IMG/VR virus record: IMGVR_UViG_3300025536_000010
Coordinates: 124,001 to 188,000 of that record
DNA length: 64,000 nt
Reading direction: 5' to 3' (one strand)
This document shows, piece after piece, positions 1-64,000 of the stretch. A model generated the notes under the pieces. That model had not been told where the DNA came from and did not search any database. It worked only from the letters and a program-made list of their open reading frames with translations. Positions within the stretch are counted from its first letter, which is position 1. Each line of letters begins with the position of its first letter. The translations under genes and the position numbers were made by a program.

Positions 1-105
1 CAACAGATCGCCCAGAAGATGAACCGCAGCCCCGGGGCCATCAGCCAGGCTAAGCTGCGCATCCAAAAGATGCTCGACGAGGTCAACGAACTCGGACTGA
101 GGTAA
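1..105 (+). CDS. 3' end of a sigma-factor region-4-like HTH protein (partial)
   Basis: Frame 1 reads QQIAQKMNRSPGAISQAKLRIQKMLDEVNELGLR* (TAA 103-105); resembles the sigma70 region 4 pattern EIAxxLxxSxxxVSQ. Confidence 0.55.
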   Translation, partial: QQIAQKMNRSPGAISQAKLRIQKMLDEVNELGLR

Positions 106-108
106 GCA

Positions 109-564
109 ATGCCAGCACCCAACCCGTCGCCCAAAGCCAGTATGGACCCGAACTTCGAGAAGCGCGTCGAGGAACTCAAGGAGGCCGCTAAGCAGGAGGC
201 CGTGGAGCGCAAGCTGGGCAAGCAAGTGAAGTGGTTCAGGCCCAAAGGCTGGACCGGCGGCGAGTTCGAGTACGAGCCCATGAGCCTGCCGTTCGACAGC
301 AACAAGGCCAACCAGGACTACAAGAGCGCCGTTCAGAGTCCAGACTCGCCAGGCACCAGCGGTGACATCATCGCCACGCAGACAATGGCTGAGTGCCTGG
401 CGGTCATGGAGCGCGGCTTCCGGCAGCGGCACACAATGCGGCGCTGTCGCGCGATGGCCCACCACCTGGGGCGGCGCAAGGGCCAGGGCGAGACACAGGG
501 CGTCTTCGGCAACAACTACCTGGACTACCTGCGCAGCGTGATGAAACAGTCCAGCAAGAAGTGA
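109..564 (+). CDS. hypothetical protein
   Basis: 151-aa ORF closely packed between neighbours, typical codon usage. Confidence 0.75.
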   Translation: MPAPNPSPKASMDPNFEKRVEELKEAAKQEAVERKLGKQVKWFRPKGWTGGEFEYEPMSLPFDSNKANQDYKSAVQSPDSPGTSGDIIATQTMAECLAVMERGFRQRHTMRRCRAMAHHLGRRKGQGETQGVFGNNYLDYLRSVMKQSSKK

Positions 565-571
565 GGACCGC

Positions 572-1054
572 ATGGCCACCGTCGTCGACTACGAGAACCG
601 GACTGCCGACCTGTCCGCCTTCCAGGGCGTGTTCCCGCATCTGCGTGGGCGTGAGCAGCTGCTGGCCCACGAACTGGTGCGGACCACGGACGGCGGCAGC
701 CTGGTCACCGGCGTCCTCAAGGGTGTCCAGCGCTTCCTCGTCATCCTGCTGACGCCGCGCGGCTCGAAGCTCTACCGACCCTCCGAGGGCACCTTTTTCA
801 TGACCGAGGCGCGGTTGGGGGCCTGGCGTACCCCGGCAGACGTCTCGACGGCGTTCTACGCCGCCCGCCTGCTAGCGGCCCGCCAGATGCGTGAAGTCGA
901 ACTGACCACGGACCCGCCCGACGAACGCTATGGTGTGGCGACCCTGAACGGGGTTACCCTGGTGGCCGATAAGGTGTCGATTCGCGTGGACTACGAAAGT
1001 CTGGCCGGCACCAAGGTCACCGTGATAACCCCGATTCAGGTGCCGATCAAATGA
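572..1054 (+). CDS. gp25/GPW-like baseplate wedge protein
   Basis: VQRFLVILLTPRGSKLYRPSEGT resembles the gp25 LxTxxGxRxxxPxxG motif; lies upstream of baseplate J-like gene. Confidence 0.7.
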   Translation: MATVVDYENRTADLSAFQGVFPHLRGREQLLAHELVRTTDGGSLVTGVLKGVQRFLVILLTPRGSKLYRPSEGTFFMTEARLGAWRTPADVSTAFYAARLLAARQMREVELTTDPPDERYGVATLNGVTLVADKVSIRVDYESLAGTKVTVITPIQVPIK

Positions 1055-1524
1055 TTGCGGACCTCCTGACGGACCTGTACCAGCCGGAGGCGAAGATCAT
1101 TAAACAACTGTACCAGCGCCACACGGATACCAGCGACCCAACGAAAGGTGACTGCTTTGCAACCTGCGTGGCGATGATCCTGGGTCTGCAACAAGACGAA
1201 GTACCTAACTTCTGCGGCATTGCGACGGACTGGTGGCCTGGGTTCCAGAAATGGTTAGAGGAGCGACACCTAGTCGCTATCGAGGTCAACCTGCCGCCTC
1301 CTCCCTGGAAAAACCTTGGGGCGCTGACACCAGGCGTGCCCGTCATCCTCACAGGTAAAAGCCCAAGGGGTGATTGGTTGCACTCGATTGTTGGCATGAC
1401 GCGGTGGGATGAAGGGTTTGAGATACTCTACGACCCACACCCGGCTGGTGGCGGGTTTGATGGGCCACTCAAACATGTGCTGTTCTTTGCAGCGCTCAGA
1501 CCAGACAAGGCAGGGAAGCCATGA
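1051..1524 (+). CDS. small papain-fold (C39-like) Cys-His-Asp protein
   Basis: GDCFATCVAMILG...WLHSIV...YDPHP; ATGA overlaps at both ends; visibly lower GC than flanks. Confidence 0.55.
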   Translation: MIADLLTDLYQPEAKIIKQLYQRHTDTSDPTKGDCFATCVAMILGLQQDEVPNFCGIATDWWPGFQKWLEERHLVAIEVNLPPPPWKNLGALTPGVPVILTGKSPRGDWLHSIVGMTRWDEGFEILYDPHPAGGGFDGPLKHVLFFAALRPDKAGKP

Positions 1525-3173
1525 TCGAACTCCGGCCGTTCTCGCAGCTGAATCCCGACGACGTGGCCCAGCAGCACGCTGAGGCCCTCCAGCGCGTCCA
1601 GGAGGACAACCCCAAGCTGGACCTGCGTCGAGGCGTATTCGCCGACCTCCTGATATACTACCATTCGATCCTGGCAGGCCAGGGTCAGATGAACATCAAA
1701 GACTACTGGCGGGCGCGCAGCCTCCAGGCGATGGAGGCCGACCCGGACCTGGCCACGGCCGACCCAGACCTGGTCGGCGACGTGATTTCTAACTTCAACG
1801 TCGCCCGGCAACCAGGGGCCAAAGCAACAGGCGAGGTCACCATCGTCGTTACCGACAGCATCACGGTGACCATCGGCATCGGGGCTGTTTTCGAGGCCCA
1901 GGGCCTGCGTTTCATTACCACGCGCGTCTTCACTGGCAAAACCTCCGGCCGGATCGACGACCCCGGCGACCGTTTGCTCACTCAGACGGCAGACGGTAAC
2001 TGGGCGTTCACCATCGAGGTCCAGGCCGAACAGGAAGGCGAGCAGTACCAGATCAAGAAGGACACGCTAATCGTACCGCTGGTGCTACCGCTCAACTATC
2101 GAACCTCGTTCGCCGCCAATGATTTCGAGGGCGGCTACCAGGCCGAGACGAACCAGGACTTGCTGCTGCGGCTCCAGGAAGGCGTAGCGGCGCGCGGCCT
2201 GGGCGGGCGCATCAACCAGACGGCCACGCTGCGCGCCGTCGAAGATTTCTCCAGAGTCATCGCCGTCTCCGTGGTCGGCTACGGGGACGCCGAGATGCTC
2301 CGCGACAAACACTGGGTTTTCCCGATCTCCGGCGGCGGCCGTGTCGATTGGTACGTCCGCAGCCAGGAAGAAGTGTTCCGCAAGAAACTGCTCAAAGAGG
2401 CCACGCTAATCTCCAAAACGGACAGCGGCGTCGGCACCTGGCAGGTTAGCATCGGCCGCGACGAGGCCCCTGGCTACTACGAGATCGACAACATCCGTCC
2501 CAAGGACTCCGGTAACGCAGTCGGCGGCTTCGAGATCCTGACGGACGAGCGCGTCGCCGACTTGACCGGCCCCGGGTTCGTCCCGGACGTCTTGGCGGAC
2601 AGCGACGAGTGGGTCTACACCCGCTTCCAGGCCGGTGTCGTCCAGTTCGTCGATACCGTGCAGAGCGCTGCGGCCCTGGCGCTAGGAGCCAAGCGTGAGT
2701 ACGAGCTAGAGGCCCGCTGTCTGCCTCTGGTCGCCGAGATCCAGGACACGTTCAGTACGCCGGACAGCCGACCCAAACCTTACGACTTGCTGGTCAAAGC
2801 CCCGGTGCCGTGTTTTCTCAACCTGACCTTCACTGTTTACAAGCGCTCCGGCGAGGCCGACCCGGACCTGGCAGCCATGAAAACGGCGCTATGTACGGAG
2901 GTCAACAGCGTTGGTTTCATAGGGCGGCTGTTCGCTAGCCAGCTGCACGACGTTATTCACGCTTATCTGCGGAACGACCAGACCGCTTCCGCCATCGACA
3001 TGTTTGGGCGTATCCGGTATCCTAGTGGTGAACCCGAATACGTCCGTGACAGCGAAAAACTCGAAGTACCGGACGACCCGGTAGCGCTGGTGAGTGCCAG
3101 GACGGTGCAGTTTTTCATCAGCCCCGAGGACATCAGTATCTCGGTCGAAACGTCTGTGCCGTCGAGTCTGTGA
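1521..3173 (+). CDS. baseplate J-like protein
   Basis: NFNVARQPGAKATGEVTI, VQAEQEGEQYQI, GGYQAETNQDLLLR, GGRVDWYV motifs typical of baseplate J/gp47. Confidence 0.8.
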   Translation: MIELRPFSQLNPDDVAQQHAEALQRVQEDNPKLDLRRGVFADLLIYYHSILAGQGQMNIKDYWRARSLQAMEADPDLATADPDLVGDVISNFNVARQPGAKATGEVTIVVTDSITVTIGIGAVFEAQGLRFITTRVFTGKTSGRIDDPGDRLLTQTADGNWAFTIEVQAEQEGEQYQIKKDTLIVPLVLPLNYRTSFAANDFEGGYQAETNQDLLLRLQEGVAARGLGGRINQTATLRAVEDFSRVIAVSVVGYGDAEMLRDKHWVFPISGGGRVDWYVRSQEEVFRKKLLKEATLISKTDSGVGTWQVSIGRDEAPGYYEIDNIRPKDSGNAVGGFEILTDERVADLTGPGFVPDVLADSDEWVYTRFQAGVVQFVDTVQSAAALALGAKREYELEARCLPLVAEIQDTFSTPDSRPKPYDLLVKAPVPCFLNLTFTVYKRSGEADPDLAAMKTALCTEVNSVGFIGRLFASQLHDVIHAYLRNDQTASAIDMFGRIRYPSGEPEYVRDSEKLEVPDDPVALVSARTVQFFISPEDISISVETSVPSSL

Positions 3174-3189
3174 CACAAGGAGGTGTACA

Positions 3190-4134
3190 GTGGTGGCGAT
3201 GGCCAATCGTAAAGCGGTCGACCTGCTCGTTGGACACATGAGCAAGTCGACCCGCACCATGTCTCGCACGTTCCGGGCCTACGAGCCCGATGAGCGTGTC
3301 GCCAACTTTAGCCTCTCGTACCTCGACGCTTTCGGCTATCTCAAGAACGAGCTTGAGAAGTGGAAAGACATCACCCTGGGCGACATCGTCGAAGCGGTGA
3401 AAGACTTCCAGGGCATGTTCGGCCTGCGCAAGAGCGGCCAGGTGTGCGTGAAGACCGTGCGGGCGATGGAGATGCCGCGCTGCGGCTGCCCGGATCACGT
3501 CCGCCCGTGGCAGAACTACGCGGCCGTGCGCAACTTCGCCAGGGCCAACCTGGCCAAGTGGCAGAAAGACAACCTCAAGTACGGTATCCAGGATTACCTG
3601 CCGGGGCTCTCAAAACCAGATTTTGAGAGTATCATCTACCAGTCCTTCCAGGCGTGGTGCCGCTACGGCCACGTCCAGGTCGAGCCGGTGCGGATGAACG
3701 AGCGCCCCGACATTATCATCGCAACCGGCCGTGGGCGCCAGTCGAACTTCGACGGCCCCGGCGGTACGCTGGCGTGGGCTTACTTGCCCAACGGCAACGA
3801 TCAGCAGCTGACAATGAAGTTCGACCTGGACGAGACGTGGACGCAAGACCCGACCATGCGCGGTGTTTTGCTCGACGCCGTCGCCAAGCACGAGTTCGGC
3901 CACCTGTTCGGGCTCGACCACAGTCGCGTCCAACAGGCACTCATGGCTGCCTACTACAACCCGGCGGTGCGGAACCCTCAGCAGAACGACGACATCCCTC
4001 GGTTCCAGGCCCGCTACGGCGTCAAGCAACCCGGCGACGACGGTGGCACGACCCCGCCTCCGTCTGGCAACAACCGCCGACTCATCCTTGAGGGAGTTTT
4101 CAGCGCCACGCTGGACGGTCAGAAGGTGGCGTAA
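3190..4134 (+). CDS. matrixin (M10) zinc metalloprotease with PG-binding-like prodomain and cysteine switch
   Basis: AVKDFQGMFGL, MEMPRCGCPD, FDGPGGTLAWAYLP, FDLDETW, HEFGHLFGLDHS, Met-turn ALM; SD AAGGAGG just upstream of GTG 3190 (ATG 3199 is an alternative start). Confidence 0.9.
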   Translation: MVAMANRKAVDLLVGHMSKSTRTMSRTFRAYEPDERVANFSLSYLDAFGYLKNELEKWKDITLGDIVEAVKDFQGMFGLRKSGQVCVKTVRAMEMPRCGCPDHVRPWQNYAAVRNFARANLAKWQKDNLKYGIQDYLPGLSKPDFESIIYQSFQAWCRYGHVQVEPVRMNERPDIIIATGRGRQSNFDGPGGTLAWAYLPNGNDQQLTMKFDLDETWTQDPTMRGVLLDAVAKHEFGHLFGLDHSRVQQALMAAYYNPAVRNPQQNDDIPRFQARYGVKQPGDDGGTTPPPSGNNRRLILEGVFSATLDGQKVA

Positions 4135-4145
4135 GGAGGGCCGGT

Positions 4146-5720
4146 ATGCGGCACCTCGTTCTCTTCCTGCTGCCGGTGCTAGCCAGCATTGCCCTGCTCG
4201 CACCGGCGCAGGAGGTCAGGCCCGTAACGCGCCCTGACCCTCCAGTCGAGAAACAGCCAGATCCGGCGATCGCGCGTCTCCGCGAAAGCGTCCAACCCGA
4301 GTTCCTTGAGTGGAGCCCGGACTACGTCGTGGAGCGCTGCGCCGAGTTCCTGGCCACGATCAACGAGAAAGACCGCTACCGCATTCGCCTGTTCAGCTTG
4401 GCCGACGTGCCCCGGCAGTACCTGCCGGCGGCCATCGCCGGTCTGTACTTCGGCACGAACAAAGTGGCCCGGGTGCCGTTCACCCAGGTTCCACGGCCAG
4501 TGCCGAACACGGACAACCGGATCTTCTGGGTTGACCTCTGCTGGTTCAACTGGAGCTATGAGGCGTGGGAGGCCGCGAGCGAGGAAGACCCGTACTTCCG
4601 TGAACCCATCGTCAGCAGTCACAACGAGGGCCTGAAATACCTCAAAGAACAAACGCGGGCCAACCCAGTCATCCGCGGTGACTGGTTCCTGTGGTACACC
4701 TTCGACAACACCGAGTTCCTGAAAGTCGGCGAGACGTTCAACGAGAAAGCGTTCTACTACCGCTTCCTCTACGCCAACGTCGAGTTCGAGCGCACGGTCG
4801 CCGAGAACGGCAAAACCGTCAAGAAAAAGGTGCGCGGTGTCGGCCCAGCCAACGCCCACGAGTTCCAGCAGGCATGGCTGGTCGAGTTCAGTCACCTGAA
4901 AGACTTTCCGACCGACATGGGTTTCATGGTGGACAAGCGTCGCTCGGGCGTGTCCTACGAGAACCGCATCGGTTGGCGGGTCCGCGGCAAGAACGGCAAC
5001 TACTGGCGCACCTTCGACGTGCTGCGCTCGGTCGGCGACCAGGACTTCGTGGAGACGCCCTTCCCGAAGCTGTTCGATGCCGGCGAGCACATCTTCCAGG
5101 ACGTGCGCGGCAACCAGGTTTACCACCTGACCAACGGGGCTGACAAGTCGACGGACATCGGCGACCCGCGTATCGTCCGTGACCATACCTCGGGCGCCCG
5201 CGTGCTGATGACCGCCGGGTCGTGCATCCATTGCCACGATACCGGCATCATCCCGTTCAAGAACGAACACCTGGTTCTGCAAGACATCGGCGACCAGCTG
5301 ATGGCTTACGATAAGGCCCGAGCAGATCGCTTCAAACAGTTCTATCTCCAGGACCGGCGTATGAAGCTGGCCGTGGAGGAGGACCAGCGGAACTTCACGG
5401 AGTTCATCAAGGACTGCAACGGGCTGACACCGCAAGAAAACGCCACGCAGTTCAGCCGTATCCGCGGTTGGTACATGCAGGACGTGACGCTCAAGCAGGC
5501 CGCCCGCGAACTGGGTGCGGGGATCGAAGAGTTCTCGGACGCCATTGGTTACCAGGCGACCAAGGGCCGTCTAGGCCGCCTGGTACTGGACGGGCGGGCA
5601 ATCCCGCGCTACACCTGGGAGCGCGGCGGCTTCCAGGAGGCCGGGCTGCTCTTGATTGAGTGGCGAAAAATGACGAAAATGGAACAAGATAAGCTCAAGG
5701 AAGGACGGCGTAACTACTAA
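4146..5720 (+). CDS. exported protein with a single CxxCH (putative c-type cytochrome)
   Basis: Signal peptide MRHLVLFLLPVLASIALLAPA; FDAGEHIF...GSCIHCHDTG; SD AAGGAGG. Confidence 0.75.
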   Translation: MRHLVLFLLPVLASIALLAPAQEVRPVTRPDPPVEKQPDPAIARLRESVQPEFLEWSPDYVVERCAEFLATINEKDRYRIRLFSLADVPRQYLPAAIAGLYFGTNKVARVPFTQVPRPVPNTDNRIFWVDLCWFNWSYEAWEAASEEDPYFREPIVSSHNEGLKYLKEQTRANPVIRGDWFLWYTFDNTEFLKVGETFNEKAFYYRFLYANVEFERTVAENGKTVKKKVRGVGPANAHEFQQAWLVEFSHLKDFPTDMGFMVDKRRSGVSYENRIGWRVRGKNGNYWRTFDVLRSVGDQDFVETPFPKLFDAGEHIFQDVRGNQVYHLTNGADKSTDIGDPRIVRDHTSGARVLMTAGSCIHCHDTGIIPFKNEHLVLQDIGDQLMAYDKARADRFKQFYLQDRRMKLAVEEDQRNFTEFIKDCNGLTPQENATQFSRIRGWYMQDVTLKQAARELGAGIEEFSDAIGYQATKGRLGRLVLDGRAIPRYTWERGGFQEAGLLLIEWRKMTKMEQDKLKEGRRNY

Positions 5721-5731
5721 GGAGGTCAGGG

Positions 5732-6484
5732 ATGACCGGAGCGCTCTTTCTGGCCCTGGCGCTCACGCCGGGTCAACACTGTTACTCGCCTCGGCCGGTG
5801 TACGGGTACTACAACAACTACTACCCGCAGACCTACTACCAGCCGGCGCACCAGGCGTACTACCCGCAACACCAGCCGGTCTACCCGGCCCAGAAAGTTA
5901 TCGCGCAAGATATTGCCGTGGCCCCGTTAATCGTTACGGTGCCCGTGGACTCGAAAGCGGTGCCGGTGCATGCGCACGGCTCGCCCTATTACTACTCGGC
6001 CAGCGACGCCTACCGCGAGAAGGCGTACCTCCGCGAAGTAATCCGCGAGGAACTGCGCGCCCTGGCTACCGGCAACGTGCCGCAGCAGAACACGCAGCCC
6101 GTACAACGGCAGCCGCAGCAGCAGGCGCAGCCGCCGGTCCAGCAGAACCAACCAGTCGTTGAACAGCAGCGCCTGGACGACGAGACGCCGATGGAGATCC
6201 AGACGCAAGTGCTGGCGGCCTACAACGGTACGGGCAAATGCGTCGAGTGCCACGGTGGCTCCGAGAAAGCGTCGGGGCGGCGTGGCCGCGAGTTCCGCCT
6301 GGTGCTGGACACAGAGAACGGACCACGGTTGGCATACCAACCGCCGGCCAAGCGTTGGGAGATCTACGGCATGGCCTCGGCCGGTGCAATGCCGCCGGCT
6401 GCCGCCAAAGACGCAGCCAAGGCGATGGAGACGAAGTTCCTGTCGATCATGCTCCAGTACGCCAGCTACAAGCCGCAGCAGTGA
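5732..6484 (+). CDS. exported protein with Y/Q/P-rich linker and planctomycete-type cytochrome c domain
   Basis: Hydrophobic N-terminus; KCVECHGG followed by distal AGAMPP (possible Met axial ligand); SD AAGGAGG. Confidence 0.7.
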   Translation: MTGALFLALALTPGQHCYSPRPVYGYYNNYYPQTYYQPAHQAYYPQHQPVYPAQKVIAQDIAVAPLIVTVPVDSKAVPVHAHGSPYYYSASDAYREKAYLREVIREELRALATGNVPQQNTQPVQRQPQQQAQPPVQQNQPVVEQQRLDDETPMEIQTQVLAAYNGTGKCVECHGGSEKASGRRGREFRLVLDTENGPRLAYQPPAKRWEIYGMASAGAMPPAAAKDAAKAMETKFLSIMLQYASYKPQQ

Positions 6485-6516
6485 TGGATGCAACTTACCT
6501 CGAAAGGAGTCCGGTT

Positions 6517-7194
6517 ATGAGCAAGAAGATTTTCGGACTGGGCCTGCTGATTTTCGGACTGGCAAGCCTTTGTCTCGTAAGCGACGCGGACGCCCGCGGT
6601 GTCCTCAGTCAGAGGAGCCAGCGGACCACGATTACCAGCCGCAGCAACGGTTTCCGCGACGTGCAGCGGATTCAGACGACCACGCGCAGCGGGTTCCTGG
6701 GCCTGAACCGCCGGCAGGAGAGCCTCACGATCATCAACGGCAACCGCGGCTTCCAGGAGGTACGGTTCCAGGATCGCGGCAGGCTTGGGCGCAACCGCGT
6801 CGACGAGATTCGTTTCCAGACCGGCCCGGCCTATGTAAACCAGCAGCTGCTGATCGACAACCACGCACGGCAGCGGCTTTTGCTGAATCGGCAGCACAGC
6901 TTTACGCACGCCCCCAGGAACAACGTGGCGAACATTCGCTTTATTGACCGGGGGCCAGTGTACCTGAACGCACCGCCTATTACGCGGGCGGAGATCCGGC
7001 AGGAATATGTCTACCGGCAACCAGCACAGGTAATTGAGCGGGTGGAGGTCGCTCCGCAGACTGCGGCGGACTGTGACTGCGAGCAGGTCGGTAACGCTCA
7101 GTACCAGACGGAAGCTATCGTGACGCGGCGCTACACCTACAGCCCGCAGCTGGCGCTCGAACGACGGCAGTTCATGCAGCACCACTGCCGCTAA
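6517..7194 (+). CDS. exported Arg/Gln-rich hypothetical protein
   Basis: SD AAAGGAG then MSKKIFGLGLLIFGLASLCLVSDADA signal peptide with AxA site. Confidence 0.75.
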   Translation: MSKKIFGLGLLIFGLASLCLVSDADARGVLSQRSQRTTITSRSNGFRDVQRIQTTTRSGFLGLNRRQESLTIINGNRGFQEVRFQDRGRLGRNRVDEIRFQTGPAYVNQQLLIDNHARQRLLLNRQHSFTHAPRNNVANIRFIDRGPVYLNAPPITRAEIRQEYVYRQPAQVIERVEVAPQTAADCDCEQVGNAQYQTEAIVTRRYTYSPQLALERRQFMQHHCR

Positions 7195-7229
7195 GCAAAG
7201 CGACACACGGACAACCCGGTTAAGGCCCT

Positions 7230-7265
7230 GGGGCGGGCGGGACAACCCGCCTGCCCCTTTTCTTT
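7230..7265 (+). terminator. intrinsic terminator
   Basis: GGGGCGGGCGGG-ACAA-CCCGCCTGCCCC stem followed by TTTTCTTT. Confidence 0.8.
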
Positions 7266-7276
7266 GGGAGGCACGG

Positions 7277-7645
7277 ATGCCTAAAGCGATCCCCGTGGTG
7301 GACCCCAAGGATCAGGACAAGATCAACGGCTGGGCGGTCGAGTGCCCAGCCTGCGGGAACTGCCACGTTTTCGATCTGGTACGCTGGAAGTTCAACGGCG
7401 ACGTCGAGAAGCCGACGTTCGCGCCGTCCATGTTGGTGCAGAGCGGACACTACTCGAAGTTTCACAAGCCCGGCGAAACGTGCTGGTGTGACTACAACAA
7501 AAAGAATCCCGACAACCCGGGTTTCGAGTGCAGCCGCTGCCACAGCTACCTGCGCGACGGCGTCTGGGAGTATCTGAACGACTCGACGCACGCGCTGAAA
7601 GGACAGAAGGTGCCCGCCCCGGACTGGAACTTGCCCCAACCCTAA
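7277..7645 (+). CDS. DUF6527-like Cys/His (probably Zn-binding) protein
   Basis: CPACGNCH...WKFNGDVEKPTFAPSML...CHSYLRDG...THALKGQ. Confidence 0.7.
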   Translation: MPKAIPVVDPKDQDKINGWAVECPACGNCHVFDLVRWKFNGDVEKPTFAPSMLVQSGHYSKFHKPGETCWCDYNKKNPDNPGFECSRCHSYLRDGVWEYLNDSTHALKGQKVPAPDWNLPQP

Positions 7646-7663
7646 AAAGTGGATTTTGGAACC

Positions 7664-9190
7664 ATGCCGTACAAGTTCCCCGCTTCGGACCTCGATTCCG
7701 CCCAAACGCTGCTGGCCTCGGTCGGTGGCTTCTGGAACGGCGTCTACCAGGGTTCCTTCCTGGTCGAGAGCCTGCTCTACGCCCGCGCCCGGTTAGAGGA
7801 ACAGACCCACCTCGACTTCCTGGAACTGCTGGCCTCGGTCAGCCGTTTCAAACTGCCGGTCTTCCATACGGACGTCTGGTACTTGCTGACGCTCAAAGAG
7901 AGCGAGCGGAACCAGGCCGAGGCCAACCTGGCTAAGTTCGACGGCACTTACACCTTCGAGAGCGGTATCGAGTACGACGTGCCGGTGGACACAGAGTTCC
8001 ACGTTTGGCAACTGCCCGCGGGCTTAGTGAACTTCAACCTGGCGCTCAACCGTATCACGGCTTCCAGCGTTAGCCTGGCCAAAGGCGTCGATTACTTCCT
8101 CAAAGACGGGGCCGTCTGGTTCCGCCAGAACCCCTTCGAGAACGACTTGGTCGCCAAGCGCGAGGTCTTCGAGGACGGCGTCATCACCGACCGCGAATGC
8201 GGCCTGTGGCTCTATCGCGGGCAGTGGGACTGGGACGCGGTCTACACCCAGTTCTCCTACGCGCTGGGTATGAAACTCAAGTCCTCCCAGGCTGCCAAGG
8301 ATCTCGTCAACGCGATCTTCGACGCCCTCACCCTGGGCTGCACCGACCGCTACCTCAACCGGGCCTTCTCGGCTGTCTGCGGCGTACCCTTGGCCAAGGG
8401 CGCGGAGACGGTCGAGCACACCTACACCGACCGCCGCGGCCTTTGGGTCGTAACGGACAAAAACGTCTATCGCTTCCACCAGGACGCCAACCTGCTTGTC
8501 GACGTCGGCGACGCCCTGGTCGAGGGCCAGGCGCTCACGGACGCCCTCCGCTTTTTCGAGTTCGGCCGCGGCCAGGTGCCCAGCGAGATCCGGGCGCTGT
8601 CGGTCGGCAAGGGTCTGCTAGCCGAAGGCTATTTCCAAGATCTCGTTTTCGAGAACAAAGAAGTCTCCACGGAGATCGACGAGGACCAGACCTGGACCCG
8701 CCTGACTTTCGAGGTCGGCGGTTTTCCGCTCGACGTGCAAAAGTTCTGGGACGACGTTCACCGCAAGGGCGTGGAGAGCGGACAGACCCTGGCCATGCTC
8801 CTGGACCGGCGGACCAACAAGACGGGCCAGCCCAAGGCGGCAGCGTTACCGCTGACGATCAACCCGCTGGGTTTCTTGCTCCAGAACGTGTTCCGCAACA
8901 ACCTCTTTGTGGTCCTGATCCGAGCCAACTGCCTCGGCCCTGATGCCTTGGGGCTCCAGCATGCCCGTTTCCTGCGCCGGATTCTGCCGCCGCACACCTG
9001 CTGTATCGTGCTGGCGCAGCTAGAAGCGACCGATGAGGTTACTATGGACGGACCAGGAGATGAAACAACTCCCGGTTACGAGGAAGACCTGGGCGTCTTC
9101 CTGGGACTCACCAACACCGAAGAAGTCGAAGGCCCGGACCAGATCGAAGAAGAACTGCGTGTCTTCCAGATCAACGGCCGCTGCCAATAG
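7664..9190 (+). CDS. putative baseplate/tail structural protein
   Basis: ~508-aa acidic ORF in the tail module; C-terminal LRRILPPHT resembles wedge-protein PAH-type motifs. Confidence 0.6.
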   Translation: MPYKFPASDLDSAQTLLASVGGFWNGVYQGSFLVESLLYARARLEEQTHLDFLELLASVSRFKLPVFHTDVWYLLTLKESERNQAEANLAKFDGTYTFESGIEYDVPVDTEFHVWQLPAGLVNFNLALNRITASSVSLAKGVDYFLKDGAVWFRQNPFENDLVAKREVFEDGVITDRECGLWLYRGQWDWDAVYTQFSYALGMKLKSSQAAKDLVNAIFDALTLGCTDRYLNRAFSAVCGVPLAKGAETVEHTYTDRRGLWVVTDKNVYRFHQDANLLVDVGDALVEGQALTDALRFFEFGRGQVPSEIRALSVGKGLLAEGYFQDLVFENKEVSTEIDEDQTWTRLTFEVGGFPLDVQKFWDDVHRKGVESGQTLAMLLDRRTNKTGQPKAAALPLTINPLGFLLQNVFRNNLFVVLIRANCLGPDALGLQHARFLRRILPPHTCCIVLAQLEATDEVTMDGPGDETTPGYEEDLGVFLGLTNTEEVEGPDQIEEELRVFQINGRCQ

Positions 9191-9203
9191 CGAGGAGGGA
9201 GCC

Positions 9204-9863
9204 ATGCTGGAGGTACTGCCGCTGCCCGAAGGCCGTGTCCGTATTCACCGCGTCCAGGAGTTCACCTTCCGCGACCGGGTACGGAACATGCTCCGGGAGC
9301 GCATACCTGACCCGGCCGCGGGTTATCGCCCGCACGGCTGGACCCCGTTGACCGACTTCGTGCCCAACGCCATCCTCTACGAGTGGGGAGCCGTCGTCGG
9401 CAACCTGCTGGCCAAGAAAGGGCAGCAGTACGGCATCGGCGGCATGTACATCGAGTTCGAGAACGTCGCCGACCCCGACGACGCCGTGGTAGAGCCGGAT
9501 TTCTCACGCGACGCCGACCAGGGCATCGACTACTACAACGACCTGGGCGAAAGCCCTGACCGGGATTACCTGCGGGTGCCCCTGATCGCCGCCTATCTCC
9601 AGTCGAGCGACGAGACAAAGTACCCCAAAGGCAACGAGGTCGTTTTCTTCGCTCAGACCTCTGGCGTGGAAGGCGTCCACGGCAAGCCGTTCTCCGACGC
9701 CGACAACAGCAAAGCATTCGGCGGTGCTCTGGTGGCCTTCGTTGACGAGGCCGATCACACGCGCGATTTGGTCCTGAGCCGCTTCTACCTCGACTCAGGG
9801 AGTCAGCAGGTGAAGCTGCCCACATCCCAGATAGGTTACGAATGGCGACTCCGTCTGAAATGA
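9204..9863 (+). CDS. putative tail/baseplate structural protein
   Basis: SD GAGGAGG, ATG 9204; module context. Confidence 0.6.
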   Translation: MLEVLPLPEGRVRIHRVQEFTFRDRVRNMLRERIPDPAAGYRPHGWTPLTDFVPNAILYEWGAVVGNLLAKKGQQYGIGGMYIEFENVADPDDAVVEPDFSRDADQGIDYYNDLGESPDRDYLRVPLIAAYLQSSDETKYPKGNEVVFFAQTSGVEGVHGKPFSDADNSKAFGGALVAFVDEADHTRDLVLSRFYLDSGSQQVKLPTSQIGYEWRLRLK

Positions 9864-10081
9864 ACGACGACCTGCGGCCCGAGTACGACCTGAGCAAACT
9901 GATGCGGTTGCCGTCCGAGAAATTCCGCAAAATGCAGCCCAAGGAAGTACCGACCTGGCACTTCATCAAAACCCTGTTTGACCGGCTGACGCCGGACGAG
10001 CGCAGCAAGGTGGTCGGCGACTGGTGCAAAGCCTGCTGGAGGAACCCAGCAGCCGCCTGCAACTGCACGCGGGACGACTAA
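9860..10081 (+). CDS. small hypothetical protein with DDLRPEYDL N-terminus and C-terminal Cys cluster
   Basis: ATGA overlap with upstream stop; WCKACW...CNC. Confidence 0.55.
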   Translation: MNDDLRPEYDLSKLMRLPSEKFRKMQPKEVPTWHFIKTLFDRLTPDERSKVVGDWCKACWRNPAAACNCTRDD

Positions 10082-10096
10082 CAAGGAGGGGCACGG

Positions 10097-11932
10097 ATGT
10101 CCTTTGAACGCTTCCTCACACTGGTACAGGAGAGGGACCGGGTTAAAGCCGGGACGGTCAACAAACCGCTCCGCACCACGGACCAGAACGTCCGTTACCT
10201 GTGGGACGTCCTCCAGGCCGCCGGCATCGGCTCGACCGTCTACCTGCACCGGCAGACGGTGGAGCCCGAAGTCCACAAGGGCATGGCTGTCTGGCTCAAC
10301 CCGGACACCACGCGCTTCGAGCGCTGCCTGGCCTTCGCTGACGTCGACGGCGCCACGGGCGTCGTTTACACGGCCAACTCGGCTCAGGTCTGGGGCGTCG
10401 TCACGGAGAAGATCAACGCCACGCTGGCCGAGATCCTCTTGTTCGGCGTTGTTGACCTGAACCTGTCCGAAGCCGTTGCCGACAGCGACGACCTGGGGCC
10501 GGGCGTCTACTACCTCTCGTCCAGCCAGCCCGGCAAGCTGACGCGGCAGAAGCCACCTGTCTCGGTGGCCGTGCTGCGCGCCACCACGGACGGCAAGGTG
10601 TTCGTGATGCCGCAGTTCGTGGACTTCCTCGACCGGCACACGCACTACCGTTTCAGCTTGACCTGCGCCCCGGCTGGTGACACGACGCCGCCGGCTCCGG
10701 GCGGCACACACGCGATCACCAGCCCCAACGTCCTGACGCAAGGTTGGCTGCCGGCTGGACACAGCAGCTTCAACGGTAAAGCCCCGCCCGGAGCCGTCTT
10801 TGGCTACAACCTGGAAGCACACACGGCCCTCAAGAACCTGTGGCCGCCTCAACCGTTCAACAACGCCTACCTGGAGTTCGACCGCGGCGAAGACTCGGCC
10901 CTGGGCTTCATCGGCGTGCCGCTGGGCAGCAACGGCCTGTGCGTCGCCGACCGTTATGGCATCTGGTGGATGTCCAACTGCTACGGGGACGTGCCCTGGC
11001 CTACAGCGCTCGACACCGAAACGTCTGACAGCTACTCGGACTCTTCCGATGTGGAGTGCCCGCGGCATCTCCAGATGGCCATGCAGCTGTGGTTCACCAA
11101 GATCAATTTTGCCACCGACTTGACGTCGGTACTGTCGCTGCATTCGGGCGACAACCGCATCCGAGTCCGCTGCTACGGCAAGCCTGACCAGGTGGCCAGC
11201 ACCGGGCACCTAGAACTGTTCCTCAACCTGAACCTGGTGGTCAAGGACGACCAGCCTGGCTACCTGGCTTTCAAAGACTTCGACCCGGAGAAAGCAGAGT
11301 TCAAACGCGGCCCGGTGGTGGAAGGCTTCTACAAGCTCTCCAACAACGTCACCCTGGTCGGCACCAAAGTCGGCGAGCGCGAGATCGGTGACACCACCTA
11401 CGATCTCTACCAGGGCTTGGTCGGTATCGCTGTGGCCCCGGAAGAGACGCTCGAACTGCCGGTGCAGCTGGTACGGCTCAAAGGCGTCGAGGAAGACTTC
11501 TTCCAGGATCTGATGTATCTGGCCTTCCGCCCAGCTGTCCAGGAGGAATACCGCGCCAAGCTCGTCGTGCCGTCGGATCTAGCTATCCCCAACCCGCAGA
11601 TGAAGATCCGCATGGCGATTATGGGCCGCGCGGCCGGCACGCTGCCGGTCCTCACGGTAACGGCGCGCCGTGCCGCCAGACCCGAGGACGGCCTGGGTAC
11701 GCCGCTGTCCCTGCCGCTGACTGGCGCAGAGTTCTCGGTCACCATCGACACCCAGGGCGTACTGACCCTGGCAAACCAATACGTCGAGGCCGAGAGCGAA
11801 CCGTTTGACGTCGCGCCAGGGGATACAGTGTTTTTCACCGTCAGGCGCCTGGCCACGGACGGCTACGGAGCCGACGTGGGTATCCTGCGGCAGTCGGGCA
11901 TTTTGCTTTCAGGAGAAGACGATGAGGATTAG
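10097..11932 (+). CDS. putative tail structural protein
   Basis: 611 aa; SD AAGGAGG; GVYYLSSSQPGKLT motif seen in virion proteins. Confidence 0.65.
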   Translation: MSFERFLTLVQERDRVKAGTVNKPLRTTDQNVRYLWDVLQAAGIGSTVYLHRQTVEPEVHKGMAVWLNPDTTRFERCLAFADVDGATGVVYTANSAQVWGVVTEKINATLAEILLFGVVDLNLSEAVADSDDLGPGVYYLSSSQPGKLTRQKPPVSVAVLRATTDGKVFVMPQFVDFLDRHTHYRFSLTCAPAGDTTPPAPGGTHAITSPNVLTQGWLPAGHSSFNGKAPPGAVFGYNLEAHTALKNLWPPQPFNNAYLEFDRGEDSALGFIGVPLGSNGLCVADRYGIWWMSNCYGDVPWPTALDTETSDSYSDSSDVECPRHLQMAMQLWFTKINFATDLTSVLSLHSGDNRIRVRCYGKPDQVASTGHLELFLNLNLVVKDDQPGYLAFKDFDPEKAEFKRGPVVEGFYKLSNNVTLVGTKVGEREIGDTTYDLYQGLVGIAVAPEETLELPVQLVRLKGVEEDFFQDLMYLAFRPAVQEEYRAKLVVPSDLAIPNPQMKIRMAIMGRAAGTLPVLTVTARRAARPEDGLGTPLSLPLTGAEFSVTIDTQGVLTLANQYVEAESEPFDVAPGDTVFFTVRRLATDGYGADVGILRQSGILLSGEDDED

Positions 11933-12052
11933 CAACATCCTGGGGCCAGACGGCAAACCGTACGAGGTGCCGGACCCAAAACCTGAGTTCTTGCTGGAGT
12001 TCTACGTCTACGAGACAGGGAGCTTCGTTGACCCCTACTTGAGAGTTGCACC

Positions 12053-12454
12053 ATGTCCTACTGGAACGGTTGGCCCCGAGAATGGGACTACAACGAGAAG
12101 CTCATCTGGCGAGCCCTCAGAGCCCTCCAGCGCTTCCCCGACAAGTGGCTAAGCGCGAGGACCGTTACCGCCCTTATGGACCCGCCCTGCCACCGGAGTC
12201 ACGGCCGCGGCTTCTGCCGGGCGCTGTACAAGATGGGCTACCTCGACCGCGACGACTGCGGCCACTATCGGGTGAACGCGCTCGGCGTACGGCACAGCCG
12301 CATGAACGACGAAGTACGCGAGTTGATGCGGCGGCGGGCTTACCGGCCCGTGCCGCTGCCGGAGGGTCTGGAGCACCTGTTCACGGACGAATCCCAGGCG
12401 CTCAGCAAGGCGCGGAAGGAGAGCACGGATGCCTCTCGGGCACTGGAACGTTGA
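12053..12454 (+). CDS. putative winged-helix protein
   Basis: WLSARTVTALM...RALYKMGYLDRDDCGHYRV pattern. Confidence 0.45.
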   Translation: MSYWNGWPREWDYNEKLIWRALRALQRFPDKWLSARTVTALMDPPCHRSHGRGFCRALYKMGYLDRDDCGHYRVNALGVRHSRMNDEVRELMRRRAYRPVPLPEGLEHLFTDESQALSKARKESTDASRALER

Positions 12455-13385
12455 ATGGCTGAACCACAACAGCCAACGAAGCTACCCCCTGGCGGATGAC
12501 GCCAGCGGCCTCGACGACAGCGGGGACTTCGAGCTTCCTGACGACTTCATCGTCGAACTGGACCTGCCGGTCCACGCCGGCATGGACGTAGACCCGGCGC
12601 GCTTCTTCATCAAACACATCGGGGCCTACTCGACCGGCTACGCTGTCATCGTCGGCTACCAACCCTCTGCCGGTGACGCTATCACAGTTGCCTCCGCCCT
12701 GATTCCGCGCCAGACGCACGCACGCAACACGGCCTACGCCCTGGGCGGCATCGAGCCCTTTGACGACACCGTGGGCAAGCTCGTCATCGGCAAGCTCGAC
12801 AACATCGACGAGCAGCCACCAGGCTACTGGAACTTCTCGCTGGAGAACGCCAGACTGGAACCCGACGCTGTCCGGCCGATCATTCGCGGTGTCTCCAGCG
12901 TCGTCTGCGTCAACGGCGACCAACGCTCGCTGCCGCTGCGTGGTGTGCTCGAACTCCAGGCCGGGCAGAACATGCAAATCATCCCGATCCTAGTGAGCGG
13001 GCAAGACCCAATCATTCGTTTCAACGCCATCGACGGCGAGGGTACAATCGACGAGTGCGTCTGCGAGGGCGACGCGGCTCCCACGGACCCGATCAAGCGC
13101 ATCAACGGCGTCGCCCCGACGCCTACCGGCGACTTCAACATCATCGGCACGGACTGCCTCCAGATCGAAGTGATCGCCAACGGTATTCGCCTGGTCGATA
13201 AATGCTCGGCCCCGTGTTGCGACTGCAAAGACCTGGAACGCATCACCCGCGACCTGGAACGCCTCAACAGTCAGGCCGCAACCGTCAACGACTTCGTCGA
13301 ACGCCTCCGAGACTCGGTCAACACGTTCGACCTGATCGTCCTCGGGTCCAAACTGGGCGACCGCGGCTGCGTCACCTGCGAATAG
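12429..13385 (+). CDS. Cys-rich tail protein, paralog 1 of 5
   Basis: EWLNHNSQRSYPL N-terminus; IKRINGVAP..GDF motif; PCCDC followed by coiled coil. Confidence 0.7.
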   Translation: MPLGHWNVEWLNHNSQRSYPLADDASGLDDSGDFELPDDFIVELDLPVHAGMDVDPARFFIKHIGAYSTGYAVIVGYQPSAGDAITVASALIPRQTHARNTAYALGGIEPFDDTVGKLVIGKLDNIDEQPPGYWNFSLENARLEPDAVRPIIRGVSSVVCVNGDQRSLPLRGVLELQAGQNMQIIPILVSGQDPIIRFNAIDGEGTIDECVCEGDAAPTDPIKRINGVAPTPTGDFNIIGTDCLQIEVIANGIRLVDKCSAPCCDCKDLERITRDLERLNSQAATVNDFVERLRDSVNTFDLIVLGSKLGDRGCVTCE

Positions 13386-13394
13386 GAGGCCAAG

Positions 13395-14948
13395 ATGTCG
13401 CACCCCTTCGGCCGCCAACCTATCGGCCCCAACCAGCCGCCCGGCGGCGGTACAAACTATCCGTTTGTTGCGCCCGAGGACGATGTGCGCCAACTCCTCG
13501 GCGACTTCTACCTGTCTTACGAGGACGACACCTGCGCCTTCGCGCTACCGCTGCGCGTCACCTGGCTCTACGGCTTCGGCGACAACGTCGTGGCTGCGCC
13601 GTCTGGTACGCCCACGCCGGTCCACGCCCAAGACCTGGTCGTCAAAGACGCTGAGGGCGTTACGGTCTTCGACTCGACCCAAGCGGTCGATTTCAAGACG
13701 ACGGTCTGGGGCGGGCGCCTGCTGGTACTGGAGTGGACCACGGAGACACAGGTCTGCCGCTGCACTGTCCACACCGCCTGGGACGCCGAGGATACGCCGC
13801 TGACCTACGACAACCACATCGTCCCGGAGAACGGCGAACTCGACGCCCGGACCTACAACCGTCTGCCCGGCCGTGTAAAAGCGTTTCGAGTCGGCCTCCA
13901 GACGATCACCGGCAACGTCCAGTTCGACGCCGGTTTCAACATGGCTATCGCCGGCAGCAGCACGCCGCGCACGGATGGCACGTTGTTCGTCGACCGCGTC
14001 GACATGGACGCCGTCCCCGGCGCCGGGCTCGGTCGCCAACCAGGCTGCGAGGAAGCCGAGGTCGTCACGCGGCTCATTAACGCAATCGGCCCCGACAAGG
14101 GCGGCAACTTCATAATCGAACTGGATGAGTGCTACCGCGGGCAGCTAGCCGCTTTCGCCCAGGATACCGAAGACGGGCGCACCGCCGAGTACGGCGCTGA
14201 CATCTACACGGACGAAGAGGCCAAAAGCGCACTGAGAATCTTCAACGACTGCCAACCGTGCTGCCCCTGCGATTACTACGTCCGCACCTACAAGGGCCTC
14301 AAGCGCGTCTGGGACAAGTGGAAAACGGCCGGCGTGGCCGCCGAAGAGGTCCGCGACCTCTACAAGGACAACGTCAACCGCTGGGAGGAACAGCGGCAAT
14401 GCCGCATTGAGCACCCGGCACGACTGGTCGTCAGCGCCGACAAGCAGTGCCGTGTGTTCGTGGGTGGCACCTACTGTAACTTCTCGAAATGCTGTCTGCG
14501 GGACATCGAGTTCCGTTTCACGTTCGAGTGGATACGCAACGGGCAAACAGAACCCGAGCCGGTCCATGACCTGCGCGTGTTCGATTCTTTTGTGAACGCC
14601 AGTTACACCGAAGGGGAGGAGCCGATCACGCCGCTGGTGACTGCCTCAACCGTCCGTTTCCTGATCGACTACGCGGACCCGCAGGCGATCACCCTGGTCA
14701 AGTTCCGGGTCTGCATCACCTGCGAGCGCGGCGACACGCTCAAGGTGTGGTTCAGTGTCCACGTCCCTGACCCTGGCCTGGACGCAGCCGGCGAGCCGTG
14801 CGAGTTGCCAGTGATAGAGATCCCGGCGCACCTGATCGAGATCTGGCTGAACGACGGGTTGCCGGAGCCCGAGCCAGCACGGGCGCTCGTAGTGAAGCTC
14901 GCACCGCTCGACCCAGTCAACCCGGTTTCCAGCTGCGTCGTTTGCTAA
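13395..14948 (+). CDS. Cys-rich tail protein, paralog 2 of 5
   Basis: TNYPFV; LINAIGPDKGGNF; CQPCCPC followed by coiled coil. Confidence 0.7.
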   Translation: MSHPFGRQPIGPNQPPGGGTNYPFVAPEDDVRQLLGDFYLSYEDDTCAFALPLRVTWLYGFGDNVVAAPSGTPTPVHAQDLVVKDAEGVTVFDSTQAVDFKTTVWGGRLLVLEWTTETQVCRCTVHTAWDAEDTPLTYDNHIVPENGELDARTYNRLPGRVKAFRVGLQTITGNVQFDAGFNMAIAGSSTPRTDGTLFVDRVDMDAVPGAGLGRQPGCEEAEVVTRLINAIGPDKGGNFIIELDECYRGQLAAFAQDTEDGRTAEYGADIYTDEEAKSALRIFNDCQPCCPCDYYVRTYKGLKRVWDKWKTAGVAAEEVRDLYKDNVNRWEEQRQCRIEHPARLVVSADKQCRVFVGGTYCNFSKCCLRDIEFRFTFEWIRNGQTEPEPVHDLRVFDSFVNASYTEGEEPITPLVTASTVRFLIDYADPQAITLVKFRVCITCERGDTLKVWFSVHVPDPGLDAAGEPCELPVIEIPAHLIEIWLNDGLPEPEPARALVVKLAPLDPVNPVSSCVVC

Positions 14949-14958
14949 GGAGGCGTCG

Positions 14959-16656
14959 GTGCCGATTCGTAACCTACACTGGACCAACCGCAACGACGGG
15001 ATCAAATACCCCGTCGACGATCAGGCAACGGCCCTGGACGATGCCGGTGCGCTCCTGCCTTCGGAGATTCTCGCGGACTTGTTCCTACGCTGGCCGAAGC
15101 ACCTCGGCGACTACGCTTTCCTGTCGTCGGTCAGTGTCACGCGCTCCTTGGTCACCGTCACGATCCAGGCGGCCCGCACGCTCGACGACGAGGATTTCAC
15201 CCCGCTGGCCGTGCTGTCTGTCACCAAGCCGGTCCAGGACGGCCGCGTCTACGCGCTCCAGCCGCAGGTCCAAGGCGTCGGCGGCTGGGTCGTTTTCGGC
15301 CGCGGCGTCCAATTCGATCCAACAGACGGTCTGGTCTACCGTGGTCGTTTCTCCTCACCACGGCAAAGTCGCCTGGCGCCGCGCGCGGCTCGGCCTTACC
15401 GTGGCTTGCCCGTTCACAGCGCCCAGGTCCAAAACGCGGCCACCAGGCTAACAGGCGTAGTCCTGCTGCGCGGCGTCCTACCCGTGCGCGTGGTCAAAGA
15501 GGAGCGGACGATTGACGGCGTACTGCGCGACTGCATCGTCATCCGCCTGGTCGACGTGGCCGGCGTCGACGGTTTTGCCGTACCGGCGGCAGCCCGCGAG
15601 ATCTCCGGCTTCAAAGAAGCCAGTTCTTTTCAGGAGTTCGCCGGCCCCTGCGCCAACCGGCCCGAGTCTGGTACTTGCGGCACGCCGGAACCTATCGAGT
15701 TCGTCAACGCCGTGGCCCCTGACTGCAACGGCGTCCTCACCCTGGAGTTCCGCGGCTGCGCCGCCGTAGCCCAGGTCTTGGGGACGTGCGGCATTATCGT
15801 AGACTGCGACCTGGGCCTGGCCCGAGCCTGCTTGCCGCCCTATATCCCCAGCAGCGACGGCAAACTGCCCAGTGAATACGACCCCATTGTTGTCGAACCG
15901 CCCATCGACCCGCCGCCACCGGACCCAGAGCCCGGCGCGTCGGAGTCGTTGGTGGTACTGGGCGAATTGCCTTATATCGACTGCTTCCACGACGGCGTGG
16001 CCGATGACTTCGTGAACAAGTATGGCCTGTGGCAGCTGGTCGAGGACGACAGTCCCGCGACCATGTGTGACGACGAATCGGTGCCTGTGTCTGAGTCCCT
16101 ATCGGCGTCGACATCCGCGTCGGTCGGTAGTGAGCGCATCTTGCAAAGCCTGGAGGCGTACACGACAGCCAGCCGCAACATCACGGTCTGGGAGGGCTTT
16201 GACGACAGCACGGTCTACCGGCGGATCATGACCGACGTGAAACTGGCCCTCGGCCCGGCTGGGTCCAAAACCAACGCCGGCATCGTCCTCAACTACCGGC
16301 AGGCGTCGCCAAGCAGCACGGCCTACCTGTACCACCTGGTCGAGATCGACTACGAGACACAGGAGTTCCGCATTGTTCGCTTCAACGGCACTAACACTGT
16401 GCCAGTAGTCCCGGTGTCGGTGCCAGGTATCCACCCGGACGCCTGGTATCGGATCGACGTCAACGTCGTGCCTGGGGCGACGCCGGGGCAGATCACGATC
16501 ACGGCGCAGCTGACGTCCATCTCCGAGCCCGGCCTTATCGACGTCACGCTCAGCGTGACCGTCAACGATTACGGGACGACGCAGGGTCGGTTCGGTTTCC
16601 ACACCAACCGCGCCCTGGCTCGGTTCAGCTACTTCTACTTGCGGGAGTTTCCGTAA
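14959..16656 (+). CDS. Cys-rich tail protein, paralog 3 of 5, with C-terminal beta-sandwich (lectin-like) domain
   Basis: HWTNRNDGIKYPV; FVNAVAPDCNG; C-terminal NAGIVLNY...WYRIDV...GRFGF. Confidence 0.7.
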   Translation: MPIRNLHWTNRNDGIKYPVDDQATALDDAGALLPSEILADLFLRWPKHLGDYAFLSSVSVTRSLVTVTIQAARTLDDEDFTPLAVLSVTKPVQDGRVYALQPQVQGVGGWVVFGRGVQFDPTDGLVYRGRFSSPRQSRLAPRAARPYRGLPVHSAQVQNAATRLTGVVLLRGVLPVRVVKEERTIDGVLRDCIVIRLVDVAGVDGFAVPAAAREISGFKEASSFQEFAGPCANRPESGTCGTPEPIEFVNAVAPDCNGVLTLEFRGCAAVAQVLGTCGIIVDCDLGLARACLPPYIPSSDGKLPSEYDPIVVEPPIDPPPPDPEPGASESLVVLGELPYIDCFHDGVADDFVNKYGLWQLVEDDSPATMCDDESVPVSESLSASTSASVGSERILQSLEAYTTASRNITVWEGFDDSTVYRRIMTDVKLALGPAGSKTNAGIVLNYRQASPSSTAYLYHLVEIDYETQEFRIVRFNGTNTVPVVPVSVPGIHPDAWYRIDVNVVPGATPGQITITAQLTSISEPGLIDVTLSVTVNDYGTTQGRFGFHTNRALARFSYFYLREFP

Positions 16657-17495
16657 TGGCCCAGATCCTGTTCCCAGAATGGCGCAGGCAGAACGAGCCG
16701 ACCAAGTATCCGCTGGCGGAACAGGCCACCATGACCGCCCTGGACGGTCGTGTGCTAGTCGAAGGTACGTTCCTGGACGCCGCCCTGTACCCTATCGGAG
16801 CCAAAGCCGGCGTCTACCTGGCAGCCGTCACGCTCGATCACCAGAACGCTGTCATGGAACTGGGCGACCCGTTCGACAAAGCCCTGGCCTCGGCCACCTT
16901 CTCCTTGGTTGACCCGCCGGACGAGGTCGTCTTCGTCGACCGTTACGGCAGGCCGGCAGGCGTTATCGTCAGTGAGTCGACCCGGCTGGGCATCTTTCAG
17001 TCCTGGGGCGTCGGCCGGCACGAGTTCGCTCAGGAAGGCTCCGAGTTTGCTGCCACCTGCGTTATACCCACACCAGAGGTCGGCGTGCGCGGCTTCCTCC
17101 TGGAGACGGGCGAGTTGTTCGTAGGGGACGTGTGGCTGGTAGGCAGCGACGGCGTCGTCTTGCGCACCACGAACATCTCGGTGCCGGCCAGCTGCGGGCA
17201 ACCGGAGCGCACCGTCCGAGCCATCCGCGTCGACATCGTCGGCGACCCACTATTTCGCCGCCGGCTGTGTCAGCCGAACGACCTGTTCGACACGCCACGG
17301 TTCGTACGCACGGTGCGCGTCGTCGGCCCCAACTACACCTTCGAGTGTCCGCCGGACGCCGCCGGCAACCTCATGTTGGCCGCTGGCAACGGCCTGGCGG
17401 CAGACACGGTATTGCGGATCGCTGTTACCCCCAACGGGCTCAAGATCGGCTCGGTCGGCGAGTCGCAGAGTACCGAGAACGTGAACGCCTTCTAA
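16656..17495 (+). CDS. tail protein, paralog 4 of 5
   Basis: EWRRQNEPTKYPL; PPDAAGNL. Confidence 0.7.
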   Translation: MAQILFPEWRRQNEPTKYPLAEQATMTALDGRVLVEGTFLDAALYPIGAKAGVYLAAVTLDHQNAVMELGDPFDKALASATFSLVDPPDEVVFVDRYGRPAGVIVSESTRLGIFQSWGVGRHEFAQEGSEFAATCVIPTPEVGVRGFLLETGELFVGDVWLVGSDGVVLRTTNISVPASCGQPERTVRAIRVDIVGDPLFRRRLCQPNDLFDTPRFVRTVRVVGPNYTFECPPDAAGNLMLAAGNGLAADTVLRIAVTPNGLKIGSVGESQSTENVNAF

Positions 17496-17509
17496 AAAGT
17501 GGTTTATAG

Positions 17510-18502
17510 ATGTCCGAGAACTTCTACAACCTGAACGCCAACCGCTGCTACCCCTTCGTACTTCGCACAACGGGGCGCCCGGAGGACGGGCCGAGCACGC
17601 TGCTGAACCTGGCCCACGCCTGCGTGGTCGACGCCGGCTTCGTCCTCGCGGCCAAAAGTGGTTTCGCGTCGGGCGACCACACCGTCTACCTCAACCAGGT
17701 CCGGCGGCATGGCAGCACTTTCTATTTCGACTTCGCCTCGGACGCGCCTGAACTGTTCGAGGTGCCTTTGACGTTCACCCGCAACGTCGCCGATCCCGAC
17801 TACACCCTCAGCTTTACAGACTCGGGCGAGGTCGGGCTGTCTGAGTCGAGCGCATCGGGTAGTATGAGCCTGGGCGACGAATGTCTCGAACCGCTCTGGT
17901 CTGGTTTCCTGGTTTCGGGCAAGATGAGTGCCCTAGCACTGCTGCTGCCCGTGAACGGTACGATCACGAGGGGCGCCGGCGGTGCCGTCGTCGAACCGGC
18001 CTTGCTCCAGAACCTCGCTGGGACGTATGTCACGCGAGTCGGCCTGGCCAATGACGACCGCACCAGGGCGGACGCTCCCGAGGACTGCCCGGACATCGTG
18101 TTCCCTTACCCGACCGGGGTCATCCACATCCACACGAACTGCGTGGTGGGCGATCTGGTGTTCGTGGCAGGGGTCAACGCCGAAGTCCGGCAGAGTGACA
18201 CGGACAACGCTATCAGCTTTGGGGCCTCAGTCGGGGCCGGGGCGGGGCAGCCGTGCGACACCGTGGCCAGGTTCCCAGGGGAAGTGCCGCCCGAAGGCAG
18301 CAACCTCCTGGAAGGTGGGCTCCGCTGCAACGAGGTGTTGCGGTCGATCAACGGGATCGGTGGTCGGCAGTTCAACCTGATTGCCGGCCTGGGGGCCACC
18401 ATTGCCTCGGTGCCCGAGGAGAACAAGGTCGTCGTCGACCTCAACATGTTCGGCCTCGTGACGTGCTTCGACTCGATCTCCGAGGTATCGGAGAGTTGCT
18501 AG
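17510..18502 (+). CDS. tail protein, paralog 5 of 5
   Basis: FYNLNANRCYPFV; LRSINGIGG. Confidence 0.7.
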   Translation: MSENFYNLNANRCYPFVLRTTGRPEDGPSTLLNLAHACVVDAGFVLAAKSGFASGDHTVYLNQVRRHGSTFYFDFASDAPELFEVPLTFTRNVADPDYTLSFTDSGEVGLSESSASGSMSLGDECLEPLWSGFLVSGKMSALALLLPVNGTITRGAGGAVVEPALLQNLAGTYVTRVGLANDDRTRADAPEDCPDIVFPYPTGVIHIHTNCVVGDLVFVAGVNAEVRQSDTDNAISFGASVGAGAGQPCDTVARFPGEVPPEGSNLLEGGLRCNEVLRSINGIGGRQFNLIAGLGATIASVPEENKVVVDLNMFGLVTCFDSISEVSESC

Positions 18503-18512
18503 GAGGCCACGG

Positions 18513-21500
18513 ATGGCAGACCACCCGGCGTTCGACCCCACCAAATGCGACGTGGAGCCGGTCGAGCGGATTCCCTGCGAAGACCTGCTCGTCGATCCGC
18601 GCGTGCCGGACCCGCCGAAAGAGATCCCGGACTGCCCAGCGACCGAGATCGAGAAGCTGCCGCCGGACCCGCCCTGCCCGGAGTTGAACGTCAAACGGCA
18701 CCCGGATTTCCCGTCGCCGCAAGTGCCGGCGTACATGGACCACGACATCTGCGAAACGCCCAAGTTAAACTTCAAAATCGAGAAGGTCGGCTGCTGCGAC
18801 TTTGATTTTGTCATCGACCTGTGCATCCCTTGCCCGGACCTGGAACCGCTCTACCCGTTCATTAAGGGCGTGCCTTTCACGTTCAGCGAGTCGACGCTGA
18901 CCTACGGCTTCATCCGCAAGCCAAACTGCGACTTCGAGTTCAGGATCGACCTGGAGATCCACTGTCCGTTTATCGGCCCGCTCGGGTTCGCCGTGAACAA
19001 GGGGGTACGTTACGGCCCGGCGCTGCTGACGTACAGCTTCTCCAAAACGGGAGCTTGCGATTATTTCCTGAACATCGACGTCTCCGTGCCTTGCCCGGCC
19101 GTTGGACCTATTTTTCCTGGCGAAGTGACGCCCATTCCTTTCAACGGCGTCAGCACGCTCGGCTTCCTCGTCTACTGGTTCAATCGCGGCGTAAACTGCA
19201 ACTACGATCTGGACATTTTTGCGGCAGCGCCGTGCCCGCCTATTGGCCCAAACGAGCCGCTGACCAAGCTGATCCCGTACAGCAAGCAGCAGACGATCCG
19301 CTACTACATGAGGCGTGCGCAAAACCCGGACGGCTCGCCGAAGTGCGAGTACGAACTCATCATCGACGCCCGCATCAAGTGCCCGCGCATCGAGCCGATC
19401 AACCTCAAGACGGTGCCGCTGACCCAGGTAAACACTGCGCCCAAGCTGCGCTACATCTTCCTGAAAAACGAGACGACCTGCGAATACGAACTGGTTATCC
19501 AGGGCGAATACCACTGCCCGAAGATGCTGCCAGACATCGCGGCGCCGCAGGTGCGGCCGATCCCGTTCGGAGCGGTGCAGCAGATCGTCTACTTCTTCCG
19601 CAAGCAAGGCATCTGCGACTACTTCCTGGACATCAACGCCAACATTATCTGCCCGCCGATGAAGCCAGAGGTCTGGAAGAACGTCAACCTCCAGCTGGTG
19701 CAGGTGCCGCCCAAGCTGCGCTTCCGCTTCGTCAAGATCCCGCCCTGCGGCTGGGAGTTGGAGATCGAAGGCGAGTGGCACTGCCCGATCATCAAACCTA
19801 TCGAGGCGGCCAAGGGCGAGCGCGGCGTCAAATTCGGCGACCCGGGGCAGATCCGCTGGTGGTTCGTCAAGATACTGCCCTGCGAGTTCGAGTTGAAAAT
19901 CGAACTCGACGTGCCGTGCCCGATCCTCAAACCCATCGTCGAACAAGAAGTCGACCTGGTCAAAGTGTTTGAGGCGCCCAAGCTATTTTTCAAGTTTGTC
20001 AAAGACCCCGCCGCCGATAAGTGCGAGTTCACCCTGGACATCTCCGGGGAATGGTTCTGCCCCATCGTGGACCCGCCGGAAGACGCCCCCGGAGTCGCGC
20101 CGCTAGGCGGCGGCGCGGGCGGCGAAATACGCTGGTGGTTCAGACGGGAAGCGCCTTGCCACTACGAGCTAATCATCGAAGGCGAGTGCCCCTGCGTAGT
20201 CATGCAGCCGGTCGACTTGACCAGCATACCGATCACCTTCACGAACAACGACGAAGGCTGGTTCGACTTCTATTTCGAGAAAGACCCGGACGACTGCATC
20301 TGGACGCTCGTCGTAGAAGAGATCCGCGTGCCGTGCCCCAAGATCGGGCCGACCGTGCTCGTCACCAAAGACGTTCACCCGGAGGACGTGCCCGGAGCCT
20401 TGGGCACGCTGGAGTATGTGTTTGTCAAAGCCGGAGCCGGCTGCCAGTACGACCTGGAAATCGACCTCATCACTCCTTGCCAGGAACACCTGCCCGATTG
20501 CGCGGCACCCGACGTCAAGCCAGTCCTCTGTTCGGGAACGTGCGAAGGCGAGTTGACCTACTGCTTCACGAAATACAACGAGTGCGATTACGATCTCAGC
20601 ATCGACGTCACCGTGCCGATCTGTCCGCCGGTCTGTACCTTCGACATCGAGATAAACTGCCACGACGAACCGTTTACGCCGACCGGCACCTGCGATGTTA
20701 CCGTCGTCAACGGTTGCGAACTCCAGTTCGACATGGTCTTGGACCTGGTCTGCGGCGGCGACGGCGATCAAGGCGCACAGGGGCATCAAGGCGCGCAAGG
20801 TGGAGCCGGCGGTGCCCAAGGACCACAAGGCCACCAGGGCGATCCTGGCGCTCAAGGCGATCCTGGCGACCCCGGACCACAAGGCGATCAGGGGCACCAA
20901 GGCGACCAGGGCGAAAAGGGCTGCGGCACCTGGCAAGGCCAGTGGCTGGCGGCTACCGCCTACGCAGCGTGCGACATCGTCTTCAACGACGGTGAGACGT
21001 TCCTCTGCACCGACGACCACACCTCGGCAAGTGGTGATGAGCCCGACATAGGAGCAACCTGGGCGACCAAATGGGACCGCATGGCCACCGGCATCAACTG
21101 GCGCGGTCCCTGGACAACGGCGACTGTCTACGGCGAGCACGACGCTGTCGAGAACAACGGCTCGTCCTACATCGCCAAGCTGACGCACACTTCCAGTGCG
21201 GGCACGGAACCTGGCGTGGGCGGCGGCTGGAACGTCGCCTGGGATCTGATGGCGGCCAAGGGAGCACAAGGCGCACAAGGCTCCCAAGGTGACCAAGGCA
21301 ACCAAGGTGTCCAGGGCAGGCAAGGCAACCAAGGCTTCCAAGGAAATCAGGGCACCCAAGGCTTCCAAGGGAATCAGGGCCTCCAGGGCCTCCAGGGCTC
21401 GACCGGCTCCAAACTGGCCATCGTGCCCTACTGGGACGAGTACGTTGCCCTGGCCTGCGTCGAAGCCCCCGAAGTACGCTTCGAGGACATCTTGCGAGTG

Positions 21501-21809
21501 CAGTTCAGCGGCGACCACCGCGACACGGTCATCGTTGACATTGACCCGGTATTTCTCGGCGTCTGCGAACCTGGTAGCATCGTTCCCGTCTCGGCTGTAC
21601 CCGCAACGCCGATCCCGGTTGGCGTGCAGGTCTGCGGCGGGCTAGTTTACGTCCGCGTCACGCGGAGCAGCGCAACGCCGCGCTTTCAAGGCGAAGTGAT
21701 TGTAAAACTGTCGGGCATCCGGCGGGATCACACCTGGCGCTTCCGGCGGCATACCGAAGACGACATGGTCGCCAACAACGCCTTCTGGCAAGGCTGGAAA
21801 AAGGAGTAA
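18513..21809 (+). CDS. tail fibre: ~15 Cys repeats, collagen-like segments, two CBM5/12-like modules, C-terminal chaperone-like domain
   Basis: C-x11-CP repeats; GxQ triplets ~20764-20920 and ~21261-21410; WQGQWLAATAY..D.V and WRGPWTTATVY..DAV; LACVEAPEVRFED. Confidence 0.8.
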   Translation: MADHPAFDPTKCDVEPVERIPCEDLLVDPRVPDPPKEIPDCPATEIEKLPPDPPCPELNVKRHPDFPSPQVPAYMDHDICETPKLNFKIEKVGCCDFDFVIDLCIPCPDLEPLYPFIKGVPFTFSESTLTYGFIRKPNCDFEFRIDLEIHCPFIGPLGFAVNKGVRYGPALLTYSFSKTGACDYFLNIDVSVPCPAVGPIFPGEVTPIPFNGVSTLGFLVYWFNRGVNCNYDLDIFAAAPCPPIGPNEPLTKLIPYSKQQTIRYYMRRAQNPDGSPKCEYELIIDARIKCPRIEPINLKTVPLTQVNTAPKLRYIFLKNETTCEYELVIQGEYHCPKMLPDIAAPQVRPIPFGAVQQIVYFFRKQGICDYFLDINANIICPPMKPEVWKNVNLQLVQVPPKLRFRFVKIPPCGWELEIEGEWHCPIIKPIEAAKGERGVKFGDPGQIRWWFVKILPCEFELKIELDVPCPILKPIVEQEVDLVKVFEAPKLFFKFVKDPAADKCEFTLDISGEWFCPIVDPPEDAPGVAPLGGGAGGEIRWWFRREAPCHYELIIEGECPCVVMQPVDLTSIPITFTNNDEGWFDFYFEKDPDDCIWTLVVEEIRVPCPKIGPTVLVTKDVHPEDVPGALGTLEYVFVKAGAGCQYDLEIDLITPCQEHLPDCAAPDVKPVLCSGTCEGELTYCFTKYNECDYDLSIDVTVPICPPVCTFDIEINCHDEPFTPTGTCDVTVVNGCELQFDMVLDLVCGGDGDQGAQGHQGAQGGAGGAQGPQGHQGDPGAQGDPGDPGPQGDQGHQGDQGEKGCGTWQGQWLAATAYAACDIVFNDGETFLCTDDHTSASGDEPDIGATWATKWDRMATGINWRGPWTTATVYGEHDAVENNGSSYIAKLTHTSSAGTEPGVGGGWNVAWDLMAAKGAQGAQGSQGDQGNQGVQGRQGNQGFQGNQGTQGFQGNQGLQGLQGSTGSKLAIVPYWDEYVALACVEAPEVRFEDILRVQFSGDHRDTVIVDIDPVFLGVCEPGSIVPVSAVPATPIPVGVQVCGGLVYVRVTRSSATPRFQGEVIVKLSGIRRDHTWRFRRHTEDDMVANNAFWQGWKKE

Positions 21810-21813
21810 TCGA

Positions 21814-23151
21814 ATGCTGGTCAGCGTTTTCACCCCGAGTCACAACCCCGAGTGGCTGGCCGACTGTTGGGCCTGCTTGCTGGAGCAAACGTACAAGGAA
21901 TGGGAGTGGATCATCGTCGCCAACGGCGACAACACCGACACAGTCGTCCTGTCTGTAGAGTTACTCTGCGGCGACGATCCGCGTGTCCGTGTCATCCGCT
22001 CCACCGAGACGAAGATCGGCGCGCTCAAACGGCTCGCCTGTGAGCAGGCGCTAGGCGACCTTTTCCTGGAGTACGACCACGACGACCTGCTCACCCACGA
22101 CTGTCTCGAAGCCGTGGTCGAGGCCGCCCGTGGGGCGCCCAAGGCCGCCTTTATCTGGTCCGACGACGTTAGCTGCGATTTCAGCGGGCAGAGCAAGCGC
22201 TACTCGGCTGACTGGGGCTGGCGGCAGACCCAGTGGACCTACAAGGGCAAGGAATACTGGATCAACGAGCATCACCCGATCACGGCTCGGTCCATGTGTG
22301 AGATTCTCTACACCCCGGACCACGTCCGCGTCTGGACCAGAGAAGCCTACCGACTGGTCGGCGGGCACAACAAGGAGATGCCCTACGGCGACGATCACGA
22401 ACTCATGGTGCGCACCTACCTCAAGGGCGTACCGTTCATTCATATCGCCAGGCCGTTGTACTTCCACCGGCAAGACGGCAAGAGCACCTGCCAGGTCAAA
22501 GTCAACGAGATCCAGCAGATCTCGCGGCAGAACCGCGACAAGTACCTGTACGACCTGGTCAAGGAATGGTGCCGCCGCGAAAAGCTGCCGATGTACGACC
22601 TGGGCGGCGCCCACGGTTGCCCGCTCGGCTACATCCCCATCGACATCAACCCCGCAGTCAAGCAGCACCCAGGCGGCATCTGCTGCGATGTCCTGCCCAA
22701 CGTCGACAACGAGGACGTCCGCGGCCTGAGCGGCCTTTACGCGCACCTCAAGCCAAACTCGGTCGGCTGCTTCCGGGCCTTCGACTTCCTGGAGCACATC
22801 CCCGGGCCGCAGATCCCGAAGCTGATGAACATGCTCTACGATCTGCTGGTGCCCGGCGGCTGGCTGCTGACTATGACGCCGGCCGTCTGCGACGACAACG
22901 GCCGGGCCGGACGCGGGGCCTATCAAGACCCCACGCACGTTTCGTTTTGGTCCAGCAACAACTTCTGGTACTACACCAAGAAGGACCAGGCCAAGTACGT
23001 CCCGGAGATCACCTGCCGCTTCCAGGCGGCGCGGCTGGCAAACCTCTACCCCAGCAAGTTTCACCACACGCATCTGATCCCCTACGTCCTCGCGGACTTG
23101 ATGGCTTTGAAAGACGGCAATGCGTACGCGCCGGGGCCGAAGGAGATCTAG
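21814..23151 (+). CDS. GT2 glycosyltransferase fused to a SAM-methyltransferase-like domain
   Basis: VSVFTPSHN...LLEQTYKEWEWII, YDHDDLL, GDDHEL; then YDLGGAH, AFDFLEHI, LVPGGWL, QDPTHVSFW. Confidence 0.85.
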   Translation: MLVSVFTPSHNPEWLADCWACLLEQTYKEWEWIIVANGDNTDTVVLSVELLCGDDPRVRVIRSTETKIGALKRLACEQALGDLFLEYDHDDLLTHDCLEAVVEAARGAPKAAFIWSDDVSCDFSGQSKRYSADWGWRQTQWTYKGKEYWINEHHPITARSMCEILYTPDHVRVWTREAYRLVGGHNKEMPYGDDHELMVRTYLKGVPFIHIARPLYFHRQDGKSTCQVKVNEIQQISRQNRDKYLYDLVKEWCRREKLPMYDLGGAHGCPLGYIPIDINPAVKQHPGGICCDVLPNVDNEDVRGLSGLYAHLKPNSVGCFRAFDFLEHIPGPQIPKLMNMLYDLLVPGGWLLTMTPAVCDDNGRAGRGAYQDPTHVSFWSSNNFWYYTKKDQAKYVPEITCRFQAARLANLYPSKFHHTHLIPYVLADLMALKDGNAYAPGPKEI

Positions 23152-25259
23152 TGCATACGTTCATCTTCAACAACAAATGGGCGCTCGGTGACACGGTCTG
23201 CCTCTCAGCCCTGGTGCGCGACCTACACCGAGCGTACCCCGGACAGTACCGCGTGCTGCTGGCCCAGCACTACCAGTCCTACTGGAAATACCTGAGCATC
23301 GCCAAGGCCCTGCCCGACAACGAGCAAGCCGCGGTGAAAGGCCAGGTGGTCCAGTTAGAGTACCTGTCAGGCATCAGGGCGGCCGGCAATGGCTCCAAAA
23401 GCCATTTTTTGGCTTACTGGCACCGGGCGTTCGAGAACGCCACCGGCCTGCGGGTGCCCTGCACCGAACCCAAAGGCGTCATCGGCTTGGCACCGGAGGC
23501 GCAGACGTCGCCCTACCCGTTCCGCTATTGGGTCGTCGTGGCCGGCGGCAAGCACGACGCCACAGTCAAAGTCTGGTACACGCATCGCTACCAGCAAGCC
23601 GTAGACACGCTCCAGGGCCTGGGCCTCAAGTTCGTCCAGGCCGGGGCTGACTTCAACAAACACTTTCACCCGCGGCTCCAGCGCGTGGAACAGTCCATCG
23701 GCAAGACCGACGACATTCAGGATTTCTTCCGCCTGATCTATCACGCCGAAGGCGTCCTCTGCGGCGTCACCGGAGCCATGCACATCGCCGCGGTCTTCGA
23801 CAAGCCCTGCGTCGTCGTGGCCGGTGGCCGGGAGGAGCCCTGGTGGGAGGCGTACACCAATTGTTACTTCCCCGAGTCTTTTGGCCCAGCCTGCGCGCCG
23901 GTGAAAGTCGAGCACACTTTTCTGCACACCCTGGGCCTGCTCGATTGTGGCTGCGGCAACCTCAACAAGGGCTGCTGGCGGGACCGGACAGTGCCCATCG
24001 AGCGCACGGACCACTCCAACGCCGCCCAGATCCACAAGCTATGCAAGCGGCCGATCCGCGACGCTCCCCAGGCCGTGCCCGAGTGCATGCACCTGATCGA
24101 AGTTGACCACGTCGTCGAGGCTGTCATGAACTACTACGAGAAAGGCATCTTGCCGCCCATCGGCAAGCCCACCCGCAAGTACGCCGAAGCGATAACGCTC
24201 GACTACCCAATGCAGCCGTTAGTCGGCACGCCGAAAGCGCCTAACCCGATCAAGGAACTCTGGGACAAGTCAGTCGCATCGGCGACGCCGATAGATCTGG
24301 CCCAGGAAAGAGAGAGACACAAGATCCGCGGCATCGGCACGAACATCACCCCACTGCTGCGCGACCTGCCGCCGCTGCCCAGGGAAGCCACGCACCTCAT
24401 GGTCAACCCGCCGACGCTGCGCGAGTTGGAAAAATGGGGCAGAGAGATGCCAAGGGAGGTTCAATCGCGGGTCGGGGAAGACCCTGACCTGGCAGTTCTC
24501 GACCACCCCTACATCGGCGGCAAGTTCACCGTGTTCGTCCTGGGATACGGGGAGCACCTGGCGCTGGTGAAACGCTGCCTCGGGTCGATCCTGGACAACG
24601 CTCCCTCAGCCAGGATCGACCTGCGCGTCGCCCTCAACCAACCGAGCAAGCCCATGCTCGACTACATCACCGGCTTCGACAAGAAGACTGTGACACGGGT
24701 CTATCTCGACCACGGCGACCGGCGGAAATACCCGGCCATGCGAGAGATGTTCTGGGACGACAGCTGCCCTATCGAAACCAAATACGTCCTGTGGTTCGAC
24801 GACGACAGCCACGTCGTCGACAAGAAATGGCTGGTCGAACTCGGCCACGTCATCGTCGGCAACCACCCGCACGGCAGTCGCATGTTTGGCTGCAAGTACA
24901 TTCACGACCTGATGGGCTTCCGCCGGCGCGGCTTTGCCCCTGAGAAGTGGTTCCAGGCAGCCCGCTGGTGGCAAAGTAAGCCGCTGCACCTGGCCAAAGG
25001 CGCGCGTACCGGCCCCAACGGCAGCGAGATCGTCTTCGCTTCTGGCGGCTTCTGGGCCTTGGCCACAGAAGTCATCCGCAAAGCAGACATCCCGGACGCG
25101 CGCTTGAACCACAACGGCGGCGACATCACCATCGGCGCCCAGGTCCACCAGGCCGGGTTCAAGGTTTGCGATTTCGCCCGCGGCAAGAAGCCGGTGTGCT
25201 GGTCGGACGCCCAGCGCCGCGGCTATCACGAGGCGTTCCCCTGGAGTGAGGTAACGTGA
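23151..25259 (+). CDS. GT9 (heptosyltransferase-like) plus GT2-like glycosyltransferase fusion
   Basis: GTG 23151 after AGGAG; ALGDTVCLSALVRDLHRAYPG, LIYHAEGVLCGVTGAMHIAAVFDKPCVV; C-terminal YVLWFDDDSH and GGD. Confidence 0.8.
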   Translation: MHTFIFNNKWALGDTVCLSALVRDLHRAYPGQYRVLLAQHYQSYWKYLSIAKALPDNEQAAVKGQVVQLEYLSGIRAAGNGSKSHFLAYWHRAFENATGLRVPCTEPKGVIGLAPEAQTSPYPFRYWVVVAGGKHDATVKVWYTHRYQQAVDTLQGLGLKFVQAGADFNKHFHPRLQRVEQSIGKTDDIQDFFRLIYHAEGVLCGVTGAMHIAAVFDKPCVVVAGGREEPWWEAYTNCYFPESFGPACAPVKVEHTFLHTLGLLDCGCGNLNKGCWRDRTVPIERTDHSNAAQIHKLCKRPIRDAPQAVPECMHLIEVDHVVEAVMNYYEKGILPPIGKPTRKYAEAITLDYPMQPLVGTPKAPNPIKELWDKSVASATPIDLAQERERHKIRGIGTNITPLLRDLPPLPREATHLMVNPPTLRELEKWGREMPREVQSRVGEDPDLAVLDHPYIGGKFTVFVLGYGEHLALVKRCLGSILDNAPSARIDLRVALNQPSKPMLDYITGFDKKTVTRVYLDHGDRRKYPAMREMFWDDSCPIETKYVLWFDDDSHVVDKKWLVELGHVIVGNHPHGSRMFGCKYIHDLMGFRRRGFAPEKWFQAARWWQSKPLHLAKGARTGPNGSEIVFASGGFWALATEVIRKADIPDARLNHNGGDITIGAQVHQAGFKVCDFARGKKPVCWSDAQRRGYHEAFPWSEVT

Positions 25260-25621
25260 AAGACGGGGTCAAGTTCGCCGTCGACAACATGGTGCTGTTC
25301 CAGATGCTCGGGGACAGCTTCTTCTATCAGGCCCTGCCGGCCTACTGCGGCGACTTGCAACAGGCCGGCAAGGCCGCCTACGACCGAGTCGTACGCGCGG
25401 CCCTCAAAAACGAAGACGACCCGGCCTGTTTCGGCTGCTCGTCGCTCAATAAAGTCATCGACCCGTGGCGGGATACGCTGGGGCAGCGTCTGGCCAAGGC
25501 GGATGCGGGCGATCTCGAAGCACTGGCGGCGTACATCGGCGGCAAACGGGGCTATCGCCCCAGGCCCATCGTGATGTACTATAAGGACGAGCGAGGGAAA
25601 AAAGCGATCCTTTCGTTCTAG
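25256..25621 (+). CDS. small CxxC protein (paralog of 26112-26435)
   Basis: CFGC; C-terminus YYKDERGKKAILSF. Confidence 0.65.
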   Translation: MKDGVKFAVDNMVLFQMLGDSFFYQALPAYCGDLQQAGKAAYDRVVRAALKNEDDPACFGCSSLNKVIDPWRDTLGQRLAKADAGDLEALAAYIGGKRGYRPRPIVMYYKDERGKKAILSF

Positions 25622-25640
25622 GACGGACAGGAGGCCAAGG

Positions 25641-26099
25641 ATGGCCGGGCGTAGACTGAAACTCCAAAAGTACGAACTGCTGCATGTCAACTTCCTCTAC
25701 CTGGGCGGCTTCCGGCTGCGCGTGGAGGCGAGTGACCCGCTCGGCAGCGGCGCCGACCCGAATGTCTTCCTTTTCCTCCGCGATGTCCTGAACCCTTACG
25801 ACCAGACGATTGATGATCTTTTCCAGGGCGTCGCTTCGGTCGTGGACATGGCCGAGTACCCCGTGGGGGAACCGAACAACAACACGACCTACCCAATGTT
25901 CAGGCTCGATTTCTTCGAGATCGACCTGCGAACAACGGAACTGGCGCAGAAGACCTGGCTGCTCGTCCAGGAGGAAGTCAGCAACCTGCTGCTGATCCTG
26001 GACCGCATGGAACAACTAGAACCGACCGAGGAGGTCTGGGTGGGGGCACCCGAGGAAGATGAGGGCGGCTCGTCTTCTTCCTCCTCTGTAAGTGCGTAA
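25641..26099 (+). CDS. hypothetical protein with Ser-rich C-terminus
   Basis: SD GGAGG; ends EEDEGGSSSSSSVSA. Confidence 0.7.
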   Translation: MAGRRLKLQKYELLHVNFLYLGGFRLRVEASDPLGSGADPNVFLFLRDVLNPYDQTIDDLFQGVASVVDMAEYPVGEPNNNTTYPMFRLDFFEIDLRTTELAQKTWLLVQEEVSNLLLILDRMEQLEPTEEVWVGAPEEDEGGSSSSSSVSA

Positions 26100-26111
26100 G
26101 GAGATGCACCA

Positions 26112-26435
26112 ATGCCAGATGCCAAAGGTAAGCGACCCCTGGTAGTCCTCGAAGATAGCACCCTGGCCGGCATGGCCCTCAACGCCGGCATCGTGCGCGA
26201 GTTCCCCTTCCTGTCTTCTCTGGGGAAGGCCGTGAAGGGCGACCTCCCGCGCCGCGGCTGCGGCTCTTGCGGCGGCAGCGGCGGTGTCCGCGCCGAAGTC
26301 TTTACTGCGGCAAAGTCCACCATCGCGGGGCTCGACGGGACCAAGAAGCGACGCCTCAAGGAATTACTGAACGCGCAAAACGCCCGCGTGACTTACAAGA
26401 ACGCCAGCGGCAAGGTGGTGCAGTTGACGTTCTAA
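26112..26435 (+). CDS. small CxxC protein
   Basis: CGSC; C-terminus TYKNASGKVVQLTF; SD AAGGAG. Confidence 0.7.
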   Translation: MPDAKGKRPLVVLEDSTLAGMALNAGIVREFPFLSSLGKAVKGDLPRRGCGSCGGSGGVRAEVFTAAKSTIAGLDGTKKRRLKELLNAQNARVTYKNASGKVVQLTF

Positions 26436-26607
26436 GCCCGCAGCCCATCCGCTACCTACCTCCACCCCACGTCTCCTACCACATTCAATCTTTGAGGCCA
26501 GTGCCGCGGTCCCCGGCGCTGGCCTCTGTCTTTGCCTAAATATCCGCCACGGATAAGTCACAATAGTTGAGGTGGAACCGCTTCGTTCTCTTAACCCCGG
26601 AGATCCC

Positions 26608-26829
26608 ATGTACTACACCTGCATCTTTCGCCCGGTAATCCTGATGGTCGCGTTCTACTTGATCGCGGCTACCGCCAACGCCTGCGGCGTCGCCCTGCCC
26701 TGGTGGCTTGCTGCTGCCCTGGCCGCCGGCATCGCCTTCGCCGACGAGATTCGCCTGGCTGCTCGGCACGCTGCCGAGGAAGCAAAGAAGCTCGCCGCGC
26801 TGCGGCGGCTCATCGCCAAGCACTACTAG
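26608..26829 (+). CDS. small membrane protein (2 TM)
   Basis: Two hydrophobic stretches, basic tail, GGAG SD. Confidence 0.55.
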   Translation: MYYTCIFRPVILMVAFYLIAATANACGVALPWWLAAALAAGIAFADEIRLAARHAAEEAKKLAALRRLIAKHY

Positions 26830-26870
26830 CGTTCGCGCGATCTTCCCTGTTTCACCGAAAGGAGACTCTG

Positions 26871-27428
26871 ATGGTTGCTGCAACGAAGTCTGCGCGCAAG
26901 GTCCGTACCCCGCACCCGAAGAAGGCCGCCCCGGCTGCGCCGGCGCCGGTCCCGACCGTCTCGCCTGTCCCGCCGGCCGCGCCCGCCGCGGCGTACACGC
27001 CGCCGGAGGCCCTCGCGGCAATGATCCCGACCGAGATGACCGTGGTGGACCGCGCCACCCAGATGGCTCAGGAGGCCATCGACGCTACCTGGGCGCGTGC
27101 TCACTACGCGGCCTGGGCGTTTGTCGTCAGCGTGCCGACGCTGCTGACCATGCTGTATTTTGCCAACGCGATCAACGTCGCCGCGGTCTGGTTCTCCTGG
27201 GGGATTTTCTTCCTGGTGGGCTTGTTGTTCGTCAAGCTGCTGCGCGGCTTGTTCTACGGCGTCGCGCGGCTGCCTATCGTCGTACGCCTGGTGGCGTCTG
27301 TGTCCCTCGTCTGGCTCCTGTTCTACATCCAGGGGCCGCCGAAGGAACTGCTCCTGACGGCGTGTGTCAGTCTCCTCATGGTGAACTTGCTCTGCCTCGG
27401 TGTTCGAGGCGGCACCGTGCGGGAATAA
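26871..27428 (+). CDS. membrane protein (~4 TM) with Pro/Ala-rich N-terminus
   Basis: SD AAAGGAG; hydrophobic C-terminal half. Confidence 0.7.
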   Translation: MVAATKSARKVRTPHPKKAAPAAPAPVPTVSPVPPAAPAAAYTPPEALAAMIPTEMTVVDRATQMAQEAIDATWARAHYAAWAFVVSVPTLLTMLYFANAINVAAVWFSWGIFFLVGLLFVKLLRGLFYGVARLPIVVRLVASVSLVWLLFYIQGPPKELLLTACVSLLMVNLLCLGVRGGTVRE

Positions 27429-27452
27429 AATCAAGAAGTGTAGTGTAGTGTA

Positions 27453-27514
27453 GCCAAGGCTACGCGAGATGGTTCTAGTGTTTCCCAACACTCGATCCCT
27501 CGCGTAGCCTTGGC
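27453..27514. repeat. 16-bp perfect inverted repeat with inner hairpin
   Basis: GCCAAGGCTACGCGAG (27453-27468) / CTCGCGTAGCCTTGGC (27499-27514), intergenic. Confidence 0.9.
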
Positions 27515-27583
27515 AGCACCGTTCGGGTACACTGGGCCTTGGCTTAGTAGTTCTGCGTTTTTCTTACGCATCAGGAGGAGATA

Positions 27584-27925
27584 ATGTCGCTGAACGTAGT
27601 CGAGAACGCCTGCACCTTCACCGGCGACCGCAGTCGCGGCGTGGTCGTGATCGAGTCGGACGCCCCCGGGCCGCCGTTCACCGAGTCGTTCCACGAACTG
27701 GACAGCACCGACGCCCGCAACCTGGCCCTCCAGTTCTCCGCCGGTTGCGGTTTGGCGCCGCCGCGTATCAACGGTAACGTGATCGGGCCGTACCCGATCA
27801 ACGGCGAGGGCCTGAGCCTCGAACACGTCAAAGACGGGCAAGGGCAGCCCCTGCCCCCACAGCATCCGCGTATGCAAGTCGCGCGCTACCGGATCGACGT
27901 CCCCGTGGCGGCGGCACTCCGATGA
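27584..27925 (+). CDS. hypothetical protein
   Basis: SD AGGAGG; ATGA coupling to next gene. Confidence 0.7.
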   Translation: MSLNVVENACTFTGDRSRGVVVIESDAPGPPFTESFHELDSTDARNLALQFSAGCGLAPPRINGNVIGPYPINGEGLSLEHVKDGQGQPLPPQHPRMQVARYRIDVPVAAALR

Positions 27926-28596
27926 TAATCTGCCCCAACGCCCGACAGGCCAAACAGGTACTCACGATCTTGGACAGACGCTCCTACGAGGCTCTGTTCA
28001 AGGTCGTGCTGCGCTTGAAGACCGCCGAGGACCGCGGCAAACCGCTCGACGCCTACGAGCAACTGGTGGCCTACACCTACGAGTGGCTCAAGCATCTGGG
28101 CTGTGTCGACGCTGCCCAGATCGAACGACTCCTGAGCCGCATGCGTCAGACCTTGAAAGCCTTCGGGCAGCAGCTGACCTTCCACCTGGAAACAGTGCTG
28201 GCCAGGCCGCCTTGCTTGCTAAACCTCATCGACCGCCGCTACGCCGTCTGGGACGGGCAGCTGGACTTCTACGACTTCGTCGAAGACAGTGTCGTCACAG
28301 TCTTGCCTTACCGGCCGGTCACCCACTACACCGTCGACCTGCTCGCCCTGTTCGTCCAGAAACAAGCGTGGCTGGACAAGATTGGAGGCAAGGATGCCAA
28401 GCACACCCGACATCAACATCATGCCGCCGACCGTGGCACACCCGAGGGTGAACCAGACCCAGGTGCTGCGCAAGGTGCTGACCAGCGAGGAGACGTTTGC
28501 CACGACGCTCCTGGTACTGGTGATCGACCAGTGGGGAACGGAGGCTCTGGAGTGGAGCCCGACCGTCCTCCGCATGGAACTGGAGGAGACGTTTGA
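27922..28596 (+). CDS. hypothetical protein
   Basis: Coupled start; last ~65 codons overlap the next gene. Confidence 0.6.
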   Translation: MIICPNARQAKQVLTILDRRSYEALFKVVLRLKTAEDRGKPLDAYEQLVAYTYEWLKHLGCVDAAQIERLLSRMRQTLKAFGQQLTFHLETVLARPPCLLNLIDRRYAVWDGQLDFYDFVEDSVVTVLPYRPVTHYTVDLLALFVQKQAWLDKIGGKDAKHTRHQHHAADRGTPEGEPDPGAAQGADQRGDVCHDAPGTGDRPVGNGGSGVEPDRPPHGTGGDV

Positions 28597-29131
28597 CGTC
28601 CAGCTGCCGCAAGAGAACTTGGACAAGCTCGTGGCCGGTATCACCATCGTCACCACGGACATGTTCTTCAAGGACGTCAGCCGGTTCATCCAGCTGTGCA
28701 ACGTGCTCGCGGGGTCACCGTTTGACCCCGAAGAGTTCGATCCGGCGGATAGCCTGGAGTGCGCCTGGGGTATCACCGAGGCGCTCATGCTTTCCCCGCC
28801 GGATGAAGAAGACCCCGAGCCCTTTAGCGACGAGGTGCGCCACTACGTCGCTTTCGTACTCAAGGAGGAGGGGTACATCAAGGCCCCGGACATCCTGGGG
28901 ATCGCCTTGAACGCGGATCTTTCGGCACAAGTCAGTACCGACTTCGCCGACGACCCCGAGATGTTCCAGGCGCTCTACTCGATGCAGCAGGACAAGGCCA
29001 CCGAGATCGACGAGATCCTCAAAGGCAACCTGCTGGAGTTGCTAGGGCAGTTGAAGGCCCTGCCGCTGGAGAACGGCGACACGGCCGAAATCGAGAAGCG
29101 GCTGGCAGCCATGTTGAAGGTGACTGCTTAG
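28394..29131 (+). CDS. hypothetical acidic helical protein
   Basis: SD GGAGG before ATG 28394; strong codon bias. Confidence 0.75.
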   Translation: MPSTPDINIMPPTVAHPRVNQTQVLRKVLTSEETFATTLLVLVIDQWGTEALEWSPTVLRMELEETFDVQLPQENLDKLVAGITIVTTDMFFKDVSRFIQLCNVLAGSPFDPEEFDPADSLECAWGITEALMLSPPDEEDPEPFSDEVRHYVAFVLKEEGYIKAPDILGIALNADLSAQVSTDFADDPEMFQALYSMQQDKATEIDEILKGNLLELLGQLKALPLENGDTAEIEKRLAAMLKVTA

Positions 29132-29161
29132 CCAGGTTTGCGTTAGAGCGAGGAGACTGCA

Positions 29162-29509
29162 ATGATGAGCGAAGTGATCCATCCCCAAATGCAGGACGAG
29201 GCGACGGTAGTCTGCGGGCTCTGCCGTGACGAAATCCTCCCCAACGAGGAAACGGAAAATAGCCCCTACGGCATCATCCACAAGGATTGCACCAACTTCC
29301 TCACCGACAGCTACGCCGACGAAGACGAAGAAGACTTCGACGACGAAGACGACGATGACGACGAAGACGAAGACGACGATGACGACGAGTTCGACGACGA
29401 TGATGACATCGGCCTCGACGACGATGACGACGATGAACTCCTCGACGATGACATCCTCGACGATGACGACGAAGACGAGGATGACGAAGACGATCTCGAC
29501 GAGGAGTAA
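29162..29509 (+). CDS. small Zn-finger protein with poly-Asp/Glu tail
   Basis: CGLC...HKDC followed by ~60 residues that are mostly D/E. Confidence 0.75.
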   Translation: MMSEVIHPQMQDEATVVCGLCRDEILPNEETENSPYGIIHKDCTNFLTDSYADEDEEDFDDEDDDDDEDEDDDDDEFDDDDDIGLDDDDDDELLDDDILDDDDEDEDDEDDLDEE

Positions 29510-29517
29510 CCGCTGCC

Positions 29518-29760
29518 ATGCACTTCGGCACGATGTACATCAACTGGGCCACCCGCAAAATGGACGTTGCGGGGATGGACGGTTGCGGCAACCCCGAGAT
29601 GACAGCCGAGGACGTCATCAAGTTTTTGGAGGAACCATGCGGCCCCGACGAGGAGCGTTGGGGCCTGATCTGGTGGGATGACGTCCACCAACTCTGTATG
29701 CACGACCTGGCAGGTTTCTCGGCCGAGGTAGACGACAAGGACGAAGACGATGAAAAATGA
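29518..29760 (+). CDS. hypothetical protein
   Basis: 80-aa ORF in a closely packed run. Confidence 0.55.
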   Translation: MHFGTMYINWATRKMDVAGMDGCGNPEMTAEDVIKFLEEPCGPDEERWGLIWWDDVHQLCMHDLAGFSAEVDDKDEDDEK

Positions 29761-30001
29761 CACCTGCTACTACCACGACCCGCAGCACTGCGCTGGCGAA
29801 CTGTGGGAGTGTCAGACGTGCCACGAGAGCTACTGCCAGGCACACTCGCACGTCACCGACAACGGTGAGAACGTAGAGTGCGTCGCCTGTGAGAGGGACC
29901 GCAAAGAGCGCGAAGTGCCGGACGTCACCAAACACCCGCACTACGCCAGACTCAGCACCCTCGATCAGGCCGTAGACCGTCTCGACATCAAAGAGAAGTA
30001 G
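29750..30001 (+). CDS. small Cys/His Zn-finger protein
   Basis: ECQTCHESYCQAH...ECVAC. Confidence 0.6.
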   Translation: MKNDTCYYHDPQHCAGELWECQTCHESYCQAHSHVTDNGENVECVACERDRKEREVPDVTKHPHYARLSTLDQAVDRLDIKEK

Positions 30002-30059
30002 CTACCAAGCTGGCGGTCGCCGCCGGACTTAGTAGAATGATGATGAAAGTGAGGTACTC

Positions 30060-30779
30060 ATGAAACCGCTACCGCTTTGCGACTTCCACGACGGGCGGCT
30101 CTGCACCTGCTACATGAGCAAAGCCATGCGTGACGCTGTTACGGGGGCCGTCATCCCCCGCGTCTGTTCGCACGTCGCCATGCAGGAGACAGTAGCCGGT
30201 GACCCGCTCATCACCGACATCAAATGTTTGGCCCAGGCGTGCGACATGATCGGCTGCGAACTCGTGCAGCAGAGCACCTACGACTGGTGGGGCAGGCATG
30301 TCGGGGACTACCCGGTTCCCAAAGGCATGCAGGCCGGCGAACTCGGCAAGAACGCCGAGTACGTCATCCGAGCCAAACCCGAGAACAAGGCCAAGCTGGG
30401 AGGGAGCAGCTGCTACGACATCGGCGTGGTCCCGGACCCCAACAACGAAGGGGCCTGGACCTGGATCTACGACTTCTACGGCCAGGGCGACCGCATCGAC
30501 CGACTGGTTGGCTCGCCCGTGCGCGGCCAGAAGGGGATCGAAATGCTCTGCCCGGCGCTCAAGCAGCACTACGACATGTGCTGCGACGCTGCGGCAGCGA
30601 AAGAAGCCGGCGACAAAATCGAGTTCATGTCCGTCGCCGACTTGCGGGCCAACTTCGAGCCGCTCCAGAAGAAATACCCGCAGCTGCGAAAGGCACTGCC
30701 GCTGCCACCTGTCTCGGCGGATGACGAGAACCGTTGGGTGTCCATCGTGGACACAACGCAGCGCGTCGGCGTCGGCTAA
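30060..30779 (+). CDS. DUF1257 (Ycf35)-like protein
   Basis: SHVA...ITDIKCLAQACDMIG, YDWWG, YDIGVV, WIYDFYG. Confidence 0.7.
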   Translation: MKPLPLCDFHDGRLCTCYMSKAMRDAVTGAVIPRVCSHVAMQETVAGDPLITDIKCLAQACDMIGCELVQQSTYDWWGRHVGDYPVPKGMQAGELGKNAEYVIRAKPENKAKLGGSSCYDIGVVPDPNNEGAWTWIYDFYGQGDRIDRLVGSPVRGQKGIEMLCPALKQHYDMCCDAAAAKEAGDKIEFMSVADLRANFEPLQKKYPQLRKALPLPPVSADDENRWVSIVDTTQRVGVG

Positions 30780-30798
30780 CCTGGTACGCAAGGGGCAG

Positions 30799-30835
30799 GA
30801 AGCCCGGCGGTGTTTCGGCACGCCGGGCTTTCTTC
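30799..30835 (+). terminator. probable intrinsic terminator or attenuator hairpin
   Basis: AAGCCCGGCG...TTCG...CGCCGGGCTT followed by TCTT. Confidence 0.6.
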
Positions 30836-30865
30836 GTCTCTAAAAGCCATTTTTGAGGAGAACGC

Positions 30866-31072
30866 ATGATCCTGAACTTCTACCACCGCAACGGCAAGAA
30901 GGAACGACGCCCGCTCGGTTACGGCGGCGGCCTCTGCCACGAAGCCACCAAGCCGTACGAACGGCGGGAGATTCCCGGTCAGATGAGAAACACGCCCACG
31001 CCCGAGGCGTATCAGGAACCGGCCGACACCACAGGTGAATCGGTCGTCGAACGGCAGCAACTGCGAGGTTGA
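30866..31072 (+). CDS. DUF2997-like small protein
   Basis: GYGGGLCHEATKPYE...TPEAY; SD GAGGAG; lies between DUF1257-like and AAA genes. Confidence 0.55.
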   Translation: MILNFYHRNGKKERRPLGYGGGLCHEATKPYERREIPGQMRNTPTPEAYQEPADTTGESVVERQQLRG

Positions 31073-33044
31073 TATGGCTCTGGCGAGCCTGCGTAAAGAG
31101 TTCGGCGTAGCGGTCGGCGCCGCCGAGCAAGCCATCCGCGTGAACACCGACGAGTTGGACGACGCCATCTCCACCATCGGCGAAGTCTGCAAACAGCACG
31201 GCTGGGAACTGCGTGTCTGGGACCACGTCTCTGGCACGATCTGGCATAACGGCGAGCCGCCCAAGAAAGACGTTCCCGGCGGGGCTTTGACCAAGAAACA
31301 AGCGCTCATGGCAGACCTCAACTCACCCGAGGGGCCGACTACGCCGCTCCAGGAGTTGCTGGGCTTTTTAGCCGAGACACCTCGGCCCGACACCGAGGAC
31401 AAGGGCGAGGTGGTGCCCGTCGTCTTGGTGATGAAGAACTTCCATCTGCTGTTCGAGCGCGATCGCGGCCCGGCGGTCGCGGCCGTACAGCACCTGGTCG
31501 CGGACAAAGTCGGCGACCACGCCCTTTACAACAAACAGGACTCGAACAAGCAGCCGAGCTATATGCGGCAGCTGATGGACCAGTTCGGAATCGAGCCCGA
31601 GTCGGACACGGGCAAGTTCATCGTGGGCCTGATGCCGGCCCAGGCACAGCTGCCGCCCGAGGTCAGCCCCCTCTTCAAGGTCATCGAGCACGAACTGCCA
31701 GACGAGGAGGAGTTGGGGGTCATTCTGGACGGCATCGTACCTTCCGGCGAGGCCGCGCAGGACGAGGACGGGCCGGCAATCTCGAAGTCTGTACGCAAGC
31801 GGGTCTGCAAGCACGCTCGCGGGCTGACGCGCTTGCAAGCCGAAGGCGTCTTCTCCGCGTGCATGGTCCAGAACGGCAAGAAACAGAACTTCGAGGAGAT
31901 CTTGCCCAAGTACGTCTGGGAGCACAAAAGCCGCATCCTCAACCGCGAGGGGTTGGTGACCCTGTACGGCGGCAAGGAAACCTTCGACGATGTCGTCGGC
32001 TTGCACGGGGCCAAGGAGATCTTCAAAGACCTGCTGGCACCCGACAAGTACGACCCGGACAACCCCGATCTCCGGTCCAAGGGCGCCGCCTTGGTCGGCC
32101 CGCCGCGTACCGGCAAGTCGTTGATCGCCAAGGCGTGCAACGGCACGCTCGATCTACCCGTCCTGATGTGCGACCCCGGCTCGCTCATGGGCGGTTTCGT
32201 CGGCGACACCGAACGCAACACGCGGAAGTTCTTCCAGATCGTACGGGCACACGCCCCCTGCATCGCTGTGATCGACGAGGTCGAAAAGGTGATGCCGAGC
32301 GCGCGGGGCGGGGAACACGACAGCGGGGTCGGAAAGAGAATGGCAGGCCAGTTCATGACGCAGATGCAGGACATCCAGGAGCCCGTCTTCTGGGTGTTCA
32401 CGGCGAACGGCGTCGAGGACTTGCACGAGGCGTTTCTGGCGGATGACCGCGTGGACACTGTCATCTACGTTCACATGCCCGGCCCCGCGCAGCGGGCAGC
32501 CGGTTGGAAGATGTACATCCAGAAGTTCTTCCCGGCGGAAGTCCGGGGGAAAGCGTTCCCGCACCACCTGACCACGGAGTTCGACGAGGTGCTGGGCGAA
32601 TTCAAGAAGACCAAGAAGGTCAACGCGCTGGAGTGGGCCAACAAGTTCATTGCGGCGCTGCTTTGCCTGCACGGGGCGGAGCGGGAGGCCGCGCTGGCCC
32701 GCCTCGCCAAGCAAGACGACAACGTGTTCACGACCGTCAGCAACCAACTGGTTGACGACGCCGACTGGACGCTGGCGCGCATCAAAGCGGTTTGCCGCCT
32801 GGCCAGGAAGCGTAACCGGAGCCTGGCCCAGATCGCCAAGATGATGCCGCGCTACTCAGCAAAGCTGGAGAAGTCCATCCGCCGGCTCGAAAACTGGGCC
32901 GAGGACGAAGCCGTCGACAGCGAGACGGGCGAAGCCTACGTTCGCCCCGAAGATCAGCCGGACGCGCCGGCGGGTTCCGGCGGCAAGGTGAAGACGACAC
33001 GCAGCGGCAAGGTGAAGCGCAAAGTGCGCCGCGTCGCCGACTGA
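31035..33044 (+). CDS. Ycf46-like AAA+ ATPase
   Basis: Degenerate N-terminal domain (LVMKNFH); FDDVVGL; Walker A GPPRTGKS; Walker B IAVIDEVEK; FTAN sensor 1. Confidence 0.85.
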   Translation: MNRSSNGSNCEVDMALASLRKEFGVAVGAAEQAIRVNTDELDDAISTIGEVCKQHGWELRVWDHVSGTIWHNGEPPKKDVPGGALTKKQALMADLNSPEGPTTPLQELLGFLAETPRPDTEDKGEVVPVVLVMKNFHLLFERDRGPAVAAVQHLVADKVGDHALYNKQDSNKQPSYMRQLMDQFGIEPESDTGKFIVGLMPAQAQLPPEVSPLFKVIEHELPDEEELGVILDGIVPSGEAAQDEDGPAISKSVRKRVCKHARGLTRLQAEGVFSACMVQNGKKQNFEEILPKYVWEHKSRILNREGLVTLYGGKETFDDVVGLHGAKEIFKDLLAPDKYDPDNPDLRSKGAALVGPPRTGKSLIAKACNGTLDLPVLMCDPGSLMGGFVGDTERNTRKFFQIVRAHAPCIAVIDEVEKVMPSARGGEHDSGVGKRMAGQFMTQMQDIQEPVFWVFTANGVEDLHEAFLADDRVDTVIYVHMPGPAQRAAGWKMYIQKFFPAEVRGKAFPHHLTTEFDEVLGEFKKTKKVNALEWANKFIAALLCLHGAEREAALARLAKQDDNVFTTVSNQLVDDADWTLARIKAVCRLARKRNRSLAQIAKMMPRYSAKLEKSIRRLENWAEDEAVDSETGEAYVRPEDQPDAPAGSGGKVKTTRSGKVKRKVRRVAD

Positions 33045-33050
33045 CTATAG

Positions 33051-33075
33051 CGGGGAGGCCCTCGGGCCTCCCCCG
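33051..33075 (+). other. intergenic stem-loop
   Basis: GGGGAGGCC-CTCG-GGCCTCCCC, no U-tract. Confidence 0.6.
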
Positions 33076-33098
33076 ATTGCCCCTTACCGGGGAGAACG

Positions 33099-34439
33099 AT
33101 GATTGCGACGAAAGAGAAAACCAACGGCACGCACACGGAAGGCGACAAGTTCAACATGGCCGTGGAGTCCACGGCTGACACGTTGCTCAAGGGCTGCTCG
33201 AAGGTCCGCTGCCGCTACGGCTGGTTCAGCACCGCCGCCAAGATCGACGACGACGTGCTGGGCGAGATGATGGGCAAGGAGACGCCGCAGGAAGTCAAGG
33301 ATGCCATGACGGCACAGAAGCGGCTGCTCAAGAGCAAGCACGAGGCCCTGGTCAACGCCAAGCAGGCATTCCAGGCGGTGAAGGACTACGTCAGCGCCAT
33401 GACGATCCCGCTGGTGGCTCTGCGGGCCGGCAGCGACGACGAAGCCGATCTGCGGAAGGACGGTGGCGTTCGGCTGATCCAGAAAAAGGACATGCAGGAG
33501 TTCGATGACCGCATGAAGTATCTGGTAGGGTTGCTGAACACGTCCGTCGAGAAACTCCAGAAAGCTCTGCCGTCTATCAAGGCGGAGGACAAAACGCGGC
33601 TCGACCGGCTGAACACGAAGCTCTACGACGATGGCGACTACCCGGCGGACGTGACCAAGCTCGTTCACGTCACCTACGGGTTCGAGCCCATCGGCGTTGA
33701 CGCCGAGTGGTCAACGCTCTGCCCGGAGATCTACAAGCGGGAGAGCGCCAACGCCCGCAAGAAGTTCGAGGCCGTCGTGGAGAGCGCCGCGGTCGAGTTC
33801 GCCGGCCGCTTCGTGAAGTACGTCAAGCAGGTGATCGAACAGCTGGGTAACCGTGTGCGGTTGAATCCGGTCAAGGACCGTACCAACATCGCGGTGCGCC
33901 TGGAGGACGACAAGACCGCTTCGGTCAACATCAGCGACGCCGAGGTCATCGGGCGGCTGACCCACGACGACGAGCCCGACGAGATCCCGGAGAACCACCT
34001 GCTGCTCCAACTGCGGCTCAAAAAGGCAATCAGCGCCAAAGGCCGCTCGACCGAAGTGTGGTTGGCCGCGCCCATCAAGGAGTCGGACTACCACACGCAG
34101 CTGCGGCCCTACGAAAGTAACACGGAGCGCAAGAAGCTCTACGACAGCACCGTGGACAACCTCAAAGCCGAACTGGCGGCTTTCGCCAACGTCGGCGAGA
34201 TGTTAGGGCCGTACCAGGGCGTGGTTGGCGACGGCATCAAGAAGGTCAAAGAGATGCTGACGAAAGCGTCCGGCAGCATGAATACCGAGACGATCACAAT
34301 GGCGCTGCGGGAGGGCAGCTACTTCCGTAACGAGATGAAAGCCGCCCTGGAGAGCGTGGCCCACACTGTCTCGTCCAAGGTGGGCGAGGCCCAGGCGAAA
34401 CGGCGCAGTATCAAGAAGAAGCTGATCGGCGCCGTGTGA
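33099..34439 (+). CDS. DUF3150-like protein
   Basis: AQKRLL, GGVRLI, LYDDGDYP motifs; lies directly after the AAA ATPase. Confidence 0.55.
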   Translation: MIATKEKTNGTHTEGDKFNMAVESTADTLLKGCSKVRCRYGWFSTAAKIDDDVLGEMMGKETPQEVKDAMTAQKRLLKSKHEALVNAKQAFQAVKDYVSAMTIPLVALRAGSDDEADLRKDGGVRLIQKKDMQEFDDRMKYLVGLLNTSVEKLQKALPSIKAEDKTRLDRLNTKLYDDGDYPADVTKLVHVTYGFEPIGVDAEWSTLCPEIYKRESANARKKFEAVVESAAVEFAGRFVKYVKQVIEQLGNRVRLNPVKDRTNIAVRLEDDKTASVNISDAEVIGRLTHDDEPDEIPENHLLLQLRLKKAISAKGRSTEVWLAAPIKESDYHTQLRPYESNTERKKLYDSTVDNLKAELAAFANVGEMLGPYQGVVGDGIKKVKEMLTKASGSMNTETITMALREGSYFRNEMKAALESVAHTVSSKVGEAQAKRRSIKKKLIGAV

Positions 34440-34633
34440 TGCGCTTCGAGGTACAACACAAGCGGCGGTGGTGGGTGTCTGCGGGCACCGTTGACGCCCC
34501 AGACGCCATCGCCGCCGCCTGTTACATCGCCCGCATGAAGCGGACTCGCCGCGTGCGGGTTCGCCCCGAAGACTCCCGGGATCGCTGGCTGTATTACCGG
34601 GTGAAGCTGGACACGGACGAGGACGACGCATGA
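34436..34633 (+). CDS. small basic hypothetical protein
   Basis: GTGA/ATGA coupling at both ends. Confidence 0.55.
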   Translation: MMRFEVQHKRRWWVSAGTVDAPDAIAAACYIARMKRTRRVRVRPEDSRDRWLYYRVKLDTDEDDA

Positions 34634-34986
34634 ACGCCGACTTGACGCCCGCACATTTGAAACCGCGGAAGGCCAGGGAGAAAGTCTTCCGCGACCTGGC
34701 CGTGCAACAGTTTCACCGCCCGGGTGAGATCGAGGTGCGGCACAACGCCGGGAACAACGACCTGGCCGAAGTCTCCCTGCGCGGAGACGGGAAAAGCGCC
34801 TGGGTGCAAGCCTGGGTGCTGGTGGTCGAAGATAGCCGCCCGGCTGCCGACCAAACACACGCACCCGGCGCTTCGCTAAGCAAAGGCGAGGAAGCCGGTA
34901 AGGAACTGGACGAGGCGACCAAAGAGATCGCCGCCGCCCAGGAGACGGCCCGCCAGGCGGGTATGGGTCAAAAGCCCGCCCGATAA
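34630..34986 (+). CDS. hypothetical protein
   Basis: Coupled start; GKSAWVQAWVLV. Confidence 0.6.
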   Translation: MNADLTPAHLKPRKAREKVFRDLAVQQFHRPGEIEVRHNAGNNDLAEVSLRGDGKSAWVQAWVLVVEDSRPAADQTHAPGASLSKGEEAGKELDEATKEIAAAQETARQAGMGQKPAR

Positions 34987-34992
34987 CGAGCC

Positions 34993-35847
34993 ATGCGCCA
35001 GTTTTCCGATCTCGGTATCGTCAGCACGCTCGCACCCAAGTACGCCGAGCGCGTCCGGCAGCAAGAGGAGCGATACCTCAAAGACAAGTTCCAGGAGCTT
35101 GTCGCCAAGAAACAGCAGGTGCCCTGGGACGCCATGAAAACGGCGTTTCCCAAAACGGGCCACCTGTTGATCGACGGCAAGACCTGGCGACCAACCCTTC
35201 TGTTCGACTGTCCCGTACTCACCGGCCAGCCCGGGACGCGCGTCAAGAAAATGGAAGCCAGCGAGGCCGTTGCCTGGTCGCCCAACAGCCGGTTCTTCTA
35301 CTGCAACCATCTCTTACCTCGCGGCGAGTCCCTGCAAATCTATCAGGGCAACAAGCGCGGTTTCTGCTGGTTCACCACGCCTGTCACCAGTCCTGTTCTG
35401 TGCGAGAAGCTCCCTCACGACAACAAACCTAAAGTGTGGATGAGTGAGACACCAATGGAGTGTTTCACCCAGCGCACGGGCATCCGCCTGGCCAAGGGCA
35501 AAGTGGTCATCGGTGGCCTGGGTCTTGGTTGGTTCCTCAACCAAATAGCGCGCCGCAAACAGGTGACCGAGATCGTGGTTGTCGAAAAGGAGAACATACT
35601 TATTCAATGGTTGTGGCCGCGCATCTGCTGGCACTACCCGGACGTCCAGGCCAGGCTTAACGCCGGGCAGCTGAACATCCGCTACGACGACGTCTACAAC
35701 GTGATCGACAAGCAGCACACGGAGGAGAACACGGTGTTCCTCCTCGACATCTGGGATACGTTTCTCAACTACGACAAACGTTTCTTCGATTGGAAGAAGA
35801 AGCTCGGCCCCAAACGGATCTGGGGTTGGGGGATGTTCGACAACTAG
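34993..35847 (+). CDS. SAM-dependent methyltransferase (spermidine-synthase-like fold)
   Basis: WMSETPME...GKVVIGGLGLGW...EIVVVEK...LLDIW. Confidence 0.75.
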   Translation: MRQFSDLGIVSTLAPKYAERVRQQEERYLKDKFQELVAKKQQVPWDAMKTAFPKTGHLLIDGKTWRPTLLFDCPVLTGQPGTRVKKMEASEAVAWSPNSRFFYCNHLLPRGESLQIYQGNKRGFCWFTTPVTSPVLCEKLPHDNKPKVWMSETPMECFTQRTGIRLAKGKVVIGGLGLGWFLNQIARRKQVTEIVVVEKENILIQWLWPRICWHYPDVQARLNAGQLNIRYDDVYNVIDKQHTEENTVFLLDIWDTFLNYDKRFFDWKKKLGPKRIWGWGMFDN

Positions 35848-35862
35848 GTACTGGGGTCCAAA

Positions 35863-36960
35863 ATGACAAGGCAACGTGTAGCGGCAGTGACGGAACTGTT
35901 CGGTAACGGCAGCGACGACAGCATCGACCTCGAAGTGTCGCGCCGCCTCACTTTCCAGGGGCATGTCCCGCCGGACGAAGAGGTCATTCCGGTCGTGGAA
36001 CTGTCGAACGGCCTGCGTATCCTTAACGAGCGCAAGGCCGACCTGACCAAAGCCCGCGCGGAAGACATCCTGAGACTGCCCGAGTTTATCGTCCACGAAA
36101 GTCACGTCGACCGAAACCTTCGGGACGCGCATGTGACCTACATTATCAACTGCATGAAGCGCGGCACGTTCCACCCAGAGTGGGTGACGATCATCAGCTG
36201 CGTGTGCTTGGAGGCAGTCGCGGTCAGCGACGAGTTGACGCTGCCGGCTGGTACGGATTACCGCATGAACGGGCAGCACACCTGCTGGGGTCGGCTCTAC
36301 ATGCCGGACGACTGGCCCTGCCCGGTGAAGTTCATGCGCTACGAGGCCGCCAACGTACAGACCATGCGGCAGCTGTATGCCAGCATCGACCGCGGCGCGA
36401 TTCGCACGAACGGCAACGTCATCGACAGCTACCTGGCCGGCACCGAACAGTTTCGCGGTGTGCCCAGCGCCGCCATCCGCGCCATCGCCGCCGGCCTGTC
36501 GCTGTGGTTGTGGCCGGAGCCGAAACGCCAGAAGCGCGACGCCGACGACATCGCGCACCAGATCCAAACGACCTACAGCGAGCAGACGTCGCGTGTGCGT
36601 GACTACGTCATGAACTCGCCTCGCGGTACGGCGCAGAGGGGCATCCTCTACCGAATGGCCGTGATCGCGGCGCTATACGAGACGTTCAGCAAGCTGCCGA
36701 CCAGGGCTCACGAGTTCTGGGACGCCGTGCGCGATGGCGTCGGCTTCACCAGCGTCAAAGACCCCAGAAAGAAGCTGCACGACGCGCTCAACAACTGTGT
36801 CCTGGTGACCTCGGCCATCGTGCGCAGTTCCAAAAAGAGGCATGTGACACAGGAAGAAGTCTACCGCTGGTGCATCCAGTGCTGGAACTACTGGCGGGCA
36901 GAAGACGAGATGACGAACCTGCGCATCAGTCTCGACGGCAAGCGGCCCAAGGCGAAATAG
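35863..36960 (+). CDS. ParB/Srx-like N-terminal domain protein
   Basis: DRNLRDAHVTYIINCMKRGTF, MNGQHT, IDRGAIRT. Confidence 0.55.
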   Translation: MTRQRVAAVTELFGNGSDDSIDLEVSRRLTFQGHVPPDEEVIPVVELSNGLRILNERKADLTKARAEDILRLPEFIVHESHVDRNLRDAHVTYIINCMKRGTFHPEWVTIISCVCLEAVAVSDELTLPAGTDYRMNGQHTCWGRLYMPDDWPCPVKFMRYEAANVQTMRQLYASIDRGAIRTNGNVIDSYLAGTEQFRGVPSAAIRAIAAGLSLWLWPEPKRQKRDADDIAHQIQTTYSEQTSRVRDYVMNSPRGTAQRGILYRMAVIAALYETFSKLPTRAHEFWDAVRDGVGFTSVKDPRKKLHDALNNCVLVTSAIVRSSKKRHVTQEEVYRWCIQCWNYWRAEDEMTNLRISLDGKRPKAK

Positions 36961-37018
36961 CAGCAGACGGTTAGGCCGGCGTGCGCCCCGCCGGCCCCTA
37001 AAAAGTGGATTTGAAATC

Positions 37019-37561
37019 ATGGACCAACAAAACGTACCTTCCCTGGAACGGCAGAACGAAGACGGGCTCTATGAGGAAGAACTCCAGAAGCTCGTTGATG
37101 GCATCGCAGAGGACGTCAAAGCCGGGAAGCTGAAACCCGAGGCGGTCAAAGAGCGCATCGGCGAGGCCGTGGAAGCCAGTGCTTACTCGCGGCAGATTCC
37201 GCTCTTGGCTGTGGTGGTGCGGCACCTCCACGAAGCACACATCCCGTTCTTGCGCGAGGTCATTGGGCCGTTCATCTGCGGGATAGTGTACGAACGCTTG
37301 ATCGCGCAGAAACTTGTCGAACCGCCGCCGCAGGAGCGCGTGATCGAACTCGGCAAGGTGCTGCCGCCGGCCGGCATCAAAGCCATCGAAGCCGTGCTGC
37401 GCCGAGTAAAGAAGAAAGAGTTCGACATCATGGACCCGCAAGCCGTCGACGGCATCAAAGCGGCCCTGGCCCCGCACAAGGAGCACCTGGCGACCCACGG
37501 CATCGACGACAGCTATCTCGCCTACGCGCTCATTTACGGGTTCAGCCAGAAGGGAGGATAA
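37019..37561 (+). CDS. hypothetical protein
   Basis: 180-aa ORF, typical codon usage. Confidence 0.7.
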   Translation: MDQQNVPSLERQNEDGLYEEELQKLVDGIAEDVKAGKLKPEAVKERIGEAVEASAYSRQIPLLAVVVRHLHEAHIPFLREVIGPFICGIVYERLIAQKLVEPPPQERVIELGKVLPPAGIKAIEAVLRRVKKKEFDIMDPQAVDGIKAALAPHKEHLATHGIDDSYLAYALIYGFSQKGG

Positions 37562-37563
37562 TC

Positions 37564-38040
37564 GTGGCGCGCACGAAATGCGTGATGATGCTCGTCGTTG
37601 AGTACGACGACGAAAAGACAGACGACGAGAGCGTCGCCTCCGCCTTGGATGGGGTCATGAAGTTCGGCCTGCGCGAACTCCAGCAGGACATGAACCACGA
37701 CTACGGCATCGTGGTCGTGGACATGACCAAAGGGTTCTACCCGTCGACCCAGAACCCGGATAACCCGCAGACACCGGACTGTTGGATCGACCTCGAAGAC
37801 GACGCCTCCACGATAGTCGGGCAGCCGAAGCCGCTCAGGATGCAACTCTACGAGGACAGTTACGGCGGCAGTGTCGCAGTCCTGAACAACGCCGGGGACC
37901 ACATGGCCCAGGTGTCTCTGGACTACTTCAACAACAAACTCCAAGCTATCATCTACGCCGACAGCGAGCAACCTATCGCTCAGCATGTTATTGTCGAGGA
38001 CGTGGAGGTGGCCCGTGCGCAGGCGTCTGCGGAAAGCTGA
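37564..38040 (+). CDS. hypothetical protein
   Basis: SD GGGAGG, GTG start. Confidence 0.7.
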   Translation: MARTKCVMMLVVEYDDEKTDDESVASALDGVMKFGLRELQQDMNHDYGIVVVDMTKGFYPSTQNPDNPQTPDCWIDLEDDASTIVGQPKPLRMQLYEDSYGGSVAVLNNAGDHMAQVSLDYFNNKLQAIIYADSEQPIAQHVIVEDVEVARAQASAES

Positions 38041-38329
38041 CGTCCGCGTCGGCGACAAAGTGACTTGCATCGAGCGTGTCGATGCGTACTACTCGAACTA
38101 TGGGGGCAACCCCGAATGCTGGTTCGAGCCAGGAGAGGTGGGCGTGGTTGGTGCCGTGGATGTTCCCTGCACCACCTACGCCTACCGGAAACGGGGTGGC
38201 ACGGCCTCGTTCGTCTGTGTGGATTTCGAGAAACACGGACAGACGTGGCGCTGTGCCCTCTACTACAACAATGTCAGGAGACTGAAATGCCGAAGTCCAG
38301 AGGTAAGACCGTCGAGAACGCCAAGGTGA
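38015..38329 (+). CDS. hypothetical protein
   Basis: GGAGG SD before GTG 38015. Confidence 0.55.
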   Translation: MRRRLRKADVRVGDKVTCIERVDAYYSNYGGNPECWFEPGEVGVVGAVDVPCTTYAYRKRGGTASFVCVDFEKHGQTWRCALYYNNVRRLKCRSPEVRPSRTPR

Positions 38330-39063
38330 AGAAGAAGTTCGACAAGATCTACGCCCAGAAGGAGAAGGACAAGAAGCCGAAGAAGGACACCAAGCCGAAC
38401 ATCGACTACCTGGTCAAGAAAGTCGACAAGTCCCAGAAGGACAAAAGCAAGGACCGCCCCAAGGAAAAAAAGGCGAAGAAGGAAAAGATCGCCTACTACG
38501 GCATGGACGGCGTGAAGGACAAGAAGCAGAAGCACGCTGTCGACCTGCTGCTGTACGAACTGCACCGCCTCAGCAAGCTGCCCGCCGAATGCACCATCAA
38601 GGTGTTCGGCGAGTACGACCGCGTCACGCAGAGCAACGACAAGAAGTTCCACTACTGGCGGGTGGACGAGATCGACGTGCAGTACCCCAACGGGGTGCAT
38701 GCGTCATTCCAAAACGGCACCCCCGAGGCCCTGGGCCTGCTCTACGCTTGCCAGCGCCTGCTGGAAGTCGCCCACGTCGAGCCGCGTCGCCCCAGAGGCT
38801 GGAGCAGCGACCTCGATGAGCGTCAGGACGCCATCGACGCCCTGGAAGTCGTCTGGAAGATGGGCGAGAAACCGGCCAAGAGCGATCCCTACGTCGGCCA
38901 AGTCTCGCCGGCCCAACCGCAGCCGGCGACCGAGCCGTCCGCGGCCGAGAACCTGCACGACCAGCTGATGGCCGAGTCCAACGAAGCGTCCGGGCGCATG
39001 CCGGACGAAGGTGACGACGACGAACCGCAGGCCCCGGCCCGCGACAACGAAGAAGACGAGTGA
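38287..39063 (+). CDS. hypothetical protein with Lys-rich N-terminus and acidic C-terminus
   Basis: AGGAG SD before ATG 38287. Confidence 0.7.
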   Translation: MPKSRGKTVENAKVKKKFDKIYAQKEKDKKPKKDTKPNIDYLVKKVDKSQKDKSKDRPKEKKAKKEKIAYYGMDGVKDKKQKHAVDLLLYELHRLSKLPAECTIKVFGEYDRVTQSNDKKFHYWRVDEIDVQYPNGVHASFQNGTPEALGLLYACQRLLEVAHVEPRRPRGWSSDLDERQDAIDALEVVWKMGEKPAKSDPYVGQVSPAQPQPATEPSAAENLHDQLMAESNEASGRMPDEGDDDEPQAPARDNEEDE

Positions 39064-39073
39064 CATCGACGCC

Positions 39074-39102
39074 ACCCGCCCCGGTGCCCAACCGGGGCGG
39101 GT
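39074..39102 (+). other. intergenic stem-loop
   Basis: ACCCGCCCCGGT-GCCCA-ACCGGGGCGGGT 12-bp stem. Confidence 0.7.
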
Positions 39103-39117
39103 AGTGGGAGGAATAGC

Positions 39118-39324
39118 ATGTTCTCCAGGAAGTTCGTCCGCCGGACCACGACCAGGACAACCAAGCCGGACGGTACGGTGGAAGAGAAGACAGTGGTGGA
39201 GCACGACGAGGGCGCCACCGAGCAGGACTTGGAGAAGACCCAGGCCGACGCCAACAAGGAGTTCGGCAAAATGGACAACTTCTTCAAGAAGATGGACGCT
39301 GCCTTCAAGGAACTATGGGACTAA
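39118..39324 (+). CDS. small hypothetical protein
   Basis: SD GGGAGG; TAATG coupling. Confidence 0.65.
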   Translation: MFSRKFVRRTTTRTTKPDGTVEEKTVVEHDEGATEQDLEKTQADANKEFGKMDNFFKKMDAAFKELWD

Positions 39325-39635
39325 TGAACCGAGGCCGGCAAGTCCGCCGGCACAACGACCGCGTCTACATGATGGCTTTCGACGAGGATGGTGACGACGT
39401 CTACCCGCACTTCCTCGTCATCTGCCCACCCGACATCAAAACCAAGCTGCGGGCCACCGAGGTCATGGACCGCATCTTCCGCGAGACGGTGCAAACGAAC
39501 ATCGTCAAGAACCAGAACCAAGGCGAAGACTGGACCTACGACGATTACGCGAAGGCGCTCAAGAAAGCCGGTTTCGAGATCATCCAGGCCGGCTTCTGGG
39601 TGGAAAACGCCTGCAACATGAAAGGGGTCCGGTAA
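39324..39635 (+). CDS. hypothetical protein
   Basis: TAATG coupling at both ends. Confidence 0.65.
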   Translation: MNRGRQVRRHNDRVYMMAFDEDGDDVYPHFLVICPPDIKTKLRATEVMDRIFRETVQTNIVKNQNQGEDWTYDDYAKALKKAGFEIIQAGFWVENACNMKGVR

Positions 39636-40279
39636 TGGGACCGTATCGAAAAGAGTACGGACAAGGCGTCTGGCGCGTCTTCGGCAACAGCTCCGACGAC
39701 GGCGAGACGCCGGTGCTGGACGACTGTGTGGCTACCCTGCAAACGAGCAGTCTGGCCGACGCGCTGATCGAGCACCTGGAAGGCGAACGCCGGCTGCTGG
39801 TGATCGACGTCTCTGGCGGCGTGGTCCAGGAAGTTTGGGCGCCGTCTGGGTTCGAGGTCGTCCTGATCGACCACGACAACATGCAAGAAGGCGACCCGCC
39901 GTGCATCTACCCCAACGCCACGCTTGCCGACATGGACGAAGACGTGTGGGACCAGGTCCGCGTCGCCACTGGTGAGGGCCTGGGGACGTTCCAGTTTTCG
40001 GTCGAAGGCTATTGGGAAAACTTTAACGAAGGCACCGTAGCCGACGAAGGCAAGAACTGGTGGGTCAATGCGCCCGACCAGGAGGCCGTCGAGAAGTTCA
40101 TGGCGCTCAACGGACTCAAACTGGACGAGGGCGGCATCTCGCAGATCAGCAAGCACCACATCAGCGACGGCGTAGACGCCGTGGTTGAGCCGGACGGCAA
40201 ATACATCTGGTTGGCCGCTTACCGCGAAGAGGAGATCGCCGGTGCCGAGGAAAAAACAGGACCGGAAGCGGTGGGGTAA
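39635..40279 (+). CDS. hypothetical acidic protein
   Basis: IDVSGGVVQEV...IDHDN motif common in phage hypothetical proteins. Confidence 0.7.
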   Translation: MGPYRKEYGQGVWRVFGNSSDDGETPVLDDCVATLQTSSLADALIEHLEGERRLLVIDVSGGVVQEVWAPSGFEVVLIDHDNMQEGDPPCIYPNATLADMDEDVWDQVRVATGEGLGTFQFSVEGYWENFNEGTVADEGKNWWVNAPDQEAVEKFMALNGLKLDEGGISQISKHHISDGVDAVVEPDGKYIWLAAYREEEIAGAEEKTGPEAVG

Positions 40280-40446
40280 AAAATGCCCAGGCTGCGGCGC
40301 TGTGCAAAAGACAGCTAACCTGTGCAGCTGGTGCTACCCCATTGGCACCCACGACAACGTGCAGGAGCCGCACCCGGTCAAAGACAGCCTAATCGCACGC
40401 TACGCGGTGCTGGCTGACAACGAACAACCGCTATTCGGAGAAGACC

Positions 40447-40851
40447 GTGATTCATAACTACATCCACCAGAGCCTGCTCGAAGCTGCGACCCAGGCTAGC
40501 TGGGACGAGGACTCCCAGATCCTCATGCTGGTGACCTTCCTGGCGAAGCTCGACGACCAGGACGGCACCCTGCACGAGCAGTTCAAGATGTACCTGGCCG
40601 AGCAGGCCGAGGCCGAAGACAACTCTGGCGAGCCGGAAACCGGCGAGAAGGGCTGGTCCCGCACGAGCAGCGGCGTCTTGCACTACATCATGCAGGTGCT
40701 CGACAAGACTGACCCGCGCCGCTGGTCCGTCCGGGCCGCGTGCGCCAAGAAGCTGTTCGTGCAGCCTAAGTATTTCGGCAAGCCGCTGCCGGCGCGGCAC
40801 GACCAGGTTTGCGCCACCTGTGCGAGGAAACACGGCGATGAGTACCAATAA
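40447..40851 (+). CDS. hypothetical protein with C-terminal Cys motifs
   Basis: AACAK...VCATC. Confidence 0.6.
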   Translation: MIHNYIHQSLLEAATQASWDEDSQILMLVTFLAKLDDQDGTLHEQFKMYLAEQAEAEDNSGEPETGEKGWSRTSSGVLHYIMQVLDKTDPRRWSVRAACAKKLFVQPKYFGKPLPARHDQVCATCARKHGDEYQ

Positions 40852-40863
40852 GAGGGGCGACTG

Positions 40864-41619
40864 ATGCCAAGAAAAAGTAAGCGCAGTTACAGCATCGACG
40901 TTGCAGCGCCGGAGTTATGCGAGGCCGTCCAGGCGGAGATCGGTCAGGCGCTCGACGTGATCGAGAAGCACTGGGGCTTCCGCCCGCAGTTGGACACGCA
41001 TTTCGATGGCATGCTGTACGTCCACGCAGACTTCAACCTGAAAGGCTTCGCCCACAAAGGAGCCGGCGTCTTCGTTAAACCGTCAAACCTTGCAAGGGTG
41101 ACGCCGAGAGAAATCTGCCGACGCATCGTCGGCGAGCTTGTGCAGCACCGTAACACCTGCAAAGAGTGCGGCACAAACACCATCGGCTTATGGGAGCGCG
41201 TGTACCGACAAAAGCGCGGTGCGGGCAGAGACGCACTAGCCCTCAACCCCGAGTACAACGTACCGCCTGATCCGGTTGAGCAGTACCTCTTTCCTGGACT
41301 GTCCAGGCAGCTAGCGGCCCTGCTTGAATCTAAAGAGAAACGGCTTGCGGATCGCCAAGCCGTATTGTCTGCCTACGTCGATCTGTGCGAGGGACGCGAC
41401 TTGCATGTCGGCGGGGCGCTGCATGTGCGAAACACCATGACAGGAAAAGAGTCCTGGGGCTCGATTGTGAAACTTTCGATACAGAACGGGTGTTTGACAG
41501 CCGAACTGGAAGTACGCGGCGTTGACGGTGAGGTCGTCCGCGTAACCGTACCCATACGCGGAGAACTGTCAACGCGCATACCGATTAAGCCGTTGGCACT
41601 AGAAAACGAGGGAGGTTGA
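40864..41619 (+). CDS. hypothetical protein, lower-GC codon usage
   Basis: 251 aa; CKECG. Confidence 0.65.
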   Translation: MPRKSKRSYSIDVAAPELCEAVQAEIGQALDVIEKHWGFRPQLDTHFDGMLYVHADFNLKGFAHKGAGVFVKPSNLARVTPREICRRIVGELVQHRNTCKECGTNTIGLWERVYRQKRGAGRDALALNPEYNVPPDPVEQYLFPGLSRQLAALLESKEKRLADRQAVLSAYVDLCEGRDLHVGGALHVRNTMTGKESWGSIVKLSIQNGCLTAELEVRGVDGEVVRVTVPIRGELSTRIPIKPLALENEGG

Positions 41620-41623
41620 CGGA

Positions 41624-41854
41624 GTGGCGCTGCCTACCATCAACATCATCATCGAAGGGCCGGCGTGCGAAGAACGCCTGGCACTCTGCTACTTGCTGCA
41701 CCGGGAACTGCTCCACTCGCAGTTTCCGACGCAGTGCAACGAAACGTCTGTGCCGCACAACTACATCCAGAAGCTCGTCAGCTACCGTGAGGCCCTCAAA
41801 GCCGACGGTGTGACGCTGTCGATCACAACCAGAGAGGGTAATGCCGGTGGATGA
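41624..41854 (+). CDS. small hypothetical protein
   Basis: GGAGG SD; fills the gap between neighbours. Confidence 0.5.
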   Translation: MALPTINIIIEGPACEERLALCYLLHRELLHSQFPTQCNETSVPHNYIQKLVSYREALKADGVTLSITTREGNAGG

Positions 41855-42743
41855 GTACCAACTGTTTCATAAGCAGCGGATCATGTTCGCCATCGTGCCC
41901 GGTGAAAAGCTGGTCATTCTTTCTGATCCCGGCTTCATGACGCACGAGCAGTGGTTCAAAGCCCGAGGCTGGGAGCGCTACCTCGACAGTGCCACCCGCG
42001 GCTACTGGCACGCGCCCACCAACGTCGTCGCGTTCTACAGCGGCCCCTACTTCGACGCGGACGCGCGGGACGAGAAAGCATTCCTGGCCAACCTGCGCGA
42101 CCTGGTTTACCATCTCAGCATTCCCGGCGACGCCAGGGTCTGGGCCGGCGTGCAGCCGCAGGACAAGCCAGGCGGGCAGTGGCCGCCGCGAAAAGAGTTG
42201 GGGACAGTGGCCAAGTTCTTGCCGGCCGCAAAGAAGTCCTACGCCAAAAAGACAATGGGCTGCGGCGTGTTCGTCGTCAGGTACGAGGCCAACGCCGGCC
42301 ACGCCATCCTGCTGGGCCGCCGCGGCCCTGAGTGCAAGTGGGGCAGCGGCCTCTGGGCGCTCCCCGGCGGCATGATCGACGAAGGCGACACGCTCGAACA
42401 GACGGCCCTCAAGGAGGTCGAACAGGAGACGGGCCTGGTCGTGTCCCTGCCCGTCGCCTGGCCGCCGTTCTGCGTGCGTGGGTTGCTGGCCGTCACAGAC
42501 CACACGGCCGAGGAGATGCACCCCGAGATGAAGATGGAGCACATGTCCTCCTGGATCTTGGCGCACTACCGCGGCGGCGAGCCGCAGATCAAGGAGCCGA
42601 CGAAGTGTCTGGAGTGGCGCTGGTGGCACCTGCGCCAACTCCGGCTGATCGAAGGCTGCCACGACCGAGCGCACCCCCAGTATTACTGGTTGCCGTTCGA
42701 CCTTTGGCAGCACCTGCTACGGCCGCATTGTGGAGAGTTTTGA
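41841..42743 (+). CDS. Nudix hydrolase with uncharacterised N-terminal domain
   Basis: Nudix box WALPGGMIDEGDTLEQTALKEVEQETGL; KEPTKCLEWRWW. Confidence 0.85.
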   Translation: MPVDEYQLFHKQRIMFAIVPGEKLVILSDPGFMTHEQWFKARGWERYLDSATRGYWHAPTNVVAFYSGPYFDADARDEKAFLANLRDLVYHLSIPGDARVWAGVQPQDKPGGQWPPRKELGTVAKFLPAAKKSYAKKTMGCGVFVVRYEANAGHAILLGRRGPECKWGSGLWALPGGMIDEGDTLEQTALKEVEQETGLVVSLPVAWPPFCVRGLLAVTDHTAEEMHPEMKMEHMSSWILAHYRGGEPQIKEPTKCLEWRWWHLRQLRLIEGCHDRAHPQYYWLPFDLWQHLLRPHCGEF

Positions 42744-42899
42744 TGAAGACCGCGAAAGAGTTCAAGACGTTCCAGGAACTGCGTCGCTGGTGGTATTCGC
42801 GCCCAGTCGATCCGCGACCAGCGCAGCAGACGGCCCCGCCCAGTCAACAACTAGGGCAGGGCCATAAGAACACAGCGCGTCACTTAAAACAATGACGAT

Positions 42900-44081
42900 T
42901 TATTTGACCGTCGCGTAGGCGGAGGCCCAGGCTTCCATCTCAGCCTTGTTGAATCCCTGCCGGGCCTCGGCTGCCTTGGTCATGACCGGGGCAATGCCGT
43001 GGTCCGACAGGAGCGAATCGAGCATCTCGGCGTCTGGCCTCGGGAGGGTGGCCACTTCCTCGGCCATCTTCTCGGGGTCCACGTCACCCAGGGCCGTCTT
43101 GACCCGGTCGGCGAACTCGTCGCCGAGCAGGGCCTGCACGTCCGGCAAAGCCAGCTTCTTGAACGCCGACTTCTCATAGCCCTTACCGCTGGTGGTGAAG
43201 ACGTGCTCCACCATCGCGGAAGCGGCCTTGGAGAAAGTGGCCTTGAAGATGACCTCCTCGGGCCGCGGCAGACCTTCCTGGTACATACCCACGAAGTTCA
43301 GCCGGCGGTCCAGTTGGTCGATGGTATCGGCGAGTTTGACGAGGGCCTCCGGCTGGAGGGCCTTGCGAGGGGTGTCCTTGACGAACTTGGCGATCTTGAA
43401 GAACTCGGTACGGACGGTGTCGTTCTTCACGCGGCGGGCGCGGTCTTCGATCATCCGCACGACCTCGGTCGGATCGCACACGCCCATGCCGGCCTGCTTC
43501 TCCAGGAACTCGCGCTCGCTGCTGATGGCGGCGCCCAGGCGTGCAGCCTTCTCCAAGATCTTCTTGGACATCGTGTGCCGAATCGTGAACGGGAACTTGT
43601 CGCGGTGTTCGAGGACATACTCGGCCGCCGCCTTGACCTCGGCAGCCGTCTTCATCCGCAGGTGCCGGTCTTTGCGGCCCTGCTCGTCGACGAAGACGTA
43701 AGCGAACTCGGTGTCGGGCAGCTGGGCCTCGGCGTTCTTGTGCAAGTCGGCCCAGCGGCTGCGGACGGCCTCGCAGGCGGCCTTGATTCCCCAGTAGTCG
43801 ACGTACTGGGTGAGCAGGCGTTCGATGTGAACGCGGTCCTTTGGGTGGAACTCGGCGCGCTTCTCCTGGTAGTATAGGACCGACAGCCAAGTGGATGCGG
43901 CGCTGTCGCAGGGGTACTGCTTCCGCACCGGATCGGCATAAACGGTGTCGGGCCGCGTCCGTGGGCTCGTGATCTGGTCAAGGTTGGCCTGCTTGACGAA
44001 ACTCGGGAAGTCGTACTGCTTAGCAAGGCGTGCGAGTTCGACGTGGTTTTTGTCGGCGACATGGTCTGCAAGGAATGGCAT
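42900..44081 (-). CDS. hypothetical protein rich in K-x-A motifs (possible internal head protein)
   Basis: ATG at 44081 with GGAGG SD; 393 aa; repeated KQA/KAA/KIA/KLA. Confidence 0.75.
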   Translation of the reverse strand: MPFLADHVADKNHVELARLAKQYDFPSFVKQANLDQITSPRTRPDTVYADPVRKQYPCDSAASTWLSVLYYQEKRAEFHPKDRVHIERLLTQYVDYWGIKAACEAVRSRWADLHKNAEAQLPDTEFAYVFVDEQGRKDRHLRMKTAAEVKAAAEYVLEHRDKFPFTIRHTMSKKILEKAARLGAAISSEREFLEKQAGMGVCDPTEVVRMIEDRARRVKNDTVRTEFFKIAKFVKDTPRKALQPEALVKLADTIDQLDRRLNFVGMYQEGLPRPEEVIFKATFSKAASAMVEHVFTTSGKGYEKSAFKKLALPDVQALLGDEFADRVKTALGDVDPEKMAEEVATLPRPDAEMLDSLLSDHGIAPVMTKAAEARQGFNKAEMEAWASAYATVK

Positions 44082-44082
44082 T

Positions 44083-45693
44083 ATGGGCTCCCTCCGTACG
44101 TTGCAAACCCACGCTCCGTGGGTTCCCATTTTGAATATCCTGGAGTGCCCCGTCCGTACCCACGCGCTTCCGGCGCGTGCCACATGTCCCTTGTGTCGGG
44201 GAACCAGGTTGACTGTCTATGAGGATACCATAAGCGGTGGTGCCTGGCACTACTGCTTTGACTGCAAAAGCGCCGGGGACATGATCGAACTGGCTGCCAG
44301 GGCCTGGGGTTGCGGCCCAGATGCCGCTGTGCAGCGCCTGGTCGCCGAGGGTGTGCCGCTGCCGGAGGACAAGATCACCAGCGCGCAGGTGAGCTATTAC
44401 GTTCGGCACCGCCCGGAGTCGCAGAAGCGGCTCCGGGACTTCCGCGACTACACACGCGACTACCTGGCCAAGGTCCGCTCGAACTACCTGGGCAGCCTGC
44501 GGGCGGTCTTGCGGCTCACCAGCCAACTCACCGGCGAGCGCTGGACAGCCGGGCCGGGTCGCCTCTTCGGGGCCTGTCACCGCAAAAAGGTCGAGCAGAC
44601 TTTCAACCCCGGGCACTCCGGCCTGAACAAAACTTTTCGCGGCGAAGGCTGGACGGAGGTGCTGGCTTTTCCCTTCGAGGACGTGCCCGACCGGATCTGC
44701 GGTTTCCTGTTCGTCGGCCGGCACGGCGGCAAAGGCGACAGCGTCTTCCGCACCCCAGAGGCCCTCAACTACAGCCACATGAAAGCGTCCGACCGCCCCG
44801 AAGCTGGGTTGTTTGGCCTCAGCACGGTCGAAGACTCAAAAGCCATATTTGGCAACTTCGTAGTGGGTGTCGACGACCCGTGCCTGGTCTTACGGCTCCA
44901 GCTGCGGCACTTCCGTACGGCCGCGGCGTCGCTGCCGCTGGTGGCCTTCCACGACAGCCCGAGAGGGTTGACCCGCTGGGGCTGGCGCTGTCTGACAGGC
45001 AAGATGCCGCTCCTTTGGGGTTGGCAGCTGACACCCGGCTTGCTGGCCCAGGCGATCCGCAGTGAAGGCATGATTGCGCTCACGCCGCTGGCGACCGTGG
45101 ACGTCAAAAGCGTCGACCACTATCTGCGCGACGAGGAACCGCGCGACCTGTTTCGCCGGATCATCAAACGGGCTTTGCCCTGGCAAGACGCCCTCAAGGT
45201 CTGGTGCGAGACAGCGGCACCGGGCGCCGTCGCGGACCTGGTTGCCAACCTGGTGCCCTACGAACTGGACAGCAGCGGCTTGGCCAAGATCCACGGCAAG
45301 CTGGCAGACGCCCTGGCCGCCCCGAGTACGCCGCGCACGGTCAAGATGGGCCGCTTCACCCTGATCGAAGCCAACGACCAGTGGTGGTCACACAGCCAAG
45401 CCAACAAGCAGCTGGTCATGAATGCAGTGCTGCGCATCGACCGAGTGGCCGTACGGGATTCGGACCCCAAGCACCCGAGCGTGCCGCACTACATCGGCCG
45501 GATCGTCTATCGCGGCCAGGAGATCCCCTTCGAGCTACCTGTCTCGACCATGCAGCACTACCCAGAAAAGATCCTCCAGGACCGGCTTGCCAGGGCCGGT
45601 GTCAAGCAACCTCTCTTCGTGGCTCCGGGTTGGCAGCGTGGTGTCCGCCTGAGCAAGGTCGCGCTCCTGTTCCACACGCCCGACGCGACGTAA
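44083..45693 (+). CDS. primase-like protein with N-terminal Zn finger
   Basis: CPLC...WHYCFDCKSAGDMIEL resembles the DnaG Zn-binding domain; AFPF..V..RICGF and GLFGL core motifs. Confidence 0.6.
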   Translation: MGSLRTLQTHAPWVPILNILECPVRTHALPARATCPLCRGTRLTVYEDTISGGAWHYCFDCKSAGDMIELAARAWGCGPDAAVQRLVAEGVPLPEDKITSAQVSYYVRHRPESQKRLRDFRDYTRDYLAKVRSNYLGSLRAVLRLTSQLTGERWTAGPGRLFGACHRKKVEQTFNPGHSGLNKTFRGEGWTEVLAFPFEDVPDRICGFLFVGRHGGKGDSVFRTPEALNYSHMKASDRPEAGLFGLSTVEDSKAIFGNFVVGVDDPCLVLRLQLRHFRTAAASLPLVAFHDSPRGLTRWGWRCLTGKMPLLWGWQLTPGLLAQAIRSEGMIALTPLATVDVKSVDHYLRDEEPRDLFRRIIKRALPWQDALKVWCETAAPGAVADLVANLVPYELDSSGLAKIHGKLADALAAPSTPRTVKMGRFTLIEANDQWWSHSQANKQLVMNAVLRIDRVAVRDSDPKHPSVPHYIGRIVYRGQEIPFELPVSTMQHYPEKILQDRLARAGVKQPLFVAPGWQRGVRLSKVALLFHTPDAT

Positions 45694-45717
45694 AACCAGG
45701 CCCTCCTGGCCGCTGCG

Positions 45718-45750
45718 AGGCCCCAGGTGGCTCCTGGGGCCTTTTTTGTT
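45718..45750 (+). terminator. intrinsic terminator
   Basis: AGGCCCCAGG-TGGCT-CCTGGGGCCT followed by TTTTTGTT. Confidence 0.85.
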
Positions 45751-45998
45751 CAGGACGCGGCAGCGGGCCGCTAATGCAACGGGAAGGGCCTTTCCAAAGT
45801 GTTAAGATAGGTAAGATAGGTAACATGTACGATAATAGTGCCTTCCGCGCTTGCGGCAGGGCCGCGCGCATGGTATCATTCATGTACAGTCTCCGTTGCG
45901 CAGTGCCACCGTTGCGGGTAAGCCACTGCCGACGCAAGATTCTTCCAGCGGCCGACACTACTGCGGGTAGTGCCGGCCGCAACCTTTTCCTACCCACA

Positions 45999-48389
45999 TC
46001 AAAAGTCATCCCAGTTGATGCGCTGGACCGGGTGGACGTGCTTGAGCAGCTTCTTCGGGATCTTCATGCGGGCGGCCTCGGCAATGTCGGGGAACTTGCC
46101 CACCATCCACCACAAGGCACAGCAGCCAATGTTGGTTGCCTGGGCGAAGTCGTCCGAGGCGTTCGGATTGCGAACGATGGTGTAGACGTCGGTGCCAAGG
46201 CGGCTGTCCACTTTCTCTTCAATCAGGGCTAGGAAGTCGCGCATCACGCCCTTCTTCGACTGGTCAACGTAGTCGTACTGGAAGAAGCGAATGATACCGT
46301 ACTTGATGCACTGGCACGTCGTCACCAGGCTGCGGCTCTTGTCCAGCGAGTACCAGGCGTGCGGGCTGGCATCATCGGGTTCGTGGAACTCCATGAAGTC
46401 GTGACCGACACCGTGGTAACGGATATTGAGGACGTTTGACGGCGGCAGGCCCGCCTGGAGCATGAGGATCAGTCGACCTTCACCTGCGTTCGAGTAGTCG
46501 TGGGCAAAGTGTGTGCATTTGAAGTGAATCATGGCCTCCAGGCAGAGGCGGGCCTCCCACTCGAAGTCGTGCGTCCGCACCGAACGCATGCCCCAGATGC
46601 AGTCAATCTGCCCGGTAGGCAGGATGCCCAGGACGGACAATGAGGTGAACGAGGTGCGCAGGCGCTGGGCCTCACCGTCCTTCTTCTTGGCGGCCCCGGA
46701 GACGCGCCCACCACCACCGCCCCAGTCCACTGCCAGGATCTTGTAGAGGTAGCGCGGCATCTTGGCGGCGGCCTCTTTGGCTTTGCACGGCCAGGGCAGC
46801 ACGGCCGCTGCCTTGAGGTCGCTTTCCGTGATTAGCTTCGAGCCGGCGTCGCACGACTCGCCGCAGACTTCGTTGAGGAACGTCGTCCGCGTCGTGTTGT
46901 AGTGGCCTTCGCTCTTACCGACCAGGATGTCCCACTTCTCTTGGTTGGCGTAGTGCATCGGCATGATGATCTGCGGGACGTGGTAGCCCGCAAACGTCCA
47001 GCGCCGCTCCGGGTAGGCGTGAACCCAACGACCCATGCGCGGGTTGACCGGCTGCCGGCACATCGAGCAGACCACGCCTGGGCACTCCTCGCAGATGTCT
47101 CGGTGCCACTTCCCGATCATCCCCCATAGATCCCAGTTCTCGGATGGGATGTTCCAGTGCCCGCAGCCGCCGCGCAGACACTTAATCATCCACTCGGCCT
47201 GGCTGCTGTCCTGCCACAGCGACTCCATCGTATTGTCGAGCGACTTCGGCGTGCCGGCGTACTGCTTCAAGGCCCAGGGTGAGCCGGACAGCGTCTCGTG
47301 GATGATTTGCAGGAAGTCATGATTCATGTCCTGCACTTCGTCGATGACGTTCTTGTCGGCCGGGATACCGCGGGTACGCTCGGCGTCGAGGAACGCATAG
47401 GAGAAGTACATCGCGCTGCCGTTGATGAAGCTGCGCTGGAGGATCTGGTTGGTCGTCTTCTTGCCGGTGAAGAGGCGGTGGACCGGCGAGTTGTCGATGA
47501 ACTCCCGAACGTAGTTGTGGGAGAAGCGCCGGATCATCTCGAACAGCGGCGTGACGTAGAGCGTCGAGAAGTAGGGGATGGAGTTGGAGAAGACCACGCC
47601 CTGAGCAGCCAGTGAGGTCGAGTTGTGGGACACGACCTTGCCGAGGATGAAGTTGTGGTCTTCTTCGACCTCGATGTCGACGGTGTTGGCCTGACCGTCT
47701 TCGTAGTTAGCCCGCACGCGCTCCCAGGCCAGTTCGCCGCATTTCCCCTGCACCGCCAGATAGTCGCCTCGATAGATGTGGCGGACCATCAGGAACTGTT
47801 CAATGTGGTTGTCCGCGTCCCGGGCCAGCAGGCGGTGGTCAGGGGTCACACGGACCTTGAAGCCCGACTCGGTCACCAGGCAGTTGACATCTTTGACGCC
47901 CGACTGCCAGACTTTGGTGACCTTGCGGGGTGTGAAAGTCTTCCGCGCGTCGGAGAAGGAAATAACAATGTCGCCGACCTTGAGGCTCTTGGCCGGTACA
48001 CGCTGCCCGTCCGCCAGCAAAACGAGTTCATTCTCGTCCATGCACTTCGATACCTGCCGCCCCGTTTTGAGGAGCGTGGTGCGGGCCATGCGCGTGCGGA
48101 AGAAGGGCTCGAAGGGGAAGTAGTTGTTCAGCTTGTAGGGCTTGCCCTTGAGCTTGAGCAGCAGCGGTAAGATCGGACGGAGGGAAACGCAGTTCCCCTT
48201 GCGCAGGAAGTGGCGGGCCAGGACAAGTTTCTTGGTGGCCTCGTCCTCGAAGCCAGTAAGCTCGGGCAGGCTGTCGTAGCCGACCGGACCAGCCCGGAGG
48301 AGAACGGACTTCATCCGTTCTTCCTGCTCAGCCATCCTGACTTCGTTCTCACCGTCAACAGTAAGCTGGTTTTCTGCGTCATAGTTCAT
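45999..48389 (-). CDS. terL: terminase large subunit (GpA-like) containing an intein
   Basis: Walker A KTGRQVSK/ST; RGIPAD..VIDEVQD; GTPK; Cys cluster; FLNEVCGE; nuclease LAVDWGGG; DDFAQA. Confidence 0.88.
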   Translation of the reverse strand: MNYDAENQLTVDGENEVRMAEQEERMKSVLLRAGPVGYDSLPELTGFEDEATKKLVLARHFLRKGNCVSLRPILPLLLKLKGKPYKLNNYFPFEPFFRTRMARTTLLKTGRQVSKCMDENELVLLADGQRVPAKSLKVGDIVISFSDARKTFTPRKVTKVWQSGVKDVNCLVTESGFKVRVTPDHRLLARDADNHIEQFLMVRHIYRGDYLAVQGKCGELAWERVRANYEDGQANTVDIEVEEDHNFILGKVVSHNSTSLAAQGVVFSNSIPYFSTLYVTPLFEMIRRFSHNYVREFIDNSPVHRLFTGKKTTNQILQRSFINGSAMYFSYAFLDAERTRGIPADKNVIDEVQDMNHDFLQIIHETLSGSPWALKQYAGTPKSLDNTMESLWQDSSQAEWMIKCLRGGCGHWNIPSENWDLWGMIGKWHRDICEECPGVVCSMCRQPVNPRMGRWVHAYPERRWTFAGYHVPQIIMPMHYANQEKWDILVGKSEGHYNTTRTTFLNEVCGESCDAGSKLITESDLKAAAVLPWPCKAKEAAAKMPRYLYKILAVDWGGGGGRVSGAAKKKDGEAQRLRTSFTSLSVLGILPTGQIDCIWGMRSVRTHDFEWEARLCLEAMIHFKCTHFAHDYSNAGEGRLILMLQAGLPPSNVLNIRYHGVGHDFMEFHEPDDASPHAWYSLDKSRSLVTTCQCIKYGIIRFFQYDYVDQSKKGVMRDFLALIEEKVDSRLGTDVYTIVRNPNASDDFAQATNIGCCALWWMVGKFPDIAEAARMKIPKKLLKHVHPVQRINWDDF
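47622..48044 (-). mobile_element. mini-intein (141 aa, no homing endonuclease)
   Basis: Begins CMDENELVLLADG; block B VTPDHRLL; block F VDIEVEEDHNFI; ends VSHN followed by +1 Ser. Confidence 0.92.
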
Positions 48390-48871
48390 GAGGAGGACTT
48401 CCTTGTCTCAAAAGCAGCGCCGTCACCGCGGCAAGGCGGATGATACCTTTCTGCCGCAGCGTGGGCAAGGTGCAGAGGATGAGGGGGCGGACTGGATCGT
48501 CGGCTGCATCGTCGTCCTGCTCGAAGGCGCCTGCGGCCTGGTGATGGCGATTGCCCGCCCCCTCTGGGATCTGGTACGCTTCGTGTGCTGGGACGCCTGG
48601 CGCACGGAGCCTAAACGCAAACCCTAACACGGAGGCCACGCATGGCTGTGTCCCGTTCGGCCCTGGACTTCCTGCGGCGCAAAGGTCTGGTCACTGATAT
48701 GCTGCGACCTGGCCCACGTCTCAACGTGAGCCAGCTGCTCGTTCACACCGTTCCCATTCCTTCGCCGCCCAAGCCCTTGCCGCACCTGTTGACGGGCTTC
48801 GAGGGCGACCCGCCACCCGACCGGGGCATGTCCAGGCCGTGGCCCGGACAACCGTAGAGGTCGGAGGATTG

Positions 48872-49051
48872 ATGTCAAAGCACAATGGGGACGGTATGCT
48901 CGTCCCCAAGTTCATCGGCGGGCTCATGGTCGTGGGCGTCCTCTGGACGGTCCTCACCGGAGCCCTGTGGCACTGGGTCGTTGTCGGGGTCGTGACTGTC
49001 ATGACGCTGGCCGTGGCTAAAGCTGCCACACCGCCCAAGAAAGGTAAATGA
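48872..49051 (+). CDS. small 2-TM membrane protein
   Basis: GGAGG SD; two hydrophobic helices, basic tail. Confidence 0.6.
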   Translation: MSKHNGDGMLVPKFIGGLMVVGVLWTVLTGALWHWVVVGVVTVMTLAVAKAATPPKKGK

Positions 49052-49509
49052 TGACCATTACCGAGTTGGTGATTGCGGCACTGGCGACCTGGGAGATAAT
49101 CGAGATCTGGCGGCACGGTAGTATCTTCGCCGACCGGCGGGCCTACGCCCAGGCCGAAGGCTACGGACACTTCCTACGGCGGCTGCTCGATTGCGGCTTC
49201 TGCCTGAGCCCGTGGGTCGCCTTCCTGCTCGTGCTGTGCCCGCTGACGCTGTCCCTGGCGGTCGACCCACCACGGCACTGGTTGGCTGGCTCGGTGTGGG
49301 CGTTCTTCCTGTTGTGGCGTTACGCCGTCTACGCCTTTGCCGTTGCTCGGCTCGCCAACCTCGGTAATGATCTCACGCACTCGTGGTGCCGCACACCAGA
49401 CACCAAGAAGCAGATCGCCGCGCAGTTCGCGGGCGATGATTCAAAAGCCACTTTAGAGGAGAGGCCGCATGGACCAGCAACCGATGCAAACGGAGAAGAC
49501 CACGTTTGA
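49048..49509 (+). CDS. DUF1360-like membrane protein
   Basis: IAALATW...GSIF...LLDCGFCLSPWVA. Confidence 0.65.
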   Translation: MMTITELVIAALATWEIIEIWRHGSIFADRRAYAQAEGYGHFLRRLLDCGFCLSPWVAFLLVLCPLTLSLAVDPPRHWLAGSVWAFFLLWRYAVYAFAVARLANLGNDLTHSWCRTPDTKKQIAAQFAGDDSKATLEERPHGPATDANGEDHV

Positions 49510-49885
49510 CATGGCCGTTATGGCCAAGCTCAAAAACGCCGCCGACAGCGTGTTGACCGAGCACCCAGAGGTTGACTGCGTCTGTGCGGTCGTCTCCTGG
49601 AAGGGCAACCTCAACGACGCTGGCATCAAACACGGCATCTGGGTCGGTGACCAAGGGCCAGTCGGTACGGCCGAGGGCATTTTCGGCAGCATGTACCAAC
49701 TAATAAAGATGTTCGACGAGCAGGCCACGAGGGCCGTGAAATACGTCGAGCATGTCCGCGAAAAAGTTGAGGTTCTGGGAACAGAACTGAGGAACCGCCA
49801 TGAAGAACTCGAAGCGGTCAAAGCAGAAATCGCAAAGTGCAAAGCCCAAGTTCAGTCTGACGCCGGAGGAACAAAAACCACTTGA
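49469..49885 (+). CDS. hypothetical protein with coiled-coil C-terminus
   Basis: GAGGAG SD; heptad pattern. Confidence 0.65.
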   Translation: MDQQPMQTEKTTFDMAVMAKLKNAADSVLTEHPEVDCVCAVVSWKGNLNDAGIKHGIWVGDQGPVGTAEGIFGSMYQLIKMFDEQATRAVKYVEHVREKVEVLGTELRNRHEELEAVKAEIAKCKAQVQSDAGGTKTT

Positions 49886-50450
49886 GGACTTACTCAAGGA
49901 CCACGGCGTCAAGAACTGGGACTTCCTCATCGTCGGTGACGGCTCCGGGTCGAACTGGAACCGTGAGGCGGGCTGGGGCGCAGTCAGTATCGAAAAAATC
50001 ACAATGGAACGTCTCGTGTGGACCGGGACGATGAACAAGGGCACGGTCAACTTCGCAGAGATGATGGCTTACCAGCAGCCACTCAGCTGGCTGGCCGCCC
50101 GCGAAGAAGATCGCCGCGCCAAGCGCGCGGTGAAGTACCGGGCCTACCAGGTCCACATCTTCACGGACAGTGACTACTGCCGGCAAACCGGCAACAGCAA
50201 GAACCGCCTCGTGGCCAAGAACGGGGCGTTGTGGGCGGCGTTCGATAGTTACGTTCGGCAGGGCTTCGTGCTCAACTGGCACTGGATACCGCGCGGCAGC
50301 GTGGCCCTGAACTCCTACTGTGACAGGCTGTCGAAACTGGCAAGGCTCCTGATGAAAAAGTATAATCTCCAGGAGAAGCTAGAAACGGAACACTCCTGCG
50401 GGGGTGTACCGCGGACAGTCTACGACATCAACCCGTCCGAGGCGGGGTAG
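49800..50450 (+). CDS. ribonuclease HI-like protein
   Basis: IVGDGSG..GWG, TVNFAEMMA, IFTDSDY, WHWIPR, NSYCDRLS (D-E-D-D catalytic set). Confidence 0.85.
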   Translation: MKNSKRSKQKSQSAKPKFSLTPEEQKPLEDLLKDHGVKNWDFLIVGDGSGSNWNREAGWGAVSIEKITMERLVWTGTMNKGTVNFAEMMAYQQPLSWLAAREEDRRAKRAVKYRAYQVHIFTDSDYCRQTGNSKNRLVAKNGALWAAFDSYVRQGFVLNWHWIPRGSVALNSYCDRLSKLARLLMKKYNLQEKLETEHSCGGVPRTVYDINPSEAG

Positions 50451-50458
50451 GAGGGTGC

Positions 50459-50959
50459 GTGATAATCAACGAGGGCCGATTGGAGGTGCGCTGGTATCGC
50501 CCGTCCGACATGGTACAGCTTGTTGGGCTGCATCAATGCTGCCTACCCAAGGAAGGTTGGACGAGCAAGGATTTCTGGAAGTTCGTCCATAAGGCCGGCA
50601 CGACCAACATCCTCAAAGTGCTGTCCGACGACCAGGGCAAGATCGTATACGGTACGCTGCTGTACACCCTTGGCCCCGGTGAGTGCCGTCTCCGGCGTGT
50701 CTGTGTTTGGCCCGACTACCGCCGCCGCGGTCTGGGCACTTTCATGGTCCACACGACCATGACGAGCCCACGCAGTTCGCTCAAAAACCGCAACTTCGTC
50801 GCCAAGGTCAAAGAAGCCGACGTCACGGCCCAGCTGTTTTTGCGAAAGCTGGACTTCACGTTCAACGCAAAGGAGGCGCGCGCTCAAGACGACGAAGGCA
50901 AGGACTACTATGTCTTTCGCTTCAAAAAGCCCGAGTTTGCTGCCCTAGCAACCGGGTGA
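50459..50959 (+). CDS. GNAT (RimI-like) acetyltransferase
   Basis: VCVWPDYRRRGLGT acetyl-CoA motif A; AQLFLRKLDF. Confidence 0.85.
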   Translation: MIINEGRLEVRWYRPSDMVQLVGLHQCCLPKEGWTSKDFWKFVHKAGTTNILKVLSDDQGKIVYGTLLYTLGPGECRLRRVCVWPDYRRRGLGTFMVHTTMTSPRSSLKNRNFVAKVKEADVTAQLFLRKLDFTFNAKEARAQDDEGKDYYVFRFKKPEFAALATG

Positions 50960-50983
50960 CGGTATCGTTCAGACAGGTCTGTA

Positions 50984-51844
50984 ATGACGACCACAGTCAA
51001 AGTACGAACCCACACCGCCCACATCGTCGAGTTCGAGGACAAAGAGTACGAGGTCAGCCTGCAACCGGACTCGTGCGTTGATGTCCAAGTGAAACGTCTC
51101 GCGGACGGGTCGCTGGTGATCGGTTACCTCGTCCAAGACACCGACTGTCAACACCCGCTCAACGACTGCGACGGCTCCGGCAAGATCTACCGCCGCTACC
51201 GCGACGCTCCGCGCGAAGAGAAGGCGCAGTTCTACACGGAGATGGCCGTCGACGAATACGGTGAGAAAACTGGTAAGCCCAACCCGTACGCCGTGCTGCT
51301 CGACGTTTACATCCACTCTGGCGAGGTCTGGCGGGTCCACGGCTCAGGAAAGTATTTCCCGGACGAGCGCTGGGACGTCAGCAACACAGCTGGCGTTTGG
51401 GTGCCAGACGAGTCCTGCGTCCAGCATATCGAATTGACAGCTGCACAACAGGTACTCGGCGACCGAGGTAAAATCCTCTTCGGTGTACCGGGACGCTTCG
51501 GCAGCTACGGTTGGGAAGTCGGCACGAGACGGAAAATCGGGCTCAAAAGCCCGTTCAACGCGCTCCGCTCGGCTGTCGAATCCGGCTGTCATGTTGTGTT
51601 CCTCATTTCCTACGGCACGGAGTTTCGTGCTGCCGCTCGGCAAGAGGCCATCCGATGCGCTACCTCGGCGGTCGAAGAGTACAACAAATGGCTCTCTGGC
51701 GACTGCTGGGGCGTCTGCATTGACACTTTCGACGAGGACGGCGAGCCGAACGATAACGACTCCTGCTGGGGTTATATCGGCCAGGAGTACGCCGAGGAGG
51801 AACTTACCTTGGAGATGGAACACAGAGGCAAGCCAACGCCATAG
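50984..51844 (+). CDS. hypothetical protein
   Basis: YIHSG...WDVS...EEYNKWLSGDCWG...DSCWGYIG. Confidence 0.7.
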   Translation: MTTTVKVRTHTAHIVEFEDKEYEVSLQPDSCVDVQVKRLADGSLVIGYLVQDTDCQHPLNDCDGSGKIYRRYRDAPREEKAQFYTEMAVDEYGEKTGKPNPYAVLLDVYIHSGEVWRVHGSGKYFPDERWDVSNTAGVWVPDESCVQHIELTAAQQVLGDRGKILFGVPGRFGSYGWEVGTRRKIGLKSPFNALRSAVESGCHVVFLISYGTEFRAAARQEAIRCATSAVEEYNKWLSGDCWGVCIDTFDEDGEPNDNDSCWGYIGQEYAEEELTLEMEHRGKPTP

Positions 51845-51853
51845 GAGGAGCCT

Positions 51854-52276
51854 GTGGTAAAAAAGAAAAAAGCGTTAGCCGTCAAACTCGTGCCCGTCCC
51901 AAAGGCGTTCATGGAACAGGTAGAGAAAGCCTACTCGGCCGATACCATCGGCGGCCGTGAGCGCCTGCGTGATGTCTTTTTCTACCAAGGGCTGATGCGC
52001 ACCACCACGAGTGTCATCTCCGGCGGCGAACGATCCACCGAGGCCACAACCTGGGAGGTCGTGCCGGCCGAGAAATTCAAAGGCACGATCCTCAGCTACG
52101 CCGACATGCAGCGGCACGCCGACAACGGCACCTGGACATACGAGGGGATGCGCGTCCGCCTGGGTGAGGACTGGTGCGTCCTCACCCGCGAGATCCGTTT
52201 CGTCCTCGACAAGAAAGCGGCCATGCCCGGCGGCGCAGACAACCCGGCACGAGGTAAACCGCAAGGACTGTTCTAA
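51854..52276 (+). CDS. hypothetical protein
   Basis: AGGAGGAG SD, GTG start. Confidence 0.65.
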   Translation: MVKKKKALAVKLVPVPKAFMEQVEKAYSADTIGGRERLRDVFFYQGLMRTTTSVISGGERSTEATTWEVVPAEKFKGTILSYADMQRHADNGTWTYEGMRVRLGEDWCVLTREIRFVLDKKAAMPGGADNPARGKPQGLF

Positions 52277-52287
52277 CGAGAGACGTC

Positions 52288-52506
52288 ATGAGCCGACAGC
52301 ACCTGATAGAGTGTGAGAAGCTGCTGGAAGAGTTCGTCGAGAACATCGACGACACTGGCGGGCTCGGCGAAATGAAACCGGGTGTATTCGCGCCCCTGGC
52401 CGATCCATCCTGGTCGGACCTGGGTGACCTGTACATCCGGGCGTGCAAGGCTCTCGGCCGGGAGCCAGTGATCGAGCGAATAGAGGAAGACGATGGCGAC
52501 GGTTAG
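52288..52506 (+). CDS. small hypothetical protein
   Basis: Closely packed run of small genes. Confidence 0.6.
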   Translation: MSRQHLIECEKLLEEFVENIDDTGGLGEMKPGVFAPLADPSWSDLGDLYIRACKALGREPVIERIEEDDGDG

Positions 52507-52753
52507 CTGGGGTAACGACCAGCATACGCACTTCGTCGGCCGCAACGGTTGTTTCAAATGCTCCGGCATTACCGTACAGACGACCGATGGCGATAATCTG
52601 CTTGGCCTCGAACCGCTCACCAGCCGCGGCTTCACAGGTCGCTGCTGTATTGAAATCCCGGCGAGCGCCATCGACGGGCTGATTGCAGCGCTACAAGAAG
52701 CCAAGAGGGAGCTACAACCATGCGTTCCGGCACAAACCGCACCCAGGCGTTGA
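52493..52753 (+). CDS. small hypothetical protein
   Basis: Closely packed run, GAGG SD. Confidence 0.55.
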   Translation: MATVSWGNDQHTHFVGRNGCFKCSGITVQTTDGDNLLGLEPLTSRGFTGRCCIEIPASAIDGLIAALQEAKRELQPCVPAQTAPRR

Positions 52754-52947
52754 GCCTGGCCCTGGCCAACGCCAAAACGGACGACAAACCCCGTTACGTC
52801 TGGATGTGGGACGGCGTATACTGGGTCGAGCGTGAGCCGCCCAAGGCTGCCTGGGCTGGAACAAATCTGGAAACGGTCACGGTCGTCAACCCCGAAGGCA
52901 CGACCGAGACGTTTGACCCGCAGAAACATGGAGAGAAACAATGCTGA
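52720..52947 (+). CDS. small hypothetical protein
   Basis: Closely packed run. Confidence 0.5.
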   Translation: MRSGTNRTQALSLALANAKTDDKPRYVWMWDGVYWVEREPPKAAWAGTNLETVTVVNPEGTTETFDPQKHGEKQC

Positions 52948-53636
52948 CCGGCAAGCAGATCGAGCGCGAGGTGGAGCGAGGCCGCATGACCATCTGGCCG
53001 TGGAATCCAAAACAGCTGAACCCCAACAGTTACAACTTGTGTTGGGATGCCCATCTCAAGATCTACAAGAAGACGGAGCCGTTGCTCCGTTGGTATGAAA
53101 CGCTGGAGAACCTGCGCCAGCGCGGGGCGATGACGACGCTCGAAATGTACACGCTGGCGGGACCGAAACCGATCCTCGAACCGCTCAACATGCGTACGAA
53201 GGAGGAAACGGTCGACCTGCTGATTCCGCCGGACGGCTTGACTCTTTTCCCGGAGATGCTCTACCTGGCCGCGACCGTCGAGTTCGCCGGCTCGGACTGG
53301 TTCATCCCGGAACTGCACGGCCGCTCGTCAATGGGCCGCCTGGGCGTCTTCGTTCACGTCACGGCCGGCTTCGGAGACTGTGGGTTCTCTGGGCACCCCG
53401 AACACACAGACGCCTACGGTGCGCACCAGCAAGACACCCGCGCACAGTGGACCCTCGAAGTCGTGGCTGTCCACCCCATCCGCGTCTACGCCGGCGTGCA
53501 AGTATGCCAAATCTGTTTTGCAAAGCCCGTGCAAGACGCGGACCTTGGAGATCTGCCGCGCTACAGCGGCAAGTACGTCGCCGACCGCGGCCCGAAGGCG
53601 TCCAACCTGTGGAAGGATTTCCTCGAACACGATTAA
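52941..53636 (+). CDS. dcd: dCTP deaminase
   Basis: QLNPNSYNL, LAATVE, GRSSMGRLG, TAGFGDCGFSG, WTLE, CQICF, YSGKY. Confidence 0.9.
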   Translation: MLTGKQIEREVERGRMTIWPWNPKQLNPNSYNLCWDAHLKIYKKTEPLLRWYETLENLRQRGAMTTLEMYTLAGPKPILEPLNMRTKEETVDLLIPPDGLTLFPEMLYLAATVEFAGSDWFIPELHGRSSMGRLGVFVHVTAGFGDCGFSGHPEHTDAYGAHQQDTRAQWTLEVVAVHPIRVYAGVQVCQICFAKPVQDADLGDLPRYSGKYVADRGPKASNLWKDFLEHD

Positions 53637-53671
53637 CATATAACGTGCAACAGGAGCCGTAACGAGGTACA

Positions 53672-54043
53672 ATGCCACCAGAAAACCGCAAACGCAGGCA
53701 ACCGAAGAAAACAGGGCCTGACACAAGTACCTGGTCGGAAGCCGACAAGGCTGCCTACGCTAAGAAGAAGGCCCTGGAGACACCGATTGCCGAGATGGCC
53801 CTCCAGGTGCGTGTTATCAACACGTTGGAGGACAACGGCGTCATCATGTGCAGTGACCTCATGAAACAGACCTACGAGGTGCTCATGGGGATGAAAAACT
53901 TCGGGGACAAAACGCTGACTGAGGTCCGGGACGCCATCAAGGCCCTGGGCCTCGACCCGCCCACCTGGGCCAAACCCCCGAAGCCAGTGAAGCTCCCCAG
54001 GGCCAAGAGCCAGGGGAACGCGATTTTCGGCGACATGTGGTAA
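53672..54043 (+). CDS. stand-alone RNA polymerase alpha C-terminal domain-like protein
   Basis: TPIAEMALQVRVINTLEDNGV...DL...LMGMKNFGDKTLTEV. Confidence 0.85.
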   Translation: MPPENRKRRQPKKTGPDTSTWSEADKAAYAKKKALETPIAEMALQVRVINTLEDNGVIMCSDLMKQTYEVLMGMKNFGDKTLTEVRDAIKALGLDPPTWAKPPKPVKLPRAKSQGNAIFGDMW

Positions 54044-54450
54044 CTATGAACACGAAAACGATGACGGCCGAGCAGCTGCTCGACGTCTCCACCCGCAGCA
54101 GCATGTTCGCAGAGGTGCAGCAGGAGATCCTTGCTCGTCTCGAAGCCTGGGACGAAAGCGCGAAGGACTACAACAACAAGATGGTGGAGTCCTTCTCGCG
54201 CTGCGCCAGTTTTGCGGTCTGCTCCCTGGCCGGCGCGCACCGTATGCCGCGCATGACCAAGGCGCAAATCCGCGAGTTCACAAATCTGCTTTTTGACTTC
54301 TTCTGTCGCGTCTGCCAGGAGCCGCAAGGAAAAAAGGACGAGCCCGAGCCTTTCGATATGATCCAGCAGGTATTGCAAGAATGGCACGGAGTCAACCTGG
54401 CGACCTCTGCAAGAAGTGCGGCAAGCCCGTCCCCAGAAACGAAGCCCTGA
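54037..54450 (+). CDS. hypothetical protein
   Basis: Coupled to upstream gene. Confidence 0.6.
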   Translation: MVTMNTKTMTAEQLLDVSTRSSMFAEVQQEILARLEAWDESAKDYNNKMVESFSRCASFAVCSLAGAHRMPRMTKAQIREFTNLLFDFFCRVCQEPQGKKDEPEPFDMIQQVLQEWHGVNLATSARSAASPSPETKP

Positions 54451-54578
54451 TCTACGCGGGCCTGCACGAGGACTGTTTCGTCCCCAACCACGGCGGGACG
54501 AAGACAGGGACCGTCGTGCGCGCCAACAAACTACCGTCCCGCAAGGGGCGCTGTCCCAACGACACCTGAAAGGAGCGT

Positions 54579-55979
54579 TTGATGCTGAGTGAGACGTACC
54601 AAGCGTGTGTGAACCTGGAGATGACCCACAGTGCCCTGGTGCTTACGCGCCACGACCGCGAAACCGGGCAATCCTATGTCATCGGCATCCTCCTGGTCCC
54701 CACCGCCGACTACGCCGAACACCTGACCAACATCGGCAAGATCATGGCGCAGCCGAAGTCGCCCGAGGTCATTGCGGACGAACTCCGCGCGGCCGGCTAC
54801 CCGGTGCTGCGCTACAACACCGTCAACCGCGAGAACCCCTGTTCCGAAATCTTCATAGGCTGGCATCAGTACGGACGCTCCCGCCGTGGTTCTTCGTCCT
54901 ACCTACATACTGCCGAGCGGGCCGACAACGCGCCCAAGGATACCTTCGGCATCAAGACCACCTTCCCGCCGATCAAGGAAACGCAGCTGGTGGAGATGGA
55001 CTTCGCCGGTGCCGAGTTGGGCGAGTTTGCGCGCAACGTCAAGGCAACCGCAGCGGGCGATTACCCAAGCAACCAGATCTTCATCTGCCAGAACTGCGGC
55101 AAGAACTACGTCTACGGCCAGGCCAAGGAAGCCATCCACCGCGAGTTGGGGCAAGCAGGCAGACCGATTGCTTTCTGCTGCGCGTTTTGCCAGCGTGACT
55201 ACCTCCAGAAGCGCGGCCGGATGCCCGCGGTCGGTGCCGAGATTCCGCTCGGCAAACCCGAGGTCTGTAACCTGCGTGCTGCTGTCGGCCTCAAGCTGAC
55301 CATCAACTACAAGGACAGCATCGTGGTCGGCGACGAGATCTGCCTCGCGGATGAAGCAGACGTGCGCCAGCTGTTGAACGCCCACGGCGTCGGCGCCGAG
55401 GACATTGAGAAGCTACTCAAGGATCGCACGCTCGACCTGGCCGACAAGGTGCTGCACTTGGACTACGACACGTTCGGGACGGAGAAATGGGCGAAGTCGA
55501 TCAAGGCCCACCTGGACAAGGCCAAAGCCGAGGGCTTGATGCCGCAGGCATTGTTCAGTATCGACAGCATCAGTGTCAGGGCCGCGGGCGAGCCCATTGT
55601 GGCGGACCCAACTCCCGAGCAGTCGGCGAACTTCTTCAAGCAGGCGGCAGCTGCGGCGCACTGGGGGTACTTCGTCAAAGAGCTAGTCCAGAGTGCGCAC
55701 AACGGGCTCATGGACGCTCGCGCAGTGAGCATCAACGGGCGGACGATCAAGGAAAACCCAGGCCGTACCGAAAACGAGGCGGACTTCTGGACAGTCGAAG
55801 GCGAGACGCGCTACGAGTTCCAAGATATTGCAAGCGCGGTCTACCACTGTCTCAGCCACCCAGGGAAGGGGTATCTCAATCTGTGGGCGCTCAAGTACGG
55901 CCGCGACGCCAGTGCAGCGGAGGCGCACGTCTTAACGGCACAGATCGGGGACGTGGTGGTGACCGGCGGCAGGCGCTAG
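54579..55979 (+). CDS. hypothetical multi-domain protein with TRASH-like Zn motif
   Basis: AAAGGAG SD, TTG start; CQNCGK...FCCAFC. Confidence 0.7.
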   Translation: MMLSETYQACVNLEMTHSALVLTRHDRETGQSYVIGILLVPTADYAEHLTNIGKIMAQPKSPEVIADELRAAGYPVLRYNTVNRENPCSEIFIGWHQYGRSRRGSSSYLHTAERADNAPKDTFGIKTTFPPIKETQLVEMDFAGAELGEFARNVKATAAGDYPSNQIFICQNCGKNYVYGQAKEAIHRELGQAGRPIAFCCAFCQRDYLQKRGRMPAVGAEIPLGKPEVCNLRAAVGLKLTINYKDSIVVGDEICLADEADVRQLLNAHGVGAEDIEKLLKDRTLDLADKVLHLDYDTFGTEKWAKSIKAHLDKAKAEGLMPQALFSIDSISVRAAGEPIVADPTPEQSANFFKQAAAAAHWGYFVKELVQSAHNGLMDARAVSINGRTIKENPGRTENEADFWTVEGETRYEFQDIASAVYHCLSHPGKGYLNLWALKYGRDASAAEAHVLTAQIGDVVVTGGRR

Positions 55980-56170
55980 GAGGGCGAAGCCTGAGCGCGT
56001 GCGAGGCGCGCTCCCGGCGTCGGGGGCGGGAGCGCGCTGAACCTAAAAGCCATATACGAGGAGCCTGCGGCTCTGTCGCCGATGTGTTGAGGGAAGCCCG
56101 CCGTGGTTAAGCGCGACGCTCCCTTGACCCCTTAATAACTTCTTGGGCTCGCGCAGCGCAGCCCAGGAGA

Positions 56171-56241
56171 GATTTATAATAAGTAGGCTAGCTACTTAGC
56201 CTAAGATGTGCCCCAGGTATTAGGCTAACTGTTAGCCTAAT
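56171..56241 (+). promoter_or_regulatory. AT-rich -10 box followed by two palindromic operator-like sites
   Basis: TATAAT 56175-56180; TAGGCTA-N6-TAGCCTA 56184-56203; ATTAGGCTAAC-T-GTTAGCCTAAT 56219-56241. Confidence 0.65.
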
Positions 56242-56251
56242 GGAGGTTTAC

Positions 56252-56737
56252 ATGGCTGTAACGTCGGCTTTTTTGCGAAAACAGGTGCGGGCGGCCAAAA
56301 ACGCTGCCATGATGGCCGCCCGCGCCAGGCGTCGTACGGAAGCATGGGGTTGTAAGATCCGCTGGCCCCCGTACGAGACGGAGTTCGAGATCCAGGCTCA
56401 TCTATACGCTGAACTTCGCGCCCTCGGCTTCCGTGTACGCGGCAACATCATGTCGGCCGACAACAACTTCCTCGACCTCGTCGTGTTCGACGACGCGAAT
56501 AACGTCATTGCCCTGATCGAGGTCAAGAAAGAGATTCACAAGCACGACTGGGATGACCCCATATTCATGAAGGCGTTGCGCGCACAGGTGCAGCGTTATT
56601 GTGACCTCGGCGGCCCGGTTCACCTGATTGTCGGCATGAAGAAGGCCGAGGCGTTCTTGGCCAAGATTCGCCGTAACGGCGGCAAGCTGCCCACGAAAGC
56701 GTGGGGGGCGGCGTGTTTGCGTCAGGAGACGCCATGA
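56252..56737 (+). CDS. PD-(D/E)XK-like nuclease
   Basis: TEFEIQAHLY...FLDLVVF...LIEVKK; GGAGG SD. Confidence 0.65.
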   Translation: MAVTSAFLRKQVRAAKNAAMMAARARRRTEAWGCKIRWPPYETEFEIQAHLYAELRALGFRVRGNIMSADNNFLDLVVFDDANNVIALIEVKKEIHKHDWDDPIFMKALRAQVQRYCDLGGPVHLIVGMKKAEAFLAKIRRNGGKLPTKAWGAACLRQETP

Positions 56738-57663
56738 GCTTACACGAGCACGATTTGATCTACCGCATCACCGAAGTACGCGGTGCCGAGCGGTATAACG
56801 CTCAGCGGCGGGCCGTATTGACCGGAGCGTTCCGCAGTACGGGTTGGACGCGGGAGGGCAACAAGAGCATCATCGCGTCCATGAACTCGCTGCGCCGTCT
56901 CTGGCAGAAGCGGCTGGCCGATCTCAAAGCCGCCGCTTGGGGTCCGCTGGCCAAGGAGAGCCACCACTGTTTCATGCGGAACTGTCCGCCTTTCGGCGTG
57001 CTCACGCACAAGATCACCAGCAAGCCCTGCAAGCGCACCCGCGTCTGCCCGTTCTGCTACGCCCGGCAGACGGTCCTGGAGATGTTCCTGTTCTTCGAGC
57101 GGGAACTGTACGGCGGCACCGACCCAGCGTCGCGGGTCGCCCGTCTGGAAGGTCGGCAGCTGGTGGAGGTTCACGTTGACCGCGCCTGCGACCTGCGGCC
57201 ATTTCCCGGCGAGGCGCGCGGACCCAAGATTCTCGACTACGGTCGGCGCCTGCGGGTCCGCGTCTTGAACGAGCATCGCCAGGACGAGCTGCGCCTGTGC
57301 GGGGCCAAGACCGGAGCGGTGCTCTACCGCCTGGAGCCGTTCACGAGTAAGCTACGGTTGGTCCGCAGCGGTATCCTGCTCACTTCGCAGGCGGTGCCGG
57401 ATTATTTCGGCACCAAGTACGGCCCCAACGACAAGATCATCAAGTACGACCGCGTCGACAAGCACCTGCTCGCTGAGGTCGTCGGCCGCGTCTGCCGCTA
57501 TCCGCGGCAGATGCTGATCGCCCCGGCCGAGGACGTCGTGGCGCTGTTGCGCGGCTTGCAGAACGCGCGCCTCCTGTCGTTCTACGGAGGCACGCCGAAA
57601 CCCCAAAAGCCAGTTTTGGAGGAAGCAGACGATGGCGAAGAAGAAGGCACGGAAGAAGTCTGA
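56734..57663 (+). CDS. basic Zn-ribbon protein (Rep/IS91-like N-terminal motif)
   Basis: CFMRNCPP...CKRTRVCPFCYAR; ATGA coupling. Confidence 0.55.
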   Translation: MSLHEHDLIYRITEVRGAERYNAQRRAVLTGAFRSTGWTREGNKSIIASMNSLRRLWQKRLADLKAAAWGPLAKESHHCFMRNCPPFGVLTHKITSKPCKRTRVCPFCYARQTVLEMFLFFERELYGGTDPASRVARLEGRQLVEVHVDRACDLRPFPGEARGPKILDYGRRLRVRVLNEHRQDELRLCGAKTGAVLYRLEPFTSKLRLVRSGILLTSQAVPDYFGTKYGPNDKIIKYDRVDKHLLAEVVGRVCRYPRQMLIAPAEDVVALLRGLQNARLLSFYGGTPKPQKPVLEEADDGEEEGTEEV

Positions 57664-57967
57664 GGCATTCGTGCCTGAGAAGGTTGAGCCCGAAGGCGGT
57701 GTGAAAGAGGCCCTTGATCTGGTCGACACCATCGACCGGATCATCGACGAGGACATCGACGGAGAAACCTATTCCAAAGGTGAGGATTTCTTCGGCGGCG
57801 TCTCCTCGCGCGCCGAAGACATCGGGGCCACCATCGAACGGACCAACAAGGTAAGTCCGGCACAGAAGCAAGCTCTCGACAACATGCTGGCCGGCGTCCG
57901 CAAATGGCTGCACACCGACCGGGACGACAGTCCCTCACGGACGCGGAGCCAGCGCAGGAGAAGGTGA
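57632..57967 (+). CDS. hypothetical protein
   Basis: GGAGG SD. Confidence 0.65.
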   Translation: MAKKKARKKSEAFVPEKVEPEGGVKEALDLVDTIDRIIDEDIDGETYSKGEDFFGGVSSRAEDIGATIERTNKVSPAQKQALDNMLAGVRKWLHTDRDDSPSRTRSQRRRR

Positions 57968-57971
57968 ATTT

Positions 57972-58469
57972 ATGGCCGAAGAGATCACGAGCCCGCCGTT
58001 CCCGAACATGGTGTCGGGCGGTGGCTTGTACGACAAGCTGCGGGAACTCCGCGAGTGGGTCGAGGGCTACCGCGAAGCCCTTAATGACGAAGCCGGCCAG
58101 GCCGTCATTCCCGCCGTGGCTGAGTTCCCCGAGAAGAAGATGTACGTCCAGTACCAGCCGGTGCCGGTCCAGTTTTACCACTGGAGCCATCTGCGCCAGA
58201 TCCGGCGGGAGTGGGACATCTTGCTCCAGAACTACGAGGACGCCTGGAACTGCAAACCGTGCATCCGCCAGCGTGTCATGCTGGTCCAGCAGGCCGCCCT
58301 GCTGCTTAACGGCGCGTTCATGGACCCGGAGACGCGCGAGGCCAAACAGCAGGCAGAGCAGGAGCGCATGCAGCGCTCTTTCGAGCGGTTGATGGCCCAC
58401 TATAAAAACATCATGGACCCCGATGACGAAGAAGAGACGCAAGACCGAAAGAAGAAGCGGCGAGGCTGA
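57972..58469 (+). CDS. hypothetical protein
   Basis: 165 aa, typical codon usage. Confidence 0.65.
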   Translation: MAEEITSPPFPNMVSGGGLYDKLRELREWVEGYREALNDEAGQAVIPAVAEFPEKKMYVQYQPVPVQFYHWSHLRQIRREWDILLQNYEDAWNCKPCIRQRVMLVQQAALLLNGAFMDPETREAKQQAEQERMQRSFERLMAHYKNIMDPDDEEETQDRKKKRRG

Positions 58470-59028
58470 GGACTACTTCGGCTTCCTGGAGGAAGAGTCG
58501 GCGCCGCTGCCGCACCAGCGGCGCAAGTACCTGCGGATGCACGAGTGGCCCGAGGAGGCGCCGATCCTCACCGCCGACGACATCTGCTACAACTTCACGA
58601 CCGACTCCGGTCGCCGCGACCTCATGGAGTGGTTGGAGGCGGCGTTCGCCCCACGTCACGACCGAGACGGTGTGACGCTGGTCGGCTACTGGCGCAGCAA
58701 GCCTTTCCGCCGGGCGACCAAGATGGTTCAGCGTGTCCTTGCTGAGTACACGGGCCGCGAGCGTTGTGACCTGTGGTTCTTCTGCGAAAAAAGCTACCGC
58801 GACCAACTGCCTGGTTACAGGTGGATCGCTGCGGTCTGGAACGAAGCCATGAGCCGCCTTGGGTACGACATACCCGAGAAGCAGCGGCGTGTCTCCGAAG
58901 AAGGCAGAATGTGGGGAGTTAAATGTGTTGATCCTCGTAAAGAGCGCAAGCCCAGACAGGGGCCTCGTTGCCTGGATGATCGCCCAGTCCGTCGCAAGCA
59001 GCCGGTTCACCGCCACGGTAAGCATTGA
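58423..59028 (+). CDS. hypothetical protein
   Basis: AAVWNEAMSRLGY motif; start uncertain. Confidence 0.55.
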   Translation: MTKKRRKTERRSGEAEDYFGFLEEESAPLPHQRRKYLRMHEWPEEAPILTADDICYNFTTDSGRRDLMEWLEAAFAPRHDRDGVTLVGYWRSKPFRRATKMVQRVLAEYTGRERCDLWFFCEKSYRDQLPGYRWIAAVWNEAMSRLGYDIPEKQRRVSEEGRMWGVKCVDPRKERKPRQGPRCLDDRPVRRKQPVHRHGKH

Positions 59029-59512
59029 CGCCAAGGACATACCGTTGCGCTATCGCCACCGGGCGGCCATCAAGATCGAATACGTCCGCCTGCGTCGCCG
59101 TAAGGATTACTGCGGGCAGCACCCTGGTCCCTGCCTGGCCCTGTTCCGCCGGCACCGTAAGAGTAGTTGTCTCGAAGGCACGGACTGGGTCGCGTTCAAC
59201 GACCTGCTCAATGACGTCCTCGACGCCCTGGGCGTCGACGCCGACGTTTTCTCGTTCAACCGCGAGTCCATGTGCTCGCGCTACTACATTCGTCGCGGCA
59301 CGCGGCGGTTGACGAACTACCTGTCGGACTCTGTGATTCGTTCTGGGAGGCCGATCTATTTTTGGCGAGAGAACTACCTCGCCGACTTCGAGGACTGGTG
59401 CGATAAAGAGGCCCCGGCCTCGACGTACCCCGACGACACGCCCGGCTATTACGCCAAGACGTTGGCAGAAGAGGAGGCTTGCCGTGCCCAGGAAGAGACA
59501 GCGTACGCATAA
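58976..59512 (+). CDS. hypothetical protein
   Basis: VRLRRRKDYCGQHPGPC...LEGTDWVAFNDLLNDVLD; start uncertain. Confidence 0.55.
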   Translation: MIAQSVASSRFTATVSIDAKDIPLRYRHRAAIKIEYVRLRRRKDYCGQHPGPCLALFRRHRKSSCLEGTDWVAFNDLLNDVLDALGVDADVFSFNRESMCSRYYIRRGTRRLTNYLSDSVIRSGRPIYFWRENYLADFEDWCDKEAPASTYPDDTPGYYAKTLAEEEACRAQEETAYA

Positions 59513-60044
59513 CGAGTGGTTCTTCCCTGTGGAGCGCGGCGGACGCAAGTCCTGCACGCACTGCAAGGCGAAACTGGAGCCGGGTGAGTGGATCTGGTCG
59601 TGGTGCGAATACCGCAACGCCAAGAGACATAGCATCCGCGACGTCTGCAAAGCGTGCTGGCCAGCACTCCGCGAGGATCTGCTGCGGCACGAACGGCAAT
59701 GCCCGGAGAACTGTACAATCAACCTGGAGATCCGTGGGGCTCCCAAGCCTGCGTGGATGACACTGCGGGAGGTGTGCGATGCCGCCGTTGAAGATATTCC
59801 CGGAGGATCTGGACAAATCCAGTGTGCGGGAAAGCCGTGTGTGGGTGAAAGAGAACCGGCGCGACGGTTGCCGGTGCCCAGCATGCCGGCAAGTGGTAGC
59901 AGAACGGAAGCGGCATTTGCACCACTCGATGGCCCGAGCGCTGCTGCTGATCTTCTGGTACTTTCAACGGAACCCCGGCAAGAACTGGTTGCATGTGGAG
60001 AGTTACCTCAAGCATCTGCCGGTCAGTCGGGCGCTTCGTGGTGA
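59484..60044 (+). CDS. Zn-finger hypothetical protein
   Basis: GAGGAGG SD; CTHC...CKAC; 3' part overlaps the next gene. Confidence 0.5.
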   Translation: MPRKRQRTHNEWFFPVERGGRKSCTHCKAKLEPGEWIWSWCEYRNAKRHSIRDVCKACWPALREDLLRHERQCPENCTINLEIRGAPKPAWMTLREVCDAAVEDIPGGSGQIQCAGKPCVGEREPARRLPVPSMPASGSRTEAAFAPLDGPSAAADLLVLSTEPRQELVACGELPQASAGQSGASW

Positions 60045-60315
60045 CTTTGCCAAGCTGCGGTTCTGGGGGTTGATCGAGAAGCGCCCAGGCGCGAAGGACG
60101 ACGGCAACCCCAGCAGCGGTTACTACGCGATCACCGCGAAAGGGAAGAAGTTCGTCCGTAACGAGATCTCGGTGCCGCCGTACTTCTGGATGTTCAACGG
60201 GAAGTGCCGCGGGTTCGCTCAGGACGAGGAAGAGGTGTACATTAAAGACGTGCTCCAGAAGAAGTTTTTCAACTACGACAAGTTGATGAACAACGAGGGA
60301 CTCGATACCGGCTGA
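59779..60315 (+). CDS. Zn-ribbon plus winged-helix-like protein
   Basis: GGAGG SD; CPACRQ; AKLRFWGLIE...YAITAKG. Confidence 0.65.
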   Translation: MPPLKIFPEDLDKSSVRESRVWVKENRRDGCRCPACRQVVAERKRHLHHSMARALLLIFWYFQRNPGKNWLHVESYLKHLPVSRALRGDFAKLRFWGLIEKRPGAKDDGNPSSGYYAITAKGKKFVRNEISVPPYFWMFNGKCRGFAQDEEEVYIKDVLQKKFFNYDKLMNNEGLDTG

Positions 60316-60323
60316 GGTGAAGC

Positions 60324-60794
60324 ATGCTGACCAAAACAGAAGTAGAGGCCCTGGCCAGGAAGTGGCGCCCGTCCTTGCCCAGGGACTGGCGCACCGAATA
60401 CTGGGAGAACCTCGGCTGGCACTTCCGGTTCGTCAACGGCCGCGTCTGCATCAGTTACCATCAGTACCAGGGTGACCAGGGTTTCCACGCGATGATCTCC
60501 GACATCGGTGGCCCTGTCGGCAGCAGCAGCGGCGACTGGCACGACTCGACGTCCTATGCTACGCCGCGCGAGGCTGCCCTGGCAGCAGCCAAGAACGTCG
60601 CGGCCTATATCAAGAAGCGGACGGAGGAATTCGGTATCCTCCGCAAAGAAATCACGGACGCTCTGGAGTCGATTCGCAGCAACCGGCCCGACCAGCCGCT
60701 GCTGTTCCCGGACGATCCTGAGCCCAATACTGACGGCCCCTATGGACCAGAACACGATGAACCACGGCGTCGTAAGCCACGCGGACGTCGCTAA
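60324..60794 (+). CDS. hypothetical protein
   Basis: GAGG SD; WENLGWH. Confidence 0.65.
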   Translation: MLTKTEVEALARKWRPSLPRDWRTEYWENLGWHFRFVNGRVCISYHQYQGDQGFHAMISDIGGPVGSSSGDWHDSTSYATPREAALAAAKNVAAYIKKRTEEFGILRKEITDALESIRSNRPDQPLLFPDDPEPNTDGPYGPEHDEPRRRKPRGRR

Positions 60795-61335
60795 GTTCGG
60801 TGGGCGCTTCGATGCCCGTTACTTGCTCATGTGCAAGGAACACGAAGCGCTCTACGACGAACTGGTGGCGCAGTTGACCAAGGAAGAGTTGTGCGACCTG
60901 GCCCAGCGCTTGCCCTACAACCAGCAGATCGCCGACGTGCTGCGGCCACGGGGCGTAGTTGCGAACCACCAGAGTTCGTTCATGCGCTGGCTCCTCGGTG
61001 AGCCCGCTGAGAGCGGGTCTTACATGTCGGCGACTTGGCGCCCGCCCAGGCCGCCACTACCGGGGCAGCCGAAGCGCGTGCTGGCCGTCTACTGTGCTGC
61101 GGCGGCGCAGTATACGGCTAGCATCATGCTGGAACGTGTCCTGGCACTGTCCCAGCAGAAGAAGTTGATCCTGGACGACTTGCTGGCCCTGATGAATTTC
61201 GGGGCGGGTAAGGATCTGGTAAGGCTGCGCGAAGCCATGAAGCGTGGCGGGAAAGAGAAACTCGAAGAGGTGAAGCCTGGCGGATCTGCACTGAATCAGC
61301 CAGGAGACGGCGCTGCCGGAGAAACGTCAACATGA
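60742..61335 (+). CDS. hypothetical protein
   Basis: ATGA coupling to next gene; start uncertain. Confidence 0.55.
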   Translation: MDQNTMNHGVVSHADVAKFGGRFDARYLLMCKEHEALYDELVAQLTKEELCDLAQRLPYNQQIADVLRPRGVVANHQSSFMRWLLGEPAESGSYMSATWRPPRPPLPGQPKRVLAVYCAAAAQYTASIMLERVLALSQQKKLILDDLLALMNFGAGKDLVRLREAMKRGGKEKLEEVKPGGSALNQPGDGAAGETST

Positions 61336-61988
61336 GCAGGCGCGCTGGTCCAGTGCGTACGACTGACTACGCAGAGGTCCATTCATTCGATGAGGCCGTC
61401 GTTTTCTTGAATGGTAAGCAGCGACGGCAGATTAGCGTCTCGACGCGGCAGGGCTACGAGATTTACGTCATCGTGACGGGCCGCGACGAGGACGGTGCCG
61501 TTTGGGAGGCCGGTATCGAAGCTGCCGGCGCGATTATCCTGCGCTACCGAGCAGACGGAAGCTACAAGGCCAGTATGCGGAACAAAGACAAACGGCGTTT
61601 CGCTACGGCTTACACGCGGGACCGTCTGAATCAGTTTGCGCCGCACGGGGTACGTTACCACCTGCTGCGCAATGGTACGTTGCTGCACACGCTCATCGGC
61701 AGCGGTTCGTGCGAGGATTGTGAAGACAAATGGTATAACCTACTAGGATACCAGGAGGACGCCATGCCAAGAAGTAACCGGCCTGTCAACGGAGTGCCGA
61801 TTGTGCAGCCGGTGCCTGATGCGCTGAGGCACGCTGAGGCGCATGCCGCGGCACCGGCATCGGTGCCGGATTACGAACATCGCTACAGTAACGGCGTCGT
61901 AGTCGTTAAGTTGCACGGCTGCGCCGTGACCGTTAGCGGTGTGCTACCGGACCACGGCGTTAGCGTTACGAGAGAGGTTGGGCGCTAA
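61332..61988 (+). CDS. hypothetical protein (paralog of 62416-63096)
   Basis: DGSY...TRDRLNQFAP. Confidence 0.6.
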   Translation: MSRRAGPVRTTDYAEVHSFDEAVVFLNGKQRRQISVSTRQGYEIYVIVTGRDEDGAVWEAGIEAAGAIILRYRADGSYKASMRNKDKRRFATAYTRDRLNQFAPHGVRYHLLRNGTLLHTLIGSGSCEDCEDKWYNLLGYQEDAMPRSNRPVNGVPIVQPVPDALRHAEAHAAAPASVPDYEHRYSNGVVVVKLHGCAVTVSGVLPDHGVSVTREVGR

Positions 61989-61990
61989 TC

Positions 61991-62407
61991 ATGTGGAGTC
62001 TGGAAAGTCTACGCCGGATCAACCAACAGGCGGCGAACAAAGCGCACCGCCTCAAGAAGAAGCCTCGTAGCTTCACGGTCGAGCAGCTGCGGCACGCCAT
62101 CGCCAATCGGGGTGAGGGTGTTGCCGTGCCCAGCCTCGGCAGTTTTACCCCGGACGGCTGGGTGGACACATTGGAGGCGAAGCGGGCCTGGCGGATGGTC
62201 GACAAGAGTTGGCAGGAGAAGCGTGATGGCCCCGCCATGACCATCCGCGAGATGCTGGAGTGGATGCTGGATCTCACACGCCAGAACCCCAAACACGCCT
62301 TCGCCGTGGTCGACGAGGGGCCGTTCCAGCTGCATGTCAGCGCCTTCTTGCCCGAGGAGAAACTACAGGGCCACCAGGTCCACGAGGATGACGGCAACCC
62401 TGATTAG
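61991..62407 (+). CDS. hypothetical protein
   Basis: MWSLE...VDKSW...GPAMT...GPFQLHV. Confidence 0.65.
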   Translation: MWSLESLRRINQQAANKAHRLKKKPRSFTVEQLRHAIANRGEGVAVPSLGSFTPDGWVDTLEAKRAWRMVDKSWQEKRDGPAMTIREMLEWMLDLTRQNPKHAFAVVDEGPFQLHVSAFLPEEKLQGHQVHEDDGNPD

Positions 62408-62415
62408 GAGCCGCC

Positions 62416-63096
62416 TTGGCCGCTAACCATCCGTACGCCGGCATCTCTGCATGCCACTTTATCAACTCGAAGGCGGACATCCACAGCTACGAGGATTGCG
62501 TCAGATTTTTGGGCGATGAATGCACCAAGAAGCTCGCCTCCAACATGCTCGTCTGTAGCGGGCCGCGGCACCTCTGTAACCCGCTGTGGTGTCACGTCCG
62601 TCTGTACGAGACGAACATCATCACTTACTGGCGGGACGGTTCGTTCATCGTCGACCACGGTGGCCACATCACGGCTACCACGGTGACGCGCCTCAACCAG
62701 TTCGGGCCGCATCTGGTGCATTTCTATCGCCACCGCAACAGGCTCTGGGTGAGCGGCGTGGAGTGCGGTCACGCGCGACAGGCTTTGCGCGTCGAACGGC
62801 GTGAAGACGGCTCGCAATTTGTTGCTCGCGCGGAGCCGGTGGAGCGCCCCGGCATCTTCGTTGGGGCGCCGCCAATACCTGTGGCGGACTTGACGCCCGT
62901 GGTGGTTGGCACTCCAATGCGCGTGAAGTTTACGGCAGAGGGTGGCTTCGTGGCCACCTACAGTGAAGGACCGGACGACGGGCGCGATTTGGACGCCTGT
63001 GTCCAGCAAGCCCTGGGTCGCCTGTTGGGCGGCAACGGGGACGGCTCAAGTTTGACAGGAGAACTACACAATGGCGAAGATCATCACCAACGGTAA
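62416..63096 (+). CDS. hypothetical protein
   Basis: AGGAG SD, TTG start; LYETNII...TTVTRLNQFGP. Confidence 0.65.
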   Translation: MAANHPYAGISACHFINSKADIHSYEDCVRFLGDECTKKLASNMLVCSGPRHLCNPLWCHVRLYETNIITYWRDGSFIVDHGGHITATTVTRLNQFGPHLVHFYRHRNRLWVSGVECGHARQALRVERREDGSQFVARAEPVERPGIFVGAPPIPVADLTPVVVGTPMRVKFTAEGGFVATYSEGPDDGRDLDACVQQALGRLLGGNGDGSSLTGELHNGEDHHQR

Positions 63097-63421
63097 GCAG
63101 CAGCTGGAAGCGGAGAAGGCCCTCAAGACGGAGGTGAGGGAACTCACCGGGGCGATCAAGGGCAAGAATACCGCGATCAAAGCGCTGGAGAAGGAGCTTA
63201 TCCTGAACAAGAAGGCGGTTGGCAAAACCATCGCCGAGAAGGAGAAGCTGTCCGTTATTTTGCTGGGTAAGATGTCGGCTGTCCAGAACCACCATCAGGA
63301 CATCGAAGACACCATCGACCAGTGGGCCGACGACAAGCTCAAGCCGGCGCAGGCGCTGCGGAAGATCCGCGGCATCAGTGCCAAGCTGGGCAGGTTGTGC
63401 AAGTCCGTCGTCCCCGGTTAG
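63071..63421 (+). CDS. coiled-coil hypothetical protein
   Basis: AGGAG SD; Lys-rich heptads. Confidence 0.65.
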   Translation: MAKIITNGKQQLEAEKALKTEVRELTGAIKGKNTAIKALEKELILNKKAVGKTIAEKEKLSVILLGKMSAVQNHHQDIEDTIDQWADDKLKPAQALRKIRGISAKLGRLCKSVVPG

Positions 63422-63477
63422 GACTGGCGTCTTGATCGCCCTTCGGTAACAATGCGTGCGACGCATGGAGGTGTCGC

Positions 63478-63669
63478 ATGTTACCTGAACCATCCAAGCC
63501 TGGAGTCCAGCTGTGCATGAAGTGCGGCTGGAAGTTCATCAGTCCTGACCCGGAGCGTATCCGTCGCTGTCAGGACTGCAAGAAACACGAAGAACTGTAC
63601 GAACCGCCCTCGGGGAGGCTAGTCCTCACCGAGGGCATCGTACACATCCTCTGGGAGTTCCAGCAGTGA
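63478..63669 (+). CDS. small Zn-ribbon protein
   Basis: GGAGG SD; CMKC..F.S...RRCQDC. Confidence 0.65.
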   Translation: MLPEPSKPGVQLCMKCGWKFISPDPERIRRCQDCKKHEELYEPPSGRLVLTEGIVHILWEFQQ

Positions 63670-64000
63670 GCGTCGTACGCAAGATCATCGTCCTGGGTGA
63701 CGTTATTCTCGACCGTACGGTTTTCTGCCGTATCAAGGGCCTCTCGCCTGAAAACCAAAATATCTTCGACGTCGAAGAGAAGCACGGCGACAACGCCCTG
63801 GGTGGGGCTGGCAACGTCGCTGCCAACTGCTTCGGGCTGTTCGGGCAGAAAGACGGTCAGTCGGTGCTACCGCTGTTCCTGGTCGCGGCCGACGATGCTG
63901 GCAGGGAGATTACCTGCCTGTTGAACTGTCTGCATGTGGAGTACGGCCTGGACCGTTACTACGGCGGCGTGACAGCGGAGAAGATTCGCTACGTCACCAG
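63666..64000 (+). CDS. HldE/RfaE-like sugar (heptose-7-phosphate) kinase, PfkB family, 5' part only
   Basis: My translation from GTG 63666 (GTGA overlap): IIVLGDVILDRTVFCRIKGLSPEN...LGGAGNVAANC...DDAGREI...TAEKIRY; open to window end; not in ORF track. Confidence 0.8.
   Translation, partial: MSVVRKIIVLGDVILDRTVFCRIKGLSPENQNIFDVEEKHGDNALGGAGNVAANCFGLFGQKDGQSVLPLFLVAADDAGREITCLLNCLHVEYGLDRYYGGVTAEKIRYVT

What the first reader, a model, noticed from the sequence alone, without database searches (positions are those of the whole stretch)
18513..21809. Fibre with ~15 copies of an unrecognised C-x11-CP repeat plus collagen and carbohydrate-binding modules
Seen: units of ~43-50 aa ending in a strand-like C-[DE]-[FYW]-x-[LF]-x-I-x5-C-P (CDFEFRIDLEIHCP, CEYELIIDARIKCP, CEFELKIELDVPCP and others, ~18795-20753), each preceded by an aromatic strand (LTYGF, IRWWF). 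Then come GxQ collagen, two CBM5/12-like modules, more collagen and a C-terminal domain resembling fibre intramolecular chaperones. Paired Cys in a cytoplasm-assembled fibre suggests inter-chain metal sites or disulphide locking after release. I do not recognise the repeat family.
Basis: partly seen in the sequence, partly recalled or inferred. Interest (0 to 1): 0.62.

Follow-up and report, generated by a model that had tools for sequence, protein, structure and literature searches.

The report
Phage tail fibre with cysteine-ladder repeat
This is the tail-fibre gene of an uncultured 235-kb subsurface phage, whose shaft is built from 15 copies of a previously undescribed 45-residue all-beta repeat carrying two conserved cysteines that appear to pair across the joints between repeats.

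Summary
ORF 18513-21809 (+, 1098 aa) has 15 C-x11/12-C motifs with a 43-52 aa period. Fourteen are full units by HMM and the 15th is degenerate. After them come G-x-Q collagen, two CBM5/12 modules, more collagen and a 131-aa C-terminal domain.

The repeat matches nothing in Pfam, PHROGs, NCBIfam, PDB sequences or three structure libraries. It is not unique: a profile search of 1.84 billion proteins found 43 apparent relatives, and a C-terminal search added one more. All are unnamed. Nearly all share a conserved N-terminal anchor, and they carry 1-19 units. Four relatives checked sit in the same slot of the same conserved structural gene order.

In internal units the first Cys is kept in 97% and the second in 95%. 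The two Cys of one C-x11-C motif flank a predicted ~10-residue strand, so they cannot touch. Loss patterns instead couple the "CP" cysteine of unit n-1 with the first Cys of unit n (p = 7e-8).

My reading is a rigid fibre shaft stapled at each joint, most likely by disulphides formed after release. The chemistry is inferred, not shown. The C-terminal domain models as a lectin-like beta-sandwich knob, not an intramolecular chaperone. I rate it a new variant of a known kind, of moderate interest.

The parts
18513..21809 (+). Tail-fibre gene, 1098 aa (P0001)
   Evidence: ORF. PHROG tail-fibre families hit residues 747-988 (phrog_5073, E 3e-30). It holds the same slot in a conserved structural gene order in four other loci.
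18513..18680 (+). Conserved N-terminal domain (aa 1-56), presumed baseplate anchor. It ends in the invariant Cys55-Pro56, which supplies the first 'CP' partner.
   Evidence: In the 44-protein alignment A4, M1, F7, C12, P35 and C55 are invariant and I38, C41 and P56 are >=90% conserved. N-termini are listed. The anchor role is inferred.
18681..20627 (+). Fourteen full repeat units (aa 57-705), 43-52 aa each: P-x-[ILM]-x-P linker, short strand A, strand B (L-x-Y-x-F-x-K), turn, Cys1, amphipathic strand C, P-Cys2-P
   Evidence: alignment A1; P4, C32 and C44 invariant. The AF2 model of units 7-9 has pLDDT 86.9 with three strands per unit.
20628..20753 (+). Fifteenth, degenerate Cys-rich unit (aa 706-747), ending C735-x11-C747-G at the start of the collagen
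   Evidence: Read from the sequence. The unit HMM does not call it.
20754..20927 (+). Collagen-like segment 1 (aa 748-805, 7+12 G-x-y triplets with one break)
   Evidence: PF01391; triplet count.
20925..21086 (+). CBM5/12-like module 1 (aa 805-858)
   Evidence: PF02839 best stretch covers residues 810-844.
21087..21248 (+). CBM5/12-like module 2 (aa 859-912)
   Evidence: Second PF02839 stretch. phrog_5073 covers 859-966. The boundaries are my reading of the sequence.
21261..21413 (+). Collagen-like segment 2 (aa 917-967, 17 G-x-Q triplets)
   Evidence: PF01391 best stretch covers 917-966.
21414..21806 (+). C-terminal domain (aa 968-1098): predicted beta-sandwich with a terminal helix, presumed distal receptor-binding knob
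   Evidence: Shared by 15 of 44 family members, usually directly after collagen. AF2 pLDDT is 84.6. Best structural neighbours are fibre or tailspike tips and H-type lectins, Z 5.7-7.6.
10097..18502 (+). Six conserved upstream structural genes (611, 318, 517, 565, 279 and 330 aa) that always precede the fibre gene
   Evidence: The same order and sizes occur in L002/L003, L004, L005 and L006. None has a Pfam or PHROG hit. The 330-aa neighbour is 46-52% identical across loci.
21814..23151 (+). Glycosyltransferase family 2 plus methyltransferase gene immediately downstream
   Evidence: PF00535 E 1e-16 and PF13489 E 2e-6. A GT2 and/or GT9 gene follows the fibre gene in all four other loci examined.
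23160..25259 (+). GT9-like (heptosyltransferase family) gene; the start codon is approximate
   Evidence: PF01075 E 2e-4, 21.2 bits, just under the 22-bit cut-off. Orthologous GT9 genes are in L002, L004 and L005.

Best explanation
P0001 is the long tail fibre (receptor-binding protein) of an uncultured, baseplate-bearing jumbo phage from a subsurface metagenome. It has three functional parts.

1. A 56-residue N-terminal domain, conserved across the whole family, docks the fibre on the equally conserved upstream structural proteins.

2. A shaft of 15 tandem ~45-residue units forms the middle. Each unit is a three-stranded antiparallel beta-meander. Its long last strand has a strictly alternating pattern: Cys, aromatic, Leu, Ile and Val face one way, and Asp/Glu face the other. 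The strand begins with Cys1 and ends in P-Cys2-P. The Cys2 of one unit pairs with the Cys1 of the next, so every joint between units is stapled and the long strands are chained end to end into a stiff rod. The pairs most likely oxidise to disulphides once the virion leaves the reducing cytoplasm. Shaft length is set by unit number, which ranges from 1 to 19 in relatives.

3. A swappable distal part follows: collagen triple helix, two CBM5/12 carbohydrate-binding modules, collagen again, and a lectin-like beta-sandwich knob. The collagen forces a trimer, and this part binds a host-surface glycan.

Shown here: the repeat and its conservation, the family, the synteny, the domain hits, and the cross-junction co-loss of cysteines.

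Inferred: the trimeric packing of the shaft, the disulphide chemistry, intra-chain versus inter-chain pairing, the anchor role and the receptor role.

The confidence given is for the whole statement. That it is a tail fibre with an undescribed shaft repeat I hold at about 0.85, the cross-junction pairing at about 0.6, and disulphide chemistry at about 0.45.
For: Fibre identity:
- PHROG tail-fibre hits.
- A Baseplate_J gene lies upstream in the same gene block.
- The gene holds a fixed slot after six conserved structural genes in four other loci.
- The N-terminus is conserved while the C-terminal modules vary.

Repeat and family:
- 14 HMM units in this ORF only.
- 45 hits in 1.84e9 representatives; two are Cys-poor false positives.

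Fold:
- AF2 on a 59-row in-register alignment gives pLDDT 86.9, with three strands per unit and strand C lying between the two Cys.
- The profile shows a strict hydrophobic/acidic alternation.

Pairing:
- Junction table: 215 both kept, 2 and 5 single losses, 6 double losses; p = 7e-8.
- Within a unit there is no association (p = 0.22).
- Cys2 is kept in 217 of 228 internal units but only 32 of 64 terminal units (p = 5e-16).
- The invariant C55-P56 precedes unit 1.

Trimer: two collagen runs in P0001, and collagen in 13 of 44 members.

Distal knob.

Precedent for disulphides in phage tails: cyanophage Pam3 fibre-to-wedge bonds (PMC9942802).
Against: - No coordinates were available, so no Cys-Cys distance was measured.
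- The trimer prediction gave no verdict.
- The co-loss statistic rests on about five independent events in four lineages, and P0002 and P0003 are close kin.
- Cys1 survives in 5 junctions where its proposed partner is gone, so it may also have another role.
- The phage encodes no recognisable thioredoxin, DsbA or Erv1 oxidase (the Erv1 control rang nowhere, so that one is uninformative).
- The source is a subsurface metagenome, where the extracellular milieu may be too reducing for spontaneous disulphides.
- Structural matches of the C-terminal knob are only Z 5.7-7.6, in the range the tool calls common.
Confidence: 0.5

Rival explanations
1. The paired cysteines are metal ligands rather than disulphides. 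In a parallel trimer, each junction would bring six thiolates (two per chain) near the three-fold axis. That would give a stack of about 15 metal sites along the shaft, a thiolate analogue of the His-Fe sites in the T4 gp37 fibre tip.
For: Both Cys lie in phase with the inward-facing hydrophobic residues of strand C. Co-loss of the two Cys fits shared ligands as well as it fits a disulphide. A subsurface, probably anoxic source and the lack of any phage oxidase make spontaneous disulphides less certain.
Against: No other conserved ligand (His, or a fixed Asp) accompanies the Cys pair. No known metal-binding family or fold matched. The shaft trimer itself is unproven.
Confidence: 0.15
2. The cysteines take part in no covalent or metal chemistry. 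They are conserved small hydrophobic core residues that stay reduced, and the shaft is held together by its hydrophobic face alone.
For: The fold must already be stable in the reducing cytoplasm where it assembles. Some relatives lack several Cys2 (P0024, P0027). The habitat may be reducing.
Against: Conservation of 95-97% for two positions in units otherwise 15-50% identical is much higher than for any hydrophobic position, where Ile is interchangeable with Leu and Val. Correlated loss across the junction, and the selective dispensability of Cys2 at array ends, are not expected for independent core residues.
Confidence: 0.2
3. Consecutive units pack face to face in pairs within a single chain, forming ~90-residue six-stranded sandwich (Ig-like) domains, beads on a string. 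The shaft is then not a trimeric intertwined rod.
For: There is a weak two-unit super-repeat: units 6, 8 and 10 are 43-50% identical to each other but 21-41% to their neighbours, and mean identity is 35% at lag 2 against 29% at lag 1. Each unit has one hydrophobic face that must be covered.
Against: Relatives have odd unit numbers (3, 5, 7). Strands are 9-13 residues long, longer than typical Ig strands. No Ig, FN3 or other sandwich matched across two units; every structural alignment covered one unit only, with Z <= 3.8.
Confidence: 0.1
4. It is not a virion fibre but a host-derived or secreted collagen-like adhesin carried by the phage.
For: The collagen segments resemble bacterial Scl and Lcl adhesins at the repeat level.
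Against: Those hits are far below the family cut-offs (52 bits against 325-500) and cover only G-x-y triplets. No signal peptide or anchor was seen in the sequence by eye. The gene has a fixed position inside the structural module of five related phage contigs. Tail-fibre PHROGs match it.
Confidence: 0.03

Closest known systems
Modular phage tail fibres with collagen-like segments (for example PHROG 5073, 6320 and 1806, 'tail fiber' / 'collagen like minor tail')
   Same: Residues 747-988 match these families (E 3e-30 to 1e-11). Shared features are a trimer-forcing G-x-y segment, carbohydrate-binding modules and a distal knob, with a conserved N-terminus and an exchangeable C-terminus.
   Different: None of these families covers residues 1-745. 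The Cys-bearing shaft repeat has no PHROG, Pfam or NCBIfam counterpart.
T4 gp37 / gp34-type and R-pyocin fibres (metal ions on the three-fold axis)
   Same: All are long repeat-built beta-structured fibres in which a conserved chemically active side chain recurs along the shaft. The C-terminal knob of P0001 resembles the R2 pyocin fibre foot (Z 6.6, rmsd 2.5 over 76 residues).
   Different: Those fibres use His (HxH) and iron (my own knowledge, not tested here). P0001 has Cys pairs and no HxH motif. The shaft model shows no sequence or fold similarity to them.
Disulphide-locked phage tails (cyanophage Pam3 fibre-to-wedge bonds, PMC9942802; siphovirus tail-tube inter-ring cystines, PMC13576161)
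   Same: Cysteines in cytoplasm-assembled tail parts form covalent links in the released virion. In Pam3, DTT detaches the fibres. The invariant Cys12 and Cys41 of the N-terminal domain, and six invariant Cys in the upstream neighbour, could play a similar role.
   Different: Those cases have a few single Cys at interfaces between proteins. Here a pair recurs about 15 times inside one repeat array.
Thrombospondin type-1 (TSR) and similar disulphide-capped three-stranded extracellular repeats
   Same: Both are elongated repeats of ~45-60 residues with three antiparallel strands, stacked aromatic and basic residues, and Cys at the ends. One unit aligns to the CCN3 TSP1 domain (Z 3.0, 44 residues).
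   Different: Z 3.0 is noise level and there is no sequence signal. TSR disulphides lie within a repeat, whereas here the pairing appears to bridge repeats. This is an analogy only.
Peptidase_S74 intramolecular chaperone domains of fibres and endosialidases
   Same: The position is the same: the extreme C-terminus of a trimeric fibre.
   Different: There is no Pfam match at E <= 10. The predicted fold is a beta-sandwich plus one helix. No S74 structure appears among the top 50 matches of either search.

Membership tests
Phage tail fibre / receptor-binding protein (general class) | Encoded within the tail or baseplate structural module | tested here: met
   A Baseplate_J gene lies at 1521-3170. 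An unbroken same-strand gene block leads to the fibre. The order of six upstream genes is identical in four other loci.
Phage tail fibre / receptor-binding protein (general class) | Sequence similarity to annotated tail-fibre families | tested here: met
   phrog_5073 at E 3e-30, plus more than 10 other tail-fibre PHROGs, all on residues 747-988 only.
Phage tail fibre / receptor-binding protein (general class) | Homotrimer | tested here: inconclusive
   Two collagen runs imply a trimer for the distal half. The three-copy prediction of the shaft gave no verdict.
Phage tail fibre / receptor-binding protein (general class) | Present in the virion and needed for adsorption | not testable with these tools
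   The phage is uncultured, and no cultured relative was found.
Collagen triple helix repeat (PF01391) | Score above Pfam's gathering cut-off; uninterrupted G-x-y triplets | tested here: met
   44.4 bits against 27.2. Runs of 7+12 and 17 triplets.
CBM_5_12 (PF02839) | Score above Pfam's gathering cut-off | tested here: met
   31.5 bits on the whole protein and 40.1 bits on residues 800-915, against a cut-off of 26.2; two stretches.
CBM_5_12 (PF02839) | Binds chitin or another glycan through surface aromatics | not testable with these tools
   Needs a binding assay or a glycan array.
Peptidase_S74 intramolecular chaperone | Pfam PF13884 match and an autoproteolytic Ser-Lys site | tested here: not met
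   No Pfam or PHROG hit for residues 968-1098 at E <= 10. The beta-sandwich model has no S74 structure among its top matches.
H-type lectin / fibre-tip beta-sandwich knob | Fold match clearly above background | tested here: inconclusive
   Z 7.6 (Pam1 tailspike C-terminus), 7.0 (discoidin I) and 6.6 (R2 pyocin fibre) over 70-77 residues. Fibre tips recur in the list, but Z stays below 8.
Any described repeat family (Pfam, PHROG, NCBIfam, PDB) for residues 57-747 | Significant sequence or fold match | tested here: not met
   Pfam and NCBIfam gave 0 hits at E <= 10 and E <= 1. The best PHROG hit was E 0.4. The PDB profile search gave 0 hits. Foldseek on PDB gave best E 0.43 and on BFVD 0.16. VIA-align wide gave best Z 3.8, and the Atlas gave TM <= 0.36.
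HxH metal-binding fibre repeats (T4 gp37 type) | Recurrent HxH motif on inward-facing strands | tested here: not met
   The unit profile has no conserved His; His appears only occasionally at the position before Cys2.

The most novel reading that the evidence does not exclude
The shaft is a new trimeric fibre fold in which Cys2 of one chain bonds to Cys1 of the neighbouring chain at every joint, or the six thiolates there hold a metal. That would give a rod cross-linked at about 15 levels. It would be a redox- or metal-switchable fibre whose stiffness or attachment changes between the host cytoplasm and the subsurface environment.
Probability: 0.25. Interest if true: 0.75.

Novelty: new variant of a known kind. 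Interest (0 to 1): 0.55.

Why it matters
Fibre shafts are built from a small number of known repeat architectures: triple beta-helix, beta-spiral, coiled coil, collagen and the His-Fe needle. A confidently modelled 45-residue beta-meander unit with a conserved cross-junction cysteine pair, and no sequence or fold relative, would add one more.

It would also give a clear example of how a cytoplasm-assembled virion part can be locked after release. The unit number varies from 1 to 19 on a constant anchor, so the family is a natural length series. That makes it suitable for studying how fibre reach affects adsorption, and possibly useful as a stiff modular spacer in protein engineering.

The family is rare (44 clusters among 1.84 billion representatives) and was found only in metagenome or uncultured-genome assemblies; the five loci examined belong to one syntenic phage group. 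The finding is therefore of specialist rather than general importance.

Tried and rejected
- The word-index homologue search on residues 57-745 found only the query.
- tblastn against 50,697 cultured-phage records found nothing for the repeat region or for two conserved neighbours.
- The IMG/VR pattern scan with the protein found nothing.
- The ESM Atlas feature search gave no usable hit.
- Complex prediction with three copies of units 7-9 scored 0.67, 0.00 and 0.00. The verdict was 'no answer', so it is not used as evidence either way.
- A first pseudo-alignment of overlapping four-unit windows (A2) was discarded, because MAFFT aligned overlapping windows out of register. It was replaced by non-overlapping three-unit blocks (A3).
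- P0040 and P0045 from the big search were rejected as false positives. They have 0 and 2 Cys and match only the first half of the profile.
- Phage-encoded Erv1, thioredoxin and DsbA were not found. The Erv1 control rang in no genome, so that search is uninformative.
- Cys density across stop-to-stop ORFs of the genome was not informative, because this GC-rich genome has many spurious frames.
- I could not obtain model coordinates, so no Cys-Cys distances were measured. That step is simply missing.
Full report
**Where the window lies.** The window is bases 124001-188000 of a 234,886-bp virus record that CheckV rates as complete. The only public run holding the gene is labelled a subsurface metagenome. 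The region has about 62% G+C, so many long spurious frames overlap the real gene on other frames and strands. The 1098-aa frame at 18513..21809 (+) is the one with homologues and domain hits.

**The observation.**
- A regex finds C-x11-CP or near variants starting at residues 95, 139, 182, 229, 278, 323, 368, 412, 457, 504, 549, 595 and 691. Adding C644-x11-C656 and C735-x11-C747 gives 15 motifs with a period of 43-52 residues.
- Cutting the chain after each 'CP' gives 14 alignable units (aa 57-705) and a degenerate 15th (706-747). Pro4, Cys32 and Cys44 are invariant in the unit alignment.
- An HMM of the units scores 14 units (i-Evalues 2e-17 to 3e-12 in the 13 rows printed) and finds nothing else in the phage genome.
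- Units are only 15-50% identical, and no DNA-level tandem repeat is detectable there. The array is therefore ancient and maintained by selection.
- Units 6, 8 and 10, and units 9 and 11, are closer to each other than to their neighbours, a weak two-unit super-period.
- Downstream, Pfam confirms Collagen and two CBM_5_12 stretches above their cut-offs. The collagen runs have 19 and 17 G-x-y triplets, mostly G-x-Q.

**Is the repeat known?** No match was found in any library searched.
- Pfam, PHROGs and NCBIfam give nothing for residues 1-745, even at permissive thresholds.
- A profile of the unit finds no PDB sequence.
- An AlphaFold2 model of units 7-9, built on a 59-row in-register alignment of three-unit blocks from the family, is confident (mean pLDDT 86.9). 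It is all-beta, with a short strand A and a long B-C hairpin per unit.
- That model matches nothing. Foldseek on PDB gives best E 0.43, and on BFVD best E 0.16. Exhaustive VIA-align gives best Z 3.8, always on a single unit. The ESM Atlas gives TM <= 0.36.

**Relatives.**
- The word-index search, cultured-phage tblastn and the IMG/VR scan found nothing.
- The exhaustive profile search of 1.84 billion cluster representatives found 45 proteins at E <= 1e-3, of which 12 are at E <= 1e-30. Two are Cys-poor false positives.
- With P0002, which the C-terminal search found, the family has 44 members besides P0001. None carries an informative name.
- They have 1-19 units. Apart from the fragment P0034 and a few with a longer or divergent lead-in (for example P0044 and P0033), they begin with the same N-terminal motif. 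F7, C12, P35 and C55 are invariant, and C41 and P56 are >=90% conserved.
- C-terminal parts differ. Thirteen of 44 have collagen, only P0001 has CBM5/12, and 15 (P0001 among them) share the 125-130-residue C-terminal domain.
- Four relatives were looked up: P0041 (236-kb contig, held as two loci), P0017 (126 kb), P0003 and P0008. In each, the gene follows the same six structural genes (about 605, 317, 550, 545, 275 and 330 aa) and is followed by a GT2 and/or GT9 glycosyltransferase, exactly as in the window.
- This is the behaviour of a receptor-binding fibre in one clade of large uncultured phages: a constant anchor, a shaft of variable length and exchangeable tips.

**The cysteines.**
- In 278 homologous units, the first Cys is kept in 97%.
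- With a tolerant spacing window, the second Cys is kept in 217 of 228 internal units but in only 32 of 64 units that end an array (p = 5e-16).
- In the model, the segment between the two Cys of a unit is a continuous 10-residue strand (model residues 33-42, between C32 and C44). These two Cys are about 35-40 Angstrom apart and cannot be partners.
- Presence and absence of the two Cys within a unit are not associated (p = 0.22).
- Across the junction, Cys2 of unit n-1 and Cys1 of unit n are strongly associated: 215 both kept, 2 and 5 single losses, 6 double losses; odds ratio 129, p = 7e-8.
- The double losses occur in P0002/P0003, P0012, P0022 and P0024, which is about five independent events.
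- The invariant C55-P56 just before unit 1 supplies a partner for the first unit's Cys1.
- The meander topology fits. The ~31 residues between the partners go out, up (strand A and a loop) and back down (strand B) to the starting level, as a closed loop requires. This is inference from the secondary-structure string; I had no coordinates.
- The true covalent module is therefore probably CP-x(~31)-C, with the 11-residue strands chaining the modules together.

**Packing.**
- The unit profile alternates strictly. Strand B has L, Y/F and F/I/V on one face and T/R/K on the other. Strand C has C, F/Y/W, L/F, I/L/V, I/V/L, V/F/I and C on one face and D/E on the other.
- Such a one-sided sheet must be covered. 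Given the two collagen segments, which require three chains, the simplest solution is three sheets around a common axis with the cysteines facing the core. This is inferred.
- The three-copy complex prediction gave no verdict.
- If the shaft is straight, 15 units of about 4 nm would give a rod of about 60 nm, plus about 30 nm of collagen. This is an estimate only.

**C-terminal domain.**
- It has no Pfam or PHROG match.
- It models with pLDDT 84.6 as a beta-sandwich followed by a helix.
- Its best neighbours are the C-terminal tip of the cyanophage Pam1 tailspike (Z 7.6), discoidin I and Helix pomatia agglutinin (H-type lectins, Z 7.0 and 6.2), the R1 and R2 pyocin fibre feet (Z 5.9-6.6), and the tips of LKA1 gp49, AP22 gp53/gp54 and phi297 gp61.
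- These Z values are in the range the tool warns is common. The recurrence of fibre tips still supports a distal binding knob.
- Nothing supports an S74-type intramolecular chaperone.

**Chemistry.**
- Disulphide locking of phage tails has precedent. Pam3 fibres are bonded to the wedge and fall off in DTT (PMC9942802), and a siphovirus tail tube is cross-linked by cystines (PMC13576161, abstract).
- The phage encodes no recognisable thioredoxin or DsbA, and it comes from the subsurface.
- A metal-site reading, or a reading in which the thiols stay reduced, therefore remains open.
- I put disulphides after release first, because only two ligands per chain are conserved and they behave as a pair.

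**Verdict.** This is a genuine, well-supported tail-fibre gene whose shaft repeat is undescribed, rare, confidently foldable and carries a conserved cross-junction Cys pair. The interpretation needs correcting on which cysteines pair and on the C-terminal domain. I rate it a new variant of a known kind, with moderate interest.

Noticed in passing
window 21814-23151 and about 23160-25259; L002 12264-14348; L004 13575-17311; L005 10519-12714; L006 9974-11275: A GT2 (fused here to a methyltransferase) and/or a GT9-like glycosyltransferase follows the fibre gene directly in all five loci. They may glycosylate the fibre or virion, or modify the host surface.
   Followed up: partly
window 3094-4134: A 346-aa protein with a Peptidase_M10 (matrixin) domain (E 1e-29) and a weak PG_binding_1 domain lies just after the Baseplate_J gene. 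It may be a virion-associated cell-wall or matrix protease.
   Followed up: no
window 17510-18502 (330 aa) and orthologues in L002, L004, L005 and L006: The gene just upstream of the fibre is 46-52% identical across loci and has six invariant cysteines. Cys use may therefore extend to the fibre's docking partner, as in the Pam3 wedge.
   Followed up: partly
window 19386-20171 (units 6-11, aa 292-562): There is a weak alternating A/B super-repeat. Units 6, 8 and 10 are 43-50% identical, and units 9 and 11 are 44% identical. Adjacent units are 21-41% identical.
   Followed up: partly
window 20478-20753 (aa 656-747); also aa 80, 94, 104, 559: Extra cysteines occur beyond the two per unit: 12 Cys in the last ~90 residues of the array, a 'CC' doublet at the start of unit 1 that is conserved family-wide, and a 'CPC' in unit 11. 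The total is 45 Cys in residues 1-747, an odd number, so at least one is unpaired within a chain.
   Followed up: no
P0002 residues ~260-540 and P0003 ~300-585 (L005): Two relatives carry a ~290-residue non-repeat insertion in the middle of the repeat array. The array resumes after a fresh 'SCP' motif.
   Followed up: no
L002/L003 14886-15898: A related 236-kb contig encodes a dGTP diphosphohydrolase N-terminal domain protein (PF18909) and a dCMP deaminase a few genes downstream of the fibre. This hints at modified nucleotide metabolism in this phage group. The equivalent region of the window was not checked.
   Followed up: no
window 18227-21518, other frames and the minus strand: Long overlapping ORFs (for example 20169-21518 minus, 449 aa; 18765-19946 minus, 393 aa) are most likely by-products of the high G+C content and not genes.
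   Followed up: partly

What the first reader, a model, noticed from the sequence alone, without database searches (positions are those of the whole stretch)
21814..25259. Candidate phage virion-glycosylation (heptosylation) system beside the tail fibre
Seen: directly after the fibre gene are a GT2-methyltransferase fusion and a GT9-GT2 fusion, giving three GT domains and one MTase-like domain. The GT9 part ends in a Cys cluster (LDCGC..NKGCWRDR...LCKRP...PECMHLI, ~23944-24100). An HldE-like kinase lies at 63666 onward. Known: GT9-fold TibC/Aah enzymes use ADP-heptose to O-heptosylate Ser on proteins and carry a Cys-coordinated iron finger; HldE is part of ADP-heptose synthesis. Inference: the phage boosts an NDP-heptose pool and builds an extended, possibly methyl-capped glycan on its own tail proteins.
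Basis: partly seen in the sequence, partly recalled or inferred. Interest (0 to 1): 0.8.

Follow-up and report, generated by a model that had tools for sequence, protein, structure and literature searches.

The report
Phage tail-fibre glycosylation gene cassette
An uncultured 235-kb phage from a subsurface metagenome carries, inside its tail operon right after a collagen-like fibre gene, two multi-domain sugar-transferase genes, plus its own ADP-heptose-type sugar-activation genes elsewhere; this most likely decorates its tail fibres with a methylated, heptose-containing glycan, which has not been shown for any phage.

Summary
ORF1 (21814-23151) is a GT2 + SAM-methyltransferase fusion. ORF2 (true start GTG 23151, to 25259) has a GT9-fold domain, four invariant cysteines, a disordered linker and a GT-A domain. 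The HldE-like gene at 63666 is a complete heptose-7-P-kinase-like gene, followed just outside the window by a separate heptose-1-P-adenylyltransferase-like gene.

ORF2 is a core gene of a large lineage of 150-240 kb uncultured phages. It always sits between the baseplate/fibre genes and the same small downstream genes, inside the tail operon. The stretch in front of it is a variable island of collagen-like fibres and extra GT and methyltransferase genes.

ORF1-type fusions are common in unrelated phages. They lie directly downstream of collagen-like fibre genes in 16 of 66 loci, against 1 downstream of them.

Cellular relatives of the GT9-Cys4 domain (mainly Planctomycetota and Verrucomicrobiota) are fused to more GT and methyltransferase domains and often sit next to hldE.

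A heptose-using, methyl-adding glycan pathway tied to tail fibres is therefore well supported by context. The acceptor, the donor and a specific TibC relationship are not shown: the fold matches TibC and WaaC/WaaF equally well, and TibC's N-terminal barrel is absent. Rivals are envelope (LPS) or DNA glycosylation.

The parts
18513..21809 (+). Tail fibre gene (1098 aa). It holds 14 Cys-rich repeats of about 45 aa, two collagen-like GXY runs (residues 767-802 and 917-967) flanking two CBM_5_12 modules, and a C-terminal domain. It is the candidate acceptor protein.
   Evidence: Pfam Collagen and CBM_5_12; tail-fibre PHROGs; repeat count; sequence.
21814..23151 (+). ORF1: a soluble GT2 (GT-A, DHDD motif at 88-91) fused to a class-I SAM-methyltransferase-like domain (about residues 255-445). 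It is an accessory gene, present only in the closest relatives.
   Evidence: Pfam; PDB profile match to the chondroitin polymerase GT domain at 3e-26; model pLDDT 94 with GT-A matches; found only in L006/L007/L008, with a partial match in L055; no TM-like segment.
23151..24155 (+). ORF2 N-terminal GT9-fold (GT-B) domain, residues 1-335. The GD14 motif, K134, T138, K140, W142, T207, MH210-211 and GGRE225-228 are conserved.
23946..24086 (+). Cys4 module (C266, C275, C298, C312). It lies in an insertion of about 80 residues between the last C-lobe strand and the C-terminal helix of the GT9 domain. It is a presumed metal (Fe or Zn) knuckle.
   Evidence: Invariant. Position taken from the DSSP of the model. 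The geometry was not checked because no coordinates were available.
24156..24470 (+). Low-confidence, length-variable linker of ORF2 (about residues 336-440).
   Evidence: pLDDT below 50 for 339-364, 377-381 and 394-415; gapped and unconserved in the alignment.
24471..25259 (+). ORF2 C-terminal GT-A-fold glycosyltransferase domain (residues about 441-702) with invariant WFDDD (548-552) and NHNGGD motifs. It belongs to no Pfam family.
25256..26435 (+). Three small genes of unknown function (25256-25621, 25641-26099, 26112-26435). They follow ORF2 in the same operon. The second and third are conserved after ORF2 in 62 and 41 of 77 related loci.
   Evidence: No Pfam or Atlas information.
26494..26526 (+). 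Strongest terminator-like hairpin of the region (13-bp stem, 10 G-C pairs, T-rich tail). It is the likely end of the tail, fibre and GT operon.
   Evidence: The number of such sites in the region is not above the shuffled expectation, so this rests on the quality and position of this one site.
63666..64000 (+). [quoted passage not shown] The HldC-like adenylyltransferase gene (178 aa) follows immediately beyond the window end.

Best explanation
ORF1 and ORF2 are soluble cytoplasmic enzymes made late, together with the baseplate and fibre proteins. They build a short glycan directly on a virion tail protein, most probably the collagen-like fibre encoded just upstream.

Proposed steps:
1. ORF2 is the lineage's constant enzyme. 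Its GT9-Cys4 domain transfers the first sugar, inferred to be heptose from ADP-heptose.
2. ORF2's tethered GT-A domain adds a second sugar.
3. In this phage, ORF1 adds a further sugar through its GT2 domain and O-methylates the glycan through its methyltransferase domain.
4. The phage's own HldA-like kinase and HldC-like adenylyltransferase raise the ADP-heptose supply from host heptose-7-phosphate.
5. The variable set of extra GT and methyltransferase genes in relatives would make the fibre glycan differ between phages.

Shown: the domains, the conservation, the synteny, the hldE linkage and the collagen-fibre linkage. Inferred: the donor, the acceptor, the order of steps, the metal site, and the biological role (fibre stability, solubility or shielding).
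For: 1. The catalytic equipment is intact and conserved.
- The GD14 base motif, K134/K140 and GGRE of GT9, the DDD of the GT-A domain and the DHDD of ORF1 are conserved.
- More than 600 full-length ORF2 homologues exist.
- Both models are confident.

2. The genes are placed in the tail operon.
- There is a 4-nt gap after the fibre gene, and ORF1/ORF2 and ORF2/next-gene overlap.
- The strong hairpin comes only at 26494.
- In 77 IMG/VR loci the order is conserved: baseplate genes, variable fibre region, ORF2, then g25641/g26112.
- In one relative the ORF2 homologue lies between a fibre gene and an Mtd_N receptor-binding protein gene.

3. The variable region upstream of ORF2 in 32 relatives holds 13 collagen-repeat proteins together with 6 GT2, 2 GT1, 3 Methyltransf_24, one GT-D-like and one Capsule_synth protein.

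4. There is an independent association for ORF1.
- ORF1-type GT2-MTase fusions have more than 581 relatives in viral contigs.
- They have a collagen-like GXY run within 5 kb upstream on the same strand in 16 of 66 distinct loci. The figures are 1 downstream, 0 on the other strand, and 0 of 38 in control HldA loci.
- Their neighbours match collagen-like tail-fibre PHROGs.

5. Evidence for a heptose donor.
- The fold is GT9.
- The phage has HldA-like and HldC-like genes.
- Another lineage member carries both the ORF2 homologue and the HldA/HldC pair on one contig.
- In 9-11 of 80 cellular loci the GT9-Cys4 gene is followed in the same orientation by bifunctional hldE.

6. There are no membrane segments, and no lipid-carrier, flippase or polymerase genes beside either the phage or the cellular genes. 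This fits direct cytoplasmic glycosylation.

7. Precedents exist.
- TibC heptosylates a protein in the cytoplasm with a Cys4 finger that contacts the substrate (PMC4358343).
- PBCV-1 A064R is a GT-GT-methyltransferase fusion acting on the capsid glycan (PMC7826918).
- Mycobacteriophage virions carry phage-made glycans (as summarised in PMC12619734).
Against: - No direct evidence for any acceptor exists. Synteny is the only link to the fibre.
- The collagen runs of this fibre are GXQ-rich and poor in Ser/Thr, so an obvious O-glycosylation repeat is missing.
- In some relatives ORF2 follows the baseplate gene with almost no fibre gene between them (267-1060 nt). The acceptor may therefore be another tail protein.
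- The position matching WaaC Asp261, written DTG/DSG from memory of the GT9 motif, is Val or Ile in the whole family. Sugar binding thus differs from the known heptosyltransferases.
- HldA/HldC lie 38 kb away, in the replication and repair module, not with the GT genes.
- HldA-HldC pairs are common in viral contigs that show no GT9 within 5 kb.
- Cellular homologues next to hldE could be LPS-core enzymes.
- Only 43% of the genome could be read.
Confidence: 0.45

Rival explanations
1. Envelope modification. ORF2 (with or without ORF1) heptosylates and extends the host's LPS core or another envelope glycolipid during infection. The purpose would be to mask receptors, so that progeny do not adsorb to debris or so that other phages are excluded. 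The cellular GT9-Cys4 + hldE operons would then be the PVC-type LPS-core pathway from which the phage gene was taken.
For: - The only sequence-level PDB relatives are WaaC and WaaF, and WaaF is the top Foldseek hit.
- The N-terminus is WaaC-like (beta1-GD-alpha1) and lacks TibC's barrel.
- Cellular homologues sit next to hldE.
- Published annotations of such phage genes call them LPS heptosyltransferases and auxiliary metabolic genes (PMC10747093).
- From general knowledge, surface-modifying genes are often found beside tail-fibre genes in temperate phages.
Against: - ORF2 is a core gene inside the late structural operon of a 235-kb phage lineage, not a terminal add-on.
- No Kdo-transferase, lipid A or Lpt genes were seen beside the cellular homologues whose neighbours were scanned.
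- LPS made late in infection would have little time to reach the surface (inference).
- The recurrent, directional link of GT and methyltransferase genes to collagen-like fibre genes has no explanation under this model.
Confidence: 0.2
2. DNA hypermodification. The HldA/HldC-like pair makes a nucleotide-heptose for glycosylating modified bases in phage DNA. Either ORF1/ORF2 are the DNA glycosyltransferases, or they have nothing to do with the heptose genes.
For: - A phage kinase + nucleotidyltransferase + GT-B cluster was shown to put one or two heptoses on 5hmC in DNA (bioRxiv 10.1101/2023.12.21.572611).
- Here HldA/HldC lie among Mre11/Rad50-like, helicase, DNA polymerase and ligase genes.
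- A dCTP-deaminase-like gene is nearby.
Against: - No cytosine C5-methyltransferase, TET/JBP-type oxygenase or thymidylate-synthase-like hydroxymethylase was found in the 101 kb inspected, which includes the replication module.
- The published DNA GT-B enzymes resemble T4 beta-GT, BshA and MshA, not GT9, whereas ORF2's N-domain matches GT9 structures.
- ORF1/ORF2 are in the tail operon.
- 57% of the genome is unread, so this cannot be excluded.
Confidence: 0.1
3. Virion glycosylation, but not heptose. ORF1/ORF2 glycosylate tail proteins using other host nucleotide sugars. The GT9-Cys4 subfamily would have a different donor, and the HldA/HldC genes would serve another purpose.
For: - The family lacks the acidic residue at the position matching WaaC Asp261 (the role of that residue is from memory of the WaaC literature).
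- Scores against GT9 models are marginal.
- The HldA and HldC matches are below the curated equivalog cut-offs.
- HldA/HldC pairs are widespread in viral contigs that show no GT9 within 5 kb.
Against: - hldE is adjacent in the cellular operons (11 of 80 loci, against about 0.2 expected for a single-copy gene in an 8-Mb genome; the loci are related to each other, so this is not a formal test).
- All characterised structures among the top fold matches to the N-domain use ADP-heptose.
- All cellular best hits of the kinase carry heptose-7-P kinase names.
Confidence: 0.15

Closest known systems
TibC/Aah bacterial autotransporter heptosyltransferases (BAHT; PDB 4RAP, 4RB4; PMC4358343)
   Same: Both have a GT9-type GT-B fold (Foldseek E about 2e-8). 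Both have a conserved four-Cys module inserted late in the C-lobe, about 20 A from the active site in TibC. Both are soluble cytoplasmic enzymes encoded next to a long repetitive surface fibre or adhesin gene. The N-lobe is small in both: only 3 DSSP strands in ORF2, and a reduced four-stranded lobe is described for TibC.
   Different: There is no detectable sequence relationship. ORF2 lacks the N-terminal beta-barrel of about 97 residues. The Cys spacing differs (9/23/14 against 3/16/12). ORF2 is fused to a second (GT-A) transferase. The neighbour is a phage tail fibre, not an autotransporter. Oligomeric state and metal are unknown.
LPS heptosyltransferases WaaC/WaaF (GT9; PDB 2H1H, 1PSW)
   Same: These are the best, though weak, sequence-profile matches (E 0.0016-0.004), and WaaF is the top fold match. 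The N-terminal GD catalytic motif, the K-x-W phosphate-binding region and the (T)G-x-MH-x-AA motif align.
   Different: ORF2 has an extra Cys4 insertion of about 80 residues and a shorter N-lobe. It has Val/Ile at the position of WaaC Asp261. It is fused to a GT-A domain. It lies in a phage tail operon with no LPS genes nearby.
Chlorovirus PBCV-1 A064R and A111/114R (multi-domain capsid-glycan enzymes; PMC7826918)
   Same: These are virus-encoded, soluble, multi-domain proteins that combine two GT domains with a methyltransferase capping the terminal sugar. They act on a virion protein without the host's lipid-linked machinery.
   Different: They belong to a eukaryotic virus, use different GT families and sugars (rhamnose, xylose), and target the capsid. 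No homology was shown here beyond a shared GT-A fold class.
Mycobacteriophage virion glycosylation (Freeman et al. 2023, as summarised in PMC12619734; the original paper was not available)
   Same: Phage-encoded glycosyltransferases attach glycans to virion proteins, there the C-termini of the capsid and tail-tube subunits.
   Different: The host type (Actinobacteria) and the enzymes differ. No GT9, no heptose-activation genes and no fibre linkage are known to me there. tblastn of ORF2 against 50,697 GenBank phage records found nothing.
Phage DNA heptosylation clusters (Pyle et al., bioRxiv 10.1101/2023.12.21.572611)
   Same: A phage-encoded sugar kinase plus nucleotidyltransferase feeds a GT-B enzyme that transfers heptose.
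   Different: There the acceptor is 5hmC in DNA, the GT is T4-beta-GT-like, and the genes cluster with C5-methyltransferase and TET-like genes. None of these was found in the part of this genome that could be read.
Planctomycetota/Verrucomicrobiota GT9-Cys4 multi-domain proteins with adjacent hldE (uncharacterised; found here)
   Same: They share 32-41% identity over residues 1-334, including all four Cys. They follow the same design: the GT9-Cys4 domain is fused to further GT and methyltransferase domains.
   Different: The partner domains differ (a second GT9, Mannosyl_trans3, FkbM/Methyltransf_11/24). The genes are chromosomal, next to bifunctional HldE and a small DUF6171 protein. Their function is unknown.

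Membership tests
BAHT (TibC/Aah protein heptosyltransferases) | GT-B catalytic core of GT9 type | tested here: met
   Foldseek finds TibC chains at E 2e-8 to 4e-7 with probability 1.00. WaaF, WaaC and 3tov score equally well or better.
BAHT (TibC/Aah protein heptosyltransferases) | N-terminal flattened beta-barrel (TibC residues 1-97) | tested here: not met
   The model starts with strand 2-8, the GD14 motif and helix 12-28. Nothing precedes the Rossmann lobe.
BAHT (TibC/Aah protein heptosyltransferases) | Four conserved Cys forming a 1Fe-0S iron finger inserted in the C-lobe | tested here: inconclusive
   Four invariant Cys lie in a late C-lobe insertion. Their spacing differs from TibC's 339/342/358/370. 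The geometry could not be checked because no model coordinates were available, and the metal is unknown.
BAHT (TibC/Aah protein heptosyltransferases) | Detectable sequence homology to TibC/Aah | tested here: not met
   Neither phmmer nor the 35-sequence profile finds TibC at E <= 10.
BAHT (TibC/Aah protein heptosyltransferases) | Dodecameric ring, beta-hairpin thumb, and heptosylation of Ser on a beta-helical substrate | not testable with these tools
   This needs biochemistry or a complex model.
CAZy GT9 / Pfam PF01075 heptosyltransferases | Match to the family model above its threshold | tested here: inconclusive
   The window protein scores 21.2 bits against a gathering score of 22. Most homologues carry PF01075 in precomputed annotation, and cellular relatives score 24.8-76 bits.
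CAZy GT9 / Pfam PF01075 heptosyltransferases | Catalytic Asp in the N-terminal GD motif and Lys in the phosphate-binding loop | tested here: met
   G13-D14, K134 and K140 are invariant and align with the WaaF/WaaC motifs.
CAZy GT9 / Pfam PF01075 heptosyltransferases | Acidic residue of the D(T/S)G motif that contacts the heptose (WaaC Asp261, from memory of the WaaC literature) | tested here: not met
   The aligned position is V206: Val in 57 and Ile in 6 of 63 sequences.
CAZy GT9 / Pfam PF01075 heptosyltransferases | Use of ADP-heptose as donor | not testable with these tools
   The support is contextual only: phage HldA/HldC and hldE adjacency in cellular homologues.
HldE / HldA + HldC (ADP-heptose synthesis) | PfkB-type kinase whose best match is rfaE domain I | tested here: met
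   TIGR02198 at 3.9e-42 (144.5 bits), against ribokinase at 42.8 bits. This is below the equivalog cut-off of 345. All named cellular hits are heptose-7-P kinases.
HldE / HldA + HldC (ADP-heptose synthesis) | Nucleotidyltransferase whose best match is rfaE domain II, adjacent to the kinase | tested here: met
   TIGR02199 at 9.9e-31 (106.5 bits, cut-off 181.5). The gene starts at the kinase's stop codon.
HldE / HldA + HldC (ADP-heptose synthesis) | The rest of the pathway (GmhA isomerase, GmhB phosphatase, HldD epimerase) in the phage | tested here: not met
   No SIS, HAD or epimerase family was found in the 101 kb read. 57% of the genome was not read, and the host may supply these enzymes.
GT2 (Pfam PF00535), ORF1 N-domain | Family match above threshold, DxD motif and GT-A fold | tested here: met
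   61.7 bits against 23.3. D88, D90 and D91 of the DHDD motif are invariant and H89 nearly so. Foldseek finds the K4CP GT domain at E 8e-15, rmsd 3.3 A.
Class I SAM methyltransferase, ORF1 C-domain | Family match and Rossmann-like fold with a glycine-rich SAM loop | tested here: inconclusive
   Methyltransf_23 scores 27.9 against 27 bits over 61 residues. There is a weak PDB profile match to a phosphoethanolamine methyltransferase (E 0.0065). A DLGG motif and alternating beta/alpha elements are present. No methyltransferase structure appears among the 50 fold matches listed, all of which are to the GT domain.

The most novel reading that the evidence does not exclude
A whole lineage of 150-240 kb phages, and through ORF1-type genes many unrelated phages, coat their collagen-like tail fibres with phage-specified glycans. 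A conserved Cys4-bearing GT9/GT-A enzyme would prime the fibre with heptose from phage-made ADP-heptose. A rapidly exchanging set of neighbouring GT and methyltransferase genes would diversify the glycan.

If true, this would be:
- the first protein heptosylation outside bacterial autotransporters;
- the first virion glycosylation system in phages outside those of Actinobacteria;
- a second, non-protein layer of fibre variability.

The related PVC-bacterial GT9-Cys4/hldE operons would then mark an unrecognised cytoplasmic protein-heptosylation pathway.
Probability: 0.3. Interest if true: 0.8.

Novelty: new variant of a known kind. Interest (0 to 1): 0.62.

Why it matters
Virion glycosylation by phage-encoded enzymes is so far documented for mycobacteriophages, and for giant viruses of eukaryotes.

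A fibre-linked cassette that is core to a widespread lineage of uncultured jumbo phages, and partly shared with many other phages, would have three consequences.
- Glycans would be a common and overlooked part of phage tail fibres. That bears on host recognition, fibre stability, and the use of sequence alone to predict host range.
- It would extend protein heptosylation beyond the TibC/Aah virulence system.
- It would give a function to the many 'LPS heptosyltransferase' and hldE-type genes in viromes that are routinely filed as auxiliary metabolic genes.

The link between the GT9-Cys4 family and hldE in Planctomycetota and Verrucomicrobiota also points to an uncharacterised cellular pathway.

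Tried and rejected
- **Known phages.** Megablast of 18-26 kb and tblastn of ORF2 against 50,697 GenBank phage records gave no match. The terminase is at most 27% identical to those of cultured phages, so there is no cultured relative to lean on.
- **PHROGs and PDB by sequence.** PHROGs gave nothing for ORF1, for ORF2 or for nine of ten structural-module proteins. Single-sequence PDB search of ORF2 gave only a spurious WD-repeat match.
- **TibC versus WaaC.** I tried to separate them by profile and by fold. They could not be separated. Model coordinates are not exposed, so the Cys4 geometry and a domain-wise superposition could not be done.
- **Moraphages.** I considered that the lineage is the published 'moraphages', which have four core GT families. 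I rejected this as unsupported: those are predicted to infect Bacteroidota, whereas this window is 62% GC with PVC-like homologues.
- **gmhA/gmhB/hldD and 5hmC enzymes.** I walked the contig with five look-ups and scanned the window's ORFs. None was found in 101 kb. The remaining 133 kb was out of reach at about 10 kb per look-up.
- **Co-occurrence of HldA with ORF2 across the lineage.** This was only partly testable, because the lists are capped at 80 loci. One further contig carries both.
- **Downstream small genes.** Pfam and the ESM Atlas say nothing about them.
- **Other checks.** There are no tRNAs in the window. The only sequencing run holding the region is the source DNA run from a subsurface metagenome, so there was no RNA run to test co-transcription and read laying was not used. 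No TM-like segments were found, so a membrane-embedded polysaccharide synthase is rejected.

Full report
**What the window is**

The 64-kb window is 62% G+C. Nearly all genes lie on the + strand.
- It encodes a baseplate-wedge-like protein, a collagen-like tail fibre, an AAA ATPase and an intein-containing large terminase.
- It is part of a 234,608-bp metagenome contig (ENA k141_298286). An almost identical 234,886-bp IMG/VR contig exists. The only sequencing run holding it is from a subsurface metagenome.
- There is no DNA or ORF2-protein match in 50,697 GenBank phage records. The terminase is at most 27% identical to those of cultured phages.
- It is therefore an uncultured jumbo phage with no cultured relative.

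**Check of the observation**

- Gene layout. The fibre gene ends at 21809. ORF1 is 21814-23151 (445 aa). The long ORF 22566-25259 overlaps ORF1 out of frame. Its real start is the GTG at 23151, behind an AAGGAG, giving a 702-aa ORF2.
- ORF1. It has Pfam GT2 (1.1e-16) and Methyltransf_23 (2.3e-6, just above threshold). Its model is very confident (pLDDT 94, pTM 0.92). The N-domain superposes on GT2 enzymes such as the K4 chondroitin polymerase GT domain.
- ORF2 N-terminal part. It misses the Pfam GT9 threshold by 0.8 bit. Its homologues carry PF01075. A 35-sequence profile finds WaaC and WaaF (E about 0.002). The model (pLDDT 86) matches GT9 structures at E 1e-10 to 1e-7.
- ORF2 linker and C-terminal part. 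Residues about 336-440 are a disordered, length-variable linker. Residues about 441-702 form a GT-A fold with an invariant WFDDD motif and no Pfam family.
- Cysteine cluster. Four cysteines (C266, C275, C298, C312; nt 23946-24086) are invariant in 35 phage homologues. They are present in 62-63 of 63 cellular or MAG homologues, together with D14, K134, K140, W142, T207, M210-H211 and G225-G226-R227-E228.
- HldE-like ORF at 63666. It continues beyond the window as a 351-aa PfkB protein whose best family is rfaE domain I (3.9e-42). It is followed at once by a 178-aa protein whose best family is rfaE domain II (9.9e-31). This is a split HldA/HldC pair. Both score below the curated equivalog cut-offs. 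All named cellular relatives of the kinase are heptose-7-phosphate kinases.
- Verdict.

**ORF2 is a core gene of the tail module**

- More than 600 proteins share ORF2's full architecture. Many sit on contigs of 150-240 kb, and 77 distinct IMG/VR loci were fetched.
- By tblastn, the order is conserved. Five baseplate-module genes (window 12429-18502) come first, then a variable stretch of 0.3-8.7 kb, then ORF2. The homologues of 25641-26099 follow (62 of 77 loci) and of 26112-26435 (41 of 77), then 28289-29131 (64 of 77) and the AAA ATPase.
- In the window the genes are packed. There is a 4-nt gap after the fibre gene, and both ORF1/ORF2 and ORF2/next-gene overlap. The best terminator-like hairpin of the region lies at 26494-26526, after the third small gene.
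- ORF1 is accessory. It is found only in the three closest relatives, with a partial match in a fourth.
- In one relative from an NCBI MAG, the ORF2 homologue lies between a 782-aa fibre gene and an Mtd_N (receptor-binding protein) gene.

**The variable stretch is a fibre-plus-glycosylation island**

I scanned 87 proteins encoded between the last conserved baseplate gene and ORF2 in 32 distinct relatives.
- 13 have collagen repeats.
- 6 have GT2, 2 have GT1, and 3 have Methyltransf_24.
- One has a GT-D-like domain and one a Capsule_synth domain.

The pattern is one constant enzyme (ORF2) next to a changing set of transferases and methyltransferases and changing fibre genes. Loci that diversify a surface glycan look like this.

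**An independent line: ORF1-type fusions and collagen-like fibres**

- ORF1's GT2-MTase architecture is very common. There are 365 clusters at 50% identity with E <= 1e-30 and more than 581 relatives in IMG/VR. Most are in contigs unrelated to this lineage (median 45% G+C), with no GT9 or HldA within 8 kb.
- Among 115 neighbouring proteins (two genes on each side, 31 loci), the most frequent PHROGs are the collagen-like tail-fibre families. These are the same families that the window's fibre matches.
- I counted collagen-like runs (at least 8 GXY) within 5 kb.

| Locus set | Distinct loci | Upstream, same strand | Downstream, same strand | Other strand |
|---|---|---|---|---|
| ORF1-like | 66 | 16 | 1 | 0 |
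| ORF2-like | 52 | 24 | 1 | 9, all upstream |
| HldA (control) | 38 | 0 | 0 | 0 |

- About equal sequence was available on the two sides of the ORF1-like loci.
- The control loci are lower in G+C. The upstream/downstream and strand asymmetry within the same loci is therefore the better control.
- This directional link between a glycosyltransferase-methyltransferase gene and a collagen-like fibre gene, in unrelated phages, is the strongest argument that fibre proteins are the target.

**Donor sugar**

Three things point to ADP-heptose.
1. The fold is GT9, and the characterised structures among the top fold matches all use ADP-heptose.
2. The phage has its own HldA/HldC-like genes. A second lineage member (ORF2 45% identical) carries both genes on one contig, about 26 kb apart.
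3. The N-domain including the Cys4 module has more than 559 relatives in GTDB genomes, mostly Planctomycetota and Verrucomicrobiota and including complete chromosomes.
   - There it stands alone, or is fused to a second GT9 domain plus one or two methyltransferases, or to a Mannosyl_trans3 domain.
   - In 9-11 of 80 loci it is followed, co-directionally, by a bifunctional hldE. Often a small DUF6171 protein comes next, and a TylF-like O-methyltransferase or another GT lies between.

Against a heptose donor:
- The family has Val or Ile where WaaC has Asp261. The role of that residue is from my memory of the WaaC literature.
- HldA/HldC lie 38 kb from ORF2, in the replication and repair module.
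- HldA-HldC pairs are common in viral contigs with no GT9 nearby: 61 of 80 loci have the pair.
- No gmhA, gmhB or hldD was found in the 101 kb (43%) of the genome I could read.

**TibC or WaaC?**

The tools do not separate them.
- For TibC-likeness: there is a four-Cys module in a late C-lobe insertion, just before the C-terminal helix. The N-lobe is small. The enzyme is soluble and encoded beside a long repetitive surface protein (PMC4358343).
- Against: there is no sequence relationship and no N-terminal beta-barrel. The Cys spacing differs. WaaF and an uncharacterised GT9 score slightly better by Foldseek.
- I therefore do not file ORF2 as a BAHT. It may still work like one.

**Mechanism I consider most likely (confidence 0.45)**

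The enzymes glycosylate a tail protein, most likely the collagen-like fibre, in the cytoplasm late in infection. ORF2 primes (GT9 domain, heptose) and extends (GT-A domain). ORF1 extends further and methylates. The phage's HldA/HldC raise ADP-heptose.

- Shown: the domains, the conservation, the operon placement, the collagen-fibre association and the hldE association.
- Inferred: the donor, the acceptor, the order of steps, the metal site and the role.
- Weak points: this fibre's collagen runs are GXQ-rich and poor in Ser/Thr. Some relatives have almost no fibre gene between the baseplate gene and ORF2.

**Rivals**

1. LPS or envelope modification (0.2). It is favoured by the WaaC/WaaF resemblance and the hldE-linked cellular homologues. 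It is disfavoured by the core position in the late structural operon, by the absence of LPS genes beside the cellular homologues whose neighbours were scanned, and by the directional fibre linkage.
2. DNA heptosylation (0.1). A published phage kinase + nucleotidyltransferase + GT-B cluster heptosylates 5hmC, and HldA/HldC sit among replication genes. However, no base-activating enzyme was found in the part read, and those DNA GTs are not GT9.
3. Virion glycosylation with a non-heptose donor (0.15).

**Comparison with what is known, and novelty**

- Virus-encoded virion glycosylation is known. PBCV-1 A064R is a GT-GT-methyltransferase fusion (PMC7826918). Mycobacteriophage capsid and tail-tube glycans are summarised in PMC12619734.
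- Protein heptosylation is known only for autotransporters (PMC4358343).
- Phage GT9 and hldE-type genes are usually annotated as LPS auxiliary metabolic genes (PMC10747093). BFVD and the ESM Atlas show many uncharacterised phage GT9 fusions.
- Seven full-text literature searches found no description of a fibre-linked GT9/GT-A/methyltransferase cassette or of virion heptosylation.
- I rate it a new variant of a known kind. It is interesting mainly because it is widespread and directly testable.

Noticed in passing
window 18513-21809 (residues 95-705 of the fibre): The fibre shaft consists of 14 tandem repeats of about 45 aa, each with the motif C-x-[YFW]-x-[LF]-x-[IV]...C-P. There are 44 Cys in the first 740 residues. 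Two collagen runs bracketing two CBM_5_12 modules follow. I do not recognise this Cys-rich repeat shaft. The cysteines might bind metal or form disulfides.
   Followed up: partly
window 46002-48389 (- strand): The large terminase subunit (GpA_ATPase-like) is interrupted by an intein (Intein_splicing and Hint domains). It is the only long minus-strand gene seen in the window.
   Followed up: no
L170, L179, L181, L183, L184, L193, L216, L225 (Planctomycetota genomes and MAGs): These loci show a conserved chromosomal arrangement: a GT9-Cys4 multi-domain protein (with a second GT9 and methyltransferases, or beside a Mannosyl_trans3 or TylF-like gene), then bifunctional HldE, then in several of the loci a small DUF6171 protein. 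It is an uncharacterised cellular heptose-glycan pathway with no lipid-carrier genes nearby.
   Followed up: partly
L084-L162 (IMG/VR contigs): Adjacent HldA-like and HldC-like genes occur in 61 of 80 viral loci fetched, mostly at about 35% G+C and with no GT9 within 5 kb. Phage-encoded ADP-heptose activation is therefore widespread, and its acceptor in those phages is unknown.
   Followed up: partly
L249-L325 (IMG/VR contigs): ORF1-type GT2-methyltransferase fusions number more than 581 in IMG/VR. They lie just downstream of collagen-like tail-fibre genes in about a quarter of distinct loci. This is a general phage association that I have not seen described.
   Followed up: yes
window 3094-4134, and L245 13082-14026: One gene encodes a matrixin-type Peptidase_M10 (1.3e-29). 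A PG_binding_1 match (5e-4) came from one of the 48 small ORFs scanned together and was not assigned to a gene. The M10 gene lies among structural genes and could be a virion-associated or lysis enzyme.
   Followed up: no
window about 52941-54043 and neighbouring genes, and L245 9269-9997: There are a dCTP-deaminase-like gene, an RNA-polymerase alpha CTD-like gene and, just upstream of the window, a Sigma70_r3-like gene. Elsewhere in the window are NUDIX, RNase H and GNAT genes. The NUDIX enzyme could in principle act on ADP-sugars.
   Followed up: no
L164 8776-9924: In a phage-like contig binned with an Aquaspirillum MAG, the gene just upstream of a split ORF2 homologue encodes a 383-aa protein with DUF6171. 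This is the same domain that follows hldE in several of the Planctomycetota operons. It hints that DUF6171 belongs to the pathway.
   Followed up: no

What the first reader, a model, noticed from the sequence alone, without database searches (positions are those of the whole stretch)
63666..64000. Unannotated HldE/RfaE-type heptose kinase gene at the window edge
The ORF track misses it because it has no stop codon in the window. GDVILDR, SPE, LGGAGNVAAN and T.EK.R match the kinase domain of HldE. It is translationally coupled to a phage-like Zn-ribbon gene, so it appears to be phage-borne. An LPS-core sugar enzyme is an unusual auxiliary gene, and it could supply the GT9 donor.
Basis: partly seen in the sequence, partly recalled or inferred. 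Interest (0 to 1): 0.6.

Follow-up and report, generated by a model that had tools for sequence, protein, structure and literature searches.

The report
Jumbo-phage split ADP-heptose synthesis genes
The open frame at the window edge is the start of an intact heptose-kinase gene, followed by a separate heptose adenylyltransferase gene, in an uncultured 235-kb phage; this is a divergent example of a kind of viral sugar-nucleotide gene that is already known.

Summary
Observation confirmed. Window 63666-64000 is the first 111 codons of an intact 351-aa gene. Its GTG start overlaps the TGA stop of the upstream Zn-ribbon ORF, and the gene ends 721 nt past the window. The GAGD motif is present. The best profile is rfaE_dom_I, the best solved structure and best fold match are Burkholderia HldA, and in a tree it sits with heptose kinases, far from ribokinase.

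The next gene overlaps its stop and encodes a separate 179-aa HldC-type adenylyltransferase, 41% identical to E. coli HldE domain II. Both score below NCBIfam equivalog cut-offs, so the substrate is inferred.

The record is a complete 234,886-bp, 62% GC phage from a subsurface metagenome, and phage replication genes follow. The kinase, the transferase and a 72-aa ORF form a cassette between the Zn-ribbon and mre11-like genes. It is present in five related contigs and absent at the same junction in two others. No gmhA, gmhB or hldD was found, which is the usual viral pattern.

The GT9 lead holds up: a 702-aa GT9+GT-A fusion sits beside a GT2+methyltransferase gene, after the tail-fibre gene. 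Relatives without the cassette also carry it, so donor supply is plausible but unproven.

HldE-like genes are common in viral contigs. This is a new member of a known kind.

The parts
63666..64000 (+). 5' 335 nt (111 codons) of a 351-aa HldA-like (PfkB-fold) heptose-7-phosphate kinase gene. The gene continues to genome 188721, i.e. 721 nt past the window (L001:1767-2822).
   Evidence: Pfam PfkB 1.2e-13. TIGR02198 rfaE_dom_I 3.9e-42 against ribokinase 3.9e-11. PDB HldA 4e84 is best by sequence and by fold: E 3.6e-24, TM 0.75-0.86. Hallmark residues conserved.
63478..63669 (+). 63-aa Zn-ribbon-like ORF (CxxC...CxxC) whose TGA overlaps the kinase GTG. It is a conserved core gene of this phage group and marks the upstream edge of the cassette.
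   Evidence: weak PF07295. Homologues of 43-67% identity occur in all seven related loci, both with and without the cassette.
23151..25259 (+). 702-aa two-domain glycosyltransferase (P0121): an N-terminal GT9 (GT-B) heptosyltransferase-like domain (res 1-338) with a Cys-rich insertion, then a C-terminal GT-A domain (res ~444-702, DDD motif). Candidate consumer of the nucleotide-heptose.
   Evidence: PF01075 at 21-24 bits, borderline. AF2 pLDDT 84.5. Foldseek and VIA top hits are GT9 3tov, WaaF 1psw, TibC 4rb4 and WaaC, Z 19-23. The GD and KxW motifs align with WaaC/WaaF. Homologues of 40-63% identity occur on more than 200 mostly large contigs.
21814..23151 (+). 445-aa GT2 + methyltransferase gene. 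Its end overlaps the start of the GT9 fusion gene, and it is highly conserved.
   Evidence: PF00535 1.1e-16 and PF13489 2.3e-6. 70% and 51% identity in relatives G001 and G003 in the same gene order.
18513..21809 (+). 1098-aa tail-fibre-like protein with collagen triple-helix repeats and CBM5/12 modules, directly upstream of the glycosyltransferase pair.
   Evidence: Pfam Collagen 1.4e-11 and CBM_5_12 1.9e-7. PHROG tail-fibre families, e.g. phrog_5073 3.4e-30.

Best explanation
The edge ORF begins an intact gene for a divergent HldA-type kinase. [quoted passage not shown] The overlapping next gene encodes a separate HldC-type nucleotidyltransferase that, by inference, converts heptose 1-phosphate plus ATP into ADP-heptose. 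With a 72-aa ORF they form a three-gene accessory cassette, lodged between a Zn-ribbon gene and the mre11/rad50-like genes of an uncultured 235-kb contractile-tail phage. The phage has no isomerase (GmhA), phosphatase (GmhB) or epimerase (HldD). It must therefore take heptose 7-phosphate from the host, and the 7-phosphate must be removed by a host or unidentified phosphatase. The two phage genes cover the steps that fix the anomer and the nucleotide. The most likely use of the product is as donor for the phage's own conserved glycosylation module beside the tail-fibre gene (GT2+methyltransferase, GT9+GT-A). The acceptor is unknown; I guess a virion protein. Shown here: gene structure, homology, fold, conserved residues, cassette distribution, and absence of the other pathway genes. 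Inferred: substrate, product and acceptor.
For: The gene is intact, with overlapping starts and stops. Kinase: rfaE_dom_I 144.5 bits against 42.8 for ribokinase. All named relatives are heptose kinases. HldA 4e84 is the top hit by sequence and by fold. In a tree the kinase lies in a 17-member phage clade (SH-aLRT 100) beside bacterial HldE/HldA, with E. coli RbsK and PfkB far outside. D12, D16, S27, E29, GG46-47, N50, K106, R108, R118, Y160, K162 and GAGD are conserved. Transferase: rfaE_dom_II 106.5 bits against about 40 for the next family. HldC 5x9q is the top PDB hit. It is 41% identical to E. coli HldE domain II, with the NGxFDxxHxGH, RLKGxxRP, FxEDTP and KG motifs and a GCHTT end motif. 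The pair keeps the same position in five related contigs and is missing at that junction in G001 and G003. Kinase plus transferase without GmhA/GmhB is the common viral pattern (PMC11461863). The GT9 fold and motifs of P0121 are confirmed.
Against: Both proteins score far below the NCBIfam equivalog cut-offs (144.5 vs 345; 106.5 vs 181.5), so substrate specificity is not established. The Mg-binding NXXE motif reads NVKQ in all 17 clade members; 9 of 103 bacterial relatives share this. The HENase motif (F/L)XXGXSTT reads MEIGCHTT and varies in relatives. The clade has a roughly 25-aa insertion that is absent from bacterial kinases. The GT9 fusion protein occurs in relatives without the cassette, including one 98% complete, so it does not need a phage-made donor. 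The cassette lies in the replication module, 40 kb from the glycosyltransferase genes. No activity, host or acceptor is known.
Confidence: 0.65

Rival explanations
1. The enzymes are the same, but the purpose is host-directed. The cassette keeps up or raises ADP-heptose supply for the host's LPS inner core, either to keep the envelope intact during a long jumbo-phage infection or to alter the receptor against superinfection. This is the usual reading of rfaE/hldE as an auxiliary metabolic gene.
For: rfaE/hldE and waaF are listed as viral LPS AMGs (PMC10653327). At least 299 IMG/VR contigs carry HldE-like kinases, mostly without a nearby GT9 gene (1 of 80 loci had a WaaF-like hit). The cassette is accessory and unlinked to the phage glycosyltransferase genes.
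Against: This phage group encodes its own conserved GT9-fold enzyme, which would be a direct consumer. The host is unknown, so it is not known whether it has heptose in its LPS. The kinase clade is old and specific to this phage lineage (31-43% identity, one clade), not a recent capture from a host.
Confidence: 0.2
2. The pair activates a different sugar phosphate, not D-glycero-D-manno-heptose, to make another nucleotide sugar for the phage glycosyltransferases.
For: Scores are well below equivalog cut-offs. The NxxQ variant, the clade-specific insertion and the variable C-terminal STT motif all depart from the bacterial enzymes. The second-best PDB hits of the transferase are ethanolamine- and choline-phosphate cytidylyltransferases.
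Against: Both partners independently hit the two HldE domains best, by wide margins. Residues conserved across HldE-like kinases are all kept. A GT9-fold enzyme is present in the same genome.
Confidence: 0.1
3. The nucleotide-heptose feeds DNA hypermodification (heptosylated bases). A phage gene cluster of kinase, cytidylyltransferase and a GT-B DNA glycosyltransferase has been shown to do this.
For: The precedent is mono- and di-heptosyl-5hmC made by a phage cluster (bioRxiv 10.1101/2023.12.21.572611). The cassette sits among replication and recombination genes.
Against: No thymidylate-synthase-like hydroxymethylase was found in G000, G001 or G003. No Tet/JBP hit was found either, but that search had no positive control. 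The glycosyltransferase genes lie in the structural module next to the tail fibre. The precedent used different kinase and GT families.
Confidence: 0.04
4. The ORF is not a working phage gene. It is a pseudogene, host contamination or a misassembled contig end.
For: The gene runs off the window, and the record is a metagenome assembly classed as linear.
Against: The frame is intact at 351 aa with GC3 0.81, like its neighbours. 47 kb of further phage sequence follow. Synteny with five independent contigs from other samples is conserved. CheckV completeness is 100%.
Confidence: 0.01

Closest known systems
HldA / HldC, the split form of HldE (RfaE), e.g. Burkholderia cenocepacia HldA (PDB 4e84) and B. 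pseudomallei HldC (PDB 5x9q)
   Same: Two separate adjacent genes: a PfkB-fold kinase with GAGD, and a cytidylyltransferase-fold transferase with HxGH. Both are the top PDB matches. The residues conserved in HldE-like kinases are kept.
   Different: Only 25-30% identical for the kinase. NxxQ in place of NxxE. A roughly 25-aa clade-specific insertion (res ~215-258). HTT in place of STT in the transferase end motif. Below the NCBIfam equivalog cut-offs. Encoded by a phage, with no gmhA, gmhB or hldD in the genome.
Viral NDP-heptose biosynthetic enzymes (Tang et al., Science 2024, as summarised in PMC11573728 and PMC11461863); PHROG phrog_7878; HldE-like genes in IMG/VR contigs
   Same: A virus-encoded kinase plus heptose nucleotidyltransferase with no phosphatase. 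The same gene content is seen in most of 80 IMG/VR loci. The transferase matches phrog_7878.
   Different: This clade is distinct: 24-30% identity to the IMG/VR kinases, with no homologue in cultured phages. Position 5 of the HENase motif is Cys, as in E. coli HldE, not the Arg linked to CTP/UTP promiscuity. No HldD-like gene is present, whereas 48 of 80 IMG/VR loci have one.
GT9 heptosyltransferases WaaC/WaaF (LPS) and TibC (protein O-heptosyltransferase)
   Same: The N-terminal domain of P0121 has the GT9 fold (Z 19-23). The GD catalytic motif, KxW and MHxAA align with WaaC/WaaF.
   Different: It is fused to a GT-A domain. It carries a Cys-rich insertion of about 75 residues that WaaC/WaaF lack. 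The Pfam score is borderline. It is phage-encoded next to a tail-fibre gene, and the acceptor is unknown.
Phage DNA-heptosylation gene cluster (bioRxiv 10.1101/2023.12.21.572611, contig 53)
   Same: A phage-encoded kinase, a cytidylyltransferase-fold enzyme and a GT-B enzyme that together use heptose.
   Different: That cluster uses an APH/HAD-type kinase-phosphatase and a T4 beta-GT-like DNA glycosyltransferase, alongside 5hmC-forming enzymes. No 5hmC machinery was detected here, and the GT is GT9-like and sits in the structural module.

Membership tests
PfkB / ribokinase superfamily (PF00294) | Profile match above the Pfam gathering score, and a ribokinase-like fold | tested here: met
   51.6 bits against a cut-off of 25.8. 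The AF2 model (pLDDT 89.5) matches PfkB kinases at TM 0.64-0.86.
PfkB / ribokinase superfamily (PF00294) | GXGD anion hole with the catalytic Asp | tested here: met
   DVTGAGDT at res 296-303. G299, A300, G301 and D302 are invariant in 17 phage and 102 of 103 bacterial relatives.
PfkB / ribokinase superfamily (PF00294) | NXXE Mg-binding motif (PMC5931981) | tested here: inconclusive
   It reads N206-V-K-Q209. Q is found in 17 of 17 clade members, and also in 9 of 103 bacterial HldE-like kinases.
HldA / HldE domain I (TIGR02198, heptose-7-phosphate kinase) | Best-scoring family, and a score above the NCBIfam equivalog cut-off | tested here: not met
   It is the best family by about 100 bits (144.5 against 42.8 for ribokinase), but it is below the cut-off of 345. 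I therefore file it as HldA-like, not as an equivalog.
HldA / HldE domain I (TIGR02198, heptose-7-phosphate kinase) | Family-conserved residues (GDxxLD, SPE, GGAxNVA, K..R, DYxKG) | tested here: met
   All are invariant or nearly so in the phage clade and in 103 bacterial relatives.
HldA / HldE domain I (TIGR02198, heptose-7-phosphate kinase) | Groups with heptose kinases and not with other PfkB kinases | tested here: met
   In the tree the phage clade lies beside bacterial HldE/HldA, with E. coli RbsK and PfkB on branches longer than 6 (only two outgroups). HldA is the top structural hit, E 3.6e-24 against 1e-17 for ribokinases.
HldA / HldE domain I (TIGR02198, heptose-7-phosphate kinase) | [quoted passage not shown] | not testable with these tools
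   This needs an enzyme assay or complementation of an E. coli hldE mutant.
HldC / HldE domain II (TIGR02199, heptose-1-phosphate adenylyltransferase) | Cytidylyltransferase fold with the HxGH motif | tested here: met
   PF01467 at 39.1 bits against a cut-off of 21. NGCFDLLHIGH aligns with E. coli NGVFDILHAGH.
HldC / HldE domain II (TIGR02199, heptose-1-phosphate adenylyltransferase) | Score above the NCBIfam equivalog cut-off | tested here: not met
   106.5 bits against a cut-off of 181.5. It is still the best family by about 65 bits, and it is 41% identical to E. coli domain II.
HldC / HldE domain II (TIGR02199, heptose-1-phosphate adenylyltransferase) | HENase end motif (F/L)XXGXSTT (PMC11461863) | tested here: inconclusive
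   It reads MEIGCHTT. G and TT are kept, S is replaced by H, and F/L by M. Relatives show STT, RTT, HTS, HSS and TSQ. Position 5 is Cys, as in E. coli HldE, not Arg.
[quoted passage not shown] | Isomerase, phosphatase and epimerase genes are present | tested here: not met
   No hit for PF13580 or TIGR01656. phmmer with E. coli GmhA, GmhB and HldD against all ORFs of 50 aa or more found nothing at E <= 10.
GT9 heptosyltransferases (PF01075), for P0121 | GT-B fold of the GT9 type, with the GD catalytic Asp and the KxW motif | tested here: met
   VIA Z 23.1 (3tov), 21.4 (WaaF), 20.9 (TibC) and 19.5 (WaaC) over res 1-338. G13, D14, K140, W142 and H211 align with WaaC/WaaF. The Pfam score is borderline: 21.2-23.6 against a cut-off of 22.
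GT9 heptosyltransferases (PF01075), for P0121 | Uses ADP-heptose as donor | not testable with these tools
   This needs a donor-specificity assay.

The most novel reading that the evidence does not exclude
This uncultured jumbo-phage group decorates its own virion, perhaps the collagen-like tail fibre encoded next door, with a methylated heptose-containing glycan. The glycan would be built by the GT2+methyltransferase and GT9+GT-A enzymes. The HldA/HldC cassette would let some members make the ADP-beta-heptose donor in hosts that supply heptose 7-phosphate but not ADP-heptose, for example hosts with only the GDP-alpha-heptose route. That would be the first heptosylated phage particle and a phage counterpart of TibC-type protein heptosylation.
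Probability: 0.15. Interest if true: 0.7.

Novelty: new member of a known kind. Interest (0 to 1): 0.35.

Why it matters
It adds a well-defined, ancient, lineage-specific clade of split heptose kinase and adenylyltransferase genes to the known viral NDP-heptose enzymes. It places them in a jumbo phage that also carries a conserved GT9-containing glycosylation module, which gives a concrete system for asking what viruses do with nucleotide-heptoses. The commentaries on Tang et al. leave that question open. For annotation, it shows that the window-edge ORF is a real gene, and that the phage supplies only the two steps that fix the anomer and the nucleotide.

Tried and rejected
1. A fused adenylyltransferase was rejected: the transferase is a separate overlapping gene.
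2. Searches for gmhA, gmhB, hldD and waaC/waaF in the phage found nothing.
3. Searches for 5hmC machinery found no thymidylate-synthase-like or Tet/JBP gene (the Tet search had no positive control). DNA heptosylation is therefore unsupported.
4. No cultured-phage relatives were found: tblastn of the kinase, the GT9 fusion protein and the Rad50-like protein against 50,697 phage records gave no phage hit. The only hit was a Salmonella record filed there.
5. The 72-aa cassette ORF has no Pfam or PHROG family, and the Atlas leads were all under 0.9.
6. Promoter and terminator scans around the cassette were at chance level, with nothing on the + strand inside the cassette.
7. Whether cassette-bearing relatives also carry the GT9 fusion protein could not be tested, because their records are not held (error).
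8. Host inference failed: no tRNA genes, the nearest bacterial kinases come from many phyla, and the only sequencing run holding the DNA is a subsurface metagenome that is probably the source sample, with no RNA run.
9. The large representative search was not run, because word search and family scans settled the identity.

Full report
**The observation**

The window is G000:C1:124001-188000 of a 234,886-bp virus record that CheckV rates 100% complete. It is 62.4% GC. With open ends allowed, the ORF listing shows a frame from window 63666 (GTG) that runs off the window end after 111 codons.

The GTG (63666-63668) overlaps the TGA (63667-63669) of a 63-aa CxxC...CxxC ORF at 63478-63669. A GGGAG lies 8 nt upstream of the GTG. 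In the full record the frame continues without interruption to genome 188721, giving 351 aa with DVTGAGDT near the C-terminus.

**What the protein is**

- **Profiles.** Pfam gives PfkB at 1.2e-13. NCBIfam's best model is rfaE_dom_I (TIGR02198) at 3.9e-42 and 144.5 bits, then the HldE full-length model, with ribokinase far behind at 42.8 bits. The score is well below the equivalog cut-off of 345.
- **Relatives.** The word-based protein search found a small group of close relatives (P0002-P0017, 31-43% identity, several on contigs of 60-214 kb). After them come thousands of bacterial proteins at about 28-32% identity, and every named one is a heptose-7-phosphate kinase or HldE.
- **Solved structures.** The best solved relative by sequence is Burkholderia cenocepacia HldA, 4e84, at 1.5e-16. 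An AF2 model (pLDDT 89.5, pTM 0.91) matches HldA best (E 3.6e-24, TM 0.75-0.86, 25-26% identity), with ribokinases at about 1e-17 and 17-18% identity.
- **Tree.** A maximum-likelihood tree puts the 17 phage-type kinases in one clade (SH-aLRT 100) beside bacterial HldE/HldA. E. coli RbsK and PfkB sit on very long outgroup branches. Only two outgroups were used.
- **Conserved residues.** Over 120 sequences, D12, D16, S27, E29, G46, G47, N50, K106, R108, R118, Y160, K162, N206, D296 and GAGD are invariant or nearly so in both phage and bacterial sets.
- **Departures.** The Mg-binding NXXE motif of the ribokinase family (PMC5931981) reads NxxQ in all 17 clade members, but also in 9 of 103 bacterial relatives. 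The clade also carries a roughly 25-residue insertion after that motif.

**The neighbouring transferase**

The stop of the kinase (L001:2820-2822) overlaps GTG (2819) and ATG (2822) of a 179-aa ORF.

- Its best family is rfaE_dom_II (TIGR02199) at 1e-30 and 106.5 bits, against a cut-off of 181.5. The next unrelated family scores about 40 bits.
- Pfam gives CTP_transf_like, and PHROGs gives phrog_7878, annotated as bifunctional heptose kinase/adenylyltransferase.
- The top PDB hit is B. pseudomallei HldC, 5x9q.
- It is 41% identical to E. coli HldE domain II and shares NGxFDxxHxGH, RLKGxxRP, FxEDTP and KG.
- The heptose-nucleotidyltransferase motif (F/L)XXGXSTT (PMC11461863) reads MEIGCHTT. Position 5 is Cys, as in E. 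coli HldE (FEDGCSTT), not the Arg linked to CTP/UTP use. The motif varies among relatives.

The arrangement is therefore the split HldA/HldC form, not a fusion.

**Is it phage-borne?**

Yes.

- Downstream lie an Mre11/SbcD-like phosphoesterase, a Rad50/SbcC-like ATPase, a helicase, a DnaB-like protein and a primase-like protein.
- The window also holds a baseplate wedge gene and a collagen/CBM5-12 tail-fibre gene.
- Almost all genes are on one strand.
- No cultured phage has a detectable homologue of the kinase, the Rad50-like protein or the GT9 protein.
- The only sequencing run holding the DNA is a subsurface metagenome.

**The cassette and its distribution**

In five related contigs from other samples the order is the same: Zn-ribbon, kinase, transferase, small ORF, mre11-like, rad50-like. 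Identities to this phage are 31-38% for the kinase, 32-43% for the transferase and 39-62% for Mre11-like. One of the five (L004) lacks the small ORF.

In two IMG/VR relatives, one of them 98% complete, neither the kinase profile nor the transferase finds anything. In both, the Zn-ribbon gene abuts the mre11-like gene with a gap of about 100 nt.

The kinase, the transferase and the 72-aa ORF therefore form an accessory cassette at a fixed site. It has a single origin in this lineage and a patchy distribution.

**The rest of the pathway**

No SIS_2 (GmhA) or HAD-IIIA (GmhB) profile hit exists in the genome. phmmer with E. coli GmhA, GmhB, HldD, WaaC and WaaF against all ORFs of 50 aa or more finds nothing; HldE finds only these two genes.

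This is the usual viral pattern. Among the 80 best IMG/VR loci with an HldE-like kinase, 59 have the transferase part, 48 an HldD-like gene, 6 GmhB, 4 GmhA and 1 a WaaF-like gene. The commentary on Tang et al. also notes that the phosphatase is absent in viruses.

**The GT9 lead**

- **Pfam.** The weak PF01075 hit lies in a 702-aa gene at window 23151-25259 (P0121).
- **Fold.** Its AF2 model (pLDDT 84.5) has an N-terminal GT9 fold. VIA gives Z 23.1 to 3tov, 21.4 to WaaF, 20.9 to TibC and 19.5 to WaaC. The C-terminal domain is GT-A, with Z 15-17.
- **Motifs.** The GD catalytic motif, KxW and MHxAA align with WaaC/WaaF. A Cys-rich insertion of about 75 residues is specific to the phage proteins.
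- **Neighbour.** The gene directly upstream (window 21814-23151) is a GT2 + methyltransferase. It overlaps the start of the GT9 fusion gene and follows the tail-fibre gene. This order is kept in relatives at 51-70% identity.
- **Conservation.** The GT9 fusion protein is 40-63% identical across more than 200 mostly large contigs, and it is present in the relatives that lack the cassette.

The phage thus has a plausible consumer of ADP-heptose. That consumer does not depend on a phage-made donor, and the link is inferred.

**Mechanism**

Committed reading: the host's GmhA supplies heptose 7-phosphate. The phage kinase makes the 1,7-bisphosphate. A host or unidentified phosphatase removes the 7-phosphate. 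The phage transferase makes ADP-heptose, which most likely feeds the phage's own glycosylation module. I guess the acceptor is a virion protein, from the gene position.

Rivals:
- support or remodelling of host LPS;
- a different sugar substrate;
- DNA heptosylation. A precedent exists, but no hydroxymethylase or Tet-like gene was found.

**Novelty**

HldE-like genes are frequent in viral contigs (at least 299 in IMG/VR). They are listed among marine viral AMGs, have a PHROG family, and viral enzymes were reported as functional.

What is new here is a divergent, lineage-specific split pair in an uncultured jumbo phage that also encodes a conserved GT9+GT-A fusion. I rate it a new member of a known kind, of moderate interest.

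**Limits**

Nothing was assayed and the host is unknown. Co-occurrence of the cassette with the glycosyltransferase module in other cassette-bearing phages could not be checked. Read laying, complex prediction and the large representative search were not used.

Noticed in passing
window 21814-23151 (+): A 445-aa GT2 + methyltransferase gene that a longest-ORF pass misses, because a longer overlapping frame hides it. It is among the best-conserved genes of the group (70% identity in G001).
   Followed up: partly
window 23151-25259 (+), residues ~227-312 of P0121: A Cys-rich insertion in the GT9 domain (C266, C275, C298 and C312 are invariant in 25 homologues) that WaaC/WaaF lack. It recalls the metal-binding finger of the protein heptosyltransferase TibC. 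Metal binding was not tested.
   Followed up: partly
genome 189277-189495 (L001:3378-3596), just past the window: A 72-aa ORF that occurs in four of the five cassette-bearing relatives (not L004) and in neither cassette-free relative. It is better conserved (51-67%) than either enzyme. No family or fold lead was found.
   Followed up: partly
window 18513-21809 (+): A 1098-aa tail-fibre-like protein that combines collagen triple-helix repeats with two CBM5/12 (chitin-binding type) modules.
   Followed up: no
window 41841-42743 (+) and 31035-33044 (+): A 300-aa NUDIX hydrolase and a 669-aa AAA ATPase. The NUDIX enzyme could in principle act on nucleotide sugars.
   Followed up: no
L004:7824-9734 and L088:11293-12399: In related contigs, a weakly TnpB-like (Cas12f1-like_TNB) 636-aa gene lies just upstream of the Zn-ribbon gene, and an AcrVA2-like gene lies between the mre11-like and rad50-like genes.
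   Followed up: no
whole record G000: No tRNA genes in 235 kb. About 90% of high-GC3 ORFs are on the + strand. No detectable protein similarity to any cultured phage for three core proteins.
   Followed up: partly
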